A stretch of 64,000 nucleotides of DNA, from assembly GCA_963804955.1 (NCBI GenBank), contig CAWDSQ010000014.1, forward strand, positions 128,001 through 192,000. The letters run 5' to 3'. The DNA comes from an uncultured delta proteobacterium. Lineage in GTDB: Bacteria; Desulfobacterota; WTBG01; CAIYCZ01; CAIRTM01. Below the pieces are notes generated by a model. That model saw only the letters and a program-made list of their open reading frames with translations. It was not told the DNA's origin and ran no database searches. The first letter of the stretch is position 1; each line of letters starts with the position of its first letter. This document shows, one piece after another, positions 1 to 64,000 of the stretch. The position numbers and the translations under genes are program-made.

Positions 1-225
1 CCCAGGCCGATATTGTCAGCTCCCTGTCCAGCATCTCACGCACGGCGGGTATCCGGAGAGGCAAGGCTTCACCGCAGACGGAAACACTTTCCGGCACAGC
101 CACATCCCGGTACACGATCATGGCTTCTTCCCGGGCTGAGGCCACCGTTCCGGCAGCACTCTGGCAACAAAAATTGCACATATCAGACCATACCGCTGCA
201 GAGAAAAAACAACCATTGCCCGCAT
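1..225 (-). CDS. N-terminal part of a probable lytic transglycosylase (MltD-like); runs off the window edge, frameshifted
   Basis: ATG at 225 just after the kinase stop; manual translation gives CGEALPLRIPAVREMLDRELTISAW, which resembles the N-terminus of MltD-like proteins. Confidence 0.45.
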
Positions 226-235
226 GGAAACCTCT

Positions 236-1645
236 TTACTCTTTTGTTTGTGACGGCAGCATCACGCTGAATGTAACGCCGCTGTCCCTGTTCGGCTGCA
301 CGCTTATCGTGCCGCAATGAGCGTCTGCAATACGCTTGCAAATCTGCAAGCCAAGACCGGCTCCGTGGGAGCGACCTGACCGGGATGCATCAACCTGGTA
401 AAAACGATTAAATATATGCGGTAGTGCGCTCTGCGGAATACCTATGCCGGTATCACGCACCTGCAGCTGGACGCCACCACGGTCGTGTTTAATGAGCATG
501 GTTGTTACCAGCCCGCCTTCAGGGGTGAACTTGATGGCGTTGTCCAGCAGATTGCTCACCAGTTGCAGTATGCGCGTTCTATCGCCGCATATCACAACAT
601 CATCGCATCGTTCGCAGGTAAACCGCAACTGCTTCTCCTGGGCCATGGGCAAAAAGAATTCATGAATATCACGCACTATTTCTCCCATGTTAAAACTGGT
701 TACATCCAGATTAACCTTCTGCATCTCGAAGCGAGATATCAAAAACAGATCATTAACCATCTTTATGAGAAAATTGATACGCTCAAGGCATTCAGCCATG
801 CTCTCACGGTATTCACTGACATCGCGATTCTCCGAAAGCGCAACCTCCAGGGTGCCCTTAAGAGCAAAAAGCGGGTTACGAAGCTCATGGGACACATCGG
901 CGGTAAACTGTTTGGTCTCGCCGAAGGACTTTTCCAGCCGGTCAATCATGGAGTTGATCGTAAGGGTCAGCTCCTGCACTTCGTCACGCGCCGGCGGCAC
1001 GGGAAGCCGCTCCTGGAGGTTATGCGACGAAATTCTGTTTGCCACCCGCGCGATGCCTTTGATGATCTGCCGGGGTTTGTTTGCCGCAATCATGCCGCAC
1101 AGCAGACTCAGCAGCAGCACGACAGGAAAGGCCAGCAGCAGATTTTCATAGAACCGGTCCAGCAAATCCCTGTCCTGCCGCTTTTCCGTGGCGATCTGCA
1201 CATACAGGTCGGGAATTTCGTCCATGGCTATTTTCCGCTCGTACAGGCGGTACTGCACAGACCGGCCGGGCATGCGCAGGTTGCTGAATTCCCGCTGATG
1301 CACCTGATCCGGAAACGGCATTTTCCCCGCCCTTTTCGACTGATACAGAAGCTCTCCGGCGCCCGACAGCACCCGAAAATCAAAGGGATAGTATTTTCGC
1401 CGCGCCACATCGGACTCAAACATCTGGCACCCGATGATGACGCTCTTGCTCTCGGCGATGTCATCGACAAGCTCATGCGTCTCATCGACGAGCATCCGGT
1501 CGAGCTGCTTTTCCAGAAGGTGCTCGATCCGCATATAGAAAAAAACACACAGCCCGAGGGCCAGGGCAAGCAGGATGAGTGTTGAAGAAATAGTGAGCCG
1601 TACATCCAGGCGGGAAAAAAAGCTAGTCTTCAGCCTTGAGAACAT
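236..1645 (-). CDS. Sensor histidine kinase (heavy-metal CusS-like; HAMP-HisKA-HATPase)
   Basis: Two TM segments, HAMP region, H-box ADVSHELRNPL, N-box NLLDNAIKF, DTGIGI and GLGL G-boxes. Confidence 0.9.
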   Translation of the reverse strand: MFSRLKTSFFSRLDVRLTISSTLILLALALGLCVFFYMRIEHLLEKQLDRMLVDETHELVDDIAESKSVIIGCQMFESDVARRKYYPFDFRVLSGAGELLYQSKRAGKMPFPDQVHQREFSNLRMPGRSVQYRLYERKIAMDEIPDLYVQIATEKRQDRDLLDRFYENLLLAFPVVLLLSLLCGMIAANKPRQIIKGIARVANRISSHNLQERLPVPPARDEVQELTLTINSMIDRLEKSFGETKQFTADVSHELRNPLFALKGTLEVALSENRDVSEYRESMAECLERINFLIKMVNDLFLISRFEMQKVNLDVTSFNMGEIVRDIHEFFLPMAQEKQLRFTCERCDDVVICGDRTRILQLVSNLLDNAIKFTPEGGLVTTMLIKHDRGGVQLQVRDTGIGIPQSALPHIFNRFYQVDASRSGRSHGAGLGLQICKRIADAHCGTISVQPNRDSGVTFSVMLPSQTKE

Positions 1646-2300
1646 ACCCGACGCCCTTAATGGTTTTGATGAGTTTGACGGCGGCATCAGAGTCTATCTT
1701 GCCGCGCAGGCGATTTATGTGCACGTCGATGATATTGCTTGAGGGGTCAAAATCATAGCCCCAGACGCGCTCAAGGATCATGGTGCGCGTGAGAATCTGC
1801 CCTGCATTGCGCATCATGTATTCAAGCAGCGCGAACTCCTTGCCCGAAAGCTCTATAACCTGCCCTGCCCGCTCGGCTGTGCGTGATATAAGGTTGAGGG
1901 TCAGGTCTGCAAGGGTAAGACGCGAGCTCTCGCTCTCTTTTTGCCCGCGCCGCAGAACAGCCCTGACGCGGGCCAGCAGCTCGGGGAAAGAAAAAGGCTT
2001 GATAAGATAGTCATCAGCGCCCAGCTCCAGGCCATGCACCACATCGCTTTTCTCATCGCGAGCCGTAAGAAAAATAACGGGTGTCGCACTGCCGGCCCGG
2101 CGCGCCGCCTTTAAAAGCTCAAACCCGCTCATCTCGGGAAGCATGACATCAAGAATTATAAGATCATACACATGCGATGTTGCCAGATACAGGCCCTCTT
2201 CACCGTCAAAAACCGCGTCTACTATGTATCCCACTTCGGAGAGACCCTTTTTTAAAAAACGCGATGCGCTTCGGTCATCTTCAACTAGCAGAATGCGCAT
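1623..2300 (-). CDS. OmpR-family response regulator (CusR-like)
   Basis: MRILLVEDD, LDVMLP, GADDYLIKPF and winged-helix IDVHINRLR...TIKGVGY; overlaps the kinase start. Confidence 0.93.
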   Translation of the reverse strand: MRILLVEDDRSASRFLKKGLSEVGYIVDAVFDGEEGLYLATSHVYDLIILDVMLPEMSGFELLKAARRAGSATPVIFLTARDEKSDVVHGLELGADDYLIKPFSFPELLARVRAVLRRGQKESESSRLTLADLTLNLISRTAERAGQVIELSGKEFALLEYMMRNAGQILTRTMILERVWGYDFDPSSNIIDVHINRLRGKIDSDAAVKLIKTIKGVGYVLKAED

Positions 2301-2346
2301 TATATGCTCCATAGTGGTCAATAAAGCAGTGCAAGCGTATTTCGGG

Positions 2347-3237
2347 CTACCTGGCATAAATCAGCACAGGACGCGCCGCAGGATCGTCGGCAAGCTGTCG
2401 CCTGGCTCTTTCAGCATCAGCCCGGCCATAGGGGCCGACAAGTACCCGATGCCAGTCGACGCCGTTAATGCGAACCCGCTCGACCCGGCTCTCATAGCCT
2501 TTGCCCTGTAGTTGGCCTGCCATATGATCAGCTCGCTGACCGCTGCTGAACGACGCAACCTGAATATCGGCTCTGAAGCTGTTTTTGGTGTCGTCTGCGG
2601 GCTCGGGAACACTCCGGGCAAGTTCCCGGCAGGTGCGCTCTATCAAATCCTGCATGCGCTCATCGCTCGCATCGCCACTGGTGTGAACAGCCGCAGACAC
2701 CAGCGACAGGGGATGCAGCGGCACATCGCCGCTTTGTATCCGCTTCTCGGCAGCTGTCTTCCAGACAGTCCTGCCGCGCCGGGTTTCGACGAGCCGAATC
2801 TCAACGTTCATGGCAATCTGCGAATAAAAAATAAAAAAAAGGCGCCGGGTGCTCAGAACCCTGCCATAAACAAGATAGTCGGCCTTGAAGCATCTGCCCA
2901 GCTCTATGGGCGACAGGCCGCTCCATTGCCTGCCTGACAAGGCATCCAGCGTATCGAGCATGGTATCGATATCACGTGGCTCGACATCATAGTATTTTTT
3001 GGGGCTGAAGTGGCTGAAAAAACTCTGCCGGACCCGTGAAGCAAGCTGTGGATTGTCTTCATCGCCTTCAAACGGCAAAACAACCACGCGGCGGTTGTTC
3101 CCCATATGCTGCGTAAATACCGCCGGGACTTGACTGTTGGCATATTCAGCCCCGCGCCCTGCGCACGATACTATACCCGCCAAACACAGAGCCGTGCCCA
3201 GAAGCATATAGAAAACAGCCAGCATCTGCCGCCCCAT
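2347..3237 (-). CDS. Lipoprotein with a GNA1162/DUF799/CsgG-like domain and a C-terminal SPOR domain
   Basis: Lipobox-like IVSC; VVVLPF...ADYLVYGRV; SPOR-like IQVASFS...WHRVLVGPY. Confidence 0.7.
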   Translation of the reverse strand: MGRQMLAVFYMLLGTALCLAGIVSCAGRGAEYANSQVPAVFTQHMGNNRRVVVLPFEGDEDNPQLASRVRQSFFSHFSPKKYYDVEPRDIDTMLDTLDALSGRQWSGLSPIELGRCFKADYLVYGRVLSTRRLFFIFYSQIAMNVEIRLVETRRGRTVWKTAAEKRIQSGDVPLHPLSLVSAAVHTSGDASDERMQDLIERTCRELARSVPEPADDTKNSFRADIQVASFSSGQRADHMAGQLQGKGYESRVERVRINGVDWHRVLVGPYGRADAERARRQLADDPAARPVLIYAR

Positions 3238-3261
3238 GCAAAACGCACGCAGCCTGAAGCT

Positions 3262-3883
3262 CTACTCCTGCGATGCGCCCCTTTTTATTAAACGCACAAA
3301 CCGTTTCAGTGATTTCACACACCGGTACAGAACACCAAAAACACCGGCTGGTACGGGTTTTGACAAACCCACGAATCGCGCCTTCATGCGGGCATATGCA
3401 TACCGGTCAAGCTGCATGGCAAGTCGTCGCGATGATGCCGGGGCGCTGAGAATTGCGGGCTATGACAGCATGGGCAAAGTCAATAATATGCACATCGCCA
3501 TCGTCGGACACGAGCACATTTGACCGGTGTAGATCCATATTAGCAACGCCGCGGTCATGCATGGACCGGAGAACGCGCTCAATTTTTTCAAAAACAGCTT
3601 CCGGGACGCTACGGCGCTTGAAGAGACCAAGATGCCTGCCGTCGACAAAATCCAGCTCCAGGCAGCCCGCCTCAGTCATGCCATGGCATACCGGGATACC
3701 TGATACGCCTGCCAGCCGTTTATACGCCCGGGCCTCATTGCGAAGCGTCATACAGCCATAGAAACGAACAAGAGGATTTTGCACTCCGCCGTAATCCTTT
3801 ACGACAATCTTGCGTCCTGCGCGCTCTTCAATCCGAACGCTGCCCTTGCTTTTATTGCGCGGCTGCATGCGATCCCGTCTCAT
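3262..3883 (-). CDS. RIO/Kdo(WaaP)-like kinase (frameshift near 3425)
   Basis: VVKDY, HDRGVANMDLHRSNVL and IIDFA kinase motifs; alternative frame continues RLAMQLDRYAYARMK to a stop at 3262. Confidence 0.7.
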
Positions 3884-4073
3884 GGTGGCACTACTCTCCC
3901 TGATTGAAACGGCCCATGGCCGCCACTGCAGATTGTTTGCGAAGCAGAACAAAACCCCTTCCGTGAAGGGGGTGCAGCTCCCTGACTGGCATAAACCACA
4001 TCCCCGCCCGCGGCTGCCCGTTCTGCAAGCTGGTGACCGTCATGGCAAAAAAGCGATCACCTGGAGTAGACAA

Positions 4074-4205
4074 GTCAACAACCACCCGCATAGAGGGTGG
4101 CTTGATTTCGCCCTGAAAGGGCGTAAGCAAAAACACGCGGTTTTTATGTTGCCTTCTTCAGGAACCATTGCCATAAGCTATGGTTCCTGAAGACAATAAA
4201 CCTCT
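4074..4205. mobile_element. Putative non-autonomous IS200/IS605-derived miniature element
   Basis: GTCAACAACCACCC-GCATAGA-GGGTGGCTTG hairpin, CGCCCT-GAA-AGGGCG hairpin and a 14-bp stem TCTTCAGGAACCAT/ATGGTTCCTGAAGA; no transposase ORF. Confidence 0.5.
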
Positions 4206-4528
4206 GGCCAATCATCATCCCTTCATCGTTATGATCGGTCGAGCAGCATGAAATGTAAAGATTTAATTTTCTTACTGACAGATACAGGCGAGTGGGCCAC
4301 TACTCCCGCCAAGCATGCAGGTGGCCGTGTAAAAAGCCTTCACCGAGCCCTCTGCATTGCGGCTGACAAAAATATCCTTTGCGTAAAAAAATTGGTCAAA
4401 AAAAGCATGAACCCGTCGACAAGCACTTCTTCGGCGGGAAAAAGCAGCGCCCCTGCCCCAGCAATCGTTTTTTACATAACCCGTGCCCTGCGTCGGCAGA
4501 GCGATGCAGCCCACCTGCCGCTGATGTT

Positions 4529-5239
4529 TTATTTTTTTATCGGGCCTGAGGGGGTGGGCGCTTCAACCTCGATGCCCGCAGAAGGCTGCTCTGATTTCTT
4601 AAAAAGCGGACAACACCGCCAGTCCTGGCTGTACCCACCGGTAAGCGCCTCTGCCTTCGTTCTAAAAATCAGCCGGTCGTCAAAGGCAAGCCCCTTTACA
4701 TGCGAGCATGACGGGCGGTGAAAAATTTTACCGCTTTTTGAACCGACATAATAGGGCTCATCGCTTTGATCTTCAAAGGCCCAGAGGCCCCGTCTGTTTT
4801 TTCGAGCGTCCTGCTGCAGCTCCAGAAAAAAATTACGGTGCTGAACATTGCCGTCAGGCGCTGCAACAAGGCCATAGCCGTTTTTGAGAAGCTCGGCATT
4901 CACGAAAAGCTGGTCGACATAGACATACACCAGCTGCCTGCCGTCGGTATCGACGGCCACGGTATCGGTTTGAATTCGCACCCGGCGCCGCTCGACAAGG
5001 GCACTGTTGGCATTACGGCAGAACTCAAAAAAAGGCTTGCCCTTCTGGGGCACGTCAACGCCGATATAGCGCACCCTGACATCCTTTGCTTTGGCTGCCT
5101 GCGCCTGCAGCTTGATACAATTGCCGCTGTACACTTTTGTCACTGCGCGCAGCTCATCGGCTGCCCATGCCGGTGCAAGAGTCAGCAGGGCAGCTGCTGA
5201 AAAAGCGATGCATTGCCGGTACACCAGCCCCCTAGTCAT
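4529..5239 (-). CDS. Secreted thermonuclease (SNase-like) with a C-terminal Ada-like metal-binding domain
   Basis: Signal peptide; VRYIGVDVP, DGRQLVYVY, VNAELLKNGYG, ARKNRRGLW; YVGSKSGKIFHRPSC. Confidence 0.8.
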   Translation of the reverse strand: MTRGLVYRQCIAFSAAALLTLAPAWAADELRAVTKVYSGNCIKLQAQAAKAKDVRVRYIGVDVPQKGKPFFEFCRNANSALVERRRVRIQTDTVAVDTDGRQLVYVYVDQLFVNAELLKNGYGLVAAPDGNVQHRNFFLELQQDARKNRRGLWAFEDQSDEPYYVGSKSGKIFHRPSCSHVKGLAFDDRLIFRTKAEALTGGYSQDWRCCPLFKKSEQPSAGIEVEAPTPSGPIKK

Positions 5240-6915
5240 GGCACAACTCCCTTGGCCGCAAAGTTCGACAGCAGTACTTTGTTGTAATTTGCCGCCGTCA
5301 GATATGGTGCAAAAAGCTCTTTATGATACTTATAGCGCTTGTCAGTGGTAAATACAATACAGGGCTCGGCCCCCTGCAGTTTGCGGACGAGCTTTTCCTC
5401 ATCCGTGTCCATGATGACCTGACGGCGCAGATAAAACGACAGGCTGTTGAAAATTTTAACGCCGGTGTACAGTTCACGGGCCTGAGCGATAACGGCTTCA
5501 TTTTCCTTCAAAAAAGCCTTCACCGAGCGGTTCTTCTCTACCCATGCTGTGCCATAGCCCAGGCCGGGAATAAGGGTCAAAAAAGTCACGAAACTCAGCG
5601 CAACACATGCGCTGCGCGCATGGCCCCGCGCAGCGAGCCAGAGCGCAGCAAGTGCAGGCACAATGAGGGTAAACATTCCAGCCATGCCCCCGACGATCAA
5701 ATCAGGCTGATTTTTTGAAAGCCACGAAAGCCCTTTGAATGCCCCGACAATCGAAACGGCCAAACAGGCAAAAAATGACACAACAAGCCCTGTATCACGC
5801 TTGCCCGGAAATTCGCGCAGGGCATCGCTAATAACCGTGCCGAGCCATGCGGCGCAAACGCAGGAGAGCATAACGACATATTGCGCTTTTTTGGTGGCGC
5901 AAACGGTAAAAAATAAAAAAACAAACAAAAACCACGTCTCCAGAAAAGAGCGCAGCCGGCTCGGCGCAAGCTTTTGAAAACGCTGGTACAAAGCCCAGGG
6001 CAACAGAAAAACCCAGGGCAGCAGACCCGCAAAAAGCACAATAAAATAATAATACAAAGGATCATAATTGCGGCCGAACAACCCGAAAATCCGTCCGGCT
6101 GTCTCGCGCCGCGACAGCTCCGTCATTGTTTCCTTATCGACGAAAAAATAGATATAGAGATACCAGGGCAGAGATGCCAGCAGCACAAGGACAAGACACC
6201 TGCCAAGACGCAGGCTTTTGAGCTCACGCATATCCCGCTGCTGCCAGAGGCTGAGCAGGGCAACGGCAACAGGCACCAGAATCCCCACAGGGCCCTTGGT
6301 CCATGCGGCAATAACCTGAAAAAAATAAAAGCCCGCATACCACCATTTCTTGGCGCCGGACTCAACAGCCTGCCAGCCAAGATAAAAACAAAAAAGAGAG
6401 GCTATGATAAAAAAGCTGAAAACCATGTCCGGCATGGTCATGCGAGCCGGCACAAAAAACAGCGGGCTTGATCCCATAATAAGGCAGGAAAGGGCGGCAG
6501 CGGTAATGCCGCAGAAGCGCTGCATAAAAAAGAATGCTGCAACCAGCAGCGCCAGAGCCGCAAGCACGGAGGGGAGCCTGGCGCTGAACTCGGAGACATC
6601 CAGAAGCTTATAGCTTGCACAAATAAACAGATAATGCAGCACAGGCTTCTGGAGCCGAAGCTCATAGTTGAAATAGGGGACCATGTATGAGCCCCGCTCG
6701 ATCATCTCGCGGGCTGCTTCAGCATAGCGGGGTTCATCGGGATCGGCAAGGGGAACATGCGCCGAGCTTATAAAACAGAACAAAACCGATTACCGCAACA
6801 AGACCAAAAATAATACTGATGCGTTTAGCGTCAGGTGGCCATTGAACACCTTGAGGGATGGCAGTGAAGCAGGGTCTTGACCGTTACAGGGCTTTCCCAC
6901 CATGCGCTCAGGCAT
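5236..6915 (-). CDS. ArnT/PMT-family (GT-C) glycosyltransferase; N-terminus frameshifted near 6800
   Basis: DPDEPRYAEAAREM, KPVL, SARLPS and TKGPVG motifs; many TM helices. Confidence 0.85.
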
Positions 6916-7213
6916 TATGCGTGATCTTCCTGCACAGGGTTAACAGCCTGCAGCTGCATTTTTTTTTATCAGAATCAGATTGCGCATATACACGACAAGA
7001 CCGCAACCCTGACCCAGGACAAAAACCGGATCTTTTTTATAAAGCGCATAGACGAATAAAATCAGTCCGCCGACAATGACTCAAATACCAGAAGGCAATA
7101 GGGATGGTGCTTTTCTTGTTTTTTTCAGATATGATCCACTGTACGATAAAGCGTGCTGAAAATGCCGCCTGCCCCAGAAAGCCGAACAGGACCCAGCCGT
7201 TTATAAAATCCAT
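6915..7213 (-). CDS. Lipid-A-disaccharide synthase N-terminal (LAB_N) small membrane protein; frameshift near 7078; absent from the ORF track
   Basis: Manual translation MDFINGWVLFGFLGQAAFSARFIVQWIISEKNKKSTIPIAFWYLS/IVGGLILFVYALYKKDPVFVLGQ. Confidence 0.85.
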
Positions 7214-7936
7214 TTATTTCTGCTCCTCAATTGTATAACCGAGATAGCGTTTTTTCATCCAGCACACCGCCAGCAGGTCGAGAAATGAGCGCATGATCCG
7301 GTTGCTGATGCCGTATTTGGGAGTTCCGAATTTACGGGGCCGGTGATTGACTTTCACTTCGGCCACCCTCCCTCCTTCGAATTTCACCAGGGTTGGGAAA
7401 AACCGGTGCATGCCGGTAAACAGCTTGAGCCGCTGGGCATACTCGCGCCTGAACACTTTGAGAGAACAGCCCACATCCTGAATATTCTCACCGCTGAGCT
7501 TGTTGCGAATGCCATTGGCGATGCGGGATGAAACCCTGCGCACGACATTGTCGTTGCGCTTATGACGCCAGCCGCAGACAAGATCATACTGCCCGATCAA
7601 GGGAAGCATGGCGGGTATATCATGCGGGTCGTTCTGCAAATCGGCATCCATGGTGATGACAACATCACCCCGGGCCGCCCTGAAACCCGCATCAAAGGCG
7701 GCGGTCTGCCCGCTGTTCTTTTTGAAACGGATTATCCTGATGCCCTGATGCTGCTGCCGCAGTTCGTCAAGCTTCTGAGGGCTTGCATCCGTTGAGCCGT
7801 CATCGACAAAAATAATTTCATACGGACGATTGATTTCCGCAAGCACCTCGACAAGCTCCCGGGTGAGGGGGTCGATATTTTCCTCTTCATTAAAGACCGG
7901 GACCACAACGGAAATATAGGGCAAAGCGCTCATCAT
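7214..7936 (-). CDS. GT2 polyprenyl-phosphate glycosyltransferase (ArnC/DPM1-like)
   Basis: SVVVPVFNEE, VDDGSTD, GQTAA, MDADLQNDP, HRFFP. Confidence 0.9.
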   Translation of the reverse strand: MMSALPYISVVVPVFNEEENIDPLTRELVEVLAEINRPYEIIFVDDGSTDASPQKLDELRQQHQGIRIIRFKKNSGQTAAFDAGFRAARGDVVITMDADLQNDPHDIPAMLPLIGQYDLVCGWRHKRNDNVVRRVSSRIANGIRNKLSGENIQDVGCSLKVFRREYAQRLKLFTGMHRFFPTLVKFEGGRVAEVKVNHRPRKFGTPKYGISNRIMRSFLDLLAVCWMKKRYLGYTIEEQK

Positions 7937-7956
7937 GTATCCCTTATAGTATTCCC

Positions 7957-8511
7957 TTAGAAAGGAAAATATAATTTCAAAAGCATTCCTGCAAAAACGC
8001 CAAGCACGATCAGGATAAAATACTGCTCACGGTTTTCCTTCCAGAAAAGCGCAGAGCTCCAAGGCCGGCGGGCGGAATGCGGGTACGGGGTCAGCCGGGG
8101 AATGAGGCTGTGCACCTCTGCGGCATAGCGGGTGTACTCTTCTCCGAAAATATCTGTAAGCCAGGTCATTTCCTTTTTGTATTTTCTCGGCATATAGCTC
8201 CAGAAAAAGATACCCAGCCCCACCACCAGCAGCAAGAAGCACCAGGGCCCGCCCATGATGCAAAAACCGACGAGCAGAAACAGGCGGCCAAAATACAGGG
8301 GATCGCGCACATAGGCATAGGGCCCCGAGGTGGCAAGCTCTTTTTTCCGTTTCAGATGCCCGGCTGCCCAGCAACGAGCCGCTTCGCCGATAACGACAAA
8401 AACCAGGCCTGCCAGAATGGTTGCCACAGTGGGCCTGGCAAGAAAAACAGCAAGCAGAATGGCTGCAATAAGCCCGATGGTTTTAAGAATTTTCGCATGT
8501 CGTGTTTTCAA
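7957..8511 (-). CDS. ICMT/PEMT-family membrane methyltransferase
   Basis: LATSGPYAYVRDPLY and FGEEYTRY...IPR motifs. Confidence 0.8.
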   Translation of the reverse strand: MKTRHAKILKTIGLIAAILLAVFLARPTVATILAGLVFVVIGEAARCWAAGHLKRKKELATSGPYAYVRDPLYFGRLFLLVGFCIMGGPWCFLLLVVGLGIFFWSYMPRKYKKEMTWLTDIFGEEYTRYAAEVHSLIPRLTPYPHSARRPWSSALFWKENREQYFILIVLGVFAGMLLKLYFPF

Positions 8512-8827
8512 TTTCAGCTCCCTGTTTATTTATTATTCTATGGCCCGCAGCATGTTCCGGCGAAAGTCTGGTTATTGGGAATGCAGCCCCGCAGGGATAA
8601 CCGCTTTAGGCTTTCAGAACCTTGTATGTAGAAGAAAGAACTACAGAGGTGGGTCAAAAGCTGCCTGTGAAAAAGCCTTATTAAATAGTAGTATTAATAT
8701 AAAAAGCCGGTGAAGTAAATACTAAATAAAGAGGATTAATTTTTTTTAATCCGGATTATTCGACAAGTATACAACGCAGGGACTATGGCGCGCAGGCGCA
8801 CTGTTTGCTGGCCGGGGTAAAAATTTC

Positions 8828-9530
8828 TCAGTGCGCTAGAATATCGTTGACCTGTTGCTGATAGCGGTCGATGAAGGCATCATCAAAGGGTTTCAGGCTT
8901 TGCAGCGAGGGGTCAAGGACCGAGTCGGGGTTGAAGTTCTGTATGCGCAGCCTGGAGGCGCCGTTGAGATCACGGGCCACCTGCAGAATCTCATCGGGTC
9001 CGTGATAGGATGGCACGACAGTCAGTCGGAACTCATGTTCAACCGGGCTGTCCATCAAAATCCTTATGCTGTGCTTGACCGCTTCAAGCACGCTCGCAGA
9101 CTGCGTGATAGCGCAATAGCTGCGCTCATCAAGGGCGGCTTTTACGTCCATGGCTACATAGTCGACAAGCCTGGCATCAATCAGGCGCTTGAGCAATGCG
9201 GGATTGCTGCCATTGGTGTCAAGCTTGGTGAGAAAACCCTGAGCCTTGATATAGGCAAGAATTTCCGGCAGCTGCGGCTGAAGTGTTGCCTCGCCGCCGG
9301 AGAGACAGACCCCGTCGATCCATGCCCGCTCGCGCTGCAGATAGGCCATGATATGGCTGAACTGTATATCTTCAAGCATATCGGGCTTGGTCGACCAACT
9401 GCCCGTTGTGGCAGTAGCGGCACCGAAAATTGCAGCGCGGAAAGAAGATGACTGAGCAGAGTTTGCCCGGCCAGTCCACAAACGATGCTTCTATAAAACC
9501 CTTTATTGAAAGGCTTGCAAGTGATTCCAT
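8828..9530 (-). CDS. nrdG: Anaerobic ribonucleotide reductase activating radical SAM protein (frameshift near 9390)
   Basis: Upstream frame from ATG 9530 gives SFVDWPGK...CNFRCRYCHN; downstream SGGEAT, KLDTNGS, YVAMDVK; in operon with nrdD. Confidence 0.88.
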
Positions 9531-9545
9531 TAAATCCCTGCCGGC

Positions 9546-9809
9546 TTAGCTGCCGGTAAGCATATCACGCAATGTCTGCACCGGCGGCACATCGCCCCTG
9601 AAGTCGCCGATGATCGTTTCATTCTGATCTTCGATAATGAAGGTGGGCGTTGCCTGCACGCTGTAGTATGCTCCTTCTGCAAGCCCGTCTGTGGTCCCCA
9701 CATCAAATTCCGTAACTCTGAAACCTTCATCTTTAAGCGCTGCTCCCGCCTGTTTGGCCTGCGGGCACCGGGAGCAGCCGGCCTTTATGAAAATCTTAAC
9801 TGTTCGCAT
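9546..9809 (-). CDS. Small thioredoxin/glutaredoxin (NrdH-like)
   Basis: CSRC motif and VQATPT cis-Pro motif; lies between nrdD and nrdG. Confidence 0.8.
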   Translation of the reverse strand: MRTVKIFIKAGCSRCPQAKQAGAALKDEGFRVTEFDVGTTDGLAEGAYYSVQATPTFIIEDQNETIIGDFRGDVPPVQTLRDMLTGS

Positions 9810-9821
9810 GCTGATATCCTT

Positions 9822-11933
9822 TTATTTCGCAAAAAAGCCCTTGTTCCTGTTGCGCTCCCGCAATTCGCCGATCTTGCCCTTGTTCCAGCTGGAAATCTTG
9901 GTGAAGTAGCCGGTTATGCGGGTTATGCCATCCACTTTGTCCGACCCGCAATGCGGACAGGTCGGCTGAAGGCCGCGAACGGTTCTGCCGCAGGCAAGGC
10001 AGTTGGTAAACTCCGGTGAAAACGCTATCTGGTCATTCTGCGTTTCGCGGAAAACCTTGATAACAAAGTTTGCCAGCGACTCCTTTGCCGGCTTCGACTC
10101 GCCAAGCCAGATATGGGTGATGGAGCCTGCCTCAATCAGGGGATGGAAAAGCCCTTCGGTGCGAACGCGCTCAATGGGATTTTCGCTTGACCCCACAGGC
10201 AGGCAGGTAGAGTTGGTATAGTAAATATGGCCTGTTGCGACATCGCCGCGCACGAAGTTCTGCGCATGATCGCGATAGTCGCGCAGATCGAGCTTGGCAA
10301 AGCGGTAGGCCGTGCTTTCGGCAGGTGTCTGCTCGAGCACGAAATGCATATTATACATCTCGCTGTACTTTTTGCACAGCAGGCTCATCTCGGAGATGAC
10401 CTTGAGCCCGAATTTTATGGCCCGCTTTGATTCCTGCAGACCCTCGCCCGTATGTATTTTTACAAGCTCGTTCAGGCCGACCATGCCGATCAGGTAGGAA
10501 GCCCGGTGCATGCGCAAATACGGCGCACCGTCGGTCGCCATGGTCAGCAGTGCAAGGGGCCCTGTATCGCCAAGGGCGAGCAGGCTTTCGATAAAATACT
10601 TCTTCTGCAGATGGGCCTTCACGGCAAGCTCCATCATGGTGCGCAGGCTGTTAAAAAGGGCCGTATCATTGCCCTTGCTGCGGTACCCGAGGCGCGGCAG
10701 ATTGACCGTCACATTCTGCAGCGCGCTGAAGCGCATCTTCCAGGGCGACTTGGCATCCTCGATATCGCTTGCATTGAGCTTGAAGCTCAAACGGCAGCAC
10801 TCCGATATTTTTGCAGTCTCGCCGCGGTCGAAAACAAAATAGGTTGTGCCTTTTTCGCTTGCCACATCGCAGATATGATGCAGGAAGTCCTGCCATCCTT
10901 CGGTGCGGAAAAGCTTTTCAGTAATATGCACCAGCGGCTTGGGGAAGAAAAAAGGCCGGCCCGTGCCATCGCCTTCCTTGTACACGTCAAACAGCGCCCA
11001 GACAAATCGCTGCGCCTCCTTTTCATACTCGCCGTAGGTCTTGCCCGTAAATTCACCGCCCGGCCCGATGGCGGGCACATTTTCAAAATGTTTGGGCACT
11101 TCCCAGTACAGGTTGATGTCGGTAAATATGGCCTGACCGCCCCGCGCCACGGCCTGCTGCGAGAATTCATATATCAGCATCTGCGCAAGCTGTTTGACCT
11201 CGCGGTCGCTCCGGCCTTCAAGATAGGGGGCAAAAAAGAGATTCACGGCGTCCCAGCCGATGGCGCCGGCAAAATGGCTCTGCAGGGCAGCGGCAAACTT
11301 TACCATATGCGCCAGCAGCACTTCAGGCTGCCGCGCGGGCTTGGCAATGGACAGAGAATTGGGCAGGCTCAGGCCGAAACGCTTTATATACTCAAGGGAC
11401 TGGCCCGAGCAGTATGGCCGGTCGATGAAGCCGAGGTCGTGCAGGTGAATGTCGCCGCGCATGTGCGCGTCGCCCACATCGGGGGTAAACACCTTGAGCA
11501 GGGCGTATTCCTTTTTAATGCCTTCGGCAAGGGTCAGATTGGTGGCCTCGGGGCCGTGAGGAACATTGGCGTTTTCCTTGTTGGGATGCAGGATCATCTG
11601 ATCCACATCGTAGAGCGGCACACCCAGGCGGGTATGTTTTTTGCGGGCGTCTTCAAGTCCGCATTCGATAAGCTTGGCATCAACCAGTTCGCGTATCAGC
11701 GGCGCGGTGACAAATTTTATGCCTACCTTGACAATAATTTCCTCAACCTCAAGGCTTATTCGCTCCGCAACATCATCGGGCACATCAGCCTCGCGAACCA
11801 TGGCATCAACGATTTTCTGCCGATCCCAGCCCGCAAGATTATCGCTCGAAGTCCTGACTAACAGGGCTAGATCCGTGGTTTCATGAAAATCCACAGGCGT
11901 CTGCCTCTCTTTTAGCTCAACCAGAGACCCCAT
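9822..11933 (-). CDS. nrdD: Class III anaerobic ribonucleoside-triphosphate reductase
   Basis: N-terminal ATP cone, IHLHDL, SECCRL finger loop, TPAES, YYTNS, Zn CxxC..CxxC, glycyl-radical RITGY. Confidence 0.96.
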   Translation of the reverse strand: MGSLVELKERQTPVDFHETTDLALLVRTSSDNLAGWDRQKIVDAMVREADVPDDVAERISLEVEEIIVKVGIKFVTAPLIRELVDAKLIECGLEDARKKHTRLGVPLYDVDQMILHPNKENANVPHGPEATNLTLAEGIKKEYALLKVFTPDVGDAHMRGDIHLHDLGFIDRPYCSGQSLEYIKRFGLSLPNSLSIAKPARQPEVLLAHMVKFAAALQSHFAGAIGWDAVNLFFAPYLEGRSDREVKQLAQMLIYEFSQQAVARGGQAIFTDINLYWEVPKHFENVPAIGPGGEFTGKTYGEYEKEAQRFVWALFDVYKEGDGTGRPFFFPKPLVHITEKLFRTEGWQDFLHHICDVASEKGTTYFVFDRGETAKISECCRLSFKLNASDIEDAKSPWKMRFSALQNVTVNLPRLGYRSKGNDTALFNSLRTMMELAVKAHLQKKYFIESLLALGDTGPLALLTMATDGAPYLRMHRASYLIGMVGLNELVKIHTGEGLQESKRAIKFGLKVISEMSLLCKKYSEMYNMHFVLEQTPAESTAYRFAKLDLRDYRDHAQNFVRGDVATGHIYYTNSTCLPVGSSENPIERVRTEGLFHPLIEAGSITHIWLGESKPAKESLANFVIKVFRETQNDQIAFSPEFTNCLACGRTVRGLQPTCPHCGSDKVDGITRITGYFTKISSWNKGKIGELRERNRNKGFFAK

Positions 11934-11976
11934 AAGCTCACCCCCTTTTATATATCGGTCATTTTGTATGAGACTT

Positions 11977-12006
11977 TATATAAGCCACAAGATATGGGGC
12001 TGTCAA
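11977..12006 (-). promoter_or_regulatory. sigma70 promoter of the nrd operon with an NrdR-box-like site in the spacer
   Basis: TTGACA (12006-12001) then TATATA after 18 bp; CCACAAGATATGGGGC (11985-12000) resembles the NrdR box. Confidence 0.55.
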
Positions 12007-12353
12007 GGGGTATTTATTTAATATTTTTAAGCACTTTGCTGCTGCAAAAAAACAACTTTATTTTCAAAAGGTTTTACAATTAGTTAGAAATCCTAAGCAA
12101 AAAAATTCCTTGAAGAAAAAAAATGCCGTTTCTGGCATAACTCGACAGGATTTTGAAACTATTTAAATCTCAACGTGTTTTTAAGCTTTAAAATCAATAA
12201 AAAGATACGATGCAACATCTCAAAGCCTTGAAAAATAAGGCTCAAAGCTGCATAGATGAAAAAAGATGCAGGTTTAGAGTTCCGGACAAATAAAAAAACA
12301 ATGATTAATCAAATTGTTAGTAAACTCGAGCAAAAAAGTTTGGGTTAAGCATA

Positions 12354-12380
12354 AAAAAAACCGGCAAAGCCGGTTTCTTT
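12354..12380. terminator. Intrinsic terminator hairpin
   Basis: AAACCGGC-AAA-GCCGGTTT flanked by A/T runs. Confidence 0.5.
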
Positions 12381-12603
12381 ACAGACAAACAGGCTGCTCA
12401 TGGCATGCTCAACGATTATCAATGAGGCAAGCCGGCACAGCCGCATATATATAAAATATTGAAAAAACTTATTTATTTTAAGAAGGTGTTTTTTTGATAA
12501 AGAATCCACTAACAAAAATATGTTTGAGCGTTCTTGGAAATGCATCCGGTGCTGAGCAAGACTTCACTGCTTGAGCAGCGCCGTTTTGCGGTTTTCTGCC
12601 CGA

Positions 12604-12978
12604 TTATTGCTTCTTCCTGTATCTGAACCCTACGCAATCAAATGAAAGTTTCTCGCAGTCATCCAAATATTTGAAGGTTATCAGACCGGCCATGGCAAAC
12701 CCGCGCCCTTTGGAATCATCGCACTCATTGGAAAATTTAATCCACGGTCCGAACTTTGAATAGTTCATGCTTGCCTGCACATCATAATGCTCCGTCTCTA
12801 CCGTTGCCGTAAGATCCGTATAAAAAGCCACGAAGGCTGAATCCTGGACGGAGTAGCCGATATCATCAGGCTTGGTAATCACACAATTACAATAATAGTT
12901 GGCATCGCGCAGATACTCTGTGTCCATGGCAAAGCCGAGCGTCGGCACAAGCAGCAGCACAAGCAATATTTTTTTCAC
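12604..12978 (-). CDS. Hypothetical secreted protein
   Basis: Signal peptide MKKILLVLLLVPTLGFA; GGAGG RBS. Confidence 0.65.
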   Translation of the reverse strand: MKKILLVLLLVPTLGFAMDTEYLRDANYYCNCVITKPDDIGYSVQDSAFVAFYTDLTATVETEHYDVQASMNYSKFGPWIKFSNECDDSKGRGFAMAGLITFKYLDDCEKLSFDCVGFRYRKKQ

Positions 12979-13232
12979 ATATCCTCCTCCCGTGGATTAC
13001 TTTATAATCACCTCGTATGACAACAAGCAAGCTTATGCTTCAGTTTGTAACTAAAGTATAACAGAAAAAAGCTTACTATGAAATACCGGAAGCTGCACTT
13101 TGACGGGTTTTTCTTCTGCCGCCCGCGCATATTAAAATTTACATCAGACGCAGGTGATGCTACCCTCGCATGCGGCTGATGCATAACGCGATACAGTATC
13201 AGTTCAACAAACTCACCAGCAGGGGAGTACCC

Positions 13233-13973
13233 GTGGAAACAAAGAAAAAATTTTATGCCGTGGCGAGAGGCCGCAACACGGGCATATTTACGGCATGGTT
13301 CGGACCCGGCGGCGCTGAGGCGCAGATAAAAGAATTTCCCGGAGCCCGTTACAAGGGGTTCCCCACTATTGAGGAGGCCCGCCTGTGGCTGACTGAAATG
13401 ACGGCCGGGAGCCCGCATACCCAAAAACCAAAACCCGAAGCCAAAAAAAGCACTCCTGCAAAGGCCGCCCATGAGCCTGAGCCTTCTGACGGACGAATCA
13501 TTATATACACCGACGGCGGCTGCAGTTTTAACCCGGGTCCTGGCGGCTATGGCGCAGTGATTCTTGATGGCGATGCACGGCAGGAACTTTCTGGCGGGTT
13601 TCGTCTCACCACCAATAACCGCATGGAGCTGAGCGCCTGCATTGAAGGGCTCAAAGCCCTGCCAGCCCCTGCATCGGTTACCCTGATCTCGGATTCAAAG
13701 TATGTAGTGGACGGCGCAACAAAAGGGTGGGCAAAAAAGTGGCGCAAAAACGGATGGATGCGCACGGCAGCTGAGGCGGCTGAAAACTATGACCTGTGGG
13801 ATAAGCTTCTTGATCTGTGCGAAAAGCACAGCGTTAAATTTGTATGGGTGAAGGGGCATGCAGGCAATACGGAAAACGAGTGCTGCGACCGGCTCGCCAC
13901 CACCGCAGCAGCAGGCAAAAACCTGCCTGCCGACACGGCCTATGCAAACAAAAAAACCAGGATTAAACAGTAA
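13233..13973 (+). CDS. rnhA: Ribonuclease HI with an N-terminal hybrid-binding (viroplasmin-like) domain
   Basis: KFYAVARGRNTGIF...YKGF; YTDGGC, TTNNRMEL, DSKYV, WVKGHAG, NECCD. Confidence 0.93.
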   Translation: METKKKFYAVARGRNTGIFTAWFGPGGAEAQIKEFPGARYKGFPTIEEARLWLTEMTAGSPHTQKPKPEAKKSTPAKAAHEPEPSDGRIIIYTDGGCSFNPGPGGYGAVILDGDARQELSGGFRLTTNNRMELSACIEGLKALPAPASVTLISDSKYVVDGATKGWAKKWRKNGWMRTAAEAAENYDLWDKLLDLCEKHSVKFVWVKGHAGNTENECCDRLATTAAAGKNLPADTAYANKKTRIKQ

Positions 13974-14106
13974 TGCTTGTCCTGCGGACACGATCCCTGA
14001 ACTATCGCAGAGGCCAATACCCTGTACATGAAAGCATCTATCAGACAAAGCCGGCCTGCTGCAGGGCCCGTGATGAAGAACGTGGCGATTTTTCCCGGGA
14101 TGTACT

Positions 14107-15288
14107 CTACCTGCAGCCCGCAGCAGCAGTACCCCTTTTATCGTGCCGCAGGGCTATCATCGCGCCTGCCGCCATGGATGCAACCGCACAGACATTGAAT
14201 GCCGCAAGATAATTCCGGTAATAATCAATAACAAAACCCAGGCCAAAGGCAAAGGCCATCATGCCGCCGTTAAAAACGGCTGAAAAAACGGCATTGGCCC
14301 TGCCCCGCTCCTGCTGCGGCGCAAGATTGACCACATGGGCATTAAGCACCGGATACAGCAGGCCATGCGTGATGCCATAGAGAATGCCCACCGTCACAAG
14401 CCACGCAACAGTCCCGGGAAAGTTCAAAAGCATATTCATCACTGCTCCCGCAAAAAAAGCCCCCGCAACCAGAAGATGCGTCCGTGCCGCTGCGATACGC
14501 TTCATGAAAAAAAGCCTGATGCCTATCAGCACGGCAGTATAGGTTACGAAAAACCACGAATAGTTGAGAATCGTATCGGTTCTGATGAAGTTGGGTAGAA
14601 AGGTAATAATAATGCCGAAGCCGCCACCAAAAATAAATGTCGCCATCATATAAACGGCAAATGCCGGCTGTCTGAAAAGAAGCCACGTGCTGCTGCGAGT
14701 TTCCCTGACGGAGGATTGCGCCGGGATGGGCCGCGGCATGCAAAAGGTAAGCGCGAGGCTTGCGGCTACAAAGGCGCATGACAGCATGAAGAGAACATGG
14801 TGAGGGCTGCCCCGGTTCAGGAGAAATTCACCCACAGCCGGACTCACGGCATTGGTGATGGCGCCGGTGATGCCGTAGATGCCGATGGCCTCGGTTGCAT
14901 CCTCCGGGTTTACACTCTCAAACACGATGGTGGTGCCCATGATCATGGCAATTGAAAACCCGATGCCGTGCAGCACCCGTATGAACGGTATATACCAGGC
15001 AAGCGAGTCGATACAAAGGTACGCGCCATACGTGAACAAAAGCAGGACATAGCCCTGCCGGAGCATGCGCACCCGGTCATGCCCCCTGATCAAAGAGCCC
15101 AGGGCAAAAGCGGCTATGATGAGGAACACCTTGTCGATATTATTAATGATGCCGATATAGGTTTCCGTTGCGCCCAGATTCTTCAGATAGACCGGCAGCA
15201 GGATGAAAAATGAATTCCCGAGAAAGAAGAACAGGTTGGCAAGCGACACAAAATAAAATATGGGCGCATATTTCCTCTTCGTCATCAT
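14107..15288 (-). CDS. MFS transporter
   Basis: About 12 hydrophobic helices; IRVLHGIG and ERGRA motifs. Confidence 0.85.
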   Translation of the reverse strand: MMTKRKYAPIFYFVSLANLFFFLGNSFFILLPVYLKNLGATETYIGIINNIDKVFLIIAAFALGSLIRGHDRVRMLRQGYVLLLFTYGAYLCIDSLAWYIPFIRVLHGIGFSIAMIMGTTIVFESVNPEDATEAIGIYGITGAITNAVSPAVGEFLLNRGSPHHVLFMLSCAFVAASLALTFCMPRPIPAQSSVRETRSSTWLLFRQPAFAVYMMATFIFGGGFGIIITFLPNFIRTDTILNYSWFFVTYTAVLIGIRLFFMKRIAAARTHLLVAGAFFAGAVMNMLLNFPGTVAWLVTVGILYGITHGLLYPVLNAHVVNLAPQQERGRANAVFSAVFNGGMMAFAFGLGFVIDYYRNYLAAFNVCAVASMAAGAMIALRHDKRGTAAAGCR

Positions 15289-15327
15289 GCTACCGCCGCA
15301 GAGTGCGAAAGTTGGGTATCTGGAGCA

Positions 15328-15750
15328 TCACCGGGCCGCCGGTTCCAGTTCCGATGTGCAGTGCGGGCACCGGGTTGCTTTGACCGCAATATTGGAGCAG
15401 CACCGGGGGCATTCCTTTGTCGTCGGGGCGGCCTCCTGCAGCATGAGCCTGCTGGCCTTATTGACAGCCTGAATAAGCATGAAAATCGCAAAAGCCACGA
15501 TCACGAAATCGACAACGGTTTGCATGAAAGCGCCGTATTTAAGGGCCGCCGCTTTGTCGCTTGCGCCCAGCTTGAGAACCAGATCGGAAAAATTCATACC
15601 GCCGAGCAGCATGCCGATCGGCGGCATGATAACATCGTTGACCAGAGAGGTGACTATTTTGCCGAAAGCACCGCCGATGATGATGCCGACGGCCATGTCA
15701 ATAAGGTTTCCGCGAAGGGCGAAGGTTTTAAATTCTTTGAGTATCTCCAT
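15328..15750 (-). CDS. mscL: Large-conductance mechanosensitive channel with a C-terminal CxxC..CxxC tail
   Basis: [42 protein letters not shown]; tail KECPRCCS...RCPHCTSEL. Confidence 0.95.
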
Positions 15751-15784
15751 TGGCTGCCTGCTTCATAAAAGGTATTGTATACAA

Positions 15785-17104
15785 TCAGATATCTTTCAAA
15801 CACGCGTTTTCCGGGGCTTGTTCAATCCGGCTTTTAAACGCGGCAAGCCGCCGCTGCAGCTCATCAAGCTCCGGGCTTTGGGCCATATGAACGGATGAAA
15901 CGCCATACCCTTCAAATGCTTCTGTCACAGCTGCAAGGGTCAGGTCGGCCGTGCTTTTTGCGGGGCGGTAAAAGACCGCGTCGCCATCGCTATCCTGCGT
16001 TCGGGCAAGCATGCCGCAGGCGACAAGATCGTCAAGGAGCCCCTGCAGGAGGCGCCGTGGAACCTCAAGCAGGGCTGCCAGGCCGTCAGCCGTTGGCGGC
16101 TGCTCGCCGCGTTCAAAATTTTTGACGACCACCTGTACTGCCCGCAGGGCAAGCACTTTTTTGACGACGCTACTCACCGCCCACTGATCGGTATCATAGT
16201 CATAAATATGCACCGCCTGACAGGCCCAGGAAATAGCGGCCCCGAGCAGCACGATGGTCCAGCTGGTCTGGAGCCAGACCAGAAACAGGGGAAGCGCGGC
16301 AAATCCGCCATACACGGCATTGTAGCCGGCAATGCCTATTTGAAATTTTATATATATCCACTGCATAACCTGGTAGGCAGTACCTGCTATGATGCCCGCA
16401 ATCAGTCCCGGCACAAACCTGACCCGGGTATTGGGCATGAAGAGATACAGAAAGCTGAACAAAGCCCATATAAAACAATACGGCAAAAGCCCCAGGCCTG
16501 CCGCAATAAGCGGGCCGGCGCTTTCAAGCAGCGCCAGTTTTTTCGCGATAAGCTGCGCTTCGGCGGCAATGGTAACGGTGAGGCTGCCGGCCAGAATGAC
16601 CAGCATCGGACAAATAAGCATCGCTGACAGGTAGTCTGAAAATTTGCGGTTCAGCGAGCGTGCCCTGCCCACACCCCAGATTGCATTGAACGCATCCTCG
16701 ATATTGCCGAGCATCTTAATGACAGTCCAAAGCAGGGCCGCAATGCCGATACCCGCCACAACTCCGCCCTGCGTGCTTTCAATCATGGCGTGGGCGAATT
16801 CAATTATGCGCTGCACAGCCTCCTGCTGGCCCTGGAGGTTGTCAAGCAGCTGCCGCTCCAGAAGCGCCTCAACCCCGAAGCCCTTTGCAATCCCGAAAAT
16901 CAGGGCAGCAACGGGCACGATTGAAAGAAGGGTGAAATACGTAAGCGCCGATGCTTTCTGCTGAAACTGCGTCCGGATGAGCACGCGGGCCGATAGCACA
17001 GCAACCCGGGCAGCCCTGAGCCATAGGGCACGAGCCCCATGGAAATCTTTCAGAGCTAAAGTCCAGATACCCTCGGAAAAATAGGAAATAATCTTTTCAA
17101 GCAT
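15785..17104 (-). CDS. YihY/BrkB-family membrane protein with a C-terminal HTH
   Basis: ASALTYFTLLSIVP, IEDAFNAIW, YNAVYGGFAALPLFLVW. Confidence 0.88.
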   Translation of the reverse strand: MLEKIISYFSEGIWTLALKDFHGARALWLRAARVAVLSARVLIRTQFQQKASALTYFTLLSIVPVAALIFGIAKGFGVEALLERQLLDNLQGQQEAVQRIIEFAHAMIESTQGGVVAGIGIAALLWTVIKMLGNIEDAFNAIWGVGRARSLNRKFSDYLSAMLICPMLVILAGSLTVTIAAEAQLIAKKLALLESAGPLIAAGLGLLPYCFIWALFSFLYLFMPNTRVRFVPGLIAGIIAGTAYQVMQWIYIKFQIGIAGYNAVYGGFAALPLFLVWLQTSWTIVLLGAAISWACQAVHIYDYDTDQWAVSSVVKKVLALRAVQVVVKNFERGEQPPTADGLAALLEVPRRLLQGLLDDLVACGMLARTQDSDGDAVFYRPAKSTADLTLAAVTEAFEGYGVSSVHMAQSPELDELQRRLAAFKSRIEQAPENACLKDI

Positions 17105-17355
17105 TCCGGCCTTCTTTCGTTTTTATCTGTGAAATCCTGCCACTGCAACAGGGTTTATGTTCCTTTTTAAAAAAAATTATGGTGTAAACAGACCCGAATT
17201 CTGTTTATACAATATAGTGCAAAAAATTTTTCATTTAAACACAAAACAGCTCCCATGTTTATTTTTAAAGCTTTGTCCCCGTCACGCAATAGCCATACAA
17301 CGGAATCAACCTCTCCTCAAACTGCGGAGCTTTTTACCCATACAAGCATAAGAAG

Positions 17356-17392
17356 CAAAAGCCGGCCCTGTTCAGGGCCGGCCGTTATTTTT
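17356..17392. terminator. Intrinsic terminator hairpin
   Basis: GCCGGCCCTG-TT-CAGGGCCGGC with flanking A/T runs. Confidence 0.6.
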
Positions 17393-17596
17393 TACTAGCA
17401 TACAGATAGAGAAAGATGTCTTTATTTAAAGCGCCTATGCACTGCGCTTCATATAGTACAGCATTCAAACTCCTCTCATGGTCGGTCTGCCCGTTGCTGC
17501 CACAGCCCGAGTGTGTGTTTCATGCATCGCCACGTACGTTGCCTTCGCCTTCACGATGGACTGAAATGCAGGCTGAGCCCGGCAAGTGAGCAACAC

Positions 17597-17911
17597 TTAT
17601 TGAAAGCTCGAGGAGCAGATGCGGCTTTTAAGCCAGCCGGCACGGCTTACGGCATCAATCTCTGCAAGCAGTTTATTCTTCTCCGCCTTCAGTTCTTTAA
17701 TCCTTGCCGGCGACAGATCCTTAACGCCCAGAAGCTCAATTTCGACCTTTCGCAAACGTTCCTCCAGGGTAAAGACGACATGCCCCATCTTTTCCCTTTG
17801 CAGATCCTGCCGTTTCCCGTCACACAACCAGCTGATACAGGCGCCAATAGCGGTCGAAATGGCTATGACAATTTCTTTGCCGGTTTGTTTAGCTGCAATG
17901 AGGTTTGCCAT
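17597..17911 (-). CDS. Small hypothetical protein with a coiled-coil-like region
   Basis: GGGGAG RBS before ATG 17911; heptad-like LEERLRKVEIEL...LKAEKNKLLAEI. Confidence 0.5.
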   Translation of the reverse strand: MANLIAAKQTGKEIVIAISTAIGACISWLCDGKRQDLQREKMGHVVFTLEERLRKVEIELLGVKDLSPARIKELKAEKNKLLAEIDAVSRAGWLKSRICSSSFQ

Positions 17912-18615
17912 GTTCGTGCGTCTACTCCCCTTTTGGTCCGTATACATGTCTGAATTTTATCAGCAAAACAGTTCCCGTCATTGATCGGTTGTTTCTGTTC
18001 ATTGAGCCGCAGTATCGGGAAGCAAACTGAAACCCGCCCCATACTCACGGATCTATTCGACGAACTGCATATAAGGCACTATTTTACAATCTTTTAAAAA
18101 CCCATTTTAAATAGAGCAACGGCCCCTGAACTGGAGCACATGTTTACTGTTTGTACGTATCAAAACAAATACACATACTGTGCCAACAAAAACACTACGC
18201 TTGTCATCAAAGGATAGCAAACATGAAAACCGTTTGCCGGTTTCTATAATTGCACTGAAAAAACTTATCTTTTCTTTAGAGCGCTCGAAAACCAGGCATC
18301 TTTTTTTTATAGATATATGAAATCAAATCAGAAAGTTACTCATAGCAATCTGGGGTTTCATCAAAAATGTGTTCAAAATGAACAATTTATAACTAAAAAT
18401 GTTTAGTCAAAATGAGCATGAGCGACATAGTCAGCTGCCAAACCGAATGTCTAGCAGATCTTGCCGGTTTGCCAGTACGATGCTGCGCAGAGGAGGGGGA
18501 CTTCTACCTATGGGGGGGGATAAAAAGGCTTTAAAAAATGTATATTAATTTCATATGCGGTCAGATTTCATGCATGAAGCATAGCCAGCCTGAAACACTT
18601 CTGGCCAAATGCCCC

Positions 18616-19326
18616 TCACCTTGAGAACACATTATATTTCACAATGCACCAGATTGCTCTGCAACCGTCTTTCCATCCGATTTTTTTTCCTTCTTCATAT
18701 GTCCGGCCATAATATGAAATACCGACTTCATAAATAGGTATTTTCATCTTCGCAATTTTAGCTGTAATTTCCGGTTCAAAACCGAATCTATTTTCCTGTA
18801 TGGATATTGACTGAATGACTTCTCGCTTGAAAACCTTATAGCAGGTTTCCATATCAGTCAGATTGATATTCGTAAACATATTTGAAAGGGTTGTTAAGAA
18901 TCTATTGCCAACAGAATGCCAGAAGTAAACAACGCGATGTGCCCCGCCGCTTATAAACCTGGATCCAAAAACGGCAGCAGCCTTTCCGGAAAGCAGCGGA
19001 GCCAGCAGGATCGGGTACTCCTCAGGATCATACTCAAGGTCGGCATCCTGAATGATGACATAATCACCGGTAGCGGCAGCGATGCCGGTCCTCAAAGCAG
19101 CGCCCTTCCCCTGATTGACTGCGTGGTAGCACACTTTATCTACCAGACTTGCAATAGTGTTTTTCAAGAGCTCAGTCGTGCCGTCAGTTGAACAATCATC
19201 CACGATGATGATTTCCTTATGGGGGACAGGCGCAGCTTTGACCGCATCTACTAGTGCTCGAAGAGTATCAATCTCATTGTAGCACGGAATAATGACGGAA
19301 AGCGTTATGCTGTTTAATGTTTCCAT
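18616..19326 (-). CDS. GT2 glycosyltransferase (DPM1-like)
   Basis: [45 protein letters not shown]. Confidence 0.92.
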
Positions 19327-19746
19327 TGAATGCCATTCCTTCGAAAATGAACGTGCTTAAAAAGTATGTGGCGCGCTTTGCTGCAAGCATTTCGGGATAA
19401 ATAGTCCCATTTCAAACCACTTTACTGCCTCTGTGGGTTTGTCCCGAAGTAAATCATAGCCGGGGTTTCCCTGTCAAGGCTTTGGTGCCACCGCTTTCTG
19501 GCTGAACGTATATATAAACGATAGTCTTTTTTTAACCTCCGCTATTGATCAATAGGCATTATGATGGATGTCCTCATATCAGATACTTTCCCGGAACTGT
19601 TCAATAATGCCAGTGTCTCTCCACCGGCCCTTGCCGTCCATGCTGATTCCAATGCCACTGGAGCTAAGGCTCCTCGGGTAAAGGCCTCTGCGGTGAAGCG
19701 GCGGCTGTCCCAAATATCGACCGTATGCGAGAACCTGTATGAAGCA

Positions 19747-21063
19747 TCAGGAGAGAGTGGGCCCCGGCTTCTTCTTTAAGAGCAGAAGCACCCCCATAAG
19801 CCCGCTTACTTGAAAAGCGATAAGATTCATCAGACTGTGACGCTCCACTTCCATTGCATCAGCATGGTAGACCAACAGGGCATTGAATAAAAAAGCTGCA
19901 ACAATAAAAAAAGGGACGCAATACAGGATATTTCTTTTTTTATTTTTGAAAAAAACATATAGCGCTAAAATAATAGCGGAATATTGATTTATCAATAAAA
20001 AAACAACCATAAAAAATGTATCTATGAGGACATTCACCGGGGCATTCTGTTTATAGTTTTCGTATGTGTAGAAAATCAGTCCAAATGAAATAATTTCCTC
20101 CTTTGCTGAAAATGGCGAAAAAAATGTATACGCAGGATGCGTCAACAGAAAAAGCGCATATGTGCGGGAACCCTTTGTTCGGGTCCAGTCCATGAAGCGT
20201 TCATACTGAGGATCCGCATACAGCTTAAGCCCCTCTGAACTTGCCCATTCTCGCTTCCATGAAAGAATATCAGAATCCACGGGCATGCCGTGCTCGATAA
20301 ACCAGTCGGTATATTGCTTATCAATGAGCACTCTTTGCAACAGCACATTAATCAACGGAAACTGGTGGCGCAAACCCTGATAGGATGAAAGCGATTGAAG
20401 TCCGCATATGATGACAGCAAAAAGAACATATATGGCCGTCTTTTTCTTGAGTGCAGAGCTTTTATATAAGAATGTTGCGGCAAACAATAAGAGAGAAAAA
20501 AAAAGAATAACATAGGGCAGGTTGTCACGGGTAAAACTGAAAAAAAATGTACTGATTGCGAGCAAAAAAAATCGGAAAGGCGTGAGCTTTCTCAAATAAA
20601 AAATGAGCCCGGCCGTCCACAGGGCAAACAAAGAAAAAGAAGTCGATTCTGATCTCATCAAAAAATTCCATCCGGCAATATTCCACCAGAATTGAAAACT
20701 GAAAAAAAGCGTAAAAAATATGCTTCTGGACAGGTAATGAGTTGCCCATAGCGAGGCAGCAAGTCCGGCAAGTGCCCAGGCAATAATGGAGAGGGCCTTT
20801 TGCCCAAGCACAATAGTGTGCGGATTTGAACCTAACACCTTATACAGCAAATCTGTAGTGAATGGCCGGTCGGAAGTAAAAAAAGCCAAACTCCAGAGGG
20901 GCTTTTTTGAACGGTCGACAAACCCCTCCTGGTTTAAAACAGGAAAGCCTTGTAAAAAATTAAAATGATAGAGGCAGGCAATGCATAACAAAAAGGCCAC
21001 ATATATGAAAAAAAAATACCGTGCGCCGTCAGAAAATTTTTTGTTTTTTAGCAGGGAACTCAT
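19747..21063 (-). CDS. Polytopic membrane protein, probable GT-C-type glycosyltransferase
   Basis: Many TM segments with a periplasmic loop; adjacent to GT2 genes. Confidence 0.55.
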   Translation of the reverse strand: MSSLLKNKKFSDGARYFFFIYVAFLLCIACLYHFNFLQGFPVLNQEGFVDRSKKPLWSLAFFTSDRPFTTDLLYKVLGSNPHTIVLGQKALSIIAWALAGLAASLWATHYLSRSIFFTLFFSFQFWWNIAGWNFLMRSESTSFSLFALWTAGLIFYLRKLTPFRFFLLAISTFFFSFTRDNLPYVILFFSLLLFAATFLYKSSALKKKTAIYVLFAVIICGLQSLSSYQGLRHQFPLINVLLQRVLIDKQYTDWFIEHGMPVDSDILSWKREWASSEGLKLYADPQYERFMDWTRTKGSRTYALFLLTHPAYTFFSPFSAKEEIISFGLIFYTYENYKQNAPVNVLIDTFFMVVFLLINQYSAIILALYVFFKNKKRNILYCVPFFIVAAFLFNALLVYHADAMEVERHSLMNLIAFQVSGLMGVLLLLKKKPGPTLS

Positions 21064-21398
21064 CGGCAGTTCTACCATTGCATTGTGTGCTGACAGAATT
21101 ATCTGCTGTGAAATTTTATGTTCTGTATGCAGGCATACAGCATCCTGCTTTTGAACCTTCCGGATTCCGGCAGGCACCTGCTCGATGCAGTGCTTGAAGA
21201 GCAGCAGGCGTGTCGGCTTGCGACTTTTGGTCATGCCGGCCGTACTCAAGCTTCCTGATTTTCATTTCACCTATTGTACGACACCCACTGGATAGGGGTA
21301 TCGAGCCGACTTTGCAGATCCCGTATCTGTCCGATTTTTGATATGTCGATACAATTTAATTAATAAAAGACTCCACGCCCGCCTTTCGTTACCTGTTG

Positions 21399-21617
21399 TT
21401 ACCGCCTGTGATCTTCGGCATGCAAGCATGACGATGTTGGGTGAACGGTCTCCGCCATCGCAGAAGACGTCGCACCCAAATGTATTGACTTCCTGTTTTC
21501 ATAACAGCCCGACAAGCCCCCTGCACCACAGCCATAATCAAGAACGCGGGCAGTATTGCCGTGTTCCTGGTCAAGCACCCATTCATGGCTTATTTTAAAG
21601 TCCGTTGAACAGTACAA
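21399..21617 (-). pseudogene. Fragment of a SAM-dependent methyltransferase
   Basis: VLDYGCGAG motif I with no plausible continuation. Confidence 0.45.
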
Positions 21618-22076
21618 ACCCTAAACACCAAACTCGCCGCCTTCACGGCATGATACGGAGTTTATTATATCGTCAATATTTTCACAATCTATAAACTTAC
21701 CTTCCGGGGACTTCAAGTTGCAGGGGCAATACGGGAAGCACCTGAGCTGGCACTTTATTGCATGAACCGATTCCGGCAAAAACTTATTCTATGGAAGAAA
21801 AAATTGAAAGATGCGGAGAATTAAAATCAATGTGCCCGGGTTCTTGATGCGGCAATAATAACCGAAAGGAGCAGGGTGTTGCATTAGCTTCACGTCTTTG
21901 CTGTATAAATCTTTTAAATACGCACAGATTCTTACAAAGCTTGACATTGGCGCCTCAATCATAATAAAGTGAAAGCAAAATTATAGCCTGCAATCTACCG
22001 TTTACTGTTGCAGAGATCATTGTCTGGTCAACTCACAGTGTTCGTGTAAGTTCCTCAACAGGCACTATAAAAGGAA

Positions 22077-23132
22077 GTGGATTTTACCATGAATCAAATA
22101 GCACTGCTCATCCCGGCATACAAACCATCAGACAGGTTGATCTCATTGATAAAAGAGTTGCAGCAACTCGACAGCCACAAGATTATCAATACTATTCTGA
22201 TAGTAGATGATGGCAACGAAAAAAGTTTCGAAAATATTTTTTGCGATGTTTCAAAGCACGAAAATGTTTTGATCATTAAACATGCTGTTAATTTAGGAAA
22301 AGGTGCGGCACTCAAAACTGGATTCAACTATATCCTTACGCATTTCCCGGATGTTTCCTGCATTGTAACCGCAGATGCAGATGGCCAGCATGCACCTGAA
22401 GATATTTTACATGTTGCTCAAGAATCTATAAAAAAACAAGACCATTACATTTTAGGAGTTCGGACTTTTCAGAAGGATGTTCCCTTGAGGAGCAAGTTGG
22501 GAAATGTTTTAACAAAACTGATATTTCTTTTTCTGACAGGAATTAAATTATCTGATACTCAAACAGGGTTGAGAGCCTGGCCTGTTCAATTTGCTAGAGA
22601 GGCATTAAAAATAACCCTTAACGGGTATGATTTTGAAATGGAGTGCCTTTTACGTTCAAAATCAAAAGTATGCGAAGTTCCAATAAGAACAATTTATGAA
22701 GACAACAATAAAACATCGCATTTTAACCCTATTTTAGACTCAATGAGGATATACTTTCTTCTTTTTCGTTTTGCTTCTTCATCTTTGTTGACAAGTTTAT
22801 CTGATTTTATAATTTTTGCAATAATATATAAAATAAATAATAATATTTTATACAGTATAATCATAGCTCGTTTTTTTTCTGTTAATATAAATTTTATTAT
22901 AAACAAAGATTTTGTTTTTCATCACAAAGGCAGTTGCTATATGCCTATAATTAAATTCTATAGCGCTGCTGTTTTTATGGGCTCGCTTTCATATTTCATC
23001 ATAAATACTATTGCAAATCATTTTATGTATAATGTAATTTCAATTAAATTATTTACCGAAATATTATTATTTGTTTTTAGCTTTCTGTTGCAGAGAGATT
23101 TTATTTTCCCCAAAAAATTTGATAATGAATAA
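22077..23132 (+). CDS. Bifunctional GT2/GtrA-family protein
   Basis: LIPAYKP, VDDG, GKGAALKTG, TADADGQH, DTQTGLR, SHFNP; C-terminal 4-TM GtrA-like domain. Confidence 0.88.
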   Translation: MDFTMNQIALLIPAYKPSDRLISLIKELQQLDSHKIINTILIVDDGNEKSFENIFCDVSKHENVLIIKHAVNLGKGAALKTGFNYILTHFPDVSCIVTADADGQHAPEDILHVAQESIKKQDHYILGVRTFQKDVPLRSKLGNVLTKLIFLFLTGIKLSDTQTGLRAWPVQFAREALKITLNGYDFEMECLLRSKSKVCEVPIRTIYEDNNKTSHFNPILDSMRIYFLLFRFASSSLLTSLSDFIIFAIIYKINNNILYSIIIARFFSVNINFIINKDFVFHHKGSCYMPIIKFYSAAVFMGSLSYFIINTIANHFMYNVISIKLFTEILLFVFSFLLQRDFIFPKKFDNE

Positions 23133-23171
23133 ATGTAAAAATTATGACTATATTTGACCCTTTGGTCTGAT

Positions 23172-24011
23172 ATGCAAAACCTCCTTTCAATTGATTTTGA
23201 GTCATGGTTTCATTTCTTAGGTGATCCATCAGCCCCAAAGCGCGAACAGTGGCATACGCTTGACGCGCGTCTTGAAAAAAATACTGCTGTACTGCTTGAA
23301 GCACTGGATGGTTCATCCGTAACATTTTTTGTTCTTGGATGGGTTGGGGAATACTATCCTGAGATTGTTAAAAAAATATTCCAGGCTGGTCACGAAATAG
23401 CCTGCCATGGGTATTATCATGATTTAATTTTCAAGCTGGGGCCTCAAAAATTCAGGGATGATATTAAAAAAGCAAAAGCGCTGCTTGAGGATATAACAGG
23501 GGAAGCGGTTTTGGGATACAGGGCTCCCGGTTTTTCAATTCGAAAATCCGAGCCATGGGCATTGGAAATTATCTATGAAGAAGGTTTCAAGTATGATTCA
23601 AGCATATTCCCTGCATTGAGGACCATGGGAGGAATTGACGGATTTAACCGGTTCCCTCAAATAATGAAACTGAAGGCCGGCGAATTGATTGAACTGCCGG
23701 TTTCAACGACATTGCTCTTTGATAAGCCGATTGTATTTTGCGGCGGCGGTTTTTTTCGATTTTGTCCTTATTGGTTTATGAAGCGTGAAATAACACAACT
23801 AAACCAAGCCAATATACCTGCTGTCGTTTACCTTCATCCGCAGGATTTTGATCCCGGGCAGCCCAGGATGAAACTCACAAAGGGGCATTATTTCCTGTAT
23901 TATTATGGACTGCATAAAGCCCTCAAGAAGTTTAAAAAACTTTTAAGTGATTTTCAGTGGCAGGGTTTTGCCGCGTATGCAAAATCAAATTTTAGTCAGA
24001 ACTTCAAATAA
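23172..24011 (+). CDS. Polysaccharide deacetylase (PEP-CTERM-locus/DUF3473 type)
   Basis: SIDFESWF, TFFVLGW, GHEIACHGYYH, GYRAPGFS, YDSS, GGGFFR, YLHP. Confidence 0.9.
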   Translation: MQNLLSIDFESWFHFLGDPSAPKREQWHTLDARLEKNTAVLLEALDGSSVTFFVLGWVGEYYPEIVKKIFQAGHEIACHGYYHDLIFKLGPQKFRDDIKKAKALLEDITGEAVLGYRAPGFSIRKSEPWALEIIYEEGFKYDSSIFPALRTMGGIDGFNRFPQIMKLKAGELIELPVSTTLLFDKPIVFCGGGFFRFCPYWFMKREITQLNQANIPAVVYLHPQDFDPGQPRMKLTKGHYFLYYYGLHKALKKFKKLLSDFQWQGFAAYAKSNFSQNFK

Positions 24012-24062
24012 TAAAAAAACAGGAAGCACCAGGAATAACAGTCGGCAGGAAAGTTATTTTAA

Positions 24063-25274
24063 GTGGGGCCTGGATCATTTGATATCTTTATAATTATAAC
24101 TTCAGCCGGTATTGTACAATATTTTTTATTTTTTAAGCACAAGGACCTTTGTTTGTCTAACCATATAAACACAAAAAACAGAACCTGGACATTACGCACT
24201 GCAACAGAGAATGATGCAGACGGCATACTGCAATTAAGAAAAGTGACATTCCCTCATGAGGATTATGAGAAGCAGGAAAGATCATACTGGCGTTGGGAGT
24301 TTATCGATAATTACGCCGGTTCGGCAAATATGTTTGTTGCGGTCGATGGGAACGATATTGTTGGCTACTATGCTGTCATTCCTCAGCGTTTTATCTGTAA
24401 CAACGAAACCCTGCGGGGGGCCATTGTTGTTGATGTTATGACGCATCCGGACTTTCGTTTTCAGGGAATGTTTACAGCTATTGCCCGCTTTGCCTTTCAA
24501 TCCTGTACCGACACAACTGATCTGGAGTTTACAACCGGGTATCCAATCAGACCCGAGGGAATGCCGGGCCATCTCAAGGTCGGTTGGAATATTCGTTTTA
24601 AAATTGGTATTTGGGCACAACCTCTTTCATTACAGGGAATACTGTCCTCCAGGGTTCAAAGCCTGGGCAGGCACCCAGCGCTTTCAAAAACAATTTCCTT
24701 TCTACCGGATTTGTTGTTTCGGCTCTACGCAAACCTGAAATTACGGCACAATGAACTATATAAGGTGGAAAGAACTTCAAGGATTGATTGCCGGCGTTTC
24801 CAGCATTTTTGGCAAAATTGCTCAAGCGCCATCCCCCCAGATTGTATTCTGCAGGAAAGAACCGTAGAATATCTTACGTGGCGTTATGATTCGAATCCCG
24901 GCAGAACATATACATACCATCTAGCCATAGGGGCGGACGATACCATACTGGGATTTATTGTAACAAGGGTTGTAGAATTTTCTAATACAAAAATAATGCT
25001 GCTTGTCGACGCCTGTTGTTCGCAAAAAGACCATAAAAACATTTACAGACTTTTAGCAAAAGATGCTTATGACCTTTCAAGGGATTGCCAGTGCTCTCTT
25101 TCGGCCATGATTGTTTCGCAGCCCAACTTTATGTTCCCGAGCCCATGGAAACTGGGTTTTCTACCAACACCATTTAAATTCAGCTTTATGACAAGACTTC
25201 TAAGGCAGCATTCTATAATTGAACAAAATAATTTATCGTGGCACTTGATGTGGGGAGACACAGATGATGTATAA
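24063..25274 (+). CDS. GNAT-family N-acetyltransferase
   Basis: YWRWEFIDN, DVMTHPDFRFQGMF, YLTWRY, GDTD. Confidence 0.8.
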   Translation: MGPGSFDIFIIITSAGIVQYFLFFKHKDLCLSNHINTKNRTWTLRTATENDADGILQLRKVTFPHEDYEKQERSYWRWEFIDNYAGSANMFVAVDGNDIVGYYAVIPQRFICNNETLRGAIVVDVMTHPDFRFQGMFTAIARFAFQSCTDTTDLEFTTGYPIRPEGMPGHLKVGWNIRFKIGIWAQPLSLQGILSSRVQSLGRHPALSKTISFLPDLLFRLYANLKLRHNELYKVERTSRIDCRRFQHFWQNCSSAIPPDCILQERTVEYLTWRYDSNPGRTYTYHLAIGADDTILGFIVTRVVEFSNTKIMLLVDACCSQKDHKNIYRLLAKDAYDLSRDCQCSLSAMIVSQPNFMFPSPWKLGFLPTPFKFSFMTRLLRQHSIIEQNNLSWHLMWGDTDDV

Positions 25275-25469
25275 ATTATTTTGTTTACTTTGAGCTTGTA
25301 GCCAATTGTAGTGGGCCTGAAAGGAGATGGCAGCCAGTTGTCCGCTTCTGTGCTTTGGCCCGGGCAAAATTATATTTTCCCTGAGCATTGACAGGATTCA
25401 TTTATACTGCTTGTTCTTACACATACACACAAACATATACCGTGGATTTTTAGCTTTTCAACATTTACA

Positions 25470-27386
25470 TTACCCGACTAATTCCAAACATCTGTCTTTT
25501 ATATTCACCTTGTAAACAGCACGGTTCTTTATAAAATCTTTAAGCATAACGCCACCATTTTTAAATAATTTTCCAAATTCCTGTATAAACTGCTCATCAC
25601 AATTATATATTAATACATACTCATAGCCAGCCACAAGTTCATCCATCCACTTATCTGCATTTATTTTTCTTGTCCACTGATCTTTCGCTCCATAAGGAGT
25701 TCCTATGCTCCATGAAAAATTGGGATTCGTAGTATTAGGCCTTAAACTATATCTTAAAATCCAATAGGATAGCCCCCCCGTAAGATCATTTTGTGAAACA
25801 ACATAGACCGTATGTTTTTCTTTACCGACCAAGCCCGTAAATTTATTAGCCGTATCAGTAAAAGGCTGCCTGGTTGCTATGCTATAATCTGTGCTTTTAT
25901 AGAACAATTTTATAATTGAATTAGATTCAACATTTGATTAATAAAAAAGCCAGCAAAAATATCAATCCGTATTTTACACCTGATTCTTTACTGCTATCAC
26001 TGAGAATTTTTAGCGCAGCAAACATTAACATTCCAGCAAAATATATATTGAGATATCTGTTAAATGACGCTAAAGCGACTGCTTCGAGAGGACTGAATTT
26101 AAATAAATATAATACCAGCAATCCAAAAACGTAAATTAGATTACCCAGCAATATTGTTACAATGATAAACTTAGTCTTTTTTTTGTTTTCAGCTGTTTTA
26201 TAAAAATAAAAAAATAAAATAATAAATATTGCAGATGCTGAAAAAAATGTTAATGGTTGAAAAACGGTGTTACTACCTGCCTATGAATTGTATTAATAAA
26301 ATTATCGACGACTCTTGACTTATAAGTAGCATCATTACCCGCAAGGATAGTTATTAATTCACTCATGACAACAGGTTTTGAAAAAGCTTCATATACATTA
26401 TTGCTTTTTATCTCATGAACCCACGAATACTTGGCAAATAAAATAGAAAATAATATAAAAAAAACTACAAATAATTGTTTTAGATTTGCTTTTGAAAACT
26501 TATTTTTAAAAATTTTTGCTAAAGATTTTTTTATAAATAAAACATCTATTAAAACGATAAAAAATATAATTGATGCCAGGTACGCACCAACAGGCTTTAA
26601 TAAAACCAACATAAATGTTGTAAAAAATAAAGCTATAGATGTTAATAAATCATATTCTTTTTTAACAAAAACAGTTGCTAACCCGAAGCCAAACAAAAGC
26701 CCCAATATTGGATCAATAAAAACAATGGTATAATAGTTAGTAAAAAAGATAGCTGGAGAAATAATTATTATTAATATTATTATTAATATTTTTAAAAACT
26801 CATTCCATTTTATTTTTTTTAAAAATGGCAAAAATAAAGATACTGCAACTATTTGATAACTTACAAATAATAACCCTTCATTAAAACTCCCGGCAAGGAC
26901 TTGCCAAAAATATTGAAATAAAGCCATCGCAGGCGGGTATGATTTAAAAGCGCAACCGGAAGCAGGATTAGTTACAAAGTCATTAATGTCGAACATTGCT
27001 TTAATTGAATCTCCCCAGAATGAAAATTCATCCCATGAGATTAAAAGTCTTCCTTTGTGGATTTTGACTAAAGCAACAAAAAAAATTATGAATATTACGA
27101 ACCCCGGGGTGAAGGTGTTTTGACATAACTCTTTCCATGATTTCTTTATAATGACGCTTAAAAATGTATATGCATATAAAAATATTGAAATTAATAAAAT
27201 AAAATAAATTCCTATTTTTAAAATTTCAAAAAGCCCAAATAAATATAATATAAAAACAATACCCATAATAGTTACAGGAATAACTTCTTCAAATCTTTTT
27301 TTAAATACTTGTGAACAAAAAATACTTAATGAACACAAAACCATTATAATTATAAACAATGAAATATTCAAACCATCTATAGACAT
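25470..27386 (-). CDS. Very AT-rich polytopic membrane protein (GT-C/GtrII-like), split into three ORFs
   Basis: WDEFSFWG, SYPP, LLKP and SFNRY motifs; collinear fragments 26250-27386, 25927-26151 and 25470-25907 broken at A/T-rich tracts. Confidence 0.65.
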
Positions 27387-28157
27387 AGTATTTCCTTTTT
27401 AAATATATATTTTTATATGTTTTAAATAATAAAATTATAAAATAAATAAATAAATAAATAACATTATTTATTATAATAAATACAATCCATATTATATTTT
27501 AAAATTTTTGTCAAGTTTGTTTATTCAGCTGTTTATGCTTATTGTTGCTGCGCATAAAGTGTGCTCGTAAAATCAGATCTTTAAATGAATTGCCCTCATT
27601 CTTCGCTGGCTCAACTCTGAAGTTCAACGCCTGCCGGTGGTTTGGTGTAGCGCAAGTTTATCACCGAAGAATACCGCAGTTAGGGTTCTAAATCCAAAAA
27701 ATTTTAACGGTCGGTGATTATGTCGATCTACAAGTCCATTGCCTTTGTTGAAAGGTAACATCCTTCAAATCCTTCCCCTTGGGGAAATACTGCTGCTGAA
27801 ACCCGTTGCTGTTTTGGGTCAGAAACCGCTCCGGGGAATAGCAGGGATGCACGAAGCAACTGGCCGCCTTTAGAGCATATTTCTAAATAGTATAGCCATA
27901 TGCGCACAGGTAAGCCTTTGGTAAGAGTAGCCAGTGCGATTCGAGCAATTGGCATTCCATCATTGCCGGTTTCTCTTGCGAAAATAGAGCACGGGCAAAC
28001 GAATCAAAAGCTTACCATAAGGGCGTATGACTACAACAAAATGAAAAATGCTCTGGTTCTGATGCGATAGCTGCATGCCCCGCAAACTTTTTGCCGTTGC
28101 CGTATGCGTTTGGATGAAGTACAGCCTGCTGCTGCGCGGATAACCAGGAAGAATGAT

Positions 28158-28228
28158 AAAAAAATCCCCCTGGGGAGGGGCTCCCAGGGGGAAAGAGGAG
28201 GTATAATGGAAATTGCTCTCCATTACCT
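28158..28228 (-). ncRNA. Candidate small regulatory RNA
   Basis: TTGCGG-16bp-TATAAT promoter; 5' hairpin, unpaired ACCUCCUCUUU, GC-rich terminator followed by U7. Confidence 0.4.
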
Positions 28229-28352
28229 TAATTAATTATAACGTATATTTTTAGCTCCGCAAGGGGCAAACTTTATTTTTTGAATTTTTTTTTGCCGTAC
28301 CTTCAGGGTCGCAAACCTTGGTCAGAGTCAGGGACGATACTCCACCAGGCTA

Positions 28353-30486
<2,134 letters not shown>

Positions 30487-30624
30487 CAAAATTTCCCCGA
30501 TGGCGTTCGCGGACGCAAGGCAATGAAGCTTGAAAATACCCCTGTAAACAGGTATAACCGTAAAACTTTTATCAGGCAAGCACTTTTGCCTGATTCTGCA
30601 ATCTGAAAGGAGCACTCATCAGCC

Positions 30625-33334
30625 ATGGCACATCCCGACTCATTTCATGCCCGCGCCGCACTTGCAACAGCGGGCGACACTGTGGCGTATTACCGCCTCG
30701 CAGCCCTTGAAGAACAGGGCTTTGCCGACCTCTCACGCATGCCTTTTTCAATAAAGATTCTTCTGGAAGGCCTGCTCCGCGGTGAAGACGGCTCCACCAT
30801 AACTCGCGATGATATTCTGCGGCTTGCCCGGTACAATCCCGCCGGCCCCGCTCCCGTTGAAATCGCCTTCAGGCCGGGCCGGGTTCTGCTGCAGGATTTC
30901 ACGGGCGTGCCCTGCGTGGTTGACCTTGCAGCCATGCGCAGCGCCATGGCGCGTCTTGGAGGCGACCCGCGGCGCATCAACCCGCGCATCCCGGTCGACC
31001 TTGTCGTTGACCACAGCGTGCAGATGGACGCAAGCGGCTTCCCGCAGGCTCTTGAACTCAATACGGCCCGCGAGTTTGAGCGCAACCGCGAGCGCTACGA
31101 ATTTTTCCGCTGGGGCCAGACCGCTTTTGACAATTTCCGGGTCATCCCGCCCTCGCAGGGCATTTGCCACCAGGTAAACCTTGAATATCTTGCCTGCGTT
31201 GTACAGCGCCGCATGATTGACGGCCAGGCTGTCGCTTTCCCCGATACGCTGGTCGGCACGGACTCCCACACCACCATGATAAACGGCCTTGGGCATTGCG
31301 GGCTGGGGCGTTGGCGGCATCGAGGCAGAGGCGGTCATGCTGGGCGAGCCCCTGTATATGATTGCGCCGCCGGTTGTGGGCATGCGCCTTACCGGCCGGC
31401 TGAAGGAGGGCGTGACGGCAACCGACCTTGTGCTCACCATCACGGAGCTGCTGCGCAGCCGCGGCGTGGTAGAGAAATTTGTCGAATTCTTCGGGCCGGG
31501 CCTTGACGCCATGAGCGTCACCGACAGGGCAACGGTTGCCAATATGGCCCCTGAATACGGCGCCACCATGGGCTTTTTTCCAGTTGACGGACAGACCATT
31601 TCCTACCTGCGCAGCACCGGACGGCCGGACGGGCTTGTTGACCTTGTAGAGCGCTACTGCAAAGCACAGGGCCTTTTCAGGCTGCCCGGCATGCCGGAGC
31701 CCGTGTTTCAGGAAACCCTGGAGCTTGACATGGCAACAGTTGCTCCCTGCCTTGCAGGGCCCAGCAGGCCGCAGGACCGCATTGCGCTCTCCGGAATGAA
31801 AAGCGCATGGAAGGCTTCGCTTTCAGCCCCGAAGGACAAGCGGGGCTACGGCCTTGACAGCCAGGCACGGGCTGCACAAGCCGAGGCTTCACTTCCCGAC
31901 GGCAGCACCGCCATAATCACCCACGGTGCTGTGGTCATCGCCTCCATCACCAGCTGCACCAATACCAGCAACCCTGCCGTGATGCTTGCAGCCGGGCTGC
32001 TGGCAAAAAAAGCCGTCGAAGCCGGACTGAGCGCAAAGCCCTGGGTCAAGACCAGCCTTGCCCCAGGCTCGGTCGTGGTGACGCAGTATCTTAAAGAGTC
32101 AGGGCTTCTGCCCTATCTTGAAAAGCTCGGATTTCATGTGGCGGGCTATGGCTGCGCCACCTGCATCGGCAACAGCGGCCCCATTGCCGAAGGGCTGGAA
32201 AAAGCAATCCATGACAATAAACTTGTGGCTGCCTGCGTAGTGTCCGGCAACCGCAATTTTGAAGGCCGCGTGCACCCCAGCGTCAGGGCGGCATTTCTGG
32301 CATCCCCGCCGCTGGTGATTGCCTATGCCCTTGCCGGCACCGTTGACATCGACCTTGCGCGCGATCCTCTGGGCATTAATGCCGAAGGCCGGCAGGTCTA
32401 CTTCAAAGATATCTGGCCGGCAGACGATGAAATCGCAGGGCTTCTTCACCATGCCCTGAACGCCGGCATATACAAAAAAACCTACGGGGAAATTGAGCAG
32501 GCAAACAGCCTCTGGAACAGCCTTGCAGGCTGTGAGGGCGAGCTGTTTGCCTGGCAGCCCTCCAGCACCTATATTCAGGAGCCGCCTTATTTTATCGGCA
32601 TGGCACAAGCTCCTGCACCCATCACGGCCATTACAGGTGCCCGCGTTCTTGCCCTGCTCGGCCACAGCATCACGACAGACCATATAAGCCCGGCAGGCTC
32701 TATCGCAAAAACAAGCCCTGCGGCCGGCTATCTCATGGAACATGGCGTACAGCCCGTTGACTTCAATTCCTATGGCAGCCGCCGGGGCAATCATCATGTC
32801 ATGGTACGCGGCACGCTGGCCAATATCCGGCTGAAAAACGAGCTTGCCGCAGGCGCCGAAGGCGGCCTGACGGCACATCTGCCGGAAGGCCGGATCATGA
32901 GCATTTTCGAGGCTTCCGCGCAGTATATCGCCGCCGGCATACCGACCATCATTATCGCGGGCCGAGACTACGGCATGGGCAGCAGCCGCGACTGGGCTGC
33001 CAAGGGCACGCAGCTGCTGGGCGTGCGGGCGGTCATCGCCGAATCATATGAGCGCATCCACCGCAGCAATCTTGTGGGCATGGGCGTGCTGCCCCTGCAG
33101 TTTCTGCCGGGCGAAAACGCCCGCAGCCTTGGTCTCACGGGCCGTGAAACCTATACTCTGACTCTATCCGAGACCCTCCCGCCTGGAGAAAAAATAACGG
33201 TGGAAGCGCGCAGCGACAATGGGGAGGTGAAATGCTTCAGCGTACTCAGCCGCCTTGACACCCCCATCGAAATCGACTACTACCGCCACGGCGGCATACT
33301 GCCCCGCGTTCTGAGGTCATTTATCAAAGCTTAA
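30625..33334 (+). CDS. acnA: Aconitate hydratase 1 (frameshift near 31290)
   Basis: [58 protein letters not shown]. Confidence 0.95.
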
Positions 33335-33490
33335 GGCCGTTTGCATGGGTTCTACTAATACTGTTCGGGGTGGGCGGGCAGGCATATCGATCATCCGGCT
33401 TTTGTGACTGCCCATGTCCTGCCGGGAGATGCATCGCGTTTTCAGCTGCTGAAGCGGTTTCTGAAAAAAGACTTTATACATCCAATCCTC

Positions 33491-36400
33491 TCAGGTACAT
33501 TTCAGGCAATTGATGCCCGCAAGCGGAATGCTCCGGTCAACAGGGCCGCAGAGAAAGCTGTGCAGCAGAACCTGCTGCTGCCCCAGGCAGAACTGTTCCC
33601 GCAGCCCCTCAAAACGCATGGCTCCTATGGGGCATACGCCCATGCCGGATTCGGCCTGATGGTCCATGAGCACCTGGCCGATACAGCCCGCCTCGATCAT
33701 GGCAAGCTGGGGCCCCTGGCTGCCAAAAAGCGGCTCCAGCCTGCTTAGATCAGCTATGCAGAAAATGCTGAATCCTGCTTCGGCGAAATACGAGCGGTTG
33801 CGGGGGAAATGAGCCTGGCGCAGCTCAGCTGCGCCAGCAGCGCTTATCCGGCGCAGCGTGTGGACCGCCTGATCATACAGATAGATGACCTTCCGGCACC
33901 TGTTCGACCGCCCCGGGCTGAATATGTACATACACCTGTACGGCATAAGCGCCTGAGGCCGACTCGTACAGGGCCGCATACCCGCCGTCCTGAGGCACAA
34001 GCCGCAGCAGGGCCATGAATTTTGAAAAAGCGGCAAATGCTGCGGGCCGTCGGGCAAAGCTTCGCTGCGTTGAGCGCAGCATATACTGATTATGCAGAAA
34101 GCCGGCCGGCTGCAGCGATAGCGTTTTCTGCGGCCGGAGAAATTTCCGGAGATGCGGCTGCGAGAGATGCAGCTCTTCATGCTGCTGCGGCGTTAAAACA
34201 TTGAGGCAGTCAAGAGCGCCGACAGCGACAGCCCGCAGGCAGGCCCAGTCCGGGGCAGGCCCTGTAAAATGATCGGTAAGATTGCCCTGAAAAATATCGG
34301 CAGGGCTGCCGGCGCTTTCGGCACTGCTGTCCGGCAGGCCGCCGGCCAGGCAGGCCATGAAAAGATGGGTTTCCTCAAGCTCAAAAAGATGCCGCACGCT
34401 GCCGAAATCCGTCCCGGCAAGCGGGCACAGCCCCAGTCCTGCAGCGTCCTGCCTGCTCATGAGCAGCTGCTGCATATAGCCTGCATCAAGCAGAGCGAGA
34501 GCCGGGCTCAGGCAGTCATAAACCGGTCGAAGCGCCGCCAGCTGCGCAATGAAAAATATGCAGAATCCGGCTTTTTCAAATACCGGCCGGTTGGCAGGAT
34601 GCATAATCTCCTGCGGTATGGCACCTTCGCCAACTGCCATGAGCTGATGCGTTGCGGGATGATAGTAATAAATTCCCGCCGGCACAGCCTCGACGCGGCC
34701 CGCTTTAACATAGACATAGGTCTGCACGGCATTGAGCCCGCCGGCAGAGGGGTAAAGATATTTCGGCTCGCCGCTCACGGTTTCCTGCTTGAGAAGCCCC
34801 AGCAGCCGGCTCAGGTTGCGCAGCGGCACAGGGTCTGCTGCAAAGCTGCGGCAGCAGGCACGGCTTGAGTATTCCTGCGGGGCAAAGGATACCGGCTCAA
34901 GGGCAATGACTGCCGCTCCGGACGGAGCTGCAGTCGGCCGGGTCGAACTATGTCCGGAAGCCGGCAGCACAGCTTCCACGGTCAAGGGGTTTACCGCGGG
35001 CAGCATGTCTTGCAGATACTGCGCCAGACTGCGCAGGGTCGTATGATCCAAAAAAACCTCAACCGGCACATCAATGCCGTGCTGCTCATGCAGCAGCTCG
35101 GCTATTTCGATAAGGTTAAGCGAGGTGACGCCCAGATCGAAAAAGTCCGCGTCCGGCGCTATTGAGGCGATGCGGAGCACTGATGTAAAAGCAGAGGCAA
35201 GAAAGTTCTGCTCCGCCGGTACTGATGCGACGGCAGTCTGAGCCTGCAGCACAGCAGCTGCTGAGCGTGGGGGGGCGCCGGGGGAGGAGGAGTCCCGGCG
35301 CCCACAGTTATCCGGCTTTCGGCGAATATCTGCCGCACCCGCGCTGTAACCTCGTCAAGCATGGCACTGTCGGTAAACGCCTCGACAGGCAGCACAATCT
35401 GTATTTTTCTGAGCATATCCTGAACAGCCGCAGCTTTGGCCGCCGGCGCGGCGCAACAGGCTACCGCAGCCTGTTGCGGGACGCAGGGCTCCTGAACCGG
35501 CAGCTGCCCGGCAGGGGGTGCGACCGTGGAGACGGGCAGCTGCACCCCTATAGCTGCTGCAAGGGCGGCAATGCTGGAATGGTCCAGAAAGGTTTCAACC
35601 GTCACATCCAGGCCGTGCTCTTCGTGCAGCCGCTCGGCAATCTGTATGAGGTTGAGCGACGTGACACCCAGATCAAAGAAATCGACTGTCGGCGCGATCA
35701 CGGTCACACCGAGAACTTCCCTGAAATACGCGCTCAGGACGGCAATCAGATCAACCTGCGAAGCATGCTGCGCTTCCGGCGGGGCCTGCTCCTGCGCCGC
35801 TGCCGCCTCGTTTATGGGCCAGGGCAGCTTCTTGCGGTCAAACTTGCCGTTTGCGGTAACCGGCAGATATTCAAGCGAGCACAAATATATTCGGCACCAT
35901 ATAGTCCGGCAGAAAGCGGCCGGCAAAGCTGCGCAAGTCTTTTGACGGCGGCAGTGGAGTGTCGGCCGCTGTCAAATACGCGACCAGCTTCTGATCGCCG
36001 GCAGCGCCCTGCTGCACCGCTACCACAGCCTCTTTTATTGCGTCGTGGCGCCGCAGCACCTGCTCGATTTCGCCGAGCTCGATGCGGTAGCCCCGCACCT
36101 TGACCTGAAAATCGCTGCGGCCGAGAAACTCCATGGTTCCGTCGGCAAAAAACCGCGCAAGATCGCCCGTGCGGTACATGCGTTTGTCAGGGCCCTTTTG
36201 GAAAGGGTCGGCGACAAAGCTGCGGCCGGTCAGCTCCGGCTCATTCAAATAGCCCATGCTCAGGCACTCTCCTGCAATATAGAGATTGCCGGTAACCCCC
36301 GGCGGGCAGACCTGCAAGTGCTCATCCAGAATATAGTAGCGGCTGTTCTGTATGGGCCTTCCGTAGGGAATGCTGCGCCACTGCGGCTCGACGCGGTTGA

Positions 36401-39050
36401 CGGGAAAGTAATTGGACCACACCGTTGCCTCGGTCGCTCCGCCAAGGCTCATCACCTGTGCTGCAGGAAAAATCTCCCGTAGATCATCGGGCAGGCTTAC
36501 CGGAATCCAGTCGCCGCTTAAAAATATCTGCCGCAGCTTAGTATTGGCAACAGGCCTCGGCTGCGCCTTCAGCGCCGGCACCAGCAGCTGCAGGGCTGCG
36601 GGCGCTGAATCCCAGAAAGTAATCTCCTGCGAGCAGAGGGCGCGGGCCAGCCGGGAGGCATCCCTGCGGAGGGCATCGCTTGCAATATAAATCCTGCCGC
36701 CGCAGCCAAGCATGCCGAAAATATCAAAAACCGACAGATCAAACCCGAGCGATGTGATAAACAGCACGCTGTCGTCAGGGCCGAATCCGCAGCTGCGGCA
36801 GCACCATTCAAACAGATTGGCAAACGGCTTATGCGCCACCATGACCCCTTTGGGAGCGCCCGTGCTGCCGGAAGTATAAATAACATAGGCAAGATCATCG
36901 GGGCGGTTCACGCGCGGCGGATTGCCGGTTTTTTGCGCGGCAATGACGCTGCTGGCAGCACCGTCGATACTGACAGTCTTCACGCCGGCATGCAGGCTGA
37001 GCCGGGCATGCCTCTCCTGCGACACGATCACCTTGACCCCTGCGCTGCGCACAATCGCCTGAATACGCTCTATCGGGTAGGAGGGCTCAAGAGGCACATA
37101 GGCGCCGCCGGCTTTAAGAATCGCAAGCAGTGCGGCAATCATATCATGAGAGCGGTCAAGACAAATGCCAACCAGAGAGCCGCTGCCGACGCCCTGCTGC
37201 CTGAGATGCCAGGCCAGAGCATTTGCGCGCCTGTTGAGCTCGCCATAAGAAAGGCTCGTGTCTTCATAAACAATTGCCGTACTTTGGGGCCGAACCTCCG
37301 CCTGGCGCTCAAACAGCTCATGCATGCAGACATCCCCGGCAAAGGGGGCAGCGGTCGCATTCCACGCTTCTATAATCCTGCGCTTTTCCGCTTCCGAGGC
37401 AAGCGGCAGCCGGTCAATCGGCTGATGCATGCTGCCTGCGGCGGCATGCAAAAAAACTGTCAGCTGATTTTTAAGGCTTTCGCCATAGGCCGCATCAACC
37501 ATAGCGGTATTAATGCGCAGCCGGCAGGAGCCGTCATCGGCAATCAGCAGCTCAAGGGCTGCACCGCCGGCAGGCGGCAGGCTTGAAAAATCCCGCAGAT
37601 GCCGGACCCGCACAGGCATGCTCCGGCCCGCCTGCTCCCGCAAATCGGGCTGGCGGGCGATCAGGTCGCGGGGAAAGGTGCCCGAGCGTTCAATGGCTGA
37701 GAGTTTTTCAACAGCAGCCCGGCAGCATTCCTCAAGCGGCCTGCGGGCGTCAACCGTCAGGCGCAGGGGTACACAGTCGGCAAAAAAACCTTCCAGGCCT
37801 TTAATGCTTTCCGTAAGCTTGGCCTGCCCGAAGCCCACATGAATCTCGGTTGCTCCCGAATGCCTGGCAAGAAAGGCGAAAAAGAAGGCGGCCATAAGCT
37901 GCCAGGGCTTTGCCGCGGGCACAAGCAGCAAAGCCGCCCGCAGCAGCTCCGGCTGCAGCTGCAAAGAAAAAAGCTCCTCCCCCGTGGGCTCGGCGCCCCG
38001 GCCATGCAGGCGCATGTCAGGCAGCGTCAGCGGCTGCAGGCCTCGAAGCTGTTCATGCCAGAACGGTTCATGACGGCAGGTAAAGTTATACAGCTCTGTC
38101 AGGCTATCGGCAAGCCCCGCATCGGGCTCGGTAAACCGGTAGCCGGGCCTGATGCCGCAGTCACGCTCCAGCTGCACGGCATCACAGGCGCAGCCTTCGA
38201 TTGTCGCAAGGCCGGAAAGGCGCATGTCGTGGCTGGCCGTTGCAACCGTGATGCCGTCCGCATCTGCCGCCAGCACTGTGCCGGGCGCAGCAGGTGAACT
38301 GGTGGCAAGCGCACTCAGCTTCTTTACAATGAAAAAATTGCCCCGCGCACAGATCTTCGGCACCCCGAGGGCGTTCGGGTAGGGGCCGAAATCAAGGCTG
38401 CGGACAAAAGCGTCAATTTCCTCTGCGGTGCGGTTCCAGGGAATCATGCAGCCGCGCACAGGCCGCCGGTAGCGGGCGAAATATGTGCGCTGGGAGAGAT
38501 TTTGCGGCATTTCGGCTGCGCCGCCCGCTGCCAGCTCATCGACCAGCTCCCCGAACGCTTCAAGGGCTTTCTGATAGCAGCGCATATTCAAGCTCAGCGC
38601 TGTATCTGCTGGCGACACGCTGAGCGTCTTCTGCTTGAGCACGCCTCCGGCATCTATTTTCGGAGCCATCACATGCCAGGTTATGCCATGGGTCTGCTCG
38701 CGGTTCATGATGGCCCAGGAGGTGGCATGTATGCCGCCATAGCGCGGCAGGGGCGCGTCGTGAAAATTGATGGCCATGCGGCGCGGAAGCGCCAGAACTT
38801 CGGGGGGCAGCACGGCATTGTTGACGATGCTGAACAGGTAGTCGCAGGGTCTGGCGCGCATAAAACCGTTTAAAGCCCCGGTAGGCTCATCCCAGGGTAT
38901 GCACCTGCTCTCTGCCCAGGCCCGTATGTCGGGGTTGGGGGATAGTATGCCGAGAATGCTATGCCCCCGCTCAAGCAGCTTTTCGCAGCACTGCAGGGTA
39001 AGGGTTGTTTCTCCTATCACATAGCAGCTGAAAGTACTTTTTGGGGTCAT
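33491..39050 (-). CDS. Single-module NRPS: formyltransferase, degenerate C, A (Cys-type), PCP, PCP, oxidase, oxidase; frameshifts near 35880, 35270 and 33886
   Basis: INFHDAPLPRYGG/GITWH/IDAG (F); YTSGSTGAPKG, FDLSV, SGDWIP, SLGGATE, YRTGD, NGK (A); two FFDLGVTSL; YPSAGG and YESASG SagB/nitroreductase-type domains. Confidence 0.88.
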
Positions 39051-39068
39051 TGCATACTCATACAGAGG

Positions 39069-40064
39069 TCAGTGAATGTCAGCAGGCCCGAGACCTATAC
39101 AATCAAGGGCTCGTGCAATATCGTTCCGGGTTATCGGTGTTTCTATAATTTCAAGAGCGCGCTGCCGTGTCATTTCGCCGCGGCGCACCAGCATGCTTAT
39201 TTCCGCCTCATGCTGTGAATAGCCGAACCACTCCAGCGCGAGCTTCTGGCACACGAAATTAAACAGACAGTTTGTCGAGCCTGCGGGCCAGCTGATCTCG
39301 GGCAGGGCATATCCCATATCATGGGTGATGGTCGCAAGTATGTCCGACTCTTCATAGTCCAGATAGTGAAACGGCGACAGGAGCGTCAAAGAGCCGAAGC
39401 GGCGGTGAAAATACAGGGTCAGGCTGGCAAACATCTCGGCGACGAGAGAAAATTCGGGCTTGTCTTTGACCGCCTCCAGCAATGCCGCATCAGAGGCGCG
39501 ATATATCCAGAACAGCTCCGTGCCCTTTAAAAATTCCTGCCCCTTGGTATGGCCGCTGATGAGCAGCTTTATGCCATGCTGCAGCGCAAACTGACGGATA
39601 TAATAGTCGATCAGAGCATTGCAAATGCGGCAGAAATACACCCTGCTGCCCGTTTTCAACAAATGCCGGAACAGATCCTTAATAAGGCGCGGCTTGAACG
39701 TCAGCAGATCAACACCAAGGCTGTCTGTTGCGTTTTTAACATTGCGGTACATGGCCTCAACGCAGAATCCGTTGTCGATAAAAACGGCAAGGGGCTTCAG
39801 GCCGAGCTGCTTCACAGCGATATGCAGCGACATGGTGCTGTCCTTGCCGCCGGACAGGGCGACAAGGCAATCATACGGCCCCGTGCTCGCGCCGCGCAGC
39901 GCATCGACTTTTTCCAAAAGCTCGGGCAGGCCTGCTGCCGCTGCCGGCGATTGCCCGGCCCCTGCATCGCGATGTTTTGCGCACAAATTGCACAGACCGC
40001 TTGCATCAAGCTCTATATGGCCCTCAACTTCCGGCATGATGCAGTGCGTGCATCTGTTGGGCAT
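39069..40064 (-). CDS. PP-loop (AANH) ATP pyrophosphatase, OzmP/CongE-like or N-acetyl-sugar-amidotransferase-like
   Basis: N-terminal CxxC...CxxC, DCLVALSGGKDS, FCRICN, STNC; ends 18 bp before the NRPS ATG. Confidence 0.8.
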   Translation of the reverse strand: MPNRCTHCIMPEVEGHIELDASGLCNLCAKHRDAGAGQSPAAAAGLPELLEKVDALRGASTGPYDCLVALSGGKDSTMSLHIAVKQLGLKPLAVFIDNGFCVEAMYRNVKNATDSLGVDLLTFKPRLIKDLFRHLLKTGSRVYFCRICNALIDYYIRQFALQHGIKLLISGHTKGQEFLKGTELFWIYRASDAALLEAVKDKPEFSLVAEMFASLTLYFHRRFGSLTLLSPFHYLDYEESDILATITHDMGYALPEISWPAGSTNCLFNFVCQKLALEWFGYSQHEAEISMLVRRGEMTRQRALEIIETPITRNDIARALDCIGLGPADIH

Positions 40065-40141
40065 AGTACTCCTTTGAAATGCGGTCTCCGTGTTCTGTTC
40101 CGGACTTTCAAACTATCCAGGTCTACTCAACTTTAAGGCAT

Positions 40142-40184
40142 AGCCGTGCAGGTGCCTCCCGTTACGGGAGGCATCTGCACGGCT
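40142..40184. terminator. Long hairpin separating the beta-propeller gene from the NRPS unit
   Basis: AGCCGTGCAGGTGCCTCCCG-TTA-CGGGAGGCATCTGCACGGCT. Confidence 0.55.
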
Positions 40185-40191
40185 TTAGTGT

Positions 40192-42132
40192 TTAGTTTAC
40201 ACTGAGGCCTATCACAGGCACACAAGCCTTCAGCAGGTATTTTGCCGCGCTCCCGGCTGCAGGATACCTGCCGCAGAACTCACCCATCTGGTCGCCATAG
40301 GTATAATACAGGTTGATGAACTTTTTCCCCACGCTGCTTTTTGCCAGCACCCGGTCGCGGAACAGGCGCAGGGTGTTAAGATCCTCATCATGCTTGCCCA
40401 GCATTCTCTTTGCGATGCAGGAGCCCTGGCGCGTGCCGGTGCGGGCGGTATTGCCCCGGAACATGGTCCAGGCGGCATCCTCATCATCGGGGGCATGCAG
40501 GCAGTAGACATTATTGTCCTGGCTGCCGACATACACGAGACCATGGGCCACGGCAGGCGAGGAAAAAATCGCGCCGCCTGTTTTATAATGCCAGATCAAG
40601 GTGCCCATTTCCACATCAAGGCAGTAGACATTGCCGTCAAAGCTGCCGATATAGAGATAGTCACTGGTAGTGGCAGGAGAGGAATGGACATCGAAACCGG
40701 TAGCAAACTCCCAGATTTTCTCTCCGGTCACCGTGTCCAGGCAGTACACCTTGCCGTCAAGGCTGGCAAAATACACAAAGCCTTTTGAAACAGCCGCCGA
40801 ATTATACACTATGTCGCCCGTGAGGAAATCCCATTGTTTAATGCCCGTTTCAGCGTCGATGCAGTAAAATTTGCCGTCCTTGCTGCCGACATACACATAC
40901 CCGTCCACAACCGCCGGCGACGGGGGAATATCACCCTCGGTTTGAAAATGCCAAAGCTTATCCCCTGTTTTCGCATCCAGGCAGTATAGCTTGTAATCAA
41001 CCCCGCCTACATACACGCGGCCGTCGGCAACGGCCGGGGTTGAGAAAACGTCCTGATCGGTCTGAAAATCCCACTGCTTGATGCCGGTTTCGGCGTCAAC
41101 GCAATAGACTTTGTCGTCAAAGCTCCCCACATAGACAAGGCCGTCGGCAATGGCCGGCGAGGACTGAATATTGTCGCCGGTCTCAAACTCCCAGACCTTC
41201 TCGCCCGTGGCGGCGTTCAGGCGATACAGCTTATGGTCGGCGCTGCCCACATACAGGGCATCGCCCGCTATCAGGGGGCTTGAAAGCACGCTATTGCCTG
41301 TCTGATAGCCCCAGACTTTCTCGCCCGTCTTTCTGTTCAGGCAATACACATAATTATCTGCACTGCCGATATACACATAATCGCCTTCAATGGCCGGCGA
41401 TGAGGTAATGATGCCGCCAGTATTAAAGGTCCATGCCAGACGCTCAGGGTCGCCTGCTCCTCTGATTTCCAAAGTACAGAGTGTTGTGATCGAGCCCGTG
41501 GCTGTCGTGACCGTACATTGCTGGTCCGAGGCATTGTCGGCCACCGAAATAATGGCCCTGATCTTCGTGGCATTATCGACCGTTATGCCGGCAACAGTAA
41601 TATCCGTGCAGCCGAAGGCAACTGTGGTGGTATTGTCAAATGAAGTTTCCTTACCGTTGATAATAAGCTCCACCAGGTTTCACCTCCGGTTACATAGGTG
41701 GGCTCCACACCGCCGCACCGGGGCCCGGACACGCGCTTCGTGCCGCTTTCAATATTATAATCGGTAAACAAGGTGCCGCTTACAAAAGACTCCCCCATCA
41801 TCATCCATCTCCAGGATATGCTTGTCCATTTCTTCGCCCAGCCTGGTCCCTTCGGTATAGGCGAAAGATCCGGGTAAAAAGCTAACCTGAATGATCTGAC
41901 AGAACACAGTAGGGCCGCCCGCGGTCGGCGTGGTGGTTCCCTGGGCCTGGCACAGAATATTGCCGGATGTGCCGGTCACGATATTGGTTATAACCCACAC
42001 ATAGGTCGACCCGTCGGTTTTGGTCATGTCCCAGGTGCCCAGCCACACGTCACAGTCAGTTTCAGCGGCCGAAGCTCCGCTGCCGGCCCACAGCAGGCAC
42101 AGCGCCATCATTAGCAGTTGTAGTTTTTTCAT
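40192..42132 (-). CDS. Secreted PQQ-like/BamB-type beta-propeller protein with an Ig-like domain and a CFI-box-CTERM-like tail (frameshifted near 41680-41790)
   Basis: Signal peptide; about eight SSPA.....VYVGS.D..VYCLD..TG...W.F repeats; LRLFRDRVL...GKKFINLYY. Confidence 0.82.
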
Positions 42133-42162
42133 ATGCGTCTCCTTTGCTTCTATGGTTTACCC

Positions 42163-42922
42163 TTACAGCGACTCAAGAAATAAAACCGTCGCATCGACGA
42201 TCTGCGTCATCTGATTATCCCGGCTGATCGTGGCATCTTTATCAACAGGCTTATGGTCGCCCGTGTACCAGCCGAACTGCTGGTGATTGCCGCCGTCTAT
42301 GACCACATAGACCGTATCCGCCGGCAGCATGGCCCTGGATTTCTCGATGGTCTTCGGGGGATAAATGCCGTCATTGGTGGCCGAGATGGACAGGGCCTTC
42401 ACCTCCGTCTGATCAAGCTTGTTTTTATTGGAGGGATAGGATGCCCAGAGCACCACGGCGGCGATTTCCGGCAGATGCTCTTTTGCGAATTCGCAGGCTG
42501 CAATGCCGCCCATTGAGTGCCCGCCGATCGCCCAGGTGGATATGGCGGGAAAAGCTTCCATAACCACGGCGGCGCGCTCAGGAGCCCGCAGGGCCCAGTC
42601 CTCCGGCATTTTCACCAGCACCATCATGTACCCGGCGCGGGCAATTTCGCGGGCCATGGGCGCATAGGAGCGGGCATCGCAGTTTGCGCCGCCGTAAAAA
42701 ATCAGGGCCTGTTGACGCCGGCCCGGCTTTCGGCTGAAAAATATAATAGCTGTCATTGTCCCAGGCCGCTACCGGAACATGGCTGCACAGCACATCATTG
42801 TCGCTCTGCAGCGCGGCAAGCGCCTCGGGCAATGGTTTATGGCCTTCATCCGGCTTGCACGCCGCCATGCACAAAATGACAATTATCGGCAAATAAAGAT
42901 ATAAAAAGCTGTTGTGCTTCAT
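42163..42922 (-). CDS. Alpha/beta hydrolase lipoprotein (frameshifted near 42720-42750)
   Basis: Lipobox MAAC; GHSMGG nucleophile elbow; GGNHQQFGWY. Confidence 0.85.
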
Positions 42923-43104
42923 ACGCGCTCACCCCGGTATACTGTTTTTATAACCTATCCCATTAGGGGGCTGGCCTGGCGTATTTCAGGCTGCGCCGGC
43001 AAAGGGCACTACCGGCATGTCGGCTTTTACCAGTGCGCTCGAAACCTGGAGCAAGACAGACCCCTAAGGGGATAAACTCCTGGAGCTTATTTTAAAAGCC
43101 CCAC

Positions 43105-43145
43105 ATTTGTCATCCTGAGTCCGCGGCGGACTCAGGATGACAAAT
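43105..43145. repeat. REP-like perfect palindrome (GTCATCCTGAG type)
   Basis: 20-bp arms ATTTGTCATCCTGAGTCCGC / GCGGACTCAGGATGACAAAT with a 1-nt spacer. Confidence 0.7.
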
Positions 43146-43208
43146 ACAGTATTTTTTCTTTTAAGGTTCGCTTTATAGTAGCGACGGCATGCCGCCACTG
43201 GGCCTTTT

Positions 43209-43839
43209 CTACTTACCCGCAGTGAATATGCCTATAAGGTTAAAGAACAGGCTAATGTAATCGCCCGCGCTTGGCGCCTCAATGCACAGAAATACTTCCA
43301 AAGCATTGGTGACAAAATCATAGGTTTCGATGCCCTTCAGCTTCGTGACCAGCGCTTCCCGGTCACCTGCGCCCCCTGCGTCATCAATAAGGCAGATCTG
43401 GTATTTGGTTTGCGCCGACATGATATCGGCGGCCTTGTTGGTTAAATTGATGACCATGCAGCCGGCGGAATTGCCTGAGGCCACTTCCTGTATCATCCCC
43501 ACGACAGCCATCGTCGTGCTGATGGTAGGGGAAATGGCGCATTTGGTGGCATTGTCAATGGCCTGAATCTCCTGCACATCGGCGGCATACTGCGCAACGG
43601 CAAGCTGCAGGTCCGCTTTGTTGTTTGCCAGCCCTGCAGCTAAAATATCATCCAGAAACTGTATCGTTATGGCGCTCAGCCCTGAATCATCCTCCGCGGA
43701 AATCTTCTGCTGCAGGCCTGTTATGCTACGCTGCATCAGTTTCTGACTGGAAAGACGGCTGCGCCGCATCTGCCAAAGCGGGCAAGGCTGCAAACAGAAA
43801 AAATGCTGCTGTCACGATTGCGCATACTCTTTTCACCAT
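43209..43839 (-). CDS. Hypothetical secreted helical protein (frameshifted)
   Basis: AGGAG RBS; signal peptide MVKRVCAIVTAAFFLFAALPALA joins ORF 43209-43793. Confidence 0.6.
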
Positions 43840-44042
43840 GTCTCACTCTCCTTCTTTTAGTGGTTAAACTCCCCCCTGCCATGGCTGACAGGTTCACGAA
43901 AGACACTATCCAAGAACATACTCTATTAAACAACCGGGAAGCAACAATATCCCAAAATAAAAGCTACGTCTTACGGATCCCCGCCTGCGGGCGCCGGGCA
44001 TGAGCGGCTGAAACCATCCCAGCAGCTGCACGCGCTTTTAAT

Positions 44043-44070
44043 GCCGGAGCCGCCCCGAGGCGGCTCCGGA
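44043..44070. terminator. Hairpin after the LVIVD gene
   Basis: CCGGAGCCGCC-CCGA-GGCGGCTCCGG. Confidence 0.45.
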
Positions 44071-44077
44071 TATTCTT

Positions 44078-47000
44078 CTACTCTCCGGGAAAACCTTCCG
44101 GACAGGTATCCGCGGATTTCTTCAAAGTTACGTTGCCTTTAACCTCCTGCTCTTTAACTATGAGCTGGCCCTCCCATTGATCCGTGGTGAGATTGTACTT
44201 CATGTCCGTCATGGTGAGATGGGCCGTTATCGCGCCAAGGGTCACCAGAATGGTCCCGTTCACCGAGCTTACCTCATCCACGGTAATATTGCTTGCGGCC
44301 GTAGCATCAGGGTCACTGGCAGCATCGGCGGCATCAGCAATTTTGCCGTTCATATGCTCATTGGTAGCCTCGATATCAATGCGCGCGGTACCGGTGACGA
44401 CAGTGCCCGACTGGTCAGCGCAAACCTTGAGAGCTGCGGCGATAAAGCCGAAATCGATAACGCCTTCATAATACCCGTCAAATTCGGCTTCGCCGAAGGT
44501 CGGGCAGTTTGCCGCATTTTTGTGATAGTAGTCTTCAACTTGCGCATAATGCCGCACGGCCATGCTGAAGCAGTACAGCGCCCTGGCAAGCCTGCCGCTG
44601 TCCCCGGCCTGCTTGCCCTTTTCAAAAGCGCTGTCGCCCAGTGACAGATCGCGGTTAATGCGTTTCTGATACTCATCGCAAATGCTATCGGCCATGACTG
44701 CTGCTTCAGCCTGCGCGACCTGCACTTCCCACAGTGCCGACTGATAGAGCATCTCTTCGGATGCTGCCAGCGCCCGTGTTGCAGCGCCTCTGCCGGCCTT
44801 GGCAATGGCCAGGGCCGAAAGCCTCAGCTGCCCGTCAAGATCGGTCTGCTCAAGAGCCTTTTTCATCATTCTTTTAGCTCTTCTATAGTGCCGCTTTTGC
44901 GCGCCGCTTGACGAGGCGATGGCCGAGGTGAGACCGGTGTCCATAGTCGGGGCGCATTTTTCATACGACAGGAGCCCGCGCTGGGTCGTAAGGGCAAGGG
45001 AAACGCCGGCAATTTCAAGAGTGCCTGCCGTCATCGTGCCCTTCAGGCCGCTGCCCGACTTTTTAAGATTGATTTCGCCGGTGCCGCCGGCATACACAAA
45101 CGTGCCCTTCACAAAACTTTCATTGTCGGCCGTCGAGGCGGTGACCGTGCCGTCAAGAACCGTAGCGCCATAGACGGTAAGCGTGCCGGTCACATTGTCA
45201 TGGGCCTGATAGAGATCGGCAACAATGCCGATGGTGCTGTTATCGGCTGCATCCAGACCGGTGCCGTACCAGATGCCGCTTGCCTGAGTTGCCGGCTTCT
45301 TCGGCACGGCAACTTTAAACGTGTATAAACCGCCGACACCGCTTGAAACATAGGCAATACCCTGGTCCGCTGCATAGGTGATTCTCAGGGGATCGATCAC
45401 GCTGAAGGACTCGTTGTCAAACTCCTGCGGACTGTCGGGCACCGCAATATCAAACAGGCGCACGGCCCCGGCCGTATCGGCCACGAGCAGATACCCGTCA
45501 AAGGCCTCGACAGCTCTCATCATGCCGGTTTTATGGCGCACGGTGATGGGATCAATGAAAGATGCATTGTCATAGGTTGGCAGATACAGGGGGTCGAAAT
45601 GTACCATATGCAGCACGTCGCTTGCGGGCAGATACATCCAGGTATCCCAGACCGCTATGTCAAGGACATTGCCCAGATCATAGCCCAGGGTATAGCTGGC
45701 GGCGATCTTCTGGGGAAAGCCGGGGTCTTGTATGTCAAGGGCCGTAAACCCTTTAAGCCCGTCTGCCACCATACTATAGCTTTCGCCCCATACAACCGGG
45801 GCATAGCAGATGCCGGCGGTGTTATAGCTGCCGAGCAGCTCAGGGTTGGCGGTATCAGAAACATCCACGATCGCCAGGCCTGCGGTCTGGCAGGCGACAA
45901 AGGCAAGATTCCCCTGCACCTGAACCGTGTAGGGCTGACCGGAGAGGGCTACTGACCCGAGAATGACCGGCGCCAGCGGGTCTGCGACATCCACGATTTC
46001 CAGCAGCCCGCCTTCCTCCCCTTCATGATTGGTCTGGGCGACATAGACGGTTGAGCCGGAAACGGCAAGGCCGTTGGCATAGCCCGACAGGGTCTTCTGC
46101 ACGACCTGCAGGGGCTGCAGCGGATTAGTCATGTCAAGAATCGCAAGGCCTTTGGTTCCCACGGCGGCATAGGCAAAATCGCCCGCGCCCTTGCAGTCGA
46201 CAACCCGGCCCATGGAGAGGATTTCGCCGACCTGCTGTATGGCATTAGAGCGGGTGTCAAAAATCCGTATGCCGTAATTTGAATTGGCAAGCGCCACATA
46301 GTTGCCGATTGTCGAAATGCCCAGGCTGTGCTGTCCGAGCAGAAAAGCCTGTACCTGTATCGGGTTTGCAGGATCGGTCACATCAATCTTGTAAAAATCC
46401 GCGAACTCGGTGCACAGATAGACATACCCGTCCTTTGCCTGCACAACCCCGATGACACCCTGATAATTATTATTCAGCGGCTCGCCGACAAGGGTAATAT
46501 TGTCAAAATCGGCTATGTTAAGGACTGCAAGGCCGGTGCCGCCGGCTGCCACATAGAGATAATCGCCGTCACGCGCTACGCCATAAGAATTGGCCCAGTG
46601 ATTGTGATAGAATCGAAATAATAAGCCACCGGCTCCAGCGTTTTGGTGGTGTTATCGATGCCGTCGAAAATGTACAAGCCGTCAGCCTCGCAGCTGAAAA
46701 AAAGCGTATTGCCGTCGATATAGGCGTCATAGGCATGGTGTTCGGGGTTCACAAAATCCGTAAATGACTGCACGATATTCGGGGATGAGGGGGTGGTCAC
46801 ATCAAGAACAAATAAGCCTGAATAATCGGCAACATACACATAGTTGCCATTGACCGCCACACCGAAGGTCTGGCCGATGGCGTCGGCCTTGTCGAAGTTC
46901 GTTACCGAAATGATCGCCGGCTTAGCCGGGTCGGCAACATTAACCGCCGCAAGGCCGCCGTAGGAGCAGGAGATATAGAGGATATCACCGCTTTGAGCTA

Positions 47001-47268
47001 TGCGGCGTGCTATGCCCGGAAGGGCAAGCGTGCCGATCTCAACAGGCGCGCTCATAGTGGAAATATCAGAAACAAAAAGTCTGCTGCCTGTGAGACTGAA
47101 CAGCAGAGGGTTTCTGTACTGAGAAGTTCCATCCTCGTCTATCAAGCCATACCGGGACGAGCCCCCAAGGCTATACTGAAAATCAACGGTCTGGGCAAAT
47201 GCCCCTGCCGTCATGCTGACTGCAAAAAGCAGAGCGAAGATGGTATAGTAAATGTTTTTTCTTTGCAT
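44078..47268 (-). CDS. Large secreted LVIVD-repeat beta-propeller protein (frameshift near 46570-46620)
   Basis: Signal peptide; repeated YAYVA...GL.IVDVSD.ANP units in two collinear ORFs. Confidence 0.8.
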
Positions 47269-47517
47269 AACATGCCCTCCTTGTGAACTGTTTTCTCTGA
47301 CTGTTTCTGTATGCTCAGGCTGAAGGGGAGCTCAAATCGACATACGATACGGCAGCACCCCACCGGCGCACACAGCCCTGTAAAAAAAGTTCAAAGCCCT
47401 CTGCATCTGCCGCGGCAGAAAGCTTTAATCACAGAAAAAATGTTTAGCTGAAGCGTCATGCTTCCGGCTCAACCGGACACTTTTTCCAATGGGCAATAAT
47501 TCGATAAATATTTTAAA

Positions 47518-47533
47518 TGCTTAAATCGTGCCA
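47518..47533 (-). promoter_or_regulatory. sigma54 -24/-12 promoter
   Basis: TGGCACGATTTAAGCA (GG-N10-GC) upstream of the LVIVD gene. Confidence 0.7.
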
Positions 47534-47637
47534 TGATGTCCCGCACTGGAATGGATAAAAAAACGTCTAATATTAAATAGTTAGAACCTCAGAACTGGAT
47601 ACTTCAGCCGCAACAACCCTCTTGCTACTAAACAATT

Positions 47638-47672
47638 TGTGCAGATATGCACAGAACGTGCAAATATGCACA
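47638..47672. promoter_or_regulatory. Tandem enhancer-binding-protein sites (UAS)
   Basis: TGTGCAGATATGCACA-gaa-CGTGCAAATATGCACA about 105 bp upstream of the sigma54 site. Confidence 0.65.
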
Positions 47673-47687
47673 GTGCACCTCCACCTA

Positions 47688-47730
47688 AAAAAACGGCAGG
47701 CTTCAGAATAACCCCTGAAGCCTGTCTTTT
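47688..47730. terminator. Intrinsic terminator after the DUF1329 gene
   Basis: GGCAGGCTTCAG...CTGAAGCCTGTC with A/T runs on both sides. Confidence 0.6.
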
Positions 47731-47755
47731 GTAGAAACGTTAAAAAAACGTCTGC

Positions 47756-49012
47756 TTAATAACCGTGCTTCTGCAGGTAATCAAGGGTGAACATAGTCTC
47801 CGGAAGATCTGCGCCGAACTTCAGTTCGGTGGTGCCGACCGTAGCAGTGAATGCGCTGAATATCGACGGTCTGGGTGCCGTTGAAATGAGGAACGACAAC
47901 TGCCATTATGCCCCTTGCCGACAAAGCCCAGCTGATCAATCCACTTCCAGAGCTTGCCCGAGCGGTCATAGCGGTCGGAGTACAGCATCTGCCAGGTTTC
48001 GGGATCAAGATACCAGACCATTTTGCTGTACAGAAAGTTGGGGTCTTTGCTGGTGGCCTCGACAACATGCATTTTCACGCGCTCGCGCTGCGTTCCGTCA
48101 AACAGGCAGTCGCCCGGCGTATGCACGAGCTTTTTGGTGTCGGTGTGGCGGCCCATGAGCATGTCTTTCTGGCCGAGATACTTATAGGTATTGACCTGCA
48201 CCGGGCCGTCCCATCCCATATTATCGAAGGCGCAGTAGTCGGCGCCGCCCTGGGCGTCCTGACGCTCCGAGGTCGAGCGGCGGCGTACGCGGCGGATGGA
48301 AGGCATCCAGAACCAGGAGTCATAGGCCTTGAGGGTATCCTTGTAGTGGATTTCCATGATGCGCATATTGCGGGTTTCCGGCGGCTGCAGCTGCAGCATG
48401 CTGAATGCACGCCATATCTGCTTGGGATTTTTCGTCAAACTCGGGCACCGGCGGCGTATCGGTGCGGCCGGAAAAAAAGCACAGGCTGTTTTTGATTTCG
48501 GAATTCATGTCATACTTCAGGCGACCGTCGACGATCCAGGCATTATCATGGTTCTTATAGGCGTCGCCGAATGCTGCGGGTGCGGAAATTATGGGCCATT
48601 TCTGTGGCATCCTTGGTGTCGGGAAACGGCACGCCGGAGACATAGCCCAAGAATCTCGCCGCTTGGGTCCGAGCTTTGCTCTGACCATAATACTTTTTGG
48701 TCATTTCAATATTGCCCGGCGTGGGGGAACCGGTTTGATAGGGAACGATTTCAAACCAGCTGTCGCCCCATTTGCCGGCATCCTTCATGGTGTTGTAAAA
48801 GCTTTCCGGCAGAAAGTCCTTCACCTCGTCAACATTGGCGCTGGTAATTTTCTTGCCGACCCACTTGGCTTCCCAGGCCTGAAGTTTTTTCAGCTCATCG
48901 CCCTGATAGCAGGCACAGGGTACTGCAGCTCTTTGGCCGAAGCTGTTGATGCAGCCATCAGCGCACAGGCGACTGCTCCCAGAACACACAGTGCGGAAAT
49001 TTTAAGTTTCAT
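47756..49012 (-). CDS. DUF1329-family periplasmic protein (LolA-like fold), multiple frameshifts
   Basis: ITSANVDEVKDFLP, GVPFP, WMPSIRRVRR, WYLDPETW..YDRSGKLWK; collinear fragments. Confidence 0.8.
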
Positions 49013-49028
49013 ATGCGTTCCTCCGTTA

Positions 49029-50596
49029 TTAGAATTCATAGGTGTATTCAAAGGTCCACGTATCTTTATGATTTACATTTGCCGGGTTATCTTTAAGCCC
49101 GAAATAATTAAGATACCGCACCAGAAAAGTGTGGCCGAAGTTGGGCTTGAAGCCGATAGCCGGAGCATAGTAGCCGCCGCCCTGATTGGTGTACCAGGCG
49201 CCGTAAAAACCCGGCAGGATGCGGCCGTTCCACAGTTCATAGCTCAGCTCCTGGGTGACAACCGTCCAGGACTTGTGATTTTTGCCGTACGTGACCCAGG
49301 GAAAATAAAAATCATTGCGGTGCTTCTCGGGCATGAACTCCATGAACAGCTGCGTTGTGGAGGACAGGTACTTGTTGCGCGCCCAGGGCGTGATATAGGG
49401 CAGAAAAATCTTGGTGGCCCATGAGGCGCAGAACGCATAGCGGTTCTGCTTGGTTATGCGCGACTTCAGACCGCCAAGCGCCAGCGCTTCAAGGCCCGGC
49501 TTGTTATGCTCCCAAATGGCCTCCAGCCGTGCAATATTGCCCGACATGGCAAGGCTGGTGCCCGGTATGATCGGGATGGTGATATCGACGGGCTTGTTCA
49601 CCGTAAAGCCCACGGTGTCCTGCCAGGGATACTTGTAGATATCCTTTCAGGGGATACAGGTTCAAACGCCGGGTCAGACCGGTGTTGCCCAGCGCCGGCC
49701 CCAATCCCTGTGCTAAGAGCACTGTTGGGACCCAGGACGCCATCGTCAACGCGATGGTGAAAGTACGACACGGTCCAGTCATAGCCTGCCAGAAATCCGC
49801 GGATGCGGCCGCCGAACTCCATTTTGTGCCAGCTGTCATCAGGTGCGTCGCGGTAATAGGCCTCAAACATTTCATTCGGATTAGCCAGAGCTGTTGTACG
49901 CTCTCGGATGCAGAAGGTGATAGCCCACGGGCCAGTTCACGGTGGGCTCGAAATCCGGAATCAGGAGCAGTTCATAGGTCATGTCCATGGGCTGATCGGG
50001 CGGGGTAAAAAAGAAACGGCCCATCCAGAGGCCCTGCTTGAGTTCGGCAAAATCCGGATAAGCGGGGTTCAAATTGCCGCGCAGGTCAACCGGGTTGATA
50101 TTATCAACCATGCGCTCAAAGCCCGTCTCGCCCCATGATCACGATCTGCTTGCCCAAACGCACCTGAAACATGGGCCCGTTCAATTCCGTATACAGCTCG
50201 CGGCAAATGTCCTTGAACTGGTTATACGTACGCAGCTCATCTATGGATTTGGATGAATCCTGGGCGGCATTTCTGAGCATACGCTTGTACTCGCCGTCGA
50301 CATCGTGGGCTGCATCATAGAATTCCTTCCAAACGCCGTAAAAATTAACCTGGTATTCAGGCCCCTCATAGGCATGCCACATGGTTTCGAGCTTCAGCGT
50401 GCTGCGGGCATTGAATATTTCATAATCGTAGTCCTCATAATGCTGCGTATCATTGGCGCGCATGAGCAGCTGCTCTGAAATCTTGCCGTGAATGACGACC
50501 TTGCCGTCAAACAAATCAATTGCGCTGGCCCTGCCCGGCAGCAGGCACAGGCCGGCGGCAAAACCCAGATAGCACCAAAACAAAATTTCTTTTCAT
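49029..50596 (-). CDS. DUF1302-family outer-membrane beta-barrel, multiple frameshifts
   Basis: RELY...VRLGKQIV.WGE, DNINPVDL, C-terminal YTYEF; directly upstream of DUF1329. Confidence 0.78.
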
Positions 50597-50645
50597 ACGG
50601 TCCTCCCTTTATGATTTTTATGCTTTTCTCCCCGTTCTTCAGCTG

Positions 50646-51096
50646 TTAATCAACCACGATCGTGCCATTGACATCGGGCAGATCCGTCTTCACGGCCGCT
50701 GTGGCTGCGCGGGCCGCGCTTGAGCACATAGTTGTAGGTCCCCTTCTCTATAAAGCACAGGCTTGCCACGGAGCTCGGCGGAATGCGGTCTGAAACAAAG
50801 GAGCCTTCTTCATCAACGATGAAATGCGTGGGGTTCTTGCAGGCAAGCGTTACCGCCTTGCCGGTAAACTGAATTTCAGCAATGCTGTCTGTACGGTTGA
50901 ACCAGATGACCGTGGTGCCGGGCTTGACCATGGCAAGCTTTGGATCAAGACCCGATATTTTATCCATTTGAATGACCTGATGGCCTTCAACTTTTTTCTC
51001 CGGCGCCACCTTGCCCTCGGTTTGAGCCTGCACGCTGCAGACTGCAAACAGCATCAGGCATACACAAACTGCTAGTGCTTTCATCACCTGTTTCAT
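50646..51096 (-). CDS. Secreted cupredoxin-fold-like protein lacking type-1 Cu ligands
   Basis: Signal peptide; VKPGTTVIWFN, F.EKGTYNY; C-terminal GTIVVD in a shifted frame. Confidence 0.55.
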
Positions 51097-51154
51097 GCAT
51101 TCCCTCCTTCTGTTATATGGGTTTATGAAAAAAAATTATTCTGTTGTATTGTCG

Positions 51155-52091
51155 CTAGCCATACCACCCGGTGCGCCAGAAGCCCTTATTGAAATACTCC
51201 GGAAAATCCTTCTTCCCAAACAGCAGCCTGCCGATCTTAACCGCGATATCTTCGGATTCGAACAAAGCCATGAATGAAGCCGTCGCAGTCGCCCTGCCCT
51301 CAACGGTGTCGCCAGCATCATCCTGCGTGGCATTGTCAAGAGCGGCGAAATAGGCGTCCTGATACAGCTTGAATGCCTCAAGCGCTGCGGCAGCATAGGC
51401 CTCGCGCGCAGTCTCATTATCCTCGGGAGCAGCAAGCTCAAGCCGGTAGGGTGATTTGTAGGGATTGAGATATTCGGTCAGGCCTCCGCGGTCGCCTGCG
51501 GGCGGCTCAGGAATCTGGTATCTGGCCACAAGAGCCATGGCCTGATTGATCTTCTCAAGCTGCTCTTCGCCGAAAAACTCGTCGACGTCGACGCTGGCAT
51601 TATCATAATTGTAAAAATCCATGCTGAATTCCTCGTCCGAGCCGGACATGGCCGCGCGGGCATCGCCATGCATGATCGGCGCGCCTATTTTTGCCGTGGG
51701 ACGAACGACAAAAGCGCAGTCCGTGTAATTGCCCGATTCGGGCGGCGCCTCGAACTGGCTGATAGAACCGACGGCTATCTTATCGCTTTCATATGACTGC
51801 AGATATACCTGCAGCTTGCTGCTGCCGAACACCAGGCGAATCAGGCCCCTGAGCCGCTTGACATACTCCGTACCGGGAGCGAAGATGTGCGGGCATATCT
51901 GTGCGCACAGTGGCGCCGGCATCGACAAGCTTGCCCTTCATATAGTCGCCCATGTTTTCGTACAGATCATAATCGGGCGCAGGGGGCTTGCAGGAAGGCA
52001 GCATCAGCAGGCATGCCAGAAGGGCAAGGGGAAGGAGCGTGAGGGAACATGTCGGTAACTTTTTTCCTGAACATTCATTCCGGTGAGCCAT
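51155..52091 (-). CDS. Lipoprotein with possible ferredoxin-dependent bilin reductase/RCCR-like fold (frameshift near 51885)
   Basis: LLMLPSC lipobox; FVVRP...APIMHGD...SMDFY, SPY, ED.AVKI.RLLFG..F.EYFNKGFW. Confidence 0.45.
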
Positions 52092-52712
52092 TGCGTGATC
52101 CTCCTGTTTTAGTTATTTTATATACAAAAAACCGAGTTGTTCACATCGAAAAAAAATACTTTAAAGCCGACGGGCAATTCCTTCAGTTAAAAAAAGCTAA
52201 TAAAAATTAGCACAATAAATTAAATATATGAAGCTAAAATTGTTTGTTTTACAAAACTTTTTTTGAAAAAAAACCCCTGAAAGACTGCGTCATCTGCCGG
52301 TTGAAACACCCGCAAAAAAGCTCCAGCAGGCGAGATTCAAAACAAACAAACCAAGACAAAAAATCCCCAGCAGAAGGATGTCTTTCACCTCTCCATCTCT
52401 ATAGTCTTTGCCATTTCGCAATTGTGCTTTATTCGTGTAGCTGTTTTTACGCCTGTATGCTGATTGAAATCTTTTTTTATTGCAGTCTTCCGCGACTCCC
52501 CAAGCCGATGCATGCAGCACAGGCTGCGTATGCCGTCCATATTCCGCGGGAAGATATTCCCAAACATCGGGTTTTTTACACAGCCCTTCTATAAAATTTT
52601 CACAATTGCGGCAAAGCCTGGCTGGGTTTTCGGTTCGATTATCCACATCTGTTCTTCCTTCAATTACATGTCCGGGCATTTCCGGTCAGACGCTCCCTGC
52701 CTCCGGATATTC

Positions 52713-52754
52713 GTATGGCGGGAAGGAAAACACCTGTCTTCCTTCCCGCCGTAC
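52713..52754. terminator. Strong hairpin downstream of the RND gene
   Basis: GTATGGCGGGAAGGAA...TTCCTTCCCGCCGTAC. Confidence 0.5.
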
Positions 52755-52790
52755 GGGGTCTCCTGGAGGAGGAGAGAGAAAAAAGCTGTA

Positions 52791-55196
52791 TCAGCTAACC
52801 GCCGGGGCCGCCTCAGCCGGCATCTCTTTGCCGTCAATCTTTTTTGTCAGAAACTTCGGCTTGAACATCAGGATCAGCACCGGCACAAAGAACACCGCGC
52901 CCAGGCAGTTGAAAAACAGAATGACCGCCAGCATGATGCCCATCTGGGCCTGAAATTTCAGCGGCGACAGGGCCCACACCAGCAGCCCCAGCACCAGGGT
53001 GCCGGCGATATAGATAATTGATTTTGAATAGCTCGTAATGGTGCGCAAGAGCGCGGTTTCCATGGATATGCCCGGAGCCCTGCTCTTCTCCTCAGCGCAG
53101 CGGGCAAGCAGGTAAATGCCGTAGTCGACTCCCATGCCGATGCCCGAGGCGGACACGGGCAGCGTTGAAATCGACAGGCCGATGCCGTTGATGGCCATAT
53201 AGGCGAATGCCATATAGTTTGACAGCAGCAGGGGAATGGTCAGTATCAGGCCTGCCTTGAGCGATTTAAACTCGATGGTCACGCAGATGAAGCACGCCCA
53301 GCAGCGCATAGATCAGGGTTTCAAGCTGCTTGCGCGCAACCATTTCATTGATGGCTGCCTCGGTGCCGATCACGCCGCCGCACAGCTTGTACTGAAAGCC
53401 TTCGGGCAGCTCTGGCGTATTTTTCTATATACTCCTTGGCCGCGGCAATGGCACTTCTGCAATGGTCGGGCCGGTTTTATCCATATAGTACAGGGCGATA
53501 TTGGTCTGCCGCAGCTTGGGGTCGAGATACTTGTTCATATCGCCGGGGTCGCCCGACTGGGTGAGGCCGATCGAGATAGGTATTGGCGGTTGCCGGGTCC
53601 TCGGACAGGCCCGCCCACTTGGGATCGTCTTCATGGAATTTCTGCGGCATGGCCATGAGCGGGCCGATGATATTCTGCGCGCCGACCGCGCCTGAATTGC
53701 GCATCATATGGGCCGTGAAATTTTTCATATCCCGCATGACTTCAAGGTTCGTGAGCGAGCGGACTTTTTCGCCCTCCAGCACTACATACAGCGGATTTAT
53801 CAGGGGCAGGTTCTGATTGATGCGCACGCTGTCCTGATTATAGCGCGACGAGGGGTACAGCAGGTTTGATCCCACCTGCGCATCGCCGATGATCATGGTT
53901 TCAGAATAATAATAGGACACCACCATCACCGCGGCAACGATGCCGAAAACCCACCACCGGCCATGGCCGATAATCCAGGGGCCCAGCCAGTCGGCAAATT
54001 TATTGGCAAAGCCCTGGCGCAGCTCGTCCTTTTTCTGCTCGCGCTCGATATGGGCAAGAAATTTTGCCGAGACCGGCACATAGGACATCAAAACCGGCGT
54101 CATGAGAAGGCCGATAATGACCGTGATAAAGGCCCAGAACGCGCCGGCGATGGCCATATGCTGCAGCATGGGCACGGGCGTGATGGCCACGATGGCGATG
54201 CCGAAAGCATCGGTAACAATGCTGGTAAGGCCCGGCAGGAACATCTGCGTGATGATGATGCGCACGCAGGCCTTCGGATCTCTGGTCTTTATATATTCTT
54301 CAAAATAGCGGTTGTACAGCTGATGGCTGTGCCTGAAGGCCATGAGCGAGATGAGAAAAGGCATGACGAAAATGAGGGGATCAAGATTATAGCCCATGAA
54401 AGCATAAAACCCCAGGCCCCAGACGCCCGACACCACTGCTGCAAGGGGCACGAAAATAGCTGCCATGATGGAGCGGTAGGCGATAAACAGCAGAATGGGG
54501 ATGAGTATGCCCGTGCCGATCATGATCTAGTTCATCATCTCTATATAGCTTGCCACCACGCCCAGATGCATGGGATGCCCCACGATGGATACGGTGGTGT
54601 TTTCGTCTTCGGTTTCCAGCCGCAGCCGGTCGAGCTCATTTTTTATTTTGGTATAATCAAGCTCCTCCTCGAAAAAGTCGGCAAATATGAGGCATTTTTT
54701 CGAGTCAAATGACACATAGGAGCCGTAATATGCTTCATTTGAGTAGATCGCCTCTTTGAGCTTTTTCATATCCTGCTCGGTCTTGGGAACCTCGGGCCAC
54801 ATGAGCGGCGTGGCCTCCATGCCCCAGGAGGTGATCTTGGGGTTTTTGATCTTGCGCGATGCCATGGAGATAATTTTATACCGGTCAACGCCCGGCACCT
54901 TTTCAAGCTCATTGGTGATATGGCGCACCTTTTCAAGAGTCTTGGTATTGAAAATATCGCCCTCTTTCACCGACACCATCATGACCAGGAAATTGGCGCC
55001 GCCGAAAGTTTCGCGAAATTCATTGTGTATTTTTATGTATTCATGATCCTGCGGCAGCAGTTCATTGAAGTTGGTGGAGATGGTGAGCTTGCGACATTTG
55101 CCAGCCGAAGGCAAGGGTAATAGCGCCGATGATGCACAGCACCAGCAGGCGATGCCTGATAACAAAATCGGCAAATTTTCCCATTATTTTATCCAT
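52791..55196 (-). CDS. RND/MMPL-family transporter, split by frameshifts
   Basis: FNELLPQDHEYIKIHNEFRETFGGAN, TDAFG, GIGMGVDYGIY, SPLKFQAQMG; collinear pieces. Confidence 0.85.
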
Positions 55197-55221
55197 GATA
55201 GTCCTCTCGTTTTCTCAAACT

Positions 55222-56285
55222 TTAGTTCTTTGCCACCGGTATGCCCGACAGCATGGTCCAGGTGCGCGCACCGTCGGCAGTCTTTAATATCGTGCCGCGC
55301 GCCCCGACGGCAAAGCCGTTTGCTGCATCGGCCATGTCCATATCACGAAGCCATGACTTTGTAGTCTCCGAGCTCACTGTCATCTGCCAGGTCGCGCCGC
55401 CGTCGGCGGAAACAAGCGACATGCCCTTCTGTCCCGCCACAAGGCAGGTTGTGGAGCTGCACTTGATTTTATACAGGGTCACCTTGCTTGGCTCGGCGGG
55501 GTTTTTGACCTTTTTCCAGGTTGTTCCGCCGTCAGCCGTTGAAATAATCGTTCCGTCCATGCCGCAGGCAAGCCCGTTTCTGGTCATCGCTGAAATGCAC
55601 GCCATACAGCGACGGCGCGAATGCTTCCCATTCGGATTCGCTCACCACGGGAATAATATCCTTGCACTCCTGCTTCTGCCAGGTCGTGCCGCCGTCAGCC
55701 GTTGCCTAGAATGGTGCCGTATTCTCCCACAACACAGCCGTGCTGCGCGTCGGCAAAAAACACATCATTATAGATCTTATCTTCGCCGGCGCCCTGCTTC
55801 TGCCAGGTCGCGCCCGCCATCGGCCGTTGCCAGAATGGTGCCGAAATCGCCCACTGCCCAGCCATGGCGCGCATCGACAAAGGACACGGCAAACAGATGG
55901 TTCGCATCGCCCGATATTCCTGCTTAACCCAGGTTGTTCCGCCGTCGGCAGTATGCAGGATGGTTCCGGCTCGACCCACGGCCCAGCCGGTTGCAGGATT
56001 TACAAAAACTATATCGCACAGGCTGTTGGCAACGGGGCTTTTCTGCGGCGTCCAGGTCGCGCCGCCATCAGCGCTATGGACAATAGCCGAATCAAAGCCG
56101 ACAATCCAGATATGCTGCGGATCAAGGCTCACGATACCCAACAGGTGATTGGGGGTTACAAGGTTGAAAGGCGGTTTGGCCGGCGCCGGTTTAGTATCTT
56201 TCTTGCAGGCGGCAAGCCCAAGGCAGCAGACGGCTGCGATGAGAAGCACTGCCGAAATCTTACGGTCTGGGAAATATATTTTCAT
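55222..56285 (-). CDS. YCF48-like (BNR-repeat) beta-propeller lipoprotein, frameshifted
   Basis: LAAC lipobox; repeated GWAVG..GTIL.TADGG.TW. Confidence 0.85.
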
Positions 56286-56355
56286 AGTTGTATCCTTTCC
56301 TGCTTTTTCTGCTGTATGCTTTGTAGCTGCGCCTGACCAGGCTGCAACTCTTTTT

Positions 56356-56371
56356 TGCAGGAACCATGCCA
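56356..56371 (-). promoter_or_regulatory. sigma54 -24/-12 promoter
   Basis: TGGCATGGTTCCTGCA (GG-N10-GC) about 70 bp before the YCF48 ATG. Confidence 0.72.
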
Positions 56372-56471
56372 CTGTTTTCGGACAATAGGGCAAAAACTAA
56401 AATACAAAGCAAAATAAGGTGGTTAAGGTTTTCAAAGCCTGCCTCGGCCCTGTGCCTGCACATGCCCAGGC

Positions 56472-56506
56472 TGTGCACATCTGCACAAAACTTGCAAATT
56501 CGCACA
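56472..56506. promoter_or_regulatory. Tandem enhancer-binding-protein sites (UAS)
   Basis: TGTGCACATCTGCACA-aaa-CTTGCAAATTCGCACA about 101 bp upstream of the sigma54 site. Confidence 0.62.
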
Positions 56507-56561
56507 ACTTCCTTTATAGGTGGTATGAGAAACTATCTACATATAGACATAGGAGCATATC

Positions 56562-57608
56562 ATGAGGTGCACATATTGTGCTGTAATCAGTGCGGTTCTG
56601 GTGCTTGGCCTGAGCGCACCGGGCCATGCCCGCGAGCTGCGGGAGCTGTACCGGGCAGCGGCCCCTGCCATCGTGCTCATAAAAACCATGCAGACCGACA
56701 TGGTGCAAACCTCGCGCGCTGAAGATCAGCCCCAGTTTACGACCTCCGGAGGCCTGGGCTCTGGTGCGCTTATTTCGGCAGACGGCAGAGTGCTGACGGC
56801 AGCCCATGTGGTGCAGTCGGCTGATACGGTGGCCGCGGTATTTCAGGACGGCACGCAGGTGCCTGCCCGCGTCATAACATCCGCCCCGTTTGCCGATGTG
56901 GCCATCATACAGCTTGAGACCGTCCCTAAAAACATTGCGCCCCTTAAAATGGGCAATTCCGATGAAATGGAGCCGGGGGATGAGGTATTTGTGATCGGAG
57001 CGCCCTATGGGATCAGCCATACGCTCACGGCCGGGCATATCAGCGCGCGGCACAAGCCCAGGGCCCTACTGGGCAATCTGCAGAGCGTGGAGCTGCTGCA
57101 AACCGATGCTGCAGTAAATGTTGGCAATTCCGGCGCTCCGCTGCTGAACATGAAAGGCGAAATTGTCGGCGTAGTGAGCCACATCGTGAGCCAGTCGGGC
57201 GGCTCGCAGGGGCTGGGTTTTGCCGTTACTGCCTCCGTGGTGCAGCAGGTGCTGCTTGAGCAGAAAGCGCTCTGGACGGGCATTGATTTCTTCCCGCTTG
57301 CCGGCAATCTTGCCCGGGCCTTCAACCTGCCGCAGGACGGGGGCCTTTTGGTGCAGCGCGTGGCGGCTGATTCTCCCGCCGACAAGATGGGCCTCAAGGG
57401 CGGAGCCATACGGGTGCTTGTTGACGACCAGGAATTCCTCGCAGGAGGCGACGTGATTTTGGAAGTGCTGGGCGTTGCCGTGGCAGGGGATGAGGGCGAC
57501 GGGCAGCGCATCATGCCGCTCATGCGCAGGCTGACATCGGGCGATAAGCTTAATATAACCATACTGCGGGACGGGAAAAAGAAAAAGATTTCCTATGTAC
57601 TGCCGTAA
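56562..57608 (+). CDS. HtrA/DegP-like serine protease with a PDZ domain
   Basis: GLGSG, LTAAHVV, DVAII, QTDAAVNVGNSGAPL, PDZ-like DSPADKMGLKGG. Confidence 0.9.
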   Translation: MRCTYCAVISAVLVLGLSAPGHARELRELYRAAAPAIVLIKTMQTDMVQTSRAEDQPQFTTSGGLGSGALISADGRVLTAAHVVQSADTVAAVFQDGTQVPARVITSAPFADVAIIQLETVPKNIAPLKMGNSDEMEPGDEVFVIGAPYGISHTLTAGHISARHKPRALLGNLQSVELLQTDAAVNVGNSGAPLLNMKGEIVGVVSHIVSQSGGSQGLGFAVTASVVQQVLLEQKALWTGIDFFPLAGNLARAFNLPQDGGLLVQRVAADSPADKMGLKGGAIRVLVDDQEFLAGGDVILEVLGVAVAGDEGDGQRIMPLMRRLTSGDKLNITILRDGKKKKISYVLP

Positions 57609-57634
57609 TTAATTTTCGACAGGGAGAAAACAGC

Positions 57635-59262
57635 ATGAAAAACATCATCAAAAAACTTGCGGCCTGCGTGTGCGGATTTCTGGTTTTCTGTATAGCCTCA
57701 AACACCCAAGCAGCCGGAATGGCCGGCACATGGGAAGGCCTGTGCAATAACAGAGAGATAAAGCTGGTTCTTACGCAGACCGACCTGCAGGTTTCAGGAA
57801 CGCTTGAGCTGGGCAGGGAAACATTTACCGTGGAGGGCTCGACGGACAATTCTTCGGACAATGGAACCCTGACCCTTGAGGGCACGGGCGGCAATGGCAT
57901 ATTCCCCCGCTCCTGCACGGCTGATTTTACTAATACCCTCTCCGGGCCATATGACCGGCACCGTAACCGTGCGGACATCGTTCGGACTGAACACTGTTTT
58001 CCGGTGAGGCCAGCCTCCTGAACCCTGACGTGCAGGTCGACTTCACGCTGGTCATCGGTCATGCGCAAGCGCCGAGCAATATCTATCTCTTCTTCACCGT
58101 GCAGGACGGCAACGGCAAGCCTGTAACCGGGCTTGAAAGATGACGATTTCGAAATCTATGAAGACGATATCCCCATTTCCAACTCGAAAGCTCCCAGACC
58201 ATATTCCCCAATCCTTCGATTTATACCATGGCCACGGTGCTGCTGCTTGACATGTCGGGTTCGGTGCTGGAAGCGGACCCACCGGTATTTGCATCGCTCA
58301 AGGACTCGGCAGCGGCATTCCTGGACAATGTCGTCGGCGAGCAGGGACAGGAAGTGGCTATCTACTACTTTGACGGACAGGCGCAGATACACAAGCTTGC
58401 CGAATTCAGTAAAGACATCGACTCGCTCAAAACGACGGTCCAGAGTCTGACGGTCAGCGGCATACAAAACGCGGTAGGCTATGACCCCTCGACCAATCTC
58501 AACGGCGCGGTGCAGCAGGGGCTTGCCGCTCTTGACGCGGCTCGAACTGCTACCGGCGCCGACAAGCTGTTTATCGGCACGCTGGTTACCTTCACCGACG
58601 GCACTGACCAGGCACACCTGGTCACCGATGATGCCGCCGTTGCATCGGTGATGGCGTCAACCCATTATTCTTTCACCATAGGCCTTGGCGGAGAGATAGA
58701 TGAAACTCATCTTAAAAATCTCGGCAAATCAGGCTTTGCCTGGGCACAAGACAGCGATGATCTCAACGGCGCCTTTGCTGAAATCGCCGCCACCATCTAC
58801 AGCCAGAGCGCCAAGCGCTATATTCTGGGCTACTGTACGCCCTCCCGCAAAGGCGACCACAGGGTGACGCTCAAGATCAAAAACCGTCCCGGCGAGCTTA
58901 ATTTTGCCTTCAGCGCCGATGGATTTTCAGGCGGCTGCGATCCCACCGATATTCTGGGGGGCGGCATAATACCGGGCGATGCTGACCGGTGCCTGTTCCA
59001 GGTCGAACCCGGCAGCGTCTTCCGGCCGCTGTTTGCCCGAAGCAAGCGTATACACCTGACCATAACCAGCGACGAGCCGATCCTTTCAAAAAAAAGCACT
59101 GTCGAGATCAGCGGCATGACCGTGCTGTCGACCCGCTATGCCTGGGGCAAACTCCTGGTGACGGCGGTTTTGCCGCCCAAGGCTGCCAAAGACGACTATG
59201 ATATTACGATCACCAACACCGAAGCCAAATTCGTCTGCTTTGACGTGCTGACCGTCAAGTGA
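57635..59262 (+). CDS. Secreted von Willebrand factor A domain protein, frameshifted in the N-terminal third
   Basis: Signal peptide; GL..DDFEIYEDD; LLLDMSGS MIDAS motif, STNL, FTDG, YILGYC. Confidence 0.75.
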
Positions 59263-59275
59263 GCGTCGGGGCGCC

Positions 59276-59977
59276 ATGACCATCCAGGCTTTTCTTGAAC
59301 GCTTTGAAGGAGCGCCGCTTGACGAGCAGGCCCTTTCTGCATACGAAATCTGGGCGCTGCGCCACTTCCACGACCGGGCCGAGGTCGCCGCGCCGAATCT
59401 TGAAGTGACCCTGCAGCTTGACATAACGGCTGCGGACGCCACATTTCGTTCCGCCTGCGCCGATGCCCCCGGCGCAAGCCTCACGGCATATCTGTGCTGG
59501 CGCCTGCTTAAGGCTCTTGAGCTGCACCCCTGCTTCACCTGGCGCAAAATAGGCGGCCGGTGGTATACATTTAAAAATCTGCCCCTCTTTTTCCCGGTGG
59601 CTGTCGGCGGCAGGGAGCGCTACAATGACGTGCTGCTTGAAAACGCCTTTGGCCTTGAGTGGGAGGCATTCTGCGGCCGCTACCATGAGTCGGTTGCAAG
59701 CGCCCTGCAGCTGAGGCTTCCCTTCGATCCGGTCGGCTCAGCAGTCTGGAACTTTGCCATTTTCATCGGCAATCTGCCCACGCTGCAGTTTACCTCGTTC
59801 AGCATTCACACGCAGACGGTCTCGACGGGCAGGCCCGTCTTTTATTTCGGCAAGCGCTACCGCGCGGGCGACGGCCTCTACATACCGCTCTATGTGCAGT
59901 TCGACCATGCCAATACCGACCCCTATGTGCTCAATCTTTTCCTTGAGGATTACCAGCGCCTGCTTGAAAAGATTTAG
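59276..59977 (+). CDS. CatA-like O-acyltransferase
   Basis: IGNLP.LQFTS, PVFYFGKRY...IPLYVQFDHANTD (HxxxD catalytic motif). Confidence 0.7.
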   Translation: MTIQAFLERFEGAPLDEQALSAYEIWALRHFHDRAEVAAPNLEVTLQLDITAADATFRSACADAPGASLTAYLCWRLLKALELHPCFTWRKIGGRWYTFKNLPLFFPVAVGGRERYNDVLLENAFGLEWEAFCGRYHESVASALQLRLPFDPVGSAVWNFAIFIGNLPTLQFTSFSIHTQTVSTGRPVFYFGKRYRAGDGLYIPLYVQFDHANTDPYVLNLFLEDYQRLLEKI

Positions 59978-60025
59978 CATGGCGCTACTATTCCTCTCGA
60001 ACGACGGGTGTAAAGGGAAAAAGGC

Positions 60026-60538
60026 ATGTACGCTGCAATCCATACAACCTTTGATGAAATAAGGCGCCTTTTCTTCCCTCAATGGGACAGGAGCGGCGCA
60101 TGGCGACTTGCGGTGCGTGAGGAGCTGCCCTGTTTTGGCTGCTGCGATTTTGAGAAAAAAACCATAACAATCCGGTCCCTGCCAGCAGGCGACGGCCTCC
60201 GGCTGCTGCTGATTCACGAAATCTGCCACTGCTGCGCAGGAAGAAGTCATGGCAAAAAATGGCAGGGCCGCATGCTCATGGCTGCTGCAGCAGCATCCAC
60301 TGCAGGCATGCATGATCTTGCAGGGATGCTCGCCGACGAAGCAGCGACCACCGGTGCGGCAGGAGCAGCCATACGTGCCGGTGCTGTCTATGCGGCTATC
60401 AGGGACTGCGCTGCCGATTATCCGACTGCGGCATTTGATGAAATAAAGGGGATGGTCTGCCGGCGGCTGGGTCTTTGCACAGAGGAATTTGAAAAGATTT
60501 ACCGCTGCGCGAGGAAGGTCTTTGAGCAAAAATTGTAG
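60026..60538 (+). CDS. SprT-like zinc metalloprotease domain protein
   Basis: FGCC...TI.I, LLIHEICH, HGKKW. Confidence 0.6.
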   Translation: MYAAIHTTFDEIRRLFFPQWDRSGAWRLAVREELPCFGCCDFEKKTITIRSLPAGDGLRLLLIHEICHCCAGRSHGKKWQGRMLMAAAAASTAGMHDLAGMLADEAATTGAAGAAIRAGAVYAAIRDCAADYPTAAFDEIKGMVCRRLGLCTEEFEKIYRCARKVFEQKL

Positions 60539-60569
60539 GGGCAGGTTTGAGCTGACAACCTGCCCCTAC
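60535..60569. repeat. GTAG-family REP palindrome
   Basis: GTAGGGGCAGGTT-9nt-AACCTGCCCCTAC. Confidence 0.7.
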
Positions 60570-60576
60570 GAAAATT

Positions 60577-61140
60577 TTACCCCGCAAGGGACTTGCCAAG
60601 CTCGAAAGCTTCCTTCATAACCGCTTTGTTCTTGAGTATATCTCCGGGCTCAAGGCCCGTGCCGTACACAGAGCCTACAAACGGGGCTTCAAGATACGCA
60701 AAGGCATCCTGAAATGTCCGCAGGGCATTGACAGCGCCGGAGCGGAAGGGATCATTGTCGCCATAGGTCAGAGCCACGGCCATCTTCTTGCCTTTCAAGG
60801 CATAGCCCGATGGGCCGCCAAAGCCGTAGCAGCGATCCATAAAAAGCTTCAGCTGCGCCGACATGGTGAAAAAGTAAATCGGGCTGGCAAAAATGATCCC
60901 GTCGGCCGCCATTACTTTTGCATACAGCTTCTGCATGTCATCCTTGATGATGCAGAACGTGTCGTCGGCTGCGTGGCATTTGTCGCAGGCTGTGCAGGGC
61001 TTGATTTTAATCCGGTGCAGATTCACAAACTCTACCCGCGCGCCTGCAGCCTTTGCGCCGTCGGCTATTTTCTGCGCCAGCAGCGTACTGTTGCCGTTTT
61101 TGCGGGGGCTTGAAATGAGTGCAATGATTGACTTTGCCAT
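60577..61140 (-). CDS. Iron-sulfur flavoprotein / flavodoxin-family FMN reductase
   Basis: SPRKNGNS, CTACDKC...C, ASPIYF, LKLFMDR. Confidence 0.9.
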   Translation of the reverse strand: MAKSIIALISSPRKNGNSTLLAQKIADGAKAAGARVEFVNLHRIKIKPCTACDKCHAADDTFCIIKDDMQKLYAKVMAADGIIFASPIYFFTMSAQLKLFMDRCYGFGGPSGYALKGKKMAVALTYGDNDPFRSGAVNALRTFQDAFAYLEAPFVGSVYGTGLEPGDILKNKAVMKEAFELGKSLAG

Positions 61141-61324
61141 GACTTCCTCCTTTATAAATGGCGCCTGGTGTTGGCTTTCTTTTGCTTTCAGCCGCGGCTT
61201 AATTGCAGACAGGGTCCAGTCTGTTCGCCTGCCGCAGGGAAACATTTCAACTTTCTGTTTTTTCAAGAATCCACCTGTTTCCTTTTCGATCTGCTCAATT
61301 ATTTTTTCAGCACCTAATCAAAAT

Positions 61325-61382
61325 GTGGGTGCGCGCAGCGCACCCTACTGACCCCTGGCTCCTGAATTCTGGCTACTGACTT
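61325..61382. repeat. GTAG/GTGG-type REP followed by five degenerate heptamers
   Basis: GTGGGTGCGC-GCA-GCGCACCCTAC; then CTGACCC CTGGCTC CTGAATT CTGGCTA CTGACTT. Confidence 0.55.
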
Positions 61383-62725
61383 CTCTCCTGTGTTTTTGCA
61401 AGCGCATACTCCGCCGCCTGCCGCATATATACAATAGCCTGCCGTATCCCGGCAAGCTCTTCAAAACCGAAAGAAAGACGCAGCTGCCTCCTGCCGGCCT
61501 CTACCAGATCGCCCTGCGGGTGCACGCAGAACTCTCCGGGCACATAGATGACGCGCGGAGGCTTGCTGTCTGCCTGGCCGTCAATGGCCGGGTCGCCGGT
61601 TGTACGGGCAAGAAATCTGTAAAAAGCTGCGCCCTCGGCTGTTTCGATATCTTTAAATGTTAAATAGAAATAGAACCCTGCCCTGCCCCCGCAGCACTCG
61701 GAAAGATAGGGCCCAAGTTCCTCGTCGATCCAGCCCCGAACAGCCGCCGCCTTTTCCCGGTAGCCCTGCCGGACTTTTTCAACCTGCCTGCCCATATGGT
61801 GGTCCAGCAGACAGCTTGCAACTTCCTGCGAAATAAGCGGCGCGCTGAACCCCACATCGCTGGTCTTCTGCACCATGGCATCCAGAAACGGCCCGGCAGG
61901 CCCGGTCATGTAGCCGATGCGCAACGCAGGGGAGAGAATCTTTGAAAGCGTTCCAACCTCAAAGACCTGCCCCAGCCTGTCAAAAAGCAGCGGCGACTGC
62001 GGGGCCTCAACTGCCGCATCATGCACCAGGTCTTCATAGGCTTTGTCGAATATGAGCGGTATCTTTCTGCCAAGCTCATGAGAAAGCGTTTCCGCCAGGG
62101 CAACGATGGCCCGCCGCCGCTCATTGGCAAGTATGCTGCCCGTGGGGTTATTGACCGTAACGATATAGAAAAAGCTGATCTCGTTTTTACGAGGGCCGAG
62201 AGCATGGAGTTTCTCCTGCAGCAGATCTGGCCGCATGCCGTCATTGTCCTCAGCAACGGCAAGCACGTCAAAGCCCAGCCGCTCAAGGCAGTTGCAGTAA
62301 ATATAATACATGGGGTCTGAGGTGACCACGATGCCCCGCCGCAGCACATGGGCCGCGCCTTCAAGCAGGCTTGTGGCGCCGCTGGGGCCGATGATGATGC
62401 GCAGCCGGTCGAGCACATCAGCCGTCAGCCCGCCGATGCCGTTCTGCAGGTGATACTTTCTGATGGAGGCGATAAGGTTTGCCGACCCTTCCGGCCCGCC
62501 GTAGTTGAACGGCACGCGGTACTTCTCGGGTTGTGCAATGACCTGCTGCACCGCCTCAAGAATGAGGCTGTAGGGTATGGTGTTTTCGTTCACATACCCC
62601 ACGCCGAGATTAATATCGACGCCGTCGCGGAAATCCTCGGCAAAAGAGGCCATCATGCGGTTGACCGGCGATGGCCTGCTTGAGGCAGCGCCGTAGTCGG
62701 AGAGGGAAAAATTTTGAGGTTCCAT
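61373..62725 (-). CDS. PLP-dependent class I/II aminotransferase
   Basis: NNPTG, DKAYEDL, GTLSKILSPALRIG, LRLSFG. Confidence 0.88.
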   Translation of the reverse strand: MEPQNFSLSDYGAASSRPSPVNRMMASFAEDFRDGVDINLGVGYVNENTIPYSLILEAVQQVIAQPEKYRVPFNYGGPEGSANLIASIRKYHLQNGIGGLTADVLDRLRIIIGPSGATSLLEGAAHVLRRGIVVTSDPMYYIYCNCLERLGFDVLAVAEDNDGMRPDLLQEKLHALGPRKNEISFFYIVTVNNPTGSILANERRRAIVALAETLSHELGRKIPLIFDKAYEDLVHDAAVEAPQSPLLFDRLGQVFEVGTLSKILSPALRIGYMTGPAGPFLDAMVQKTSDVGFSAPLISQEVASCLLDHHMGRQVEKVRQGYREKAAAVRGWIDEELGPYLSECCGGRAGFYFYLTFKDIETAEGAAFYRFLARTTGDPAIDGQADSKPPRVIYVPGEFCVHPQGDLVEAGRRQLRLSFGFEELAGIRQAIVYMRQAAEYALAKTQERSQ

Positions 62726-62773
62726 AGTCTATTTATGTTGGGTGAGCTGCGTCTGTTTCGATAAAAAACAGTT

Positions 62774-63560
62774 TCATTTCTGCTCTATGCTGTCAAGCTC
62801 GGCCGTGAAGCTGCCGACAACGACCTCGCTTTTAACCAGCACCGGTATCCTGCGCTTGTCGGCCGTTACCCATATCTGGAGTTTTGCATTCGGGCTTTTT
62901 TCAAATACCCCGCCGATCTGCCCCAGCTCAGGCTCCACAAGCCAGGTGTCAAACTCTTTGCCGCTGACCAGAACCTTCTGTCTGCCGACCACGCGCGCTT
63001 TGCCCATGACGCAGCGCTTGCCGTCTGACACGGGCCGCGCTATCTCCATGTTCTGCTGAAGCTCCTGGGTTCGAAAAAAATAAAAGATGGAAAGTGGGTC
63101 AAACGCGCCGGGCAGCAGGGCAACAGGGGCTCTCTTTTTTCGGTTTTTGCTGTAGGTTACCTTCTGTGCTTTCCAGTCGAACGTGACGGACACATCCTTT
63201 ATTTTCCGCGTTTCTTTCCTCTCCTTATACAGCAGGGCATGCGTCATGTCAGCATCGGCATAGGCGTCCATGCGGTCATACACGGGGTAGATATGTTCAA
63301 CCAGGGGCGATGTTTTTGCCGTCATGACAAAATGCCAGGCCGCCTTGCCGTCAATCTTTTCCATGGGCAGAATTTCAAGCGTTGCTTCCGCTGCCTCGAT
63401 TGTGGTCCAGTACACCGTGTAGTGAAACTTCTCGCCGGGCCGAAATGGCAGGGGCTCGGCAGCCATTGCCGCATGGCACGACATGCTGAGACAGGATAAT
63501 GGAGTATGCTTGAGCACCAGCTTTGTGCGCAACAGCCGGAACATTATTTCGATACCTCAT
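62774..63560 (-). CDS. DUF3108 domain protein (N-terminus probably frameshifted)
   Basis: PFRPGEKFHY.V.W, DPLSIFY, IWVTADKRRIPV. Confidence 0.78.
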
Positions 63561-63565
63561 AAATT

Positions 63566-64000
63566 TTACGTACGGCCGTGTAGGGTGCGTTCCTTTTCTT
63601 TTTGCCGCGGGCGCTTCTCGACCGACCAGCCGAACTTGCCGATCAGCCTGCCCAGGGTAAAATAATTGCCATGCAGGTAGCAGATGGGCCCGGCTTTTGA
63701 AAGCTTAAACGCCCCGGTAGCAGGGTTGATGAGCCCTTCATCGGCGTTGATGGCCACGACCTCGGCAAGAAACATATCATGCGAGCCCAGGGTCCTGATG
63801 TCCACAACCCTGCACTCAATGTTGAGGGGCGACTCTTTGATAAGCGGCGCTTGCACCTTCTGCGCCGGTACCGGGATAAGGCCCATTTCCTTGAACTTGT
63901 CGAAATCGCGGCCCGACTTCACGCCGCACCAGTCGGTGGCGCGGGCAAGCGCCTCGGTGGTGAGGTTGATGACAAACTCACCCGTCTTCCTGATAATATC
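63566..64000 (-). CDS. Flavin reductase-like protein (5' end outside the window)
   Basis: GEFVINL, CGVKSGRDFDKF, APLIKESPLNIEC, GSHDMFLAEV. Confidence 0.88.
   Translation of the reverse strand, partial: DIIRKTGEFVINLTTEALARATDWCGVKSGRDFDKFKEMGLIPVPAQKVQAPLIKESPLNIECRVVDIRTLGSHDMFLAEVVAINADEGLINPATGAFKLSKAGPICYLHGNYFTLGRLIGKFGWSVEKRPRQKEKERTLHGRT

Follow-up and report, generated by a model that had tools for sequence, protein, structure and literature searches.

A conserved gene pair in sulfate-reducer-like bacteria probably makes a small thiazole acid, with ring closure by neither of the two known enzyme types. The pair, a stand-alone PP-loop ATPase and an NRPS, lies within a window of 64,000 nucleotides from an uncultured member of the Thermodesulfobacteriota. 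In the most far-reaching interpretation, which we put at a probability of roughly 0.45, this would be a third thiazole route, independent of heterocyclization (Cy) domains and YcaO: a carrier-directed enzyme of the PP-loop type, amidotransferase-like in fold and bearing an Fe-S-type triad of cysteines, would close the ring of N-formyl-cysteine, and a fused, pseudodimeric flavin oxidase would aromatize the ring to give 2-unsubstituted thiazole-4-carboxylate. In Pelosinus and other anaerobic Firmicutes, where the same ATPase clade occurs before F-A(Gly)-PCP-KS genes, the products would be 5-substituted oxazoles, or thiazoles if sulfur is inserted. Our preferred reading is narrower, namely that the two genes form a self-contained azole-forming unit leading from formyl-Cys via thiazoline to thiazole-4-carbonyl-PCP; we consider it an even bet.

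Gene organization and conservation

The ATPase gene stops 18 bases upstream of the NRPS ATG at position 39050 on the minus strand, and the ORF coordinates thus agree with the original prediction, which had placed a PP-loop ATPase with SGGKDS and three CxxC motifs 18 bp ahead of the NRPS (Table 1). NRPS domains were called with Pfam and NCBIfam profiles, which matched Formyl_trans_N/C, a partial Condensation domain, AMP-binding, two PP-binding domains, and two Nitroreductase/SagB domains; the predicted order of F, degenerate C, A, two PCP, and two SagB-type domains was recovered in this search. The Pfam domain order of the window NRPS was repeated in all five orthologs scanned, and in six relatives the NRPS is a single open frame of 1792 to 1939 aa. 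The N-x-H and D motifs of the F domain, which was also aligned to solved formyltransferases, are kept in 6/6 orthologs. There was no thioesterase or reductase domain in the NRPS, which counts against the preferred reading.

Table 1. Positions of the ATPase gene, the NRPS gene pieces, and the NRPS domains in the window
Feature	Position in window	Strand	Details
PP-loop (AANH) ATPase, 331 aa	39069..40064	minus	N-terminal CxxC...CxxC ribbon; SGGKDS at residues 71-76; C145/C148/C266 invariant
NRPS ORF pieces, four frames	35871-39050, 35159-35926, 33873-35252, 33491-34180	minus	
F (formylation) domain	38166..39050	minus	N-x-H and D catalytic motifs
C-terminal lobe of condensation-type domain	37356..38075	minus	Condensation profile
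A (adenylation) domain	35830..37313	minus	Code D-L-F-D-F-S-L-V-W-K; crosses frame break 1 near 35875-35880
PCP1 carrier domain	35549..35737	minus	PP-binding, 60.3 bits
PCP2 carrier domain	35013..35201	minus	Frame break 2 immediately upstream, ~35260-35291
NTR1, first SagB-type nitroreductase half	34344..34865	minus	Invariant YLYPSAGGL, conserved Tyr, without FMN-phosphate residues
NTR2, second nitroreductase half, BmdC-like	33545..34097	minus	FMN-binding R-x-T-x-R and Asn kept; contains frame break 3 (~33888)

Of 41 genomes searched, 11 from relatives gave a strong match to the ATPase, and in all 11 its gene adjoined that of the NRPS. Such co-occurrence had been suggested as a check on the original prediction, and at 11/11 it marks the pair as a unit beyond chance. 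A 275-aa E2-like acyltransferase (2-oxoacid dehydrogenase type) adjoins the unit in five of eight loci; in the window genome it is found on a different contig, a point against the preferred reading. Neither diaminopropionate-synthesis nor sulfur-mobilizing genes were conserved as neighbors in the loci of six relatives. Nothing relevant to this architecture or its product was found in the literature searched, beyond which papers on OzmP or Itm15 may exist in subscription journals.

Alongside the observed domain content, conservation, adjacency, and nearest relatives of the pair, we infer a substrate, each chemical step, and a mode of release. The A domain would load the tandem carrier domains with a small amino acid that has a beta heteroatom, L-cysteine being the likeliest candidate, and the F domain would N-formylate this residue with formyl-tetrahydrofolate as the donor. 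The stand-alone ATPase would then adenylate the substrate, still bound to its carrier, at the formamide oxygen. Attack by the side-chain thiol, which may be direct or may follow a transient exchange of O for S, would let AMP (or H2S) leave and would yield 2-unsubstituted thiazoline-4-carbonyl-S-PCP. The two nitroreductase halves, folded together as an intramolecular pseudodimer, would dehydrogenate the thiazoline to thiazole-4-carbonyl-S-PCP, and hydrolysis or an acyltransferase acting in trans would release the product.

Absence of Cy and YcaO

The Condensation match in the window spans only positions 193 to 347 of the 456 in the profile. A start at about profile position 191 to 193 is common to the window and four orthologs, while a fifth ortholog scanned gave no match; the gap between the F domain and the C-terminal lobe is ~30 residues. 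In the window and the five orthologs, the profile search found no N-lobe, the part that would carry HHxxxDG or DxxxxD, between F and A, and an intact Cy domain at this place was rejected on the profile and PDB results. We also considered the C-lobe as the remnant of a Cy domain. Its PDB matches were weak and of the generic C-domain kind (PvdL, 1e-4; Txo2), with no Cy-specific match in the PDB, so this reading is unsupported. YcaO (PF02624) gave no match anywhere in the assembly, whose completeness is 87%. The earlier statement that neither Cy nor YcaO could be recognized was therefore borne out.

PP-loop ATPase

The ATPase belongs to the adenine nucleotide alpha-hydrolase (PP-loop) superfamily. 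Its translation has CxxC pairs at residues 5 to 8, 25 to 28, and 145 to 148, and SGGKDS is kept in 18 of 18 aligned sequences. The triad C145/C148/C266 is invariant across the same number of sequences, with identities of 42 to 91%. The best profile match among NCBIfam models was to WbuX (TIGR03573) at 146.9 bits, under the cutoff of 203.2; three relatives of the ATPase scored 143, 174.4, and 118.6 bits against the same cutoff. The predicted structure (pLDDT, 89) matched PP-loop enzymes throughout, the best being 8wex, an N-acetyl sugar amidotransferase (E, 4.9e-14; TM, 0.65), with TtuA, NcsA, LarE, and YcfA ranking after it. Protein Atlas matches were to automatically named amidotransferase and PAPS-reductase clusters only, which we treat as a lead and not as evidence.

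An Fe-S-type cysteine triad is not obviously needed in a pure cyclodehydratase, which counts against the preferred reading, and the ATPase might instead be, as the original prediction allowed, a CtaC-type, Fe-S-dependent thioamide synthetase. It would then replace the formamide O with S on the carrier to give N-thioformyl-aminoacyl-S-PCP, and the product would be a thioformamide or a ring with inserted sulfur, for example, a thiazol-5-one formed via attack on the thioester, on which the oxidase halves would act. Since that attack would also release the product, the missing thioesterase would be explained by self-release. The ATPase CxxC aligns onto the CxxC of a TtcA-like protein of the same genome (hhalign probability, 74%), and the distances between PP-loop, Cys, and Cys come close to those in CtaC (D77/S78, C154/C157, and C284), the Fe-S AANH enzyme of closthioamide biosynthesis that acts as a thioamide synthetase on carrier-bound peptides and on carrier-bound substrates only. 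From this spacing, the third Cys and cluster binding would be as in the Fe-S-dependent, sulfur-inserting members of the superfamily. In addition, P0066 (WP_090933233.1), which is 45% identical to the window ATPase, is among the top 100 CtaC homologues (Table S5, PMC6772006). An invariant CxxC...C triad like that of TtcA, TtuA, and CtaC, together with this relative, makes thioamidation conceivable, and the ranking of TtuA, NcsA, LarE, and YcfA directly after 8wex by fold points the same way. However, the top fold and profile matches are amidotransferases and not sulfur inserters, the A domain and the oxidase have their closest relatives in a thiazoline/thiazole module, and a conserved sulfur-mobilizing neighbor gene was not seen in the loci compared. 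A thioformamide of a Cys-type substrate would, moreover, be expected to collapse into the same thiazoline. Taken together, we consider a thioamide synthetase unlikely.

A quick ATPase tree, built without sequences of OzmP, CongE, CtaC, YcfA, or WbpG, contained a 15-row clade with 99% support that held all seven window-type ATPases and all five that precede F-A(Gly)-PCP-KS modules. In this tree the window-type ATPases were sister to Firmicutes ATPases located beside F-A(Gly)-PCP-KS modules. A Gly-type A domain followed by a KS was present at the sister loci L039, L050, L051, and L081, and by analogy the F-A(Gly)-PCP-KS loci of the sister clade follow the logic of OzmO/OzmP.

A-domain code and substrate

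The A-domain code was re-read, in numbering that we take to be that of GrsA, by aligning the domain with LgrA, BmdB, and PchE in HMMER and from a MAFFT alignment; both reproduced the code D-L-F-D-F-S-L-V-W-K that had previously been read by hand. The nine pocket residues DLFDFSLVW are the same in 7/7 orthologs, whose A domains are 57 to 90% identical. When the 136-aa pocket region was compared with the PDB, the best matches were BmdB (E, 2.7e-29), 6lta (1.5e-25), and PchE (9e-25), followed by a truncated BmdB construct, 7ly5, at 2.6e-17; the next nonfragment match was at 1e-11. Codes read off the pocket alignments were DLYNLSLIW for BmdB and DLFNLSLIW for PchE. The window code equals the PchE Cys code at 7 of 10 positions and the BmdB code at 6 of 10. 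Judged from these similarities, the substrate would most likely be L-cysteine. The differences from the Cys codes (N278D, L299F, and I330V) count against the preferred reading, and the second acidic residue that they bring into the pocket could be compatible with Ser, with Thr, or with a side chain that is cationic, which would speak against Cys. Overall, the thiazole-forming interpretation of the original prediction is supported in part, namely as to architecture, code, absence of Cy and YcaO, adjacency, and nearest relatives; the amino acid itself is one that we infer.

The same chemistry with another nucleophile would give a different ring. Serine would lead to oxazole-4-carbonyl-PCP, and 2,3-diaminopropionate could give an imidazoline and then an imidazole, in amidine-type reactions such as the related amidotransferases carry out. 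The invariant Asp at position 278, where the BmdB and PchE Cys codes have Asn, is consistent with such a substrate, as is the fact that the enzyme to which the ATPase is structurally closest turns an amide into an amidine. The second-best pocket match, 6lta, comes from a Cy module using a serine derivative. Against these points stand the seven code positions shared with PchE, the lack of conserved diaminopropionate-synthesis genes near the unit, and the use of a thiazoline by BmdC, the best relative of the oxidase. Another nucleophile seems distinctly unlikely.

Oxidase halves

The best PDB match of NTR2 was the thiazoline oxidase BmdC (E, 1e-23). The broken oxidase pieces of the window scored 68.8 and 29.9 bits against the SagB model TIGR03605, and the intact didomain of the ortholog from genome G004 scored 132.8 bits over two stretches, passing the cutoff of 78.4; by this score the didomain falls within the SagB-family azoline dehydrogenases. 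A model of the didomain (pTM, 0.86) matched by fold the single-chain tandem nitroreductase 3eo7 (472 columns) and then BmdC, McbC, and ThcOx. BmdC, which oxidizes a carrier-bound thiazoline, has an FMN-binding Arg/Ser/Arg set plus Asn and an active-site Tyr. These residues are split in a complementary manner over the two halves: NTR2 has R-x-T-x-R and the Asn in 6/6 orthologs and the Tyr in 2/6, and NTR1 has PSAGG and the Tyr in 6/6 orthologs without the Arg/Asn set. This pattern suggests that the halves probably form one composite FMN site.

Comparison with known systems

In the published accounts consulted, OzmO/OzmP (oxazolomycin), CongA/CongE (conglobatin), and PtxE/PtxD (phthoxazolin) each combine an F-A(Gly)-PCP starter with an SGGKDS ATP pyrophosphatase as the proposed formamide cyclodehydratase; that role for OzmP and CongE is itself a proposal there. 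The window unit resembles these pairs, as far as those accounts describe them, in having a stand-alone SGGKDS PP-loop protein adjoining an NRPS that starts with F. It differs, in a comparison by description, in that its A-domain code resembles those for Cys and not those for Gly, that there is no ketosynthase after it, and that it includes a fused pair of oxidase halves. From these three features the ring would be expected to close on the side chain and to need oxidation, giving a 4-carboxy-thiazole and not a 5-substituted oxazole.

Among solved structures, the A-domain pocket and NTR2 are closest to BmdB (Cy-A-PCP) and BmdC, respectively, both of the bacillamide system. In contrast to BmdB, the window NRPS is without Cy and its N-acyl group would be the formyl from the F domain; BmdC is a separate homodimer, whereas the window oxidase is a predicted tandem pseudodimer fused to the NRPS. 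Two nitroreductase halves in one chain, predicted to pair, are shared with 3eo7 and with the Ox domain of IndC (indigoidine synthetase), although the IndC pseudodimer is an insertion within the A domain and oxidizes another substrate, while that of the window is C-terminal, after the carrier domains.

The ATPase shares with CtaC its PP-loop and three-Cys layout, a thiotemplated context, an occurrence in anaerobes, and the 45%-identical relative in the list of CtaC homologues (PMC6772006). Unlike the CtaC system, the window unit offers a formamide as the sole amide, has oxidase domains, and has a predicted ATPase fold nearer to 8wex. The WbuX/WbpG-type enzymes (TIGR03573 and 8wex) are the best profile and fold matches and activate amides by adenylation; however, the ATPase scores under 203.2, 8wex has no Cys at the C145/C148 positions, and the neighbor of the window-type ATPase is always an NRPS and not a glycan gene set.

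Azoles in natural products have so far been explained by NRPS Cy domains and YcaO cyclodehydratases. The OzmP-type PP-loop enzymes are a proposed third type, put forward in the literature consulted only for formyl-glycine-derived oxazoles in polyketides. If the preferred reading is true, this logic would be extended to a side-chain thiol and tied to a SagB-type oxidase, and the putative cyclodehydratases, CtaC, and the sugar amidotransferases would be one amide-activating family whose members differ by nucleophile. The unit also points to unexplored small sulfur heterocycles of anaerobes, and since it would consist of only two genes, the proposal is directly testable in vitro.

Frame breaks in the window NRPS

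The NRPS gene of the window is interrupted by three frame breaks, near 35875 to 35880, at 35260 to 35291 (runs of C5 and C7), and at 33888. At 33888, one base is missing from the contigs of related strains (3/3 runs covering), and at 35260/35262 these contigs have one extra base (2/2 runs covering); none of them covers the break near 35875. No public run contained half or more of the sampled words (top share, 0.16), and none of the pieces listed spanned the stretch. A frame-restoring base at two of the three breaks in related strains, together with a likewise split aconitase gene, makes it most likely that the breaks are assembly indels. Since break 1 lacks related-strain cover, a true pseudogene in this strain is still conceivable. 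A decaying NRPS gene, with all three breaks real and no product in this genome irrespective of what its intact orthologs make, would fit three breaks within 5.6 kb, the uncovered break, and the location on another contig of genes that are downstream partners in a same-genus relative, yet it is very unlikely given that two of the breaks are single-base differences from related-strain contigs, that all four NRPS pieces are 62 to 80% identical to the G004 ortholog with no stops inside their frames, and that a like split affects aconitase and two or more further genes of the window.

Gene organization and conservation

In the window, the PP-loop ATPase gene ends 18 bases before the ATG (39050) of an NRPS gene that is read in four frames. 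Besides its SGGKDS loop, the ATPase has CxxC pairs at residues 5 to 8, 25 to 28, and 145 to 148. Pfam and NCBIfam profiles place Formyl_trans_N/C at the start of the NRPS, followed by a partial Condensation domain, AMP-binding, AMP-binding_C, two PP-binding domains, and two Nitroreductase/SagB domains. This layout and domain order agree with the unit and coordinates of the original prediction, which was made from the sequence alone.

Coordinates of the ATPase-NRPS unit and of other features discussed in the text
Feature	Location	Coordinates	Strand	Remark
PP-loop ATPase	Window	39069-40064	minus	331 aa; SGGKDS at residues 71-76
NRPS, frame 1	Window	35871-39050	minus	
NRPS, frame 2	Window	35159-35926	minus	
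NRPS, frame 3	Window	33873-35252	minus	
NRPS, frame 4	Window	33491-34180	minus	NRPS ends at 33491
PQQ-like beta-propeller protein	Window	40192-41673	minus	Immediately upstream of ATPase
PQQ-like beta-propeller protein	G018 (relative), locus L027	5398-7331	minus	Immediately upstream of ATPase
Aconitase, split	Window	30625-31506, 31289-33334	plus	
Split gene	Window	44078-47331	minus	Ortholog intact in G004
Split gene	Window	47824-49001	minus	Ortholog intact in G004
Low-GC island	Window	18000-28000		GC 0.30-0.43
E2-like acyltransferase and PapA-like genes	Window's genome, contig 1 start (L093)	145-972, 1107-2402	minus	
Ligase cassette	L068	8769-11237		
Ligase cassette	L045	8787-11247		

The window's genome and 40 relatives (n = 41) were searched for the ATPase. 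Some match was found in 20 genomes, and strong matches (57 to 100% identity) were found in 11 (G000, which is the window's own genome, and relatives G001, G002, G003, G004, G005, G009, G011, G013, G018, and G020). The co-occurrence that the original prediction offered as a check held throughout: the NRPS directly adjoined the ATPase on the same contig in 11 of 11 strong-match genomes, with the G001 contig ending after the first 34 NRPS residues. In six relatives the NRPS is a single open frame of 1,792 to 1,939 aa, and the five intact orthologs scanned share one domain order, differing in whether they have two carrier domains or three. The closest records are titled as uncultured Thermodesulfobacteriota or delta-proteobacterial MAGs.

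Only the ATPase and NRPS genes were kept in all eight loci compared. In five of the eight, the unit is adjoined by a gene for a 275-aa protein that contains an acyltransferase domain of the 2-oxoacid-dehydrogenase (E2) type. In the same-genus relative G004, this gene and one for a PapA-like condensation protein come after the NRPS; in the window's genome, both lie on another contig, with neighboring ORFs named by eye as putative glycosyltransferases, reflecting a rearrangement or else a break in the assembly. The PQQ-like protein upstream of the ATPase has as its best Pfam match PF13570, the beta-propeller of the beta-alanine-activating enzyme. Elsewhere in the window, a low-GC island (surroundings, 0.52 to 0.60) contains ORFs whose N termini resemble family-2 glycosyltransferases by eye; the island may represent a group of polysaccharide genes gained by transfer.

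With the intact G004 ortholog as a tblastn query, the NRPS breaks were placed near 35875 to 35880, 35282 to 35291, and 33888 to 33991, the second within C5 and C7 runs and the third beside CCCGGGG. We compared window positions 33450 to 36050 with contigs of four public runs from related strains (88 to 99% alike), which reached the breaks at 33888 and 35260/35262, the one near 35875 lying outside them. One base was absent from the related-strain contigs at 33888 (3 of 3 covering runs), and one was extra at 35260/35262 (2 of 2). The window's aconitase is likewise split, as are at least two more genes relative to intact G004 orthologs, suggesting a high indel error rate across the contig. Because of these base differences and split genes, the NRPS breaks are likely assembly indels, and a real pseudogene in the window's strain seems improbable.

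Adenylation domain and the region preceding it

The adenylation (A) domain pocket was read from HMMER alignments to LgrA, BmdB, 6lta, and PchE, using the GrsA position numbering. The residues obtained (D235, L236, F239, D278, F299, S301, L322, V330, W331, and K517) reproduce the code previously read by hand. All 7 orthologs have the same nine residues ahead of the Lys, although their A domains share only 57 to 90% identity. When the 136-aa pocket region alone was searched against solved structures, it retrieved BmdB (2.7e-29), 6lta (1.5e-25), PchE (9e-25), and the truncated BmdB construct 7ly5 (2.6e-17), with the next other sequence at 1e-11. The A domains of BmdB, PchE, and 6lta all come from heterocyclization modules. 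In the alignments, the BmdB code reads DLYNLSLIW and the PchE code reads DLFNLSLIW. Since the window code shares 7 of 10 positions with that of PchE (differing by N278D, L299F, and I330V), cysteine is our best guess for the substrate. The code is no proof of cysteine, because the extra acidic residue could also accommodate a short side chain with a positive charge, or Ser or Thr.

The formyltransferase (F) domain aligns with formyltransferases that act on sugars and tRNA; its match to the LgrA F domain is weaker. All 6 orthologs compared retain its catalytic N-x-H and Asp motifs. Of a C-type domain, solely the C-terminal lobe lies between F and A; it begins ~30 residues after the F domain and gives weak, generic C-domain matches to solved structures. 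The Pfam Condensation match spans profile positions 193 to 347 of 456 in the window NRPS and starts at ~191 to 193 in the window and the four orthologs with a match; a fifth ortholog scanned had none. The lobe for HHxxxDG or the Cy motif DxxxxD is absent between F and A. On the Condensation profile and PDB matches, an intact Cy domain is ruled out there, its N-lobe being missing. A search of the entire assembly (87% complete) gave no match to the YcaO family. Neither enzyme type whose absence had been predicted was found in the window NRPS and orthologs (Cy) or in that assembly (YcaO).

Oxidase halves

The intact G004 didomain scored 132.8 bits on SagB TIGR03605 (cutoff, 78.4), and its best solved sequence relative was BmdC (E = 1e-23, on the second half). 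Its AlphaFold model (pLDDT, 79.5; pTM, 0.86) best matched 3eo7, a tandem nitroreductase in a single chain (472 columns), followed by BmdC, McbC, and ThcOx. The BmdC paper describes this bacillamide oxidase as acting on a carrier-bound thiazoline, with FMN bound by Arg145, Arg146, Ser147, Arg149, and Asn236 of one protomer and touched by backbone residues 182 to 186 of the second, and Tyr260 as the likely base. In 6 of 6 orthologs, the second half here keeps R-x-T-x-R and the Asn, with a degenerate SAGG stretch and the Tyr in 2 of 6; the first half lacks the Arg/Asn set, but its YLYPSAGGL stretch is invariant and all 6 orthologs have the Tyr. We infer that the halves pair within the chain as a pseudodimer that has a single composite active site, similar to the fused Ox pseudodimer that the BmdC paper proposes for indigoidine synthetase.

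Relatives of the ATPase

The best profile match of the ATPase was the WbuX N-acetyl sugar amidotransferase family (146.9 bits, under the cutoff of 203.2). Its model (pLDDT, 89.4) best matched the Legionella amidotransferase 8wex (E = 4.9e-14; TM, 0.65), followed by TtuA, NcsA, LarE, and YcfA (TM, ~0.36 to 0.40). However, 8wex lacks the cysteines found at positions 145 and 148 of the ATPase. SGGKDS, C25, C28, C145, C148, and C266 are invariant among 18 aligned homologs (42 to 91% identity), and in an hhalign comparison C145/C148 align with the CxxC of a TtcA-like protein from the window's genome. The closthioamide enzyme CtaC, an Fe-S-dependent thioamide synthetase that accepts carrier-bound substrates only, has D77/S78, C154/C157, and C284 (PMC6772006), with nearly the same PP-loop-to-cysteine spacing. 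One homolog, P0066 (45% identity), is WP_090933233.1 of Pelosinus propionicus, which is typed NRPS/PKS in Table S5, the top 100 CtaC homologues (PMC6772006).

A pattern scan with one genome per species yielded 61 loci, 53 of them with an ATPase of at least 39% identity. Nine of the 53, all from Thermodesulfobacteriota or delta-proteobacterial MAGs, have an F-domain NRPS of the window type directly downstream; oxidase halves are present in seven of these, where contigs extend far enough. In another five, from Pelosinus and other Bacillota (L039, L050, L051, L056, and L081), the ATPase is followed by an F-domain NRPS with the code DILQLGMIW (5 of 5, one partial), the glycine code. The three long Bacillota NRPSs scanned continue with PCP, KS, DH, and KR, matching the OzmO/OzmP/OzmQ arrangement described in the conglobatin and phthoxazolin papers. 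These loci represent an OzmO/OzmP/OzmQ-like starter in anaerobic Firmicutes, whose product may be an oxazole or a thiazole. A class-II aminoacyl-tRNA-synthetase-like ligase sits beside the ATPase in 35 loci, most with a small carrier protein as well and seven with a stand-alone formyltransferase. Two loci are contig-end fragments, and two fall outside all groups. The ligase cassettes (ligase, ~393 aa; carrier, ~78 aa; examples among L037 to L079 include L068, L045, L063, and L067) occur in Firmicutes and Actinomycetota of the gut and rumen (Slackia, Gordonibacter, and a record titled Clostridium botulinum).

A quick maximum-likelihood ATPase tree (47 rows; SH-aLRT support) omitted L055 (internal stop); L031, L035, L038, L058, and L080 (partial or broken); L066, L067, and L072 (near-copies of retained rows); and L083 and L085 to L089 (short, weak, or no match). 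All seven window-type ATPases formed one clade (support, 99) and fell with all five Gly/KS-type ATPases within a 15-row clade (support, 99). From this grouping, the predicted nearest functional context of the ATPase is a formyl-aminoacyl starter module.

Proposed function

The ATPase relatives share one type of chemistry, in which an amide oxygen is adenylated and a nucleophile then attacks. The nucleophile is ammonia in sugar amidotransferases and sulfide in CtaC; for OzmP, an enol oxygen has been proposed. In the window's unit, the sole amide on the carrier protein would be the formamide, making it the probable ATPase target. The likely substrate would supply its own thiol, and with a fused azoline-type oxidase the most economical product would be thiazole-4-carbonyl-S-PCP. 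We give this thiazole reading a probability of about 0.5. The comparative data strengthen the original interpretation in part, and its alternative of a thioamide synthetase still stands. The ATPase could be related to OzmP, to CtaC, or to both. A thioformamide might form first, as the cysteine triad may hint, and be attacked by the neighboring thiol with loss of H2S. Because that route should reach the same thiazoline, the predicted product is fairly robust to this question; a non-thiol substrate would give a different outcome. For release of the thiazolyl product, the E2-like acyltransferase is a candidate, since such enzymes transfer acyl groups between thiol carriers.

No published description of this NRPS/ATPase architecture was found in the literature covered, which excluded subscription-only OzmP/Itm15 work; one review calls Itm15 a cyclodehydratase. 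The partner pair is that of OzmO/OzmP, but the predicted amino acid differs, polyketide extension is missing, and an oxidase has been added. The A-domain pocket and oxidase resemble those of bacillamide-type thiazole modules. Several relatives also carry a second PP-loop paralog (30 to 32% identity; G011:C49, G007:C96, and G005:C62) adjoining a stand-alone adenylating enzyme of ~530 aa, which may be another carrier-linked amide-modifying pair.
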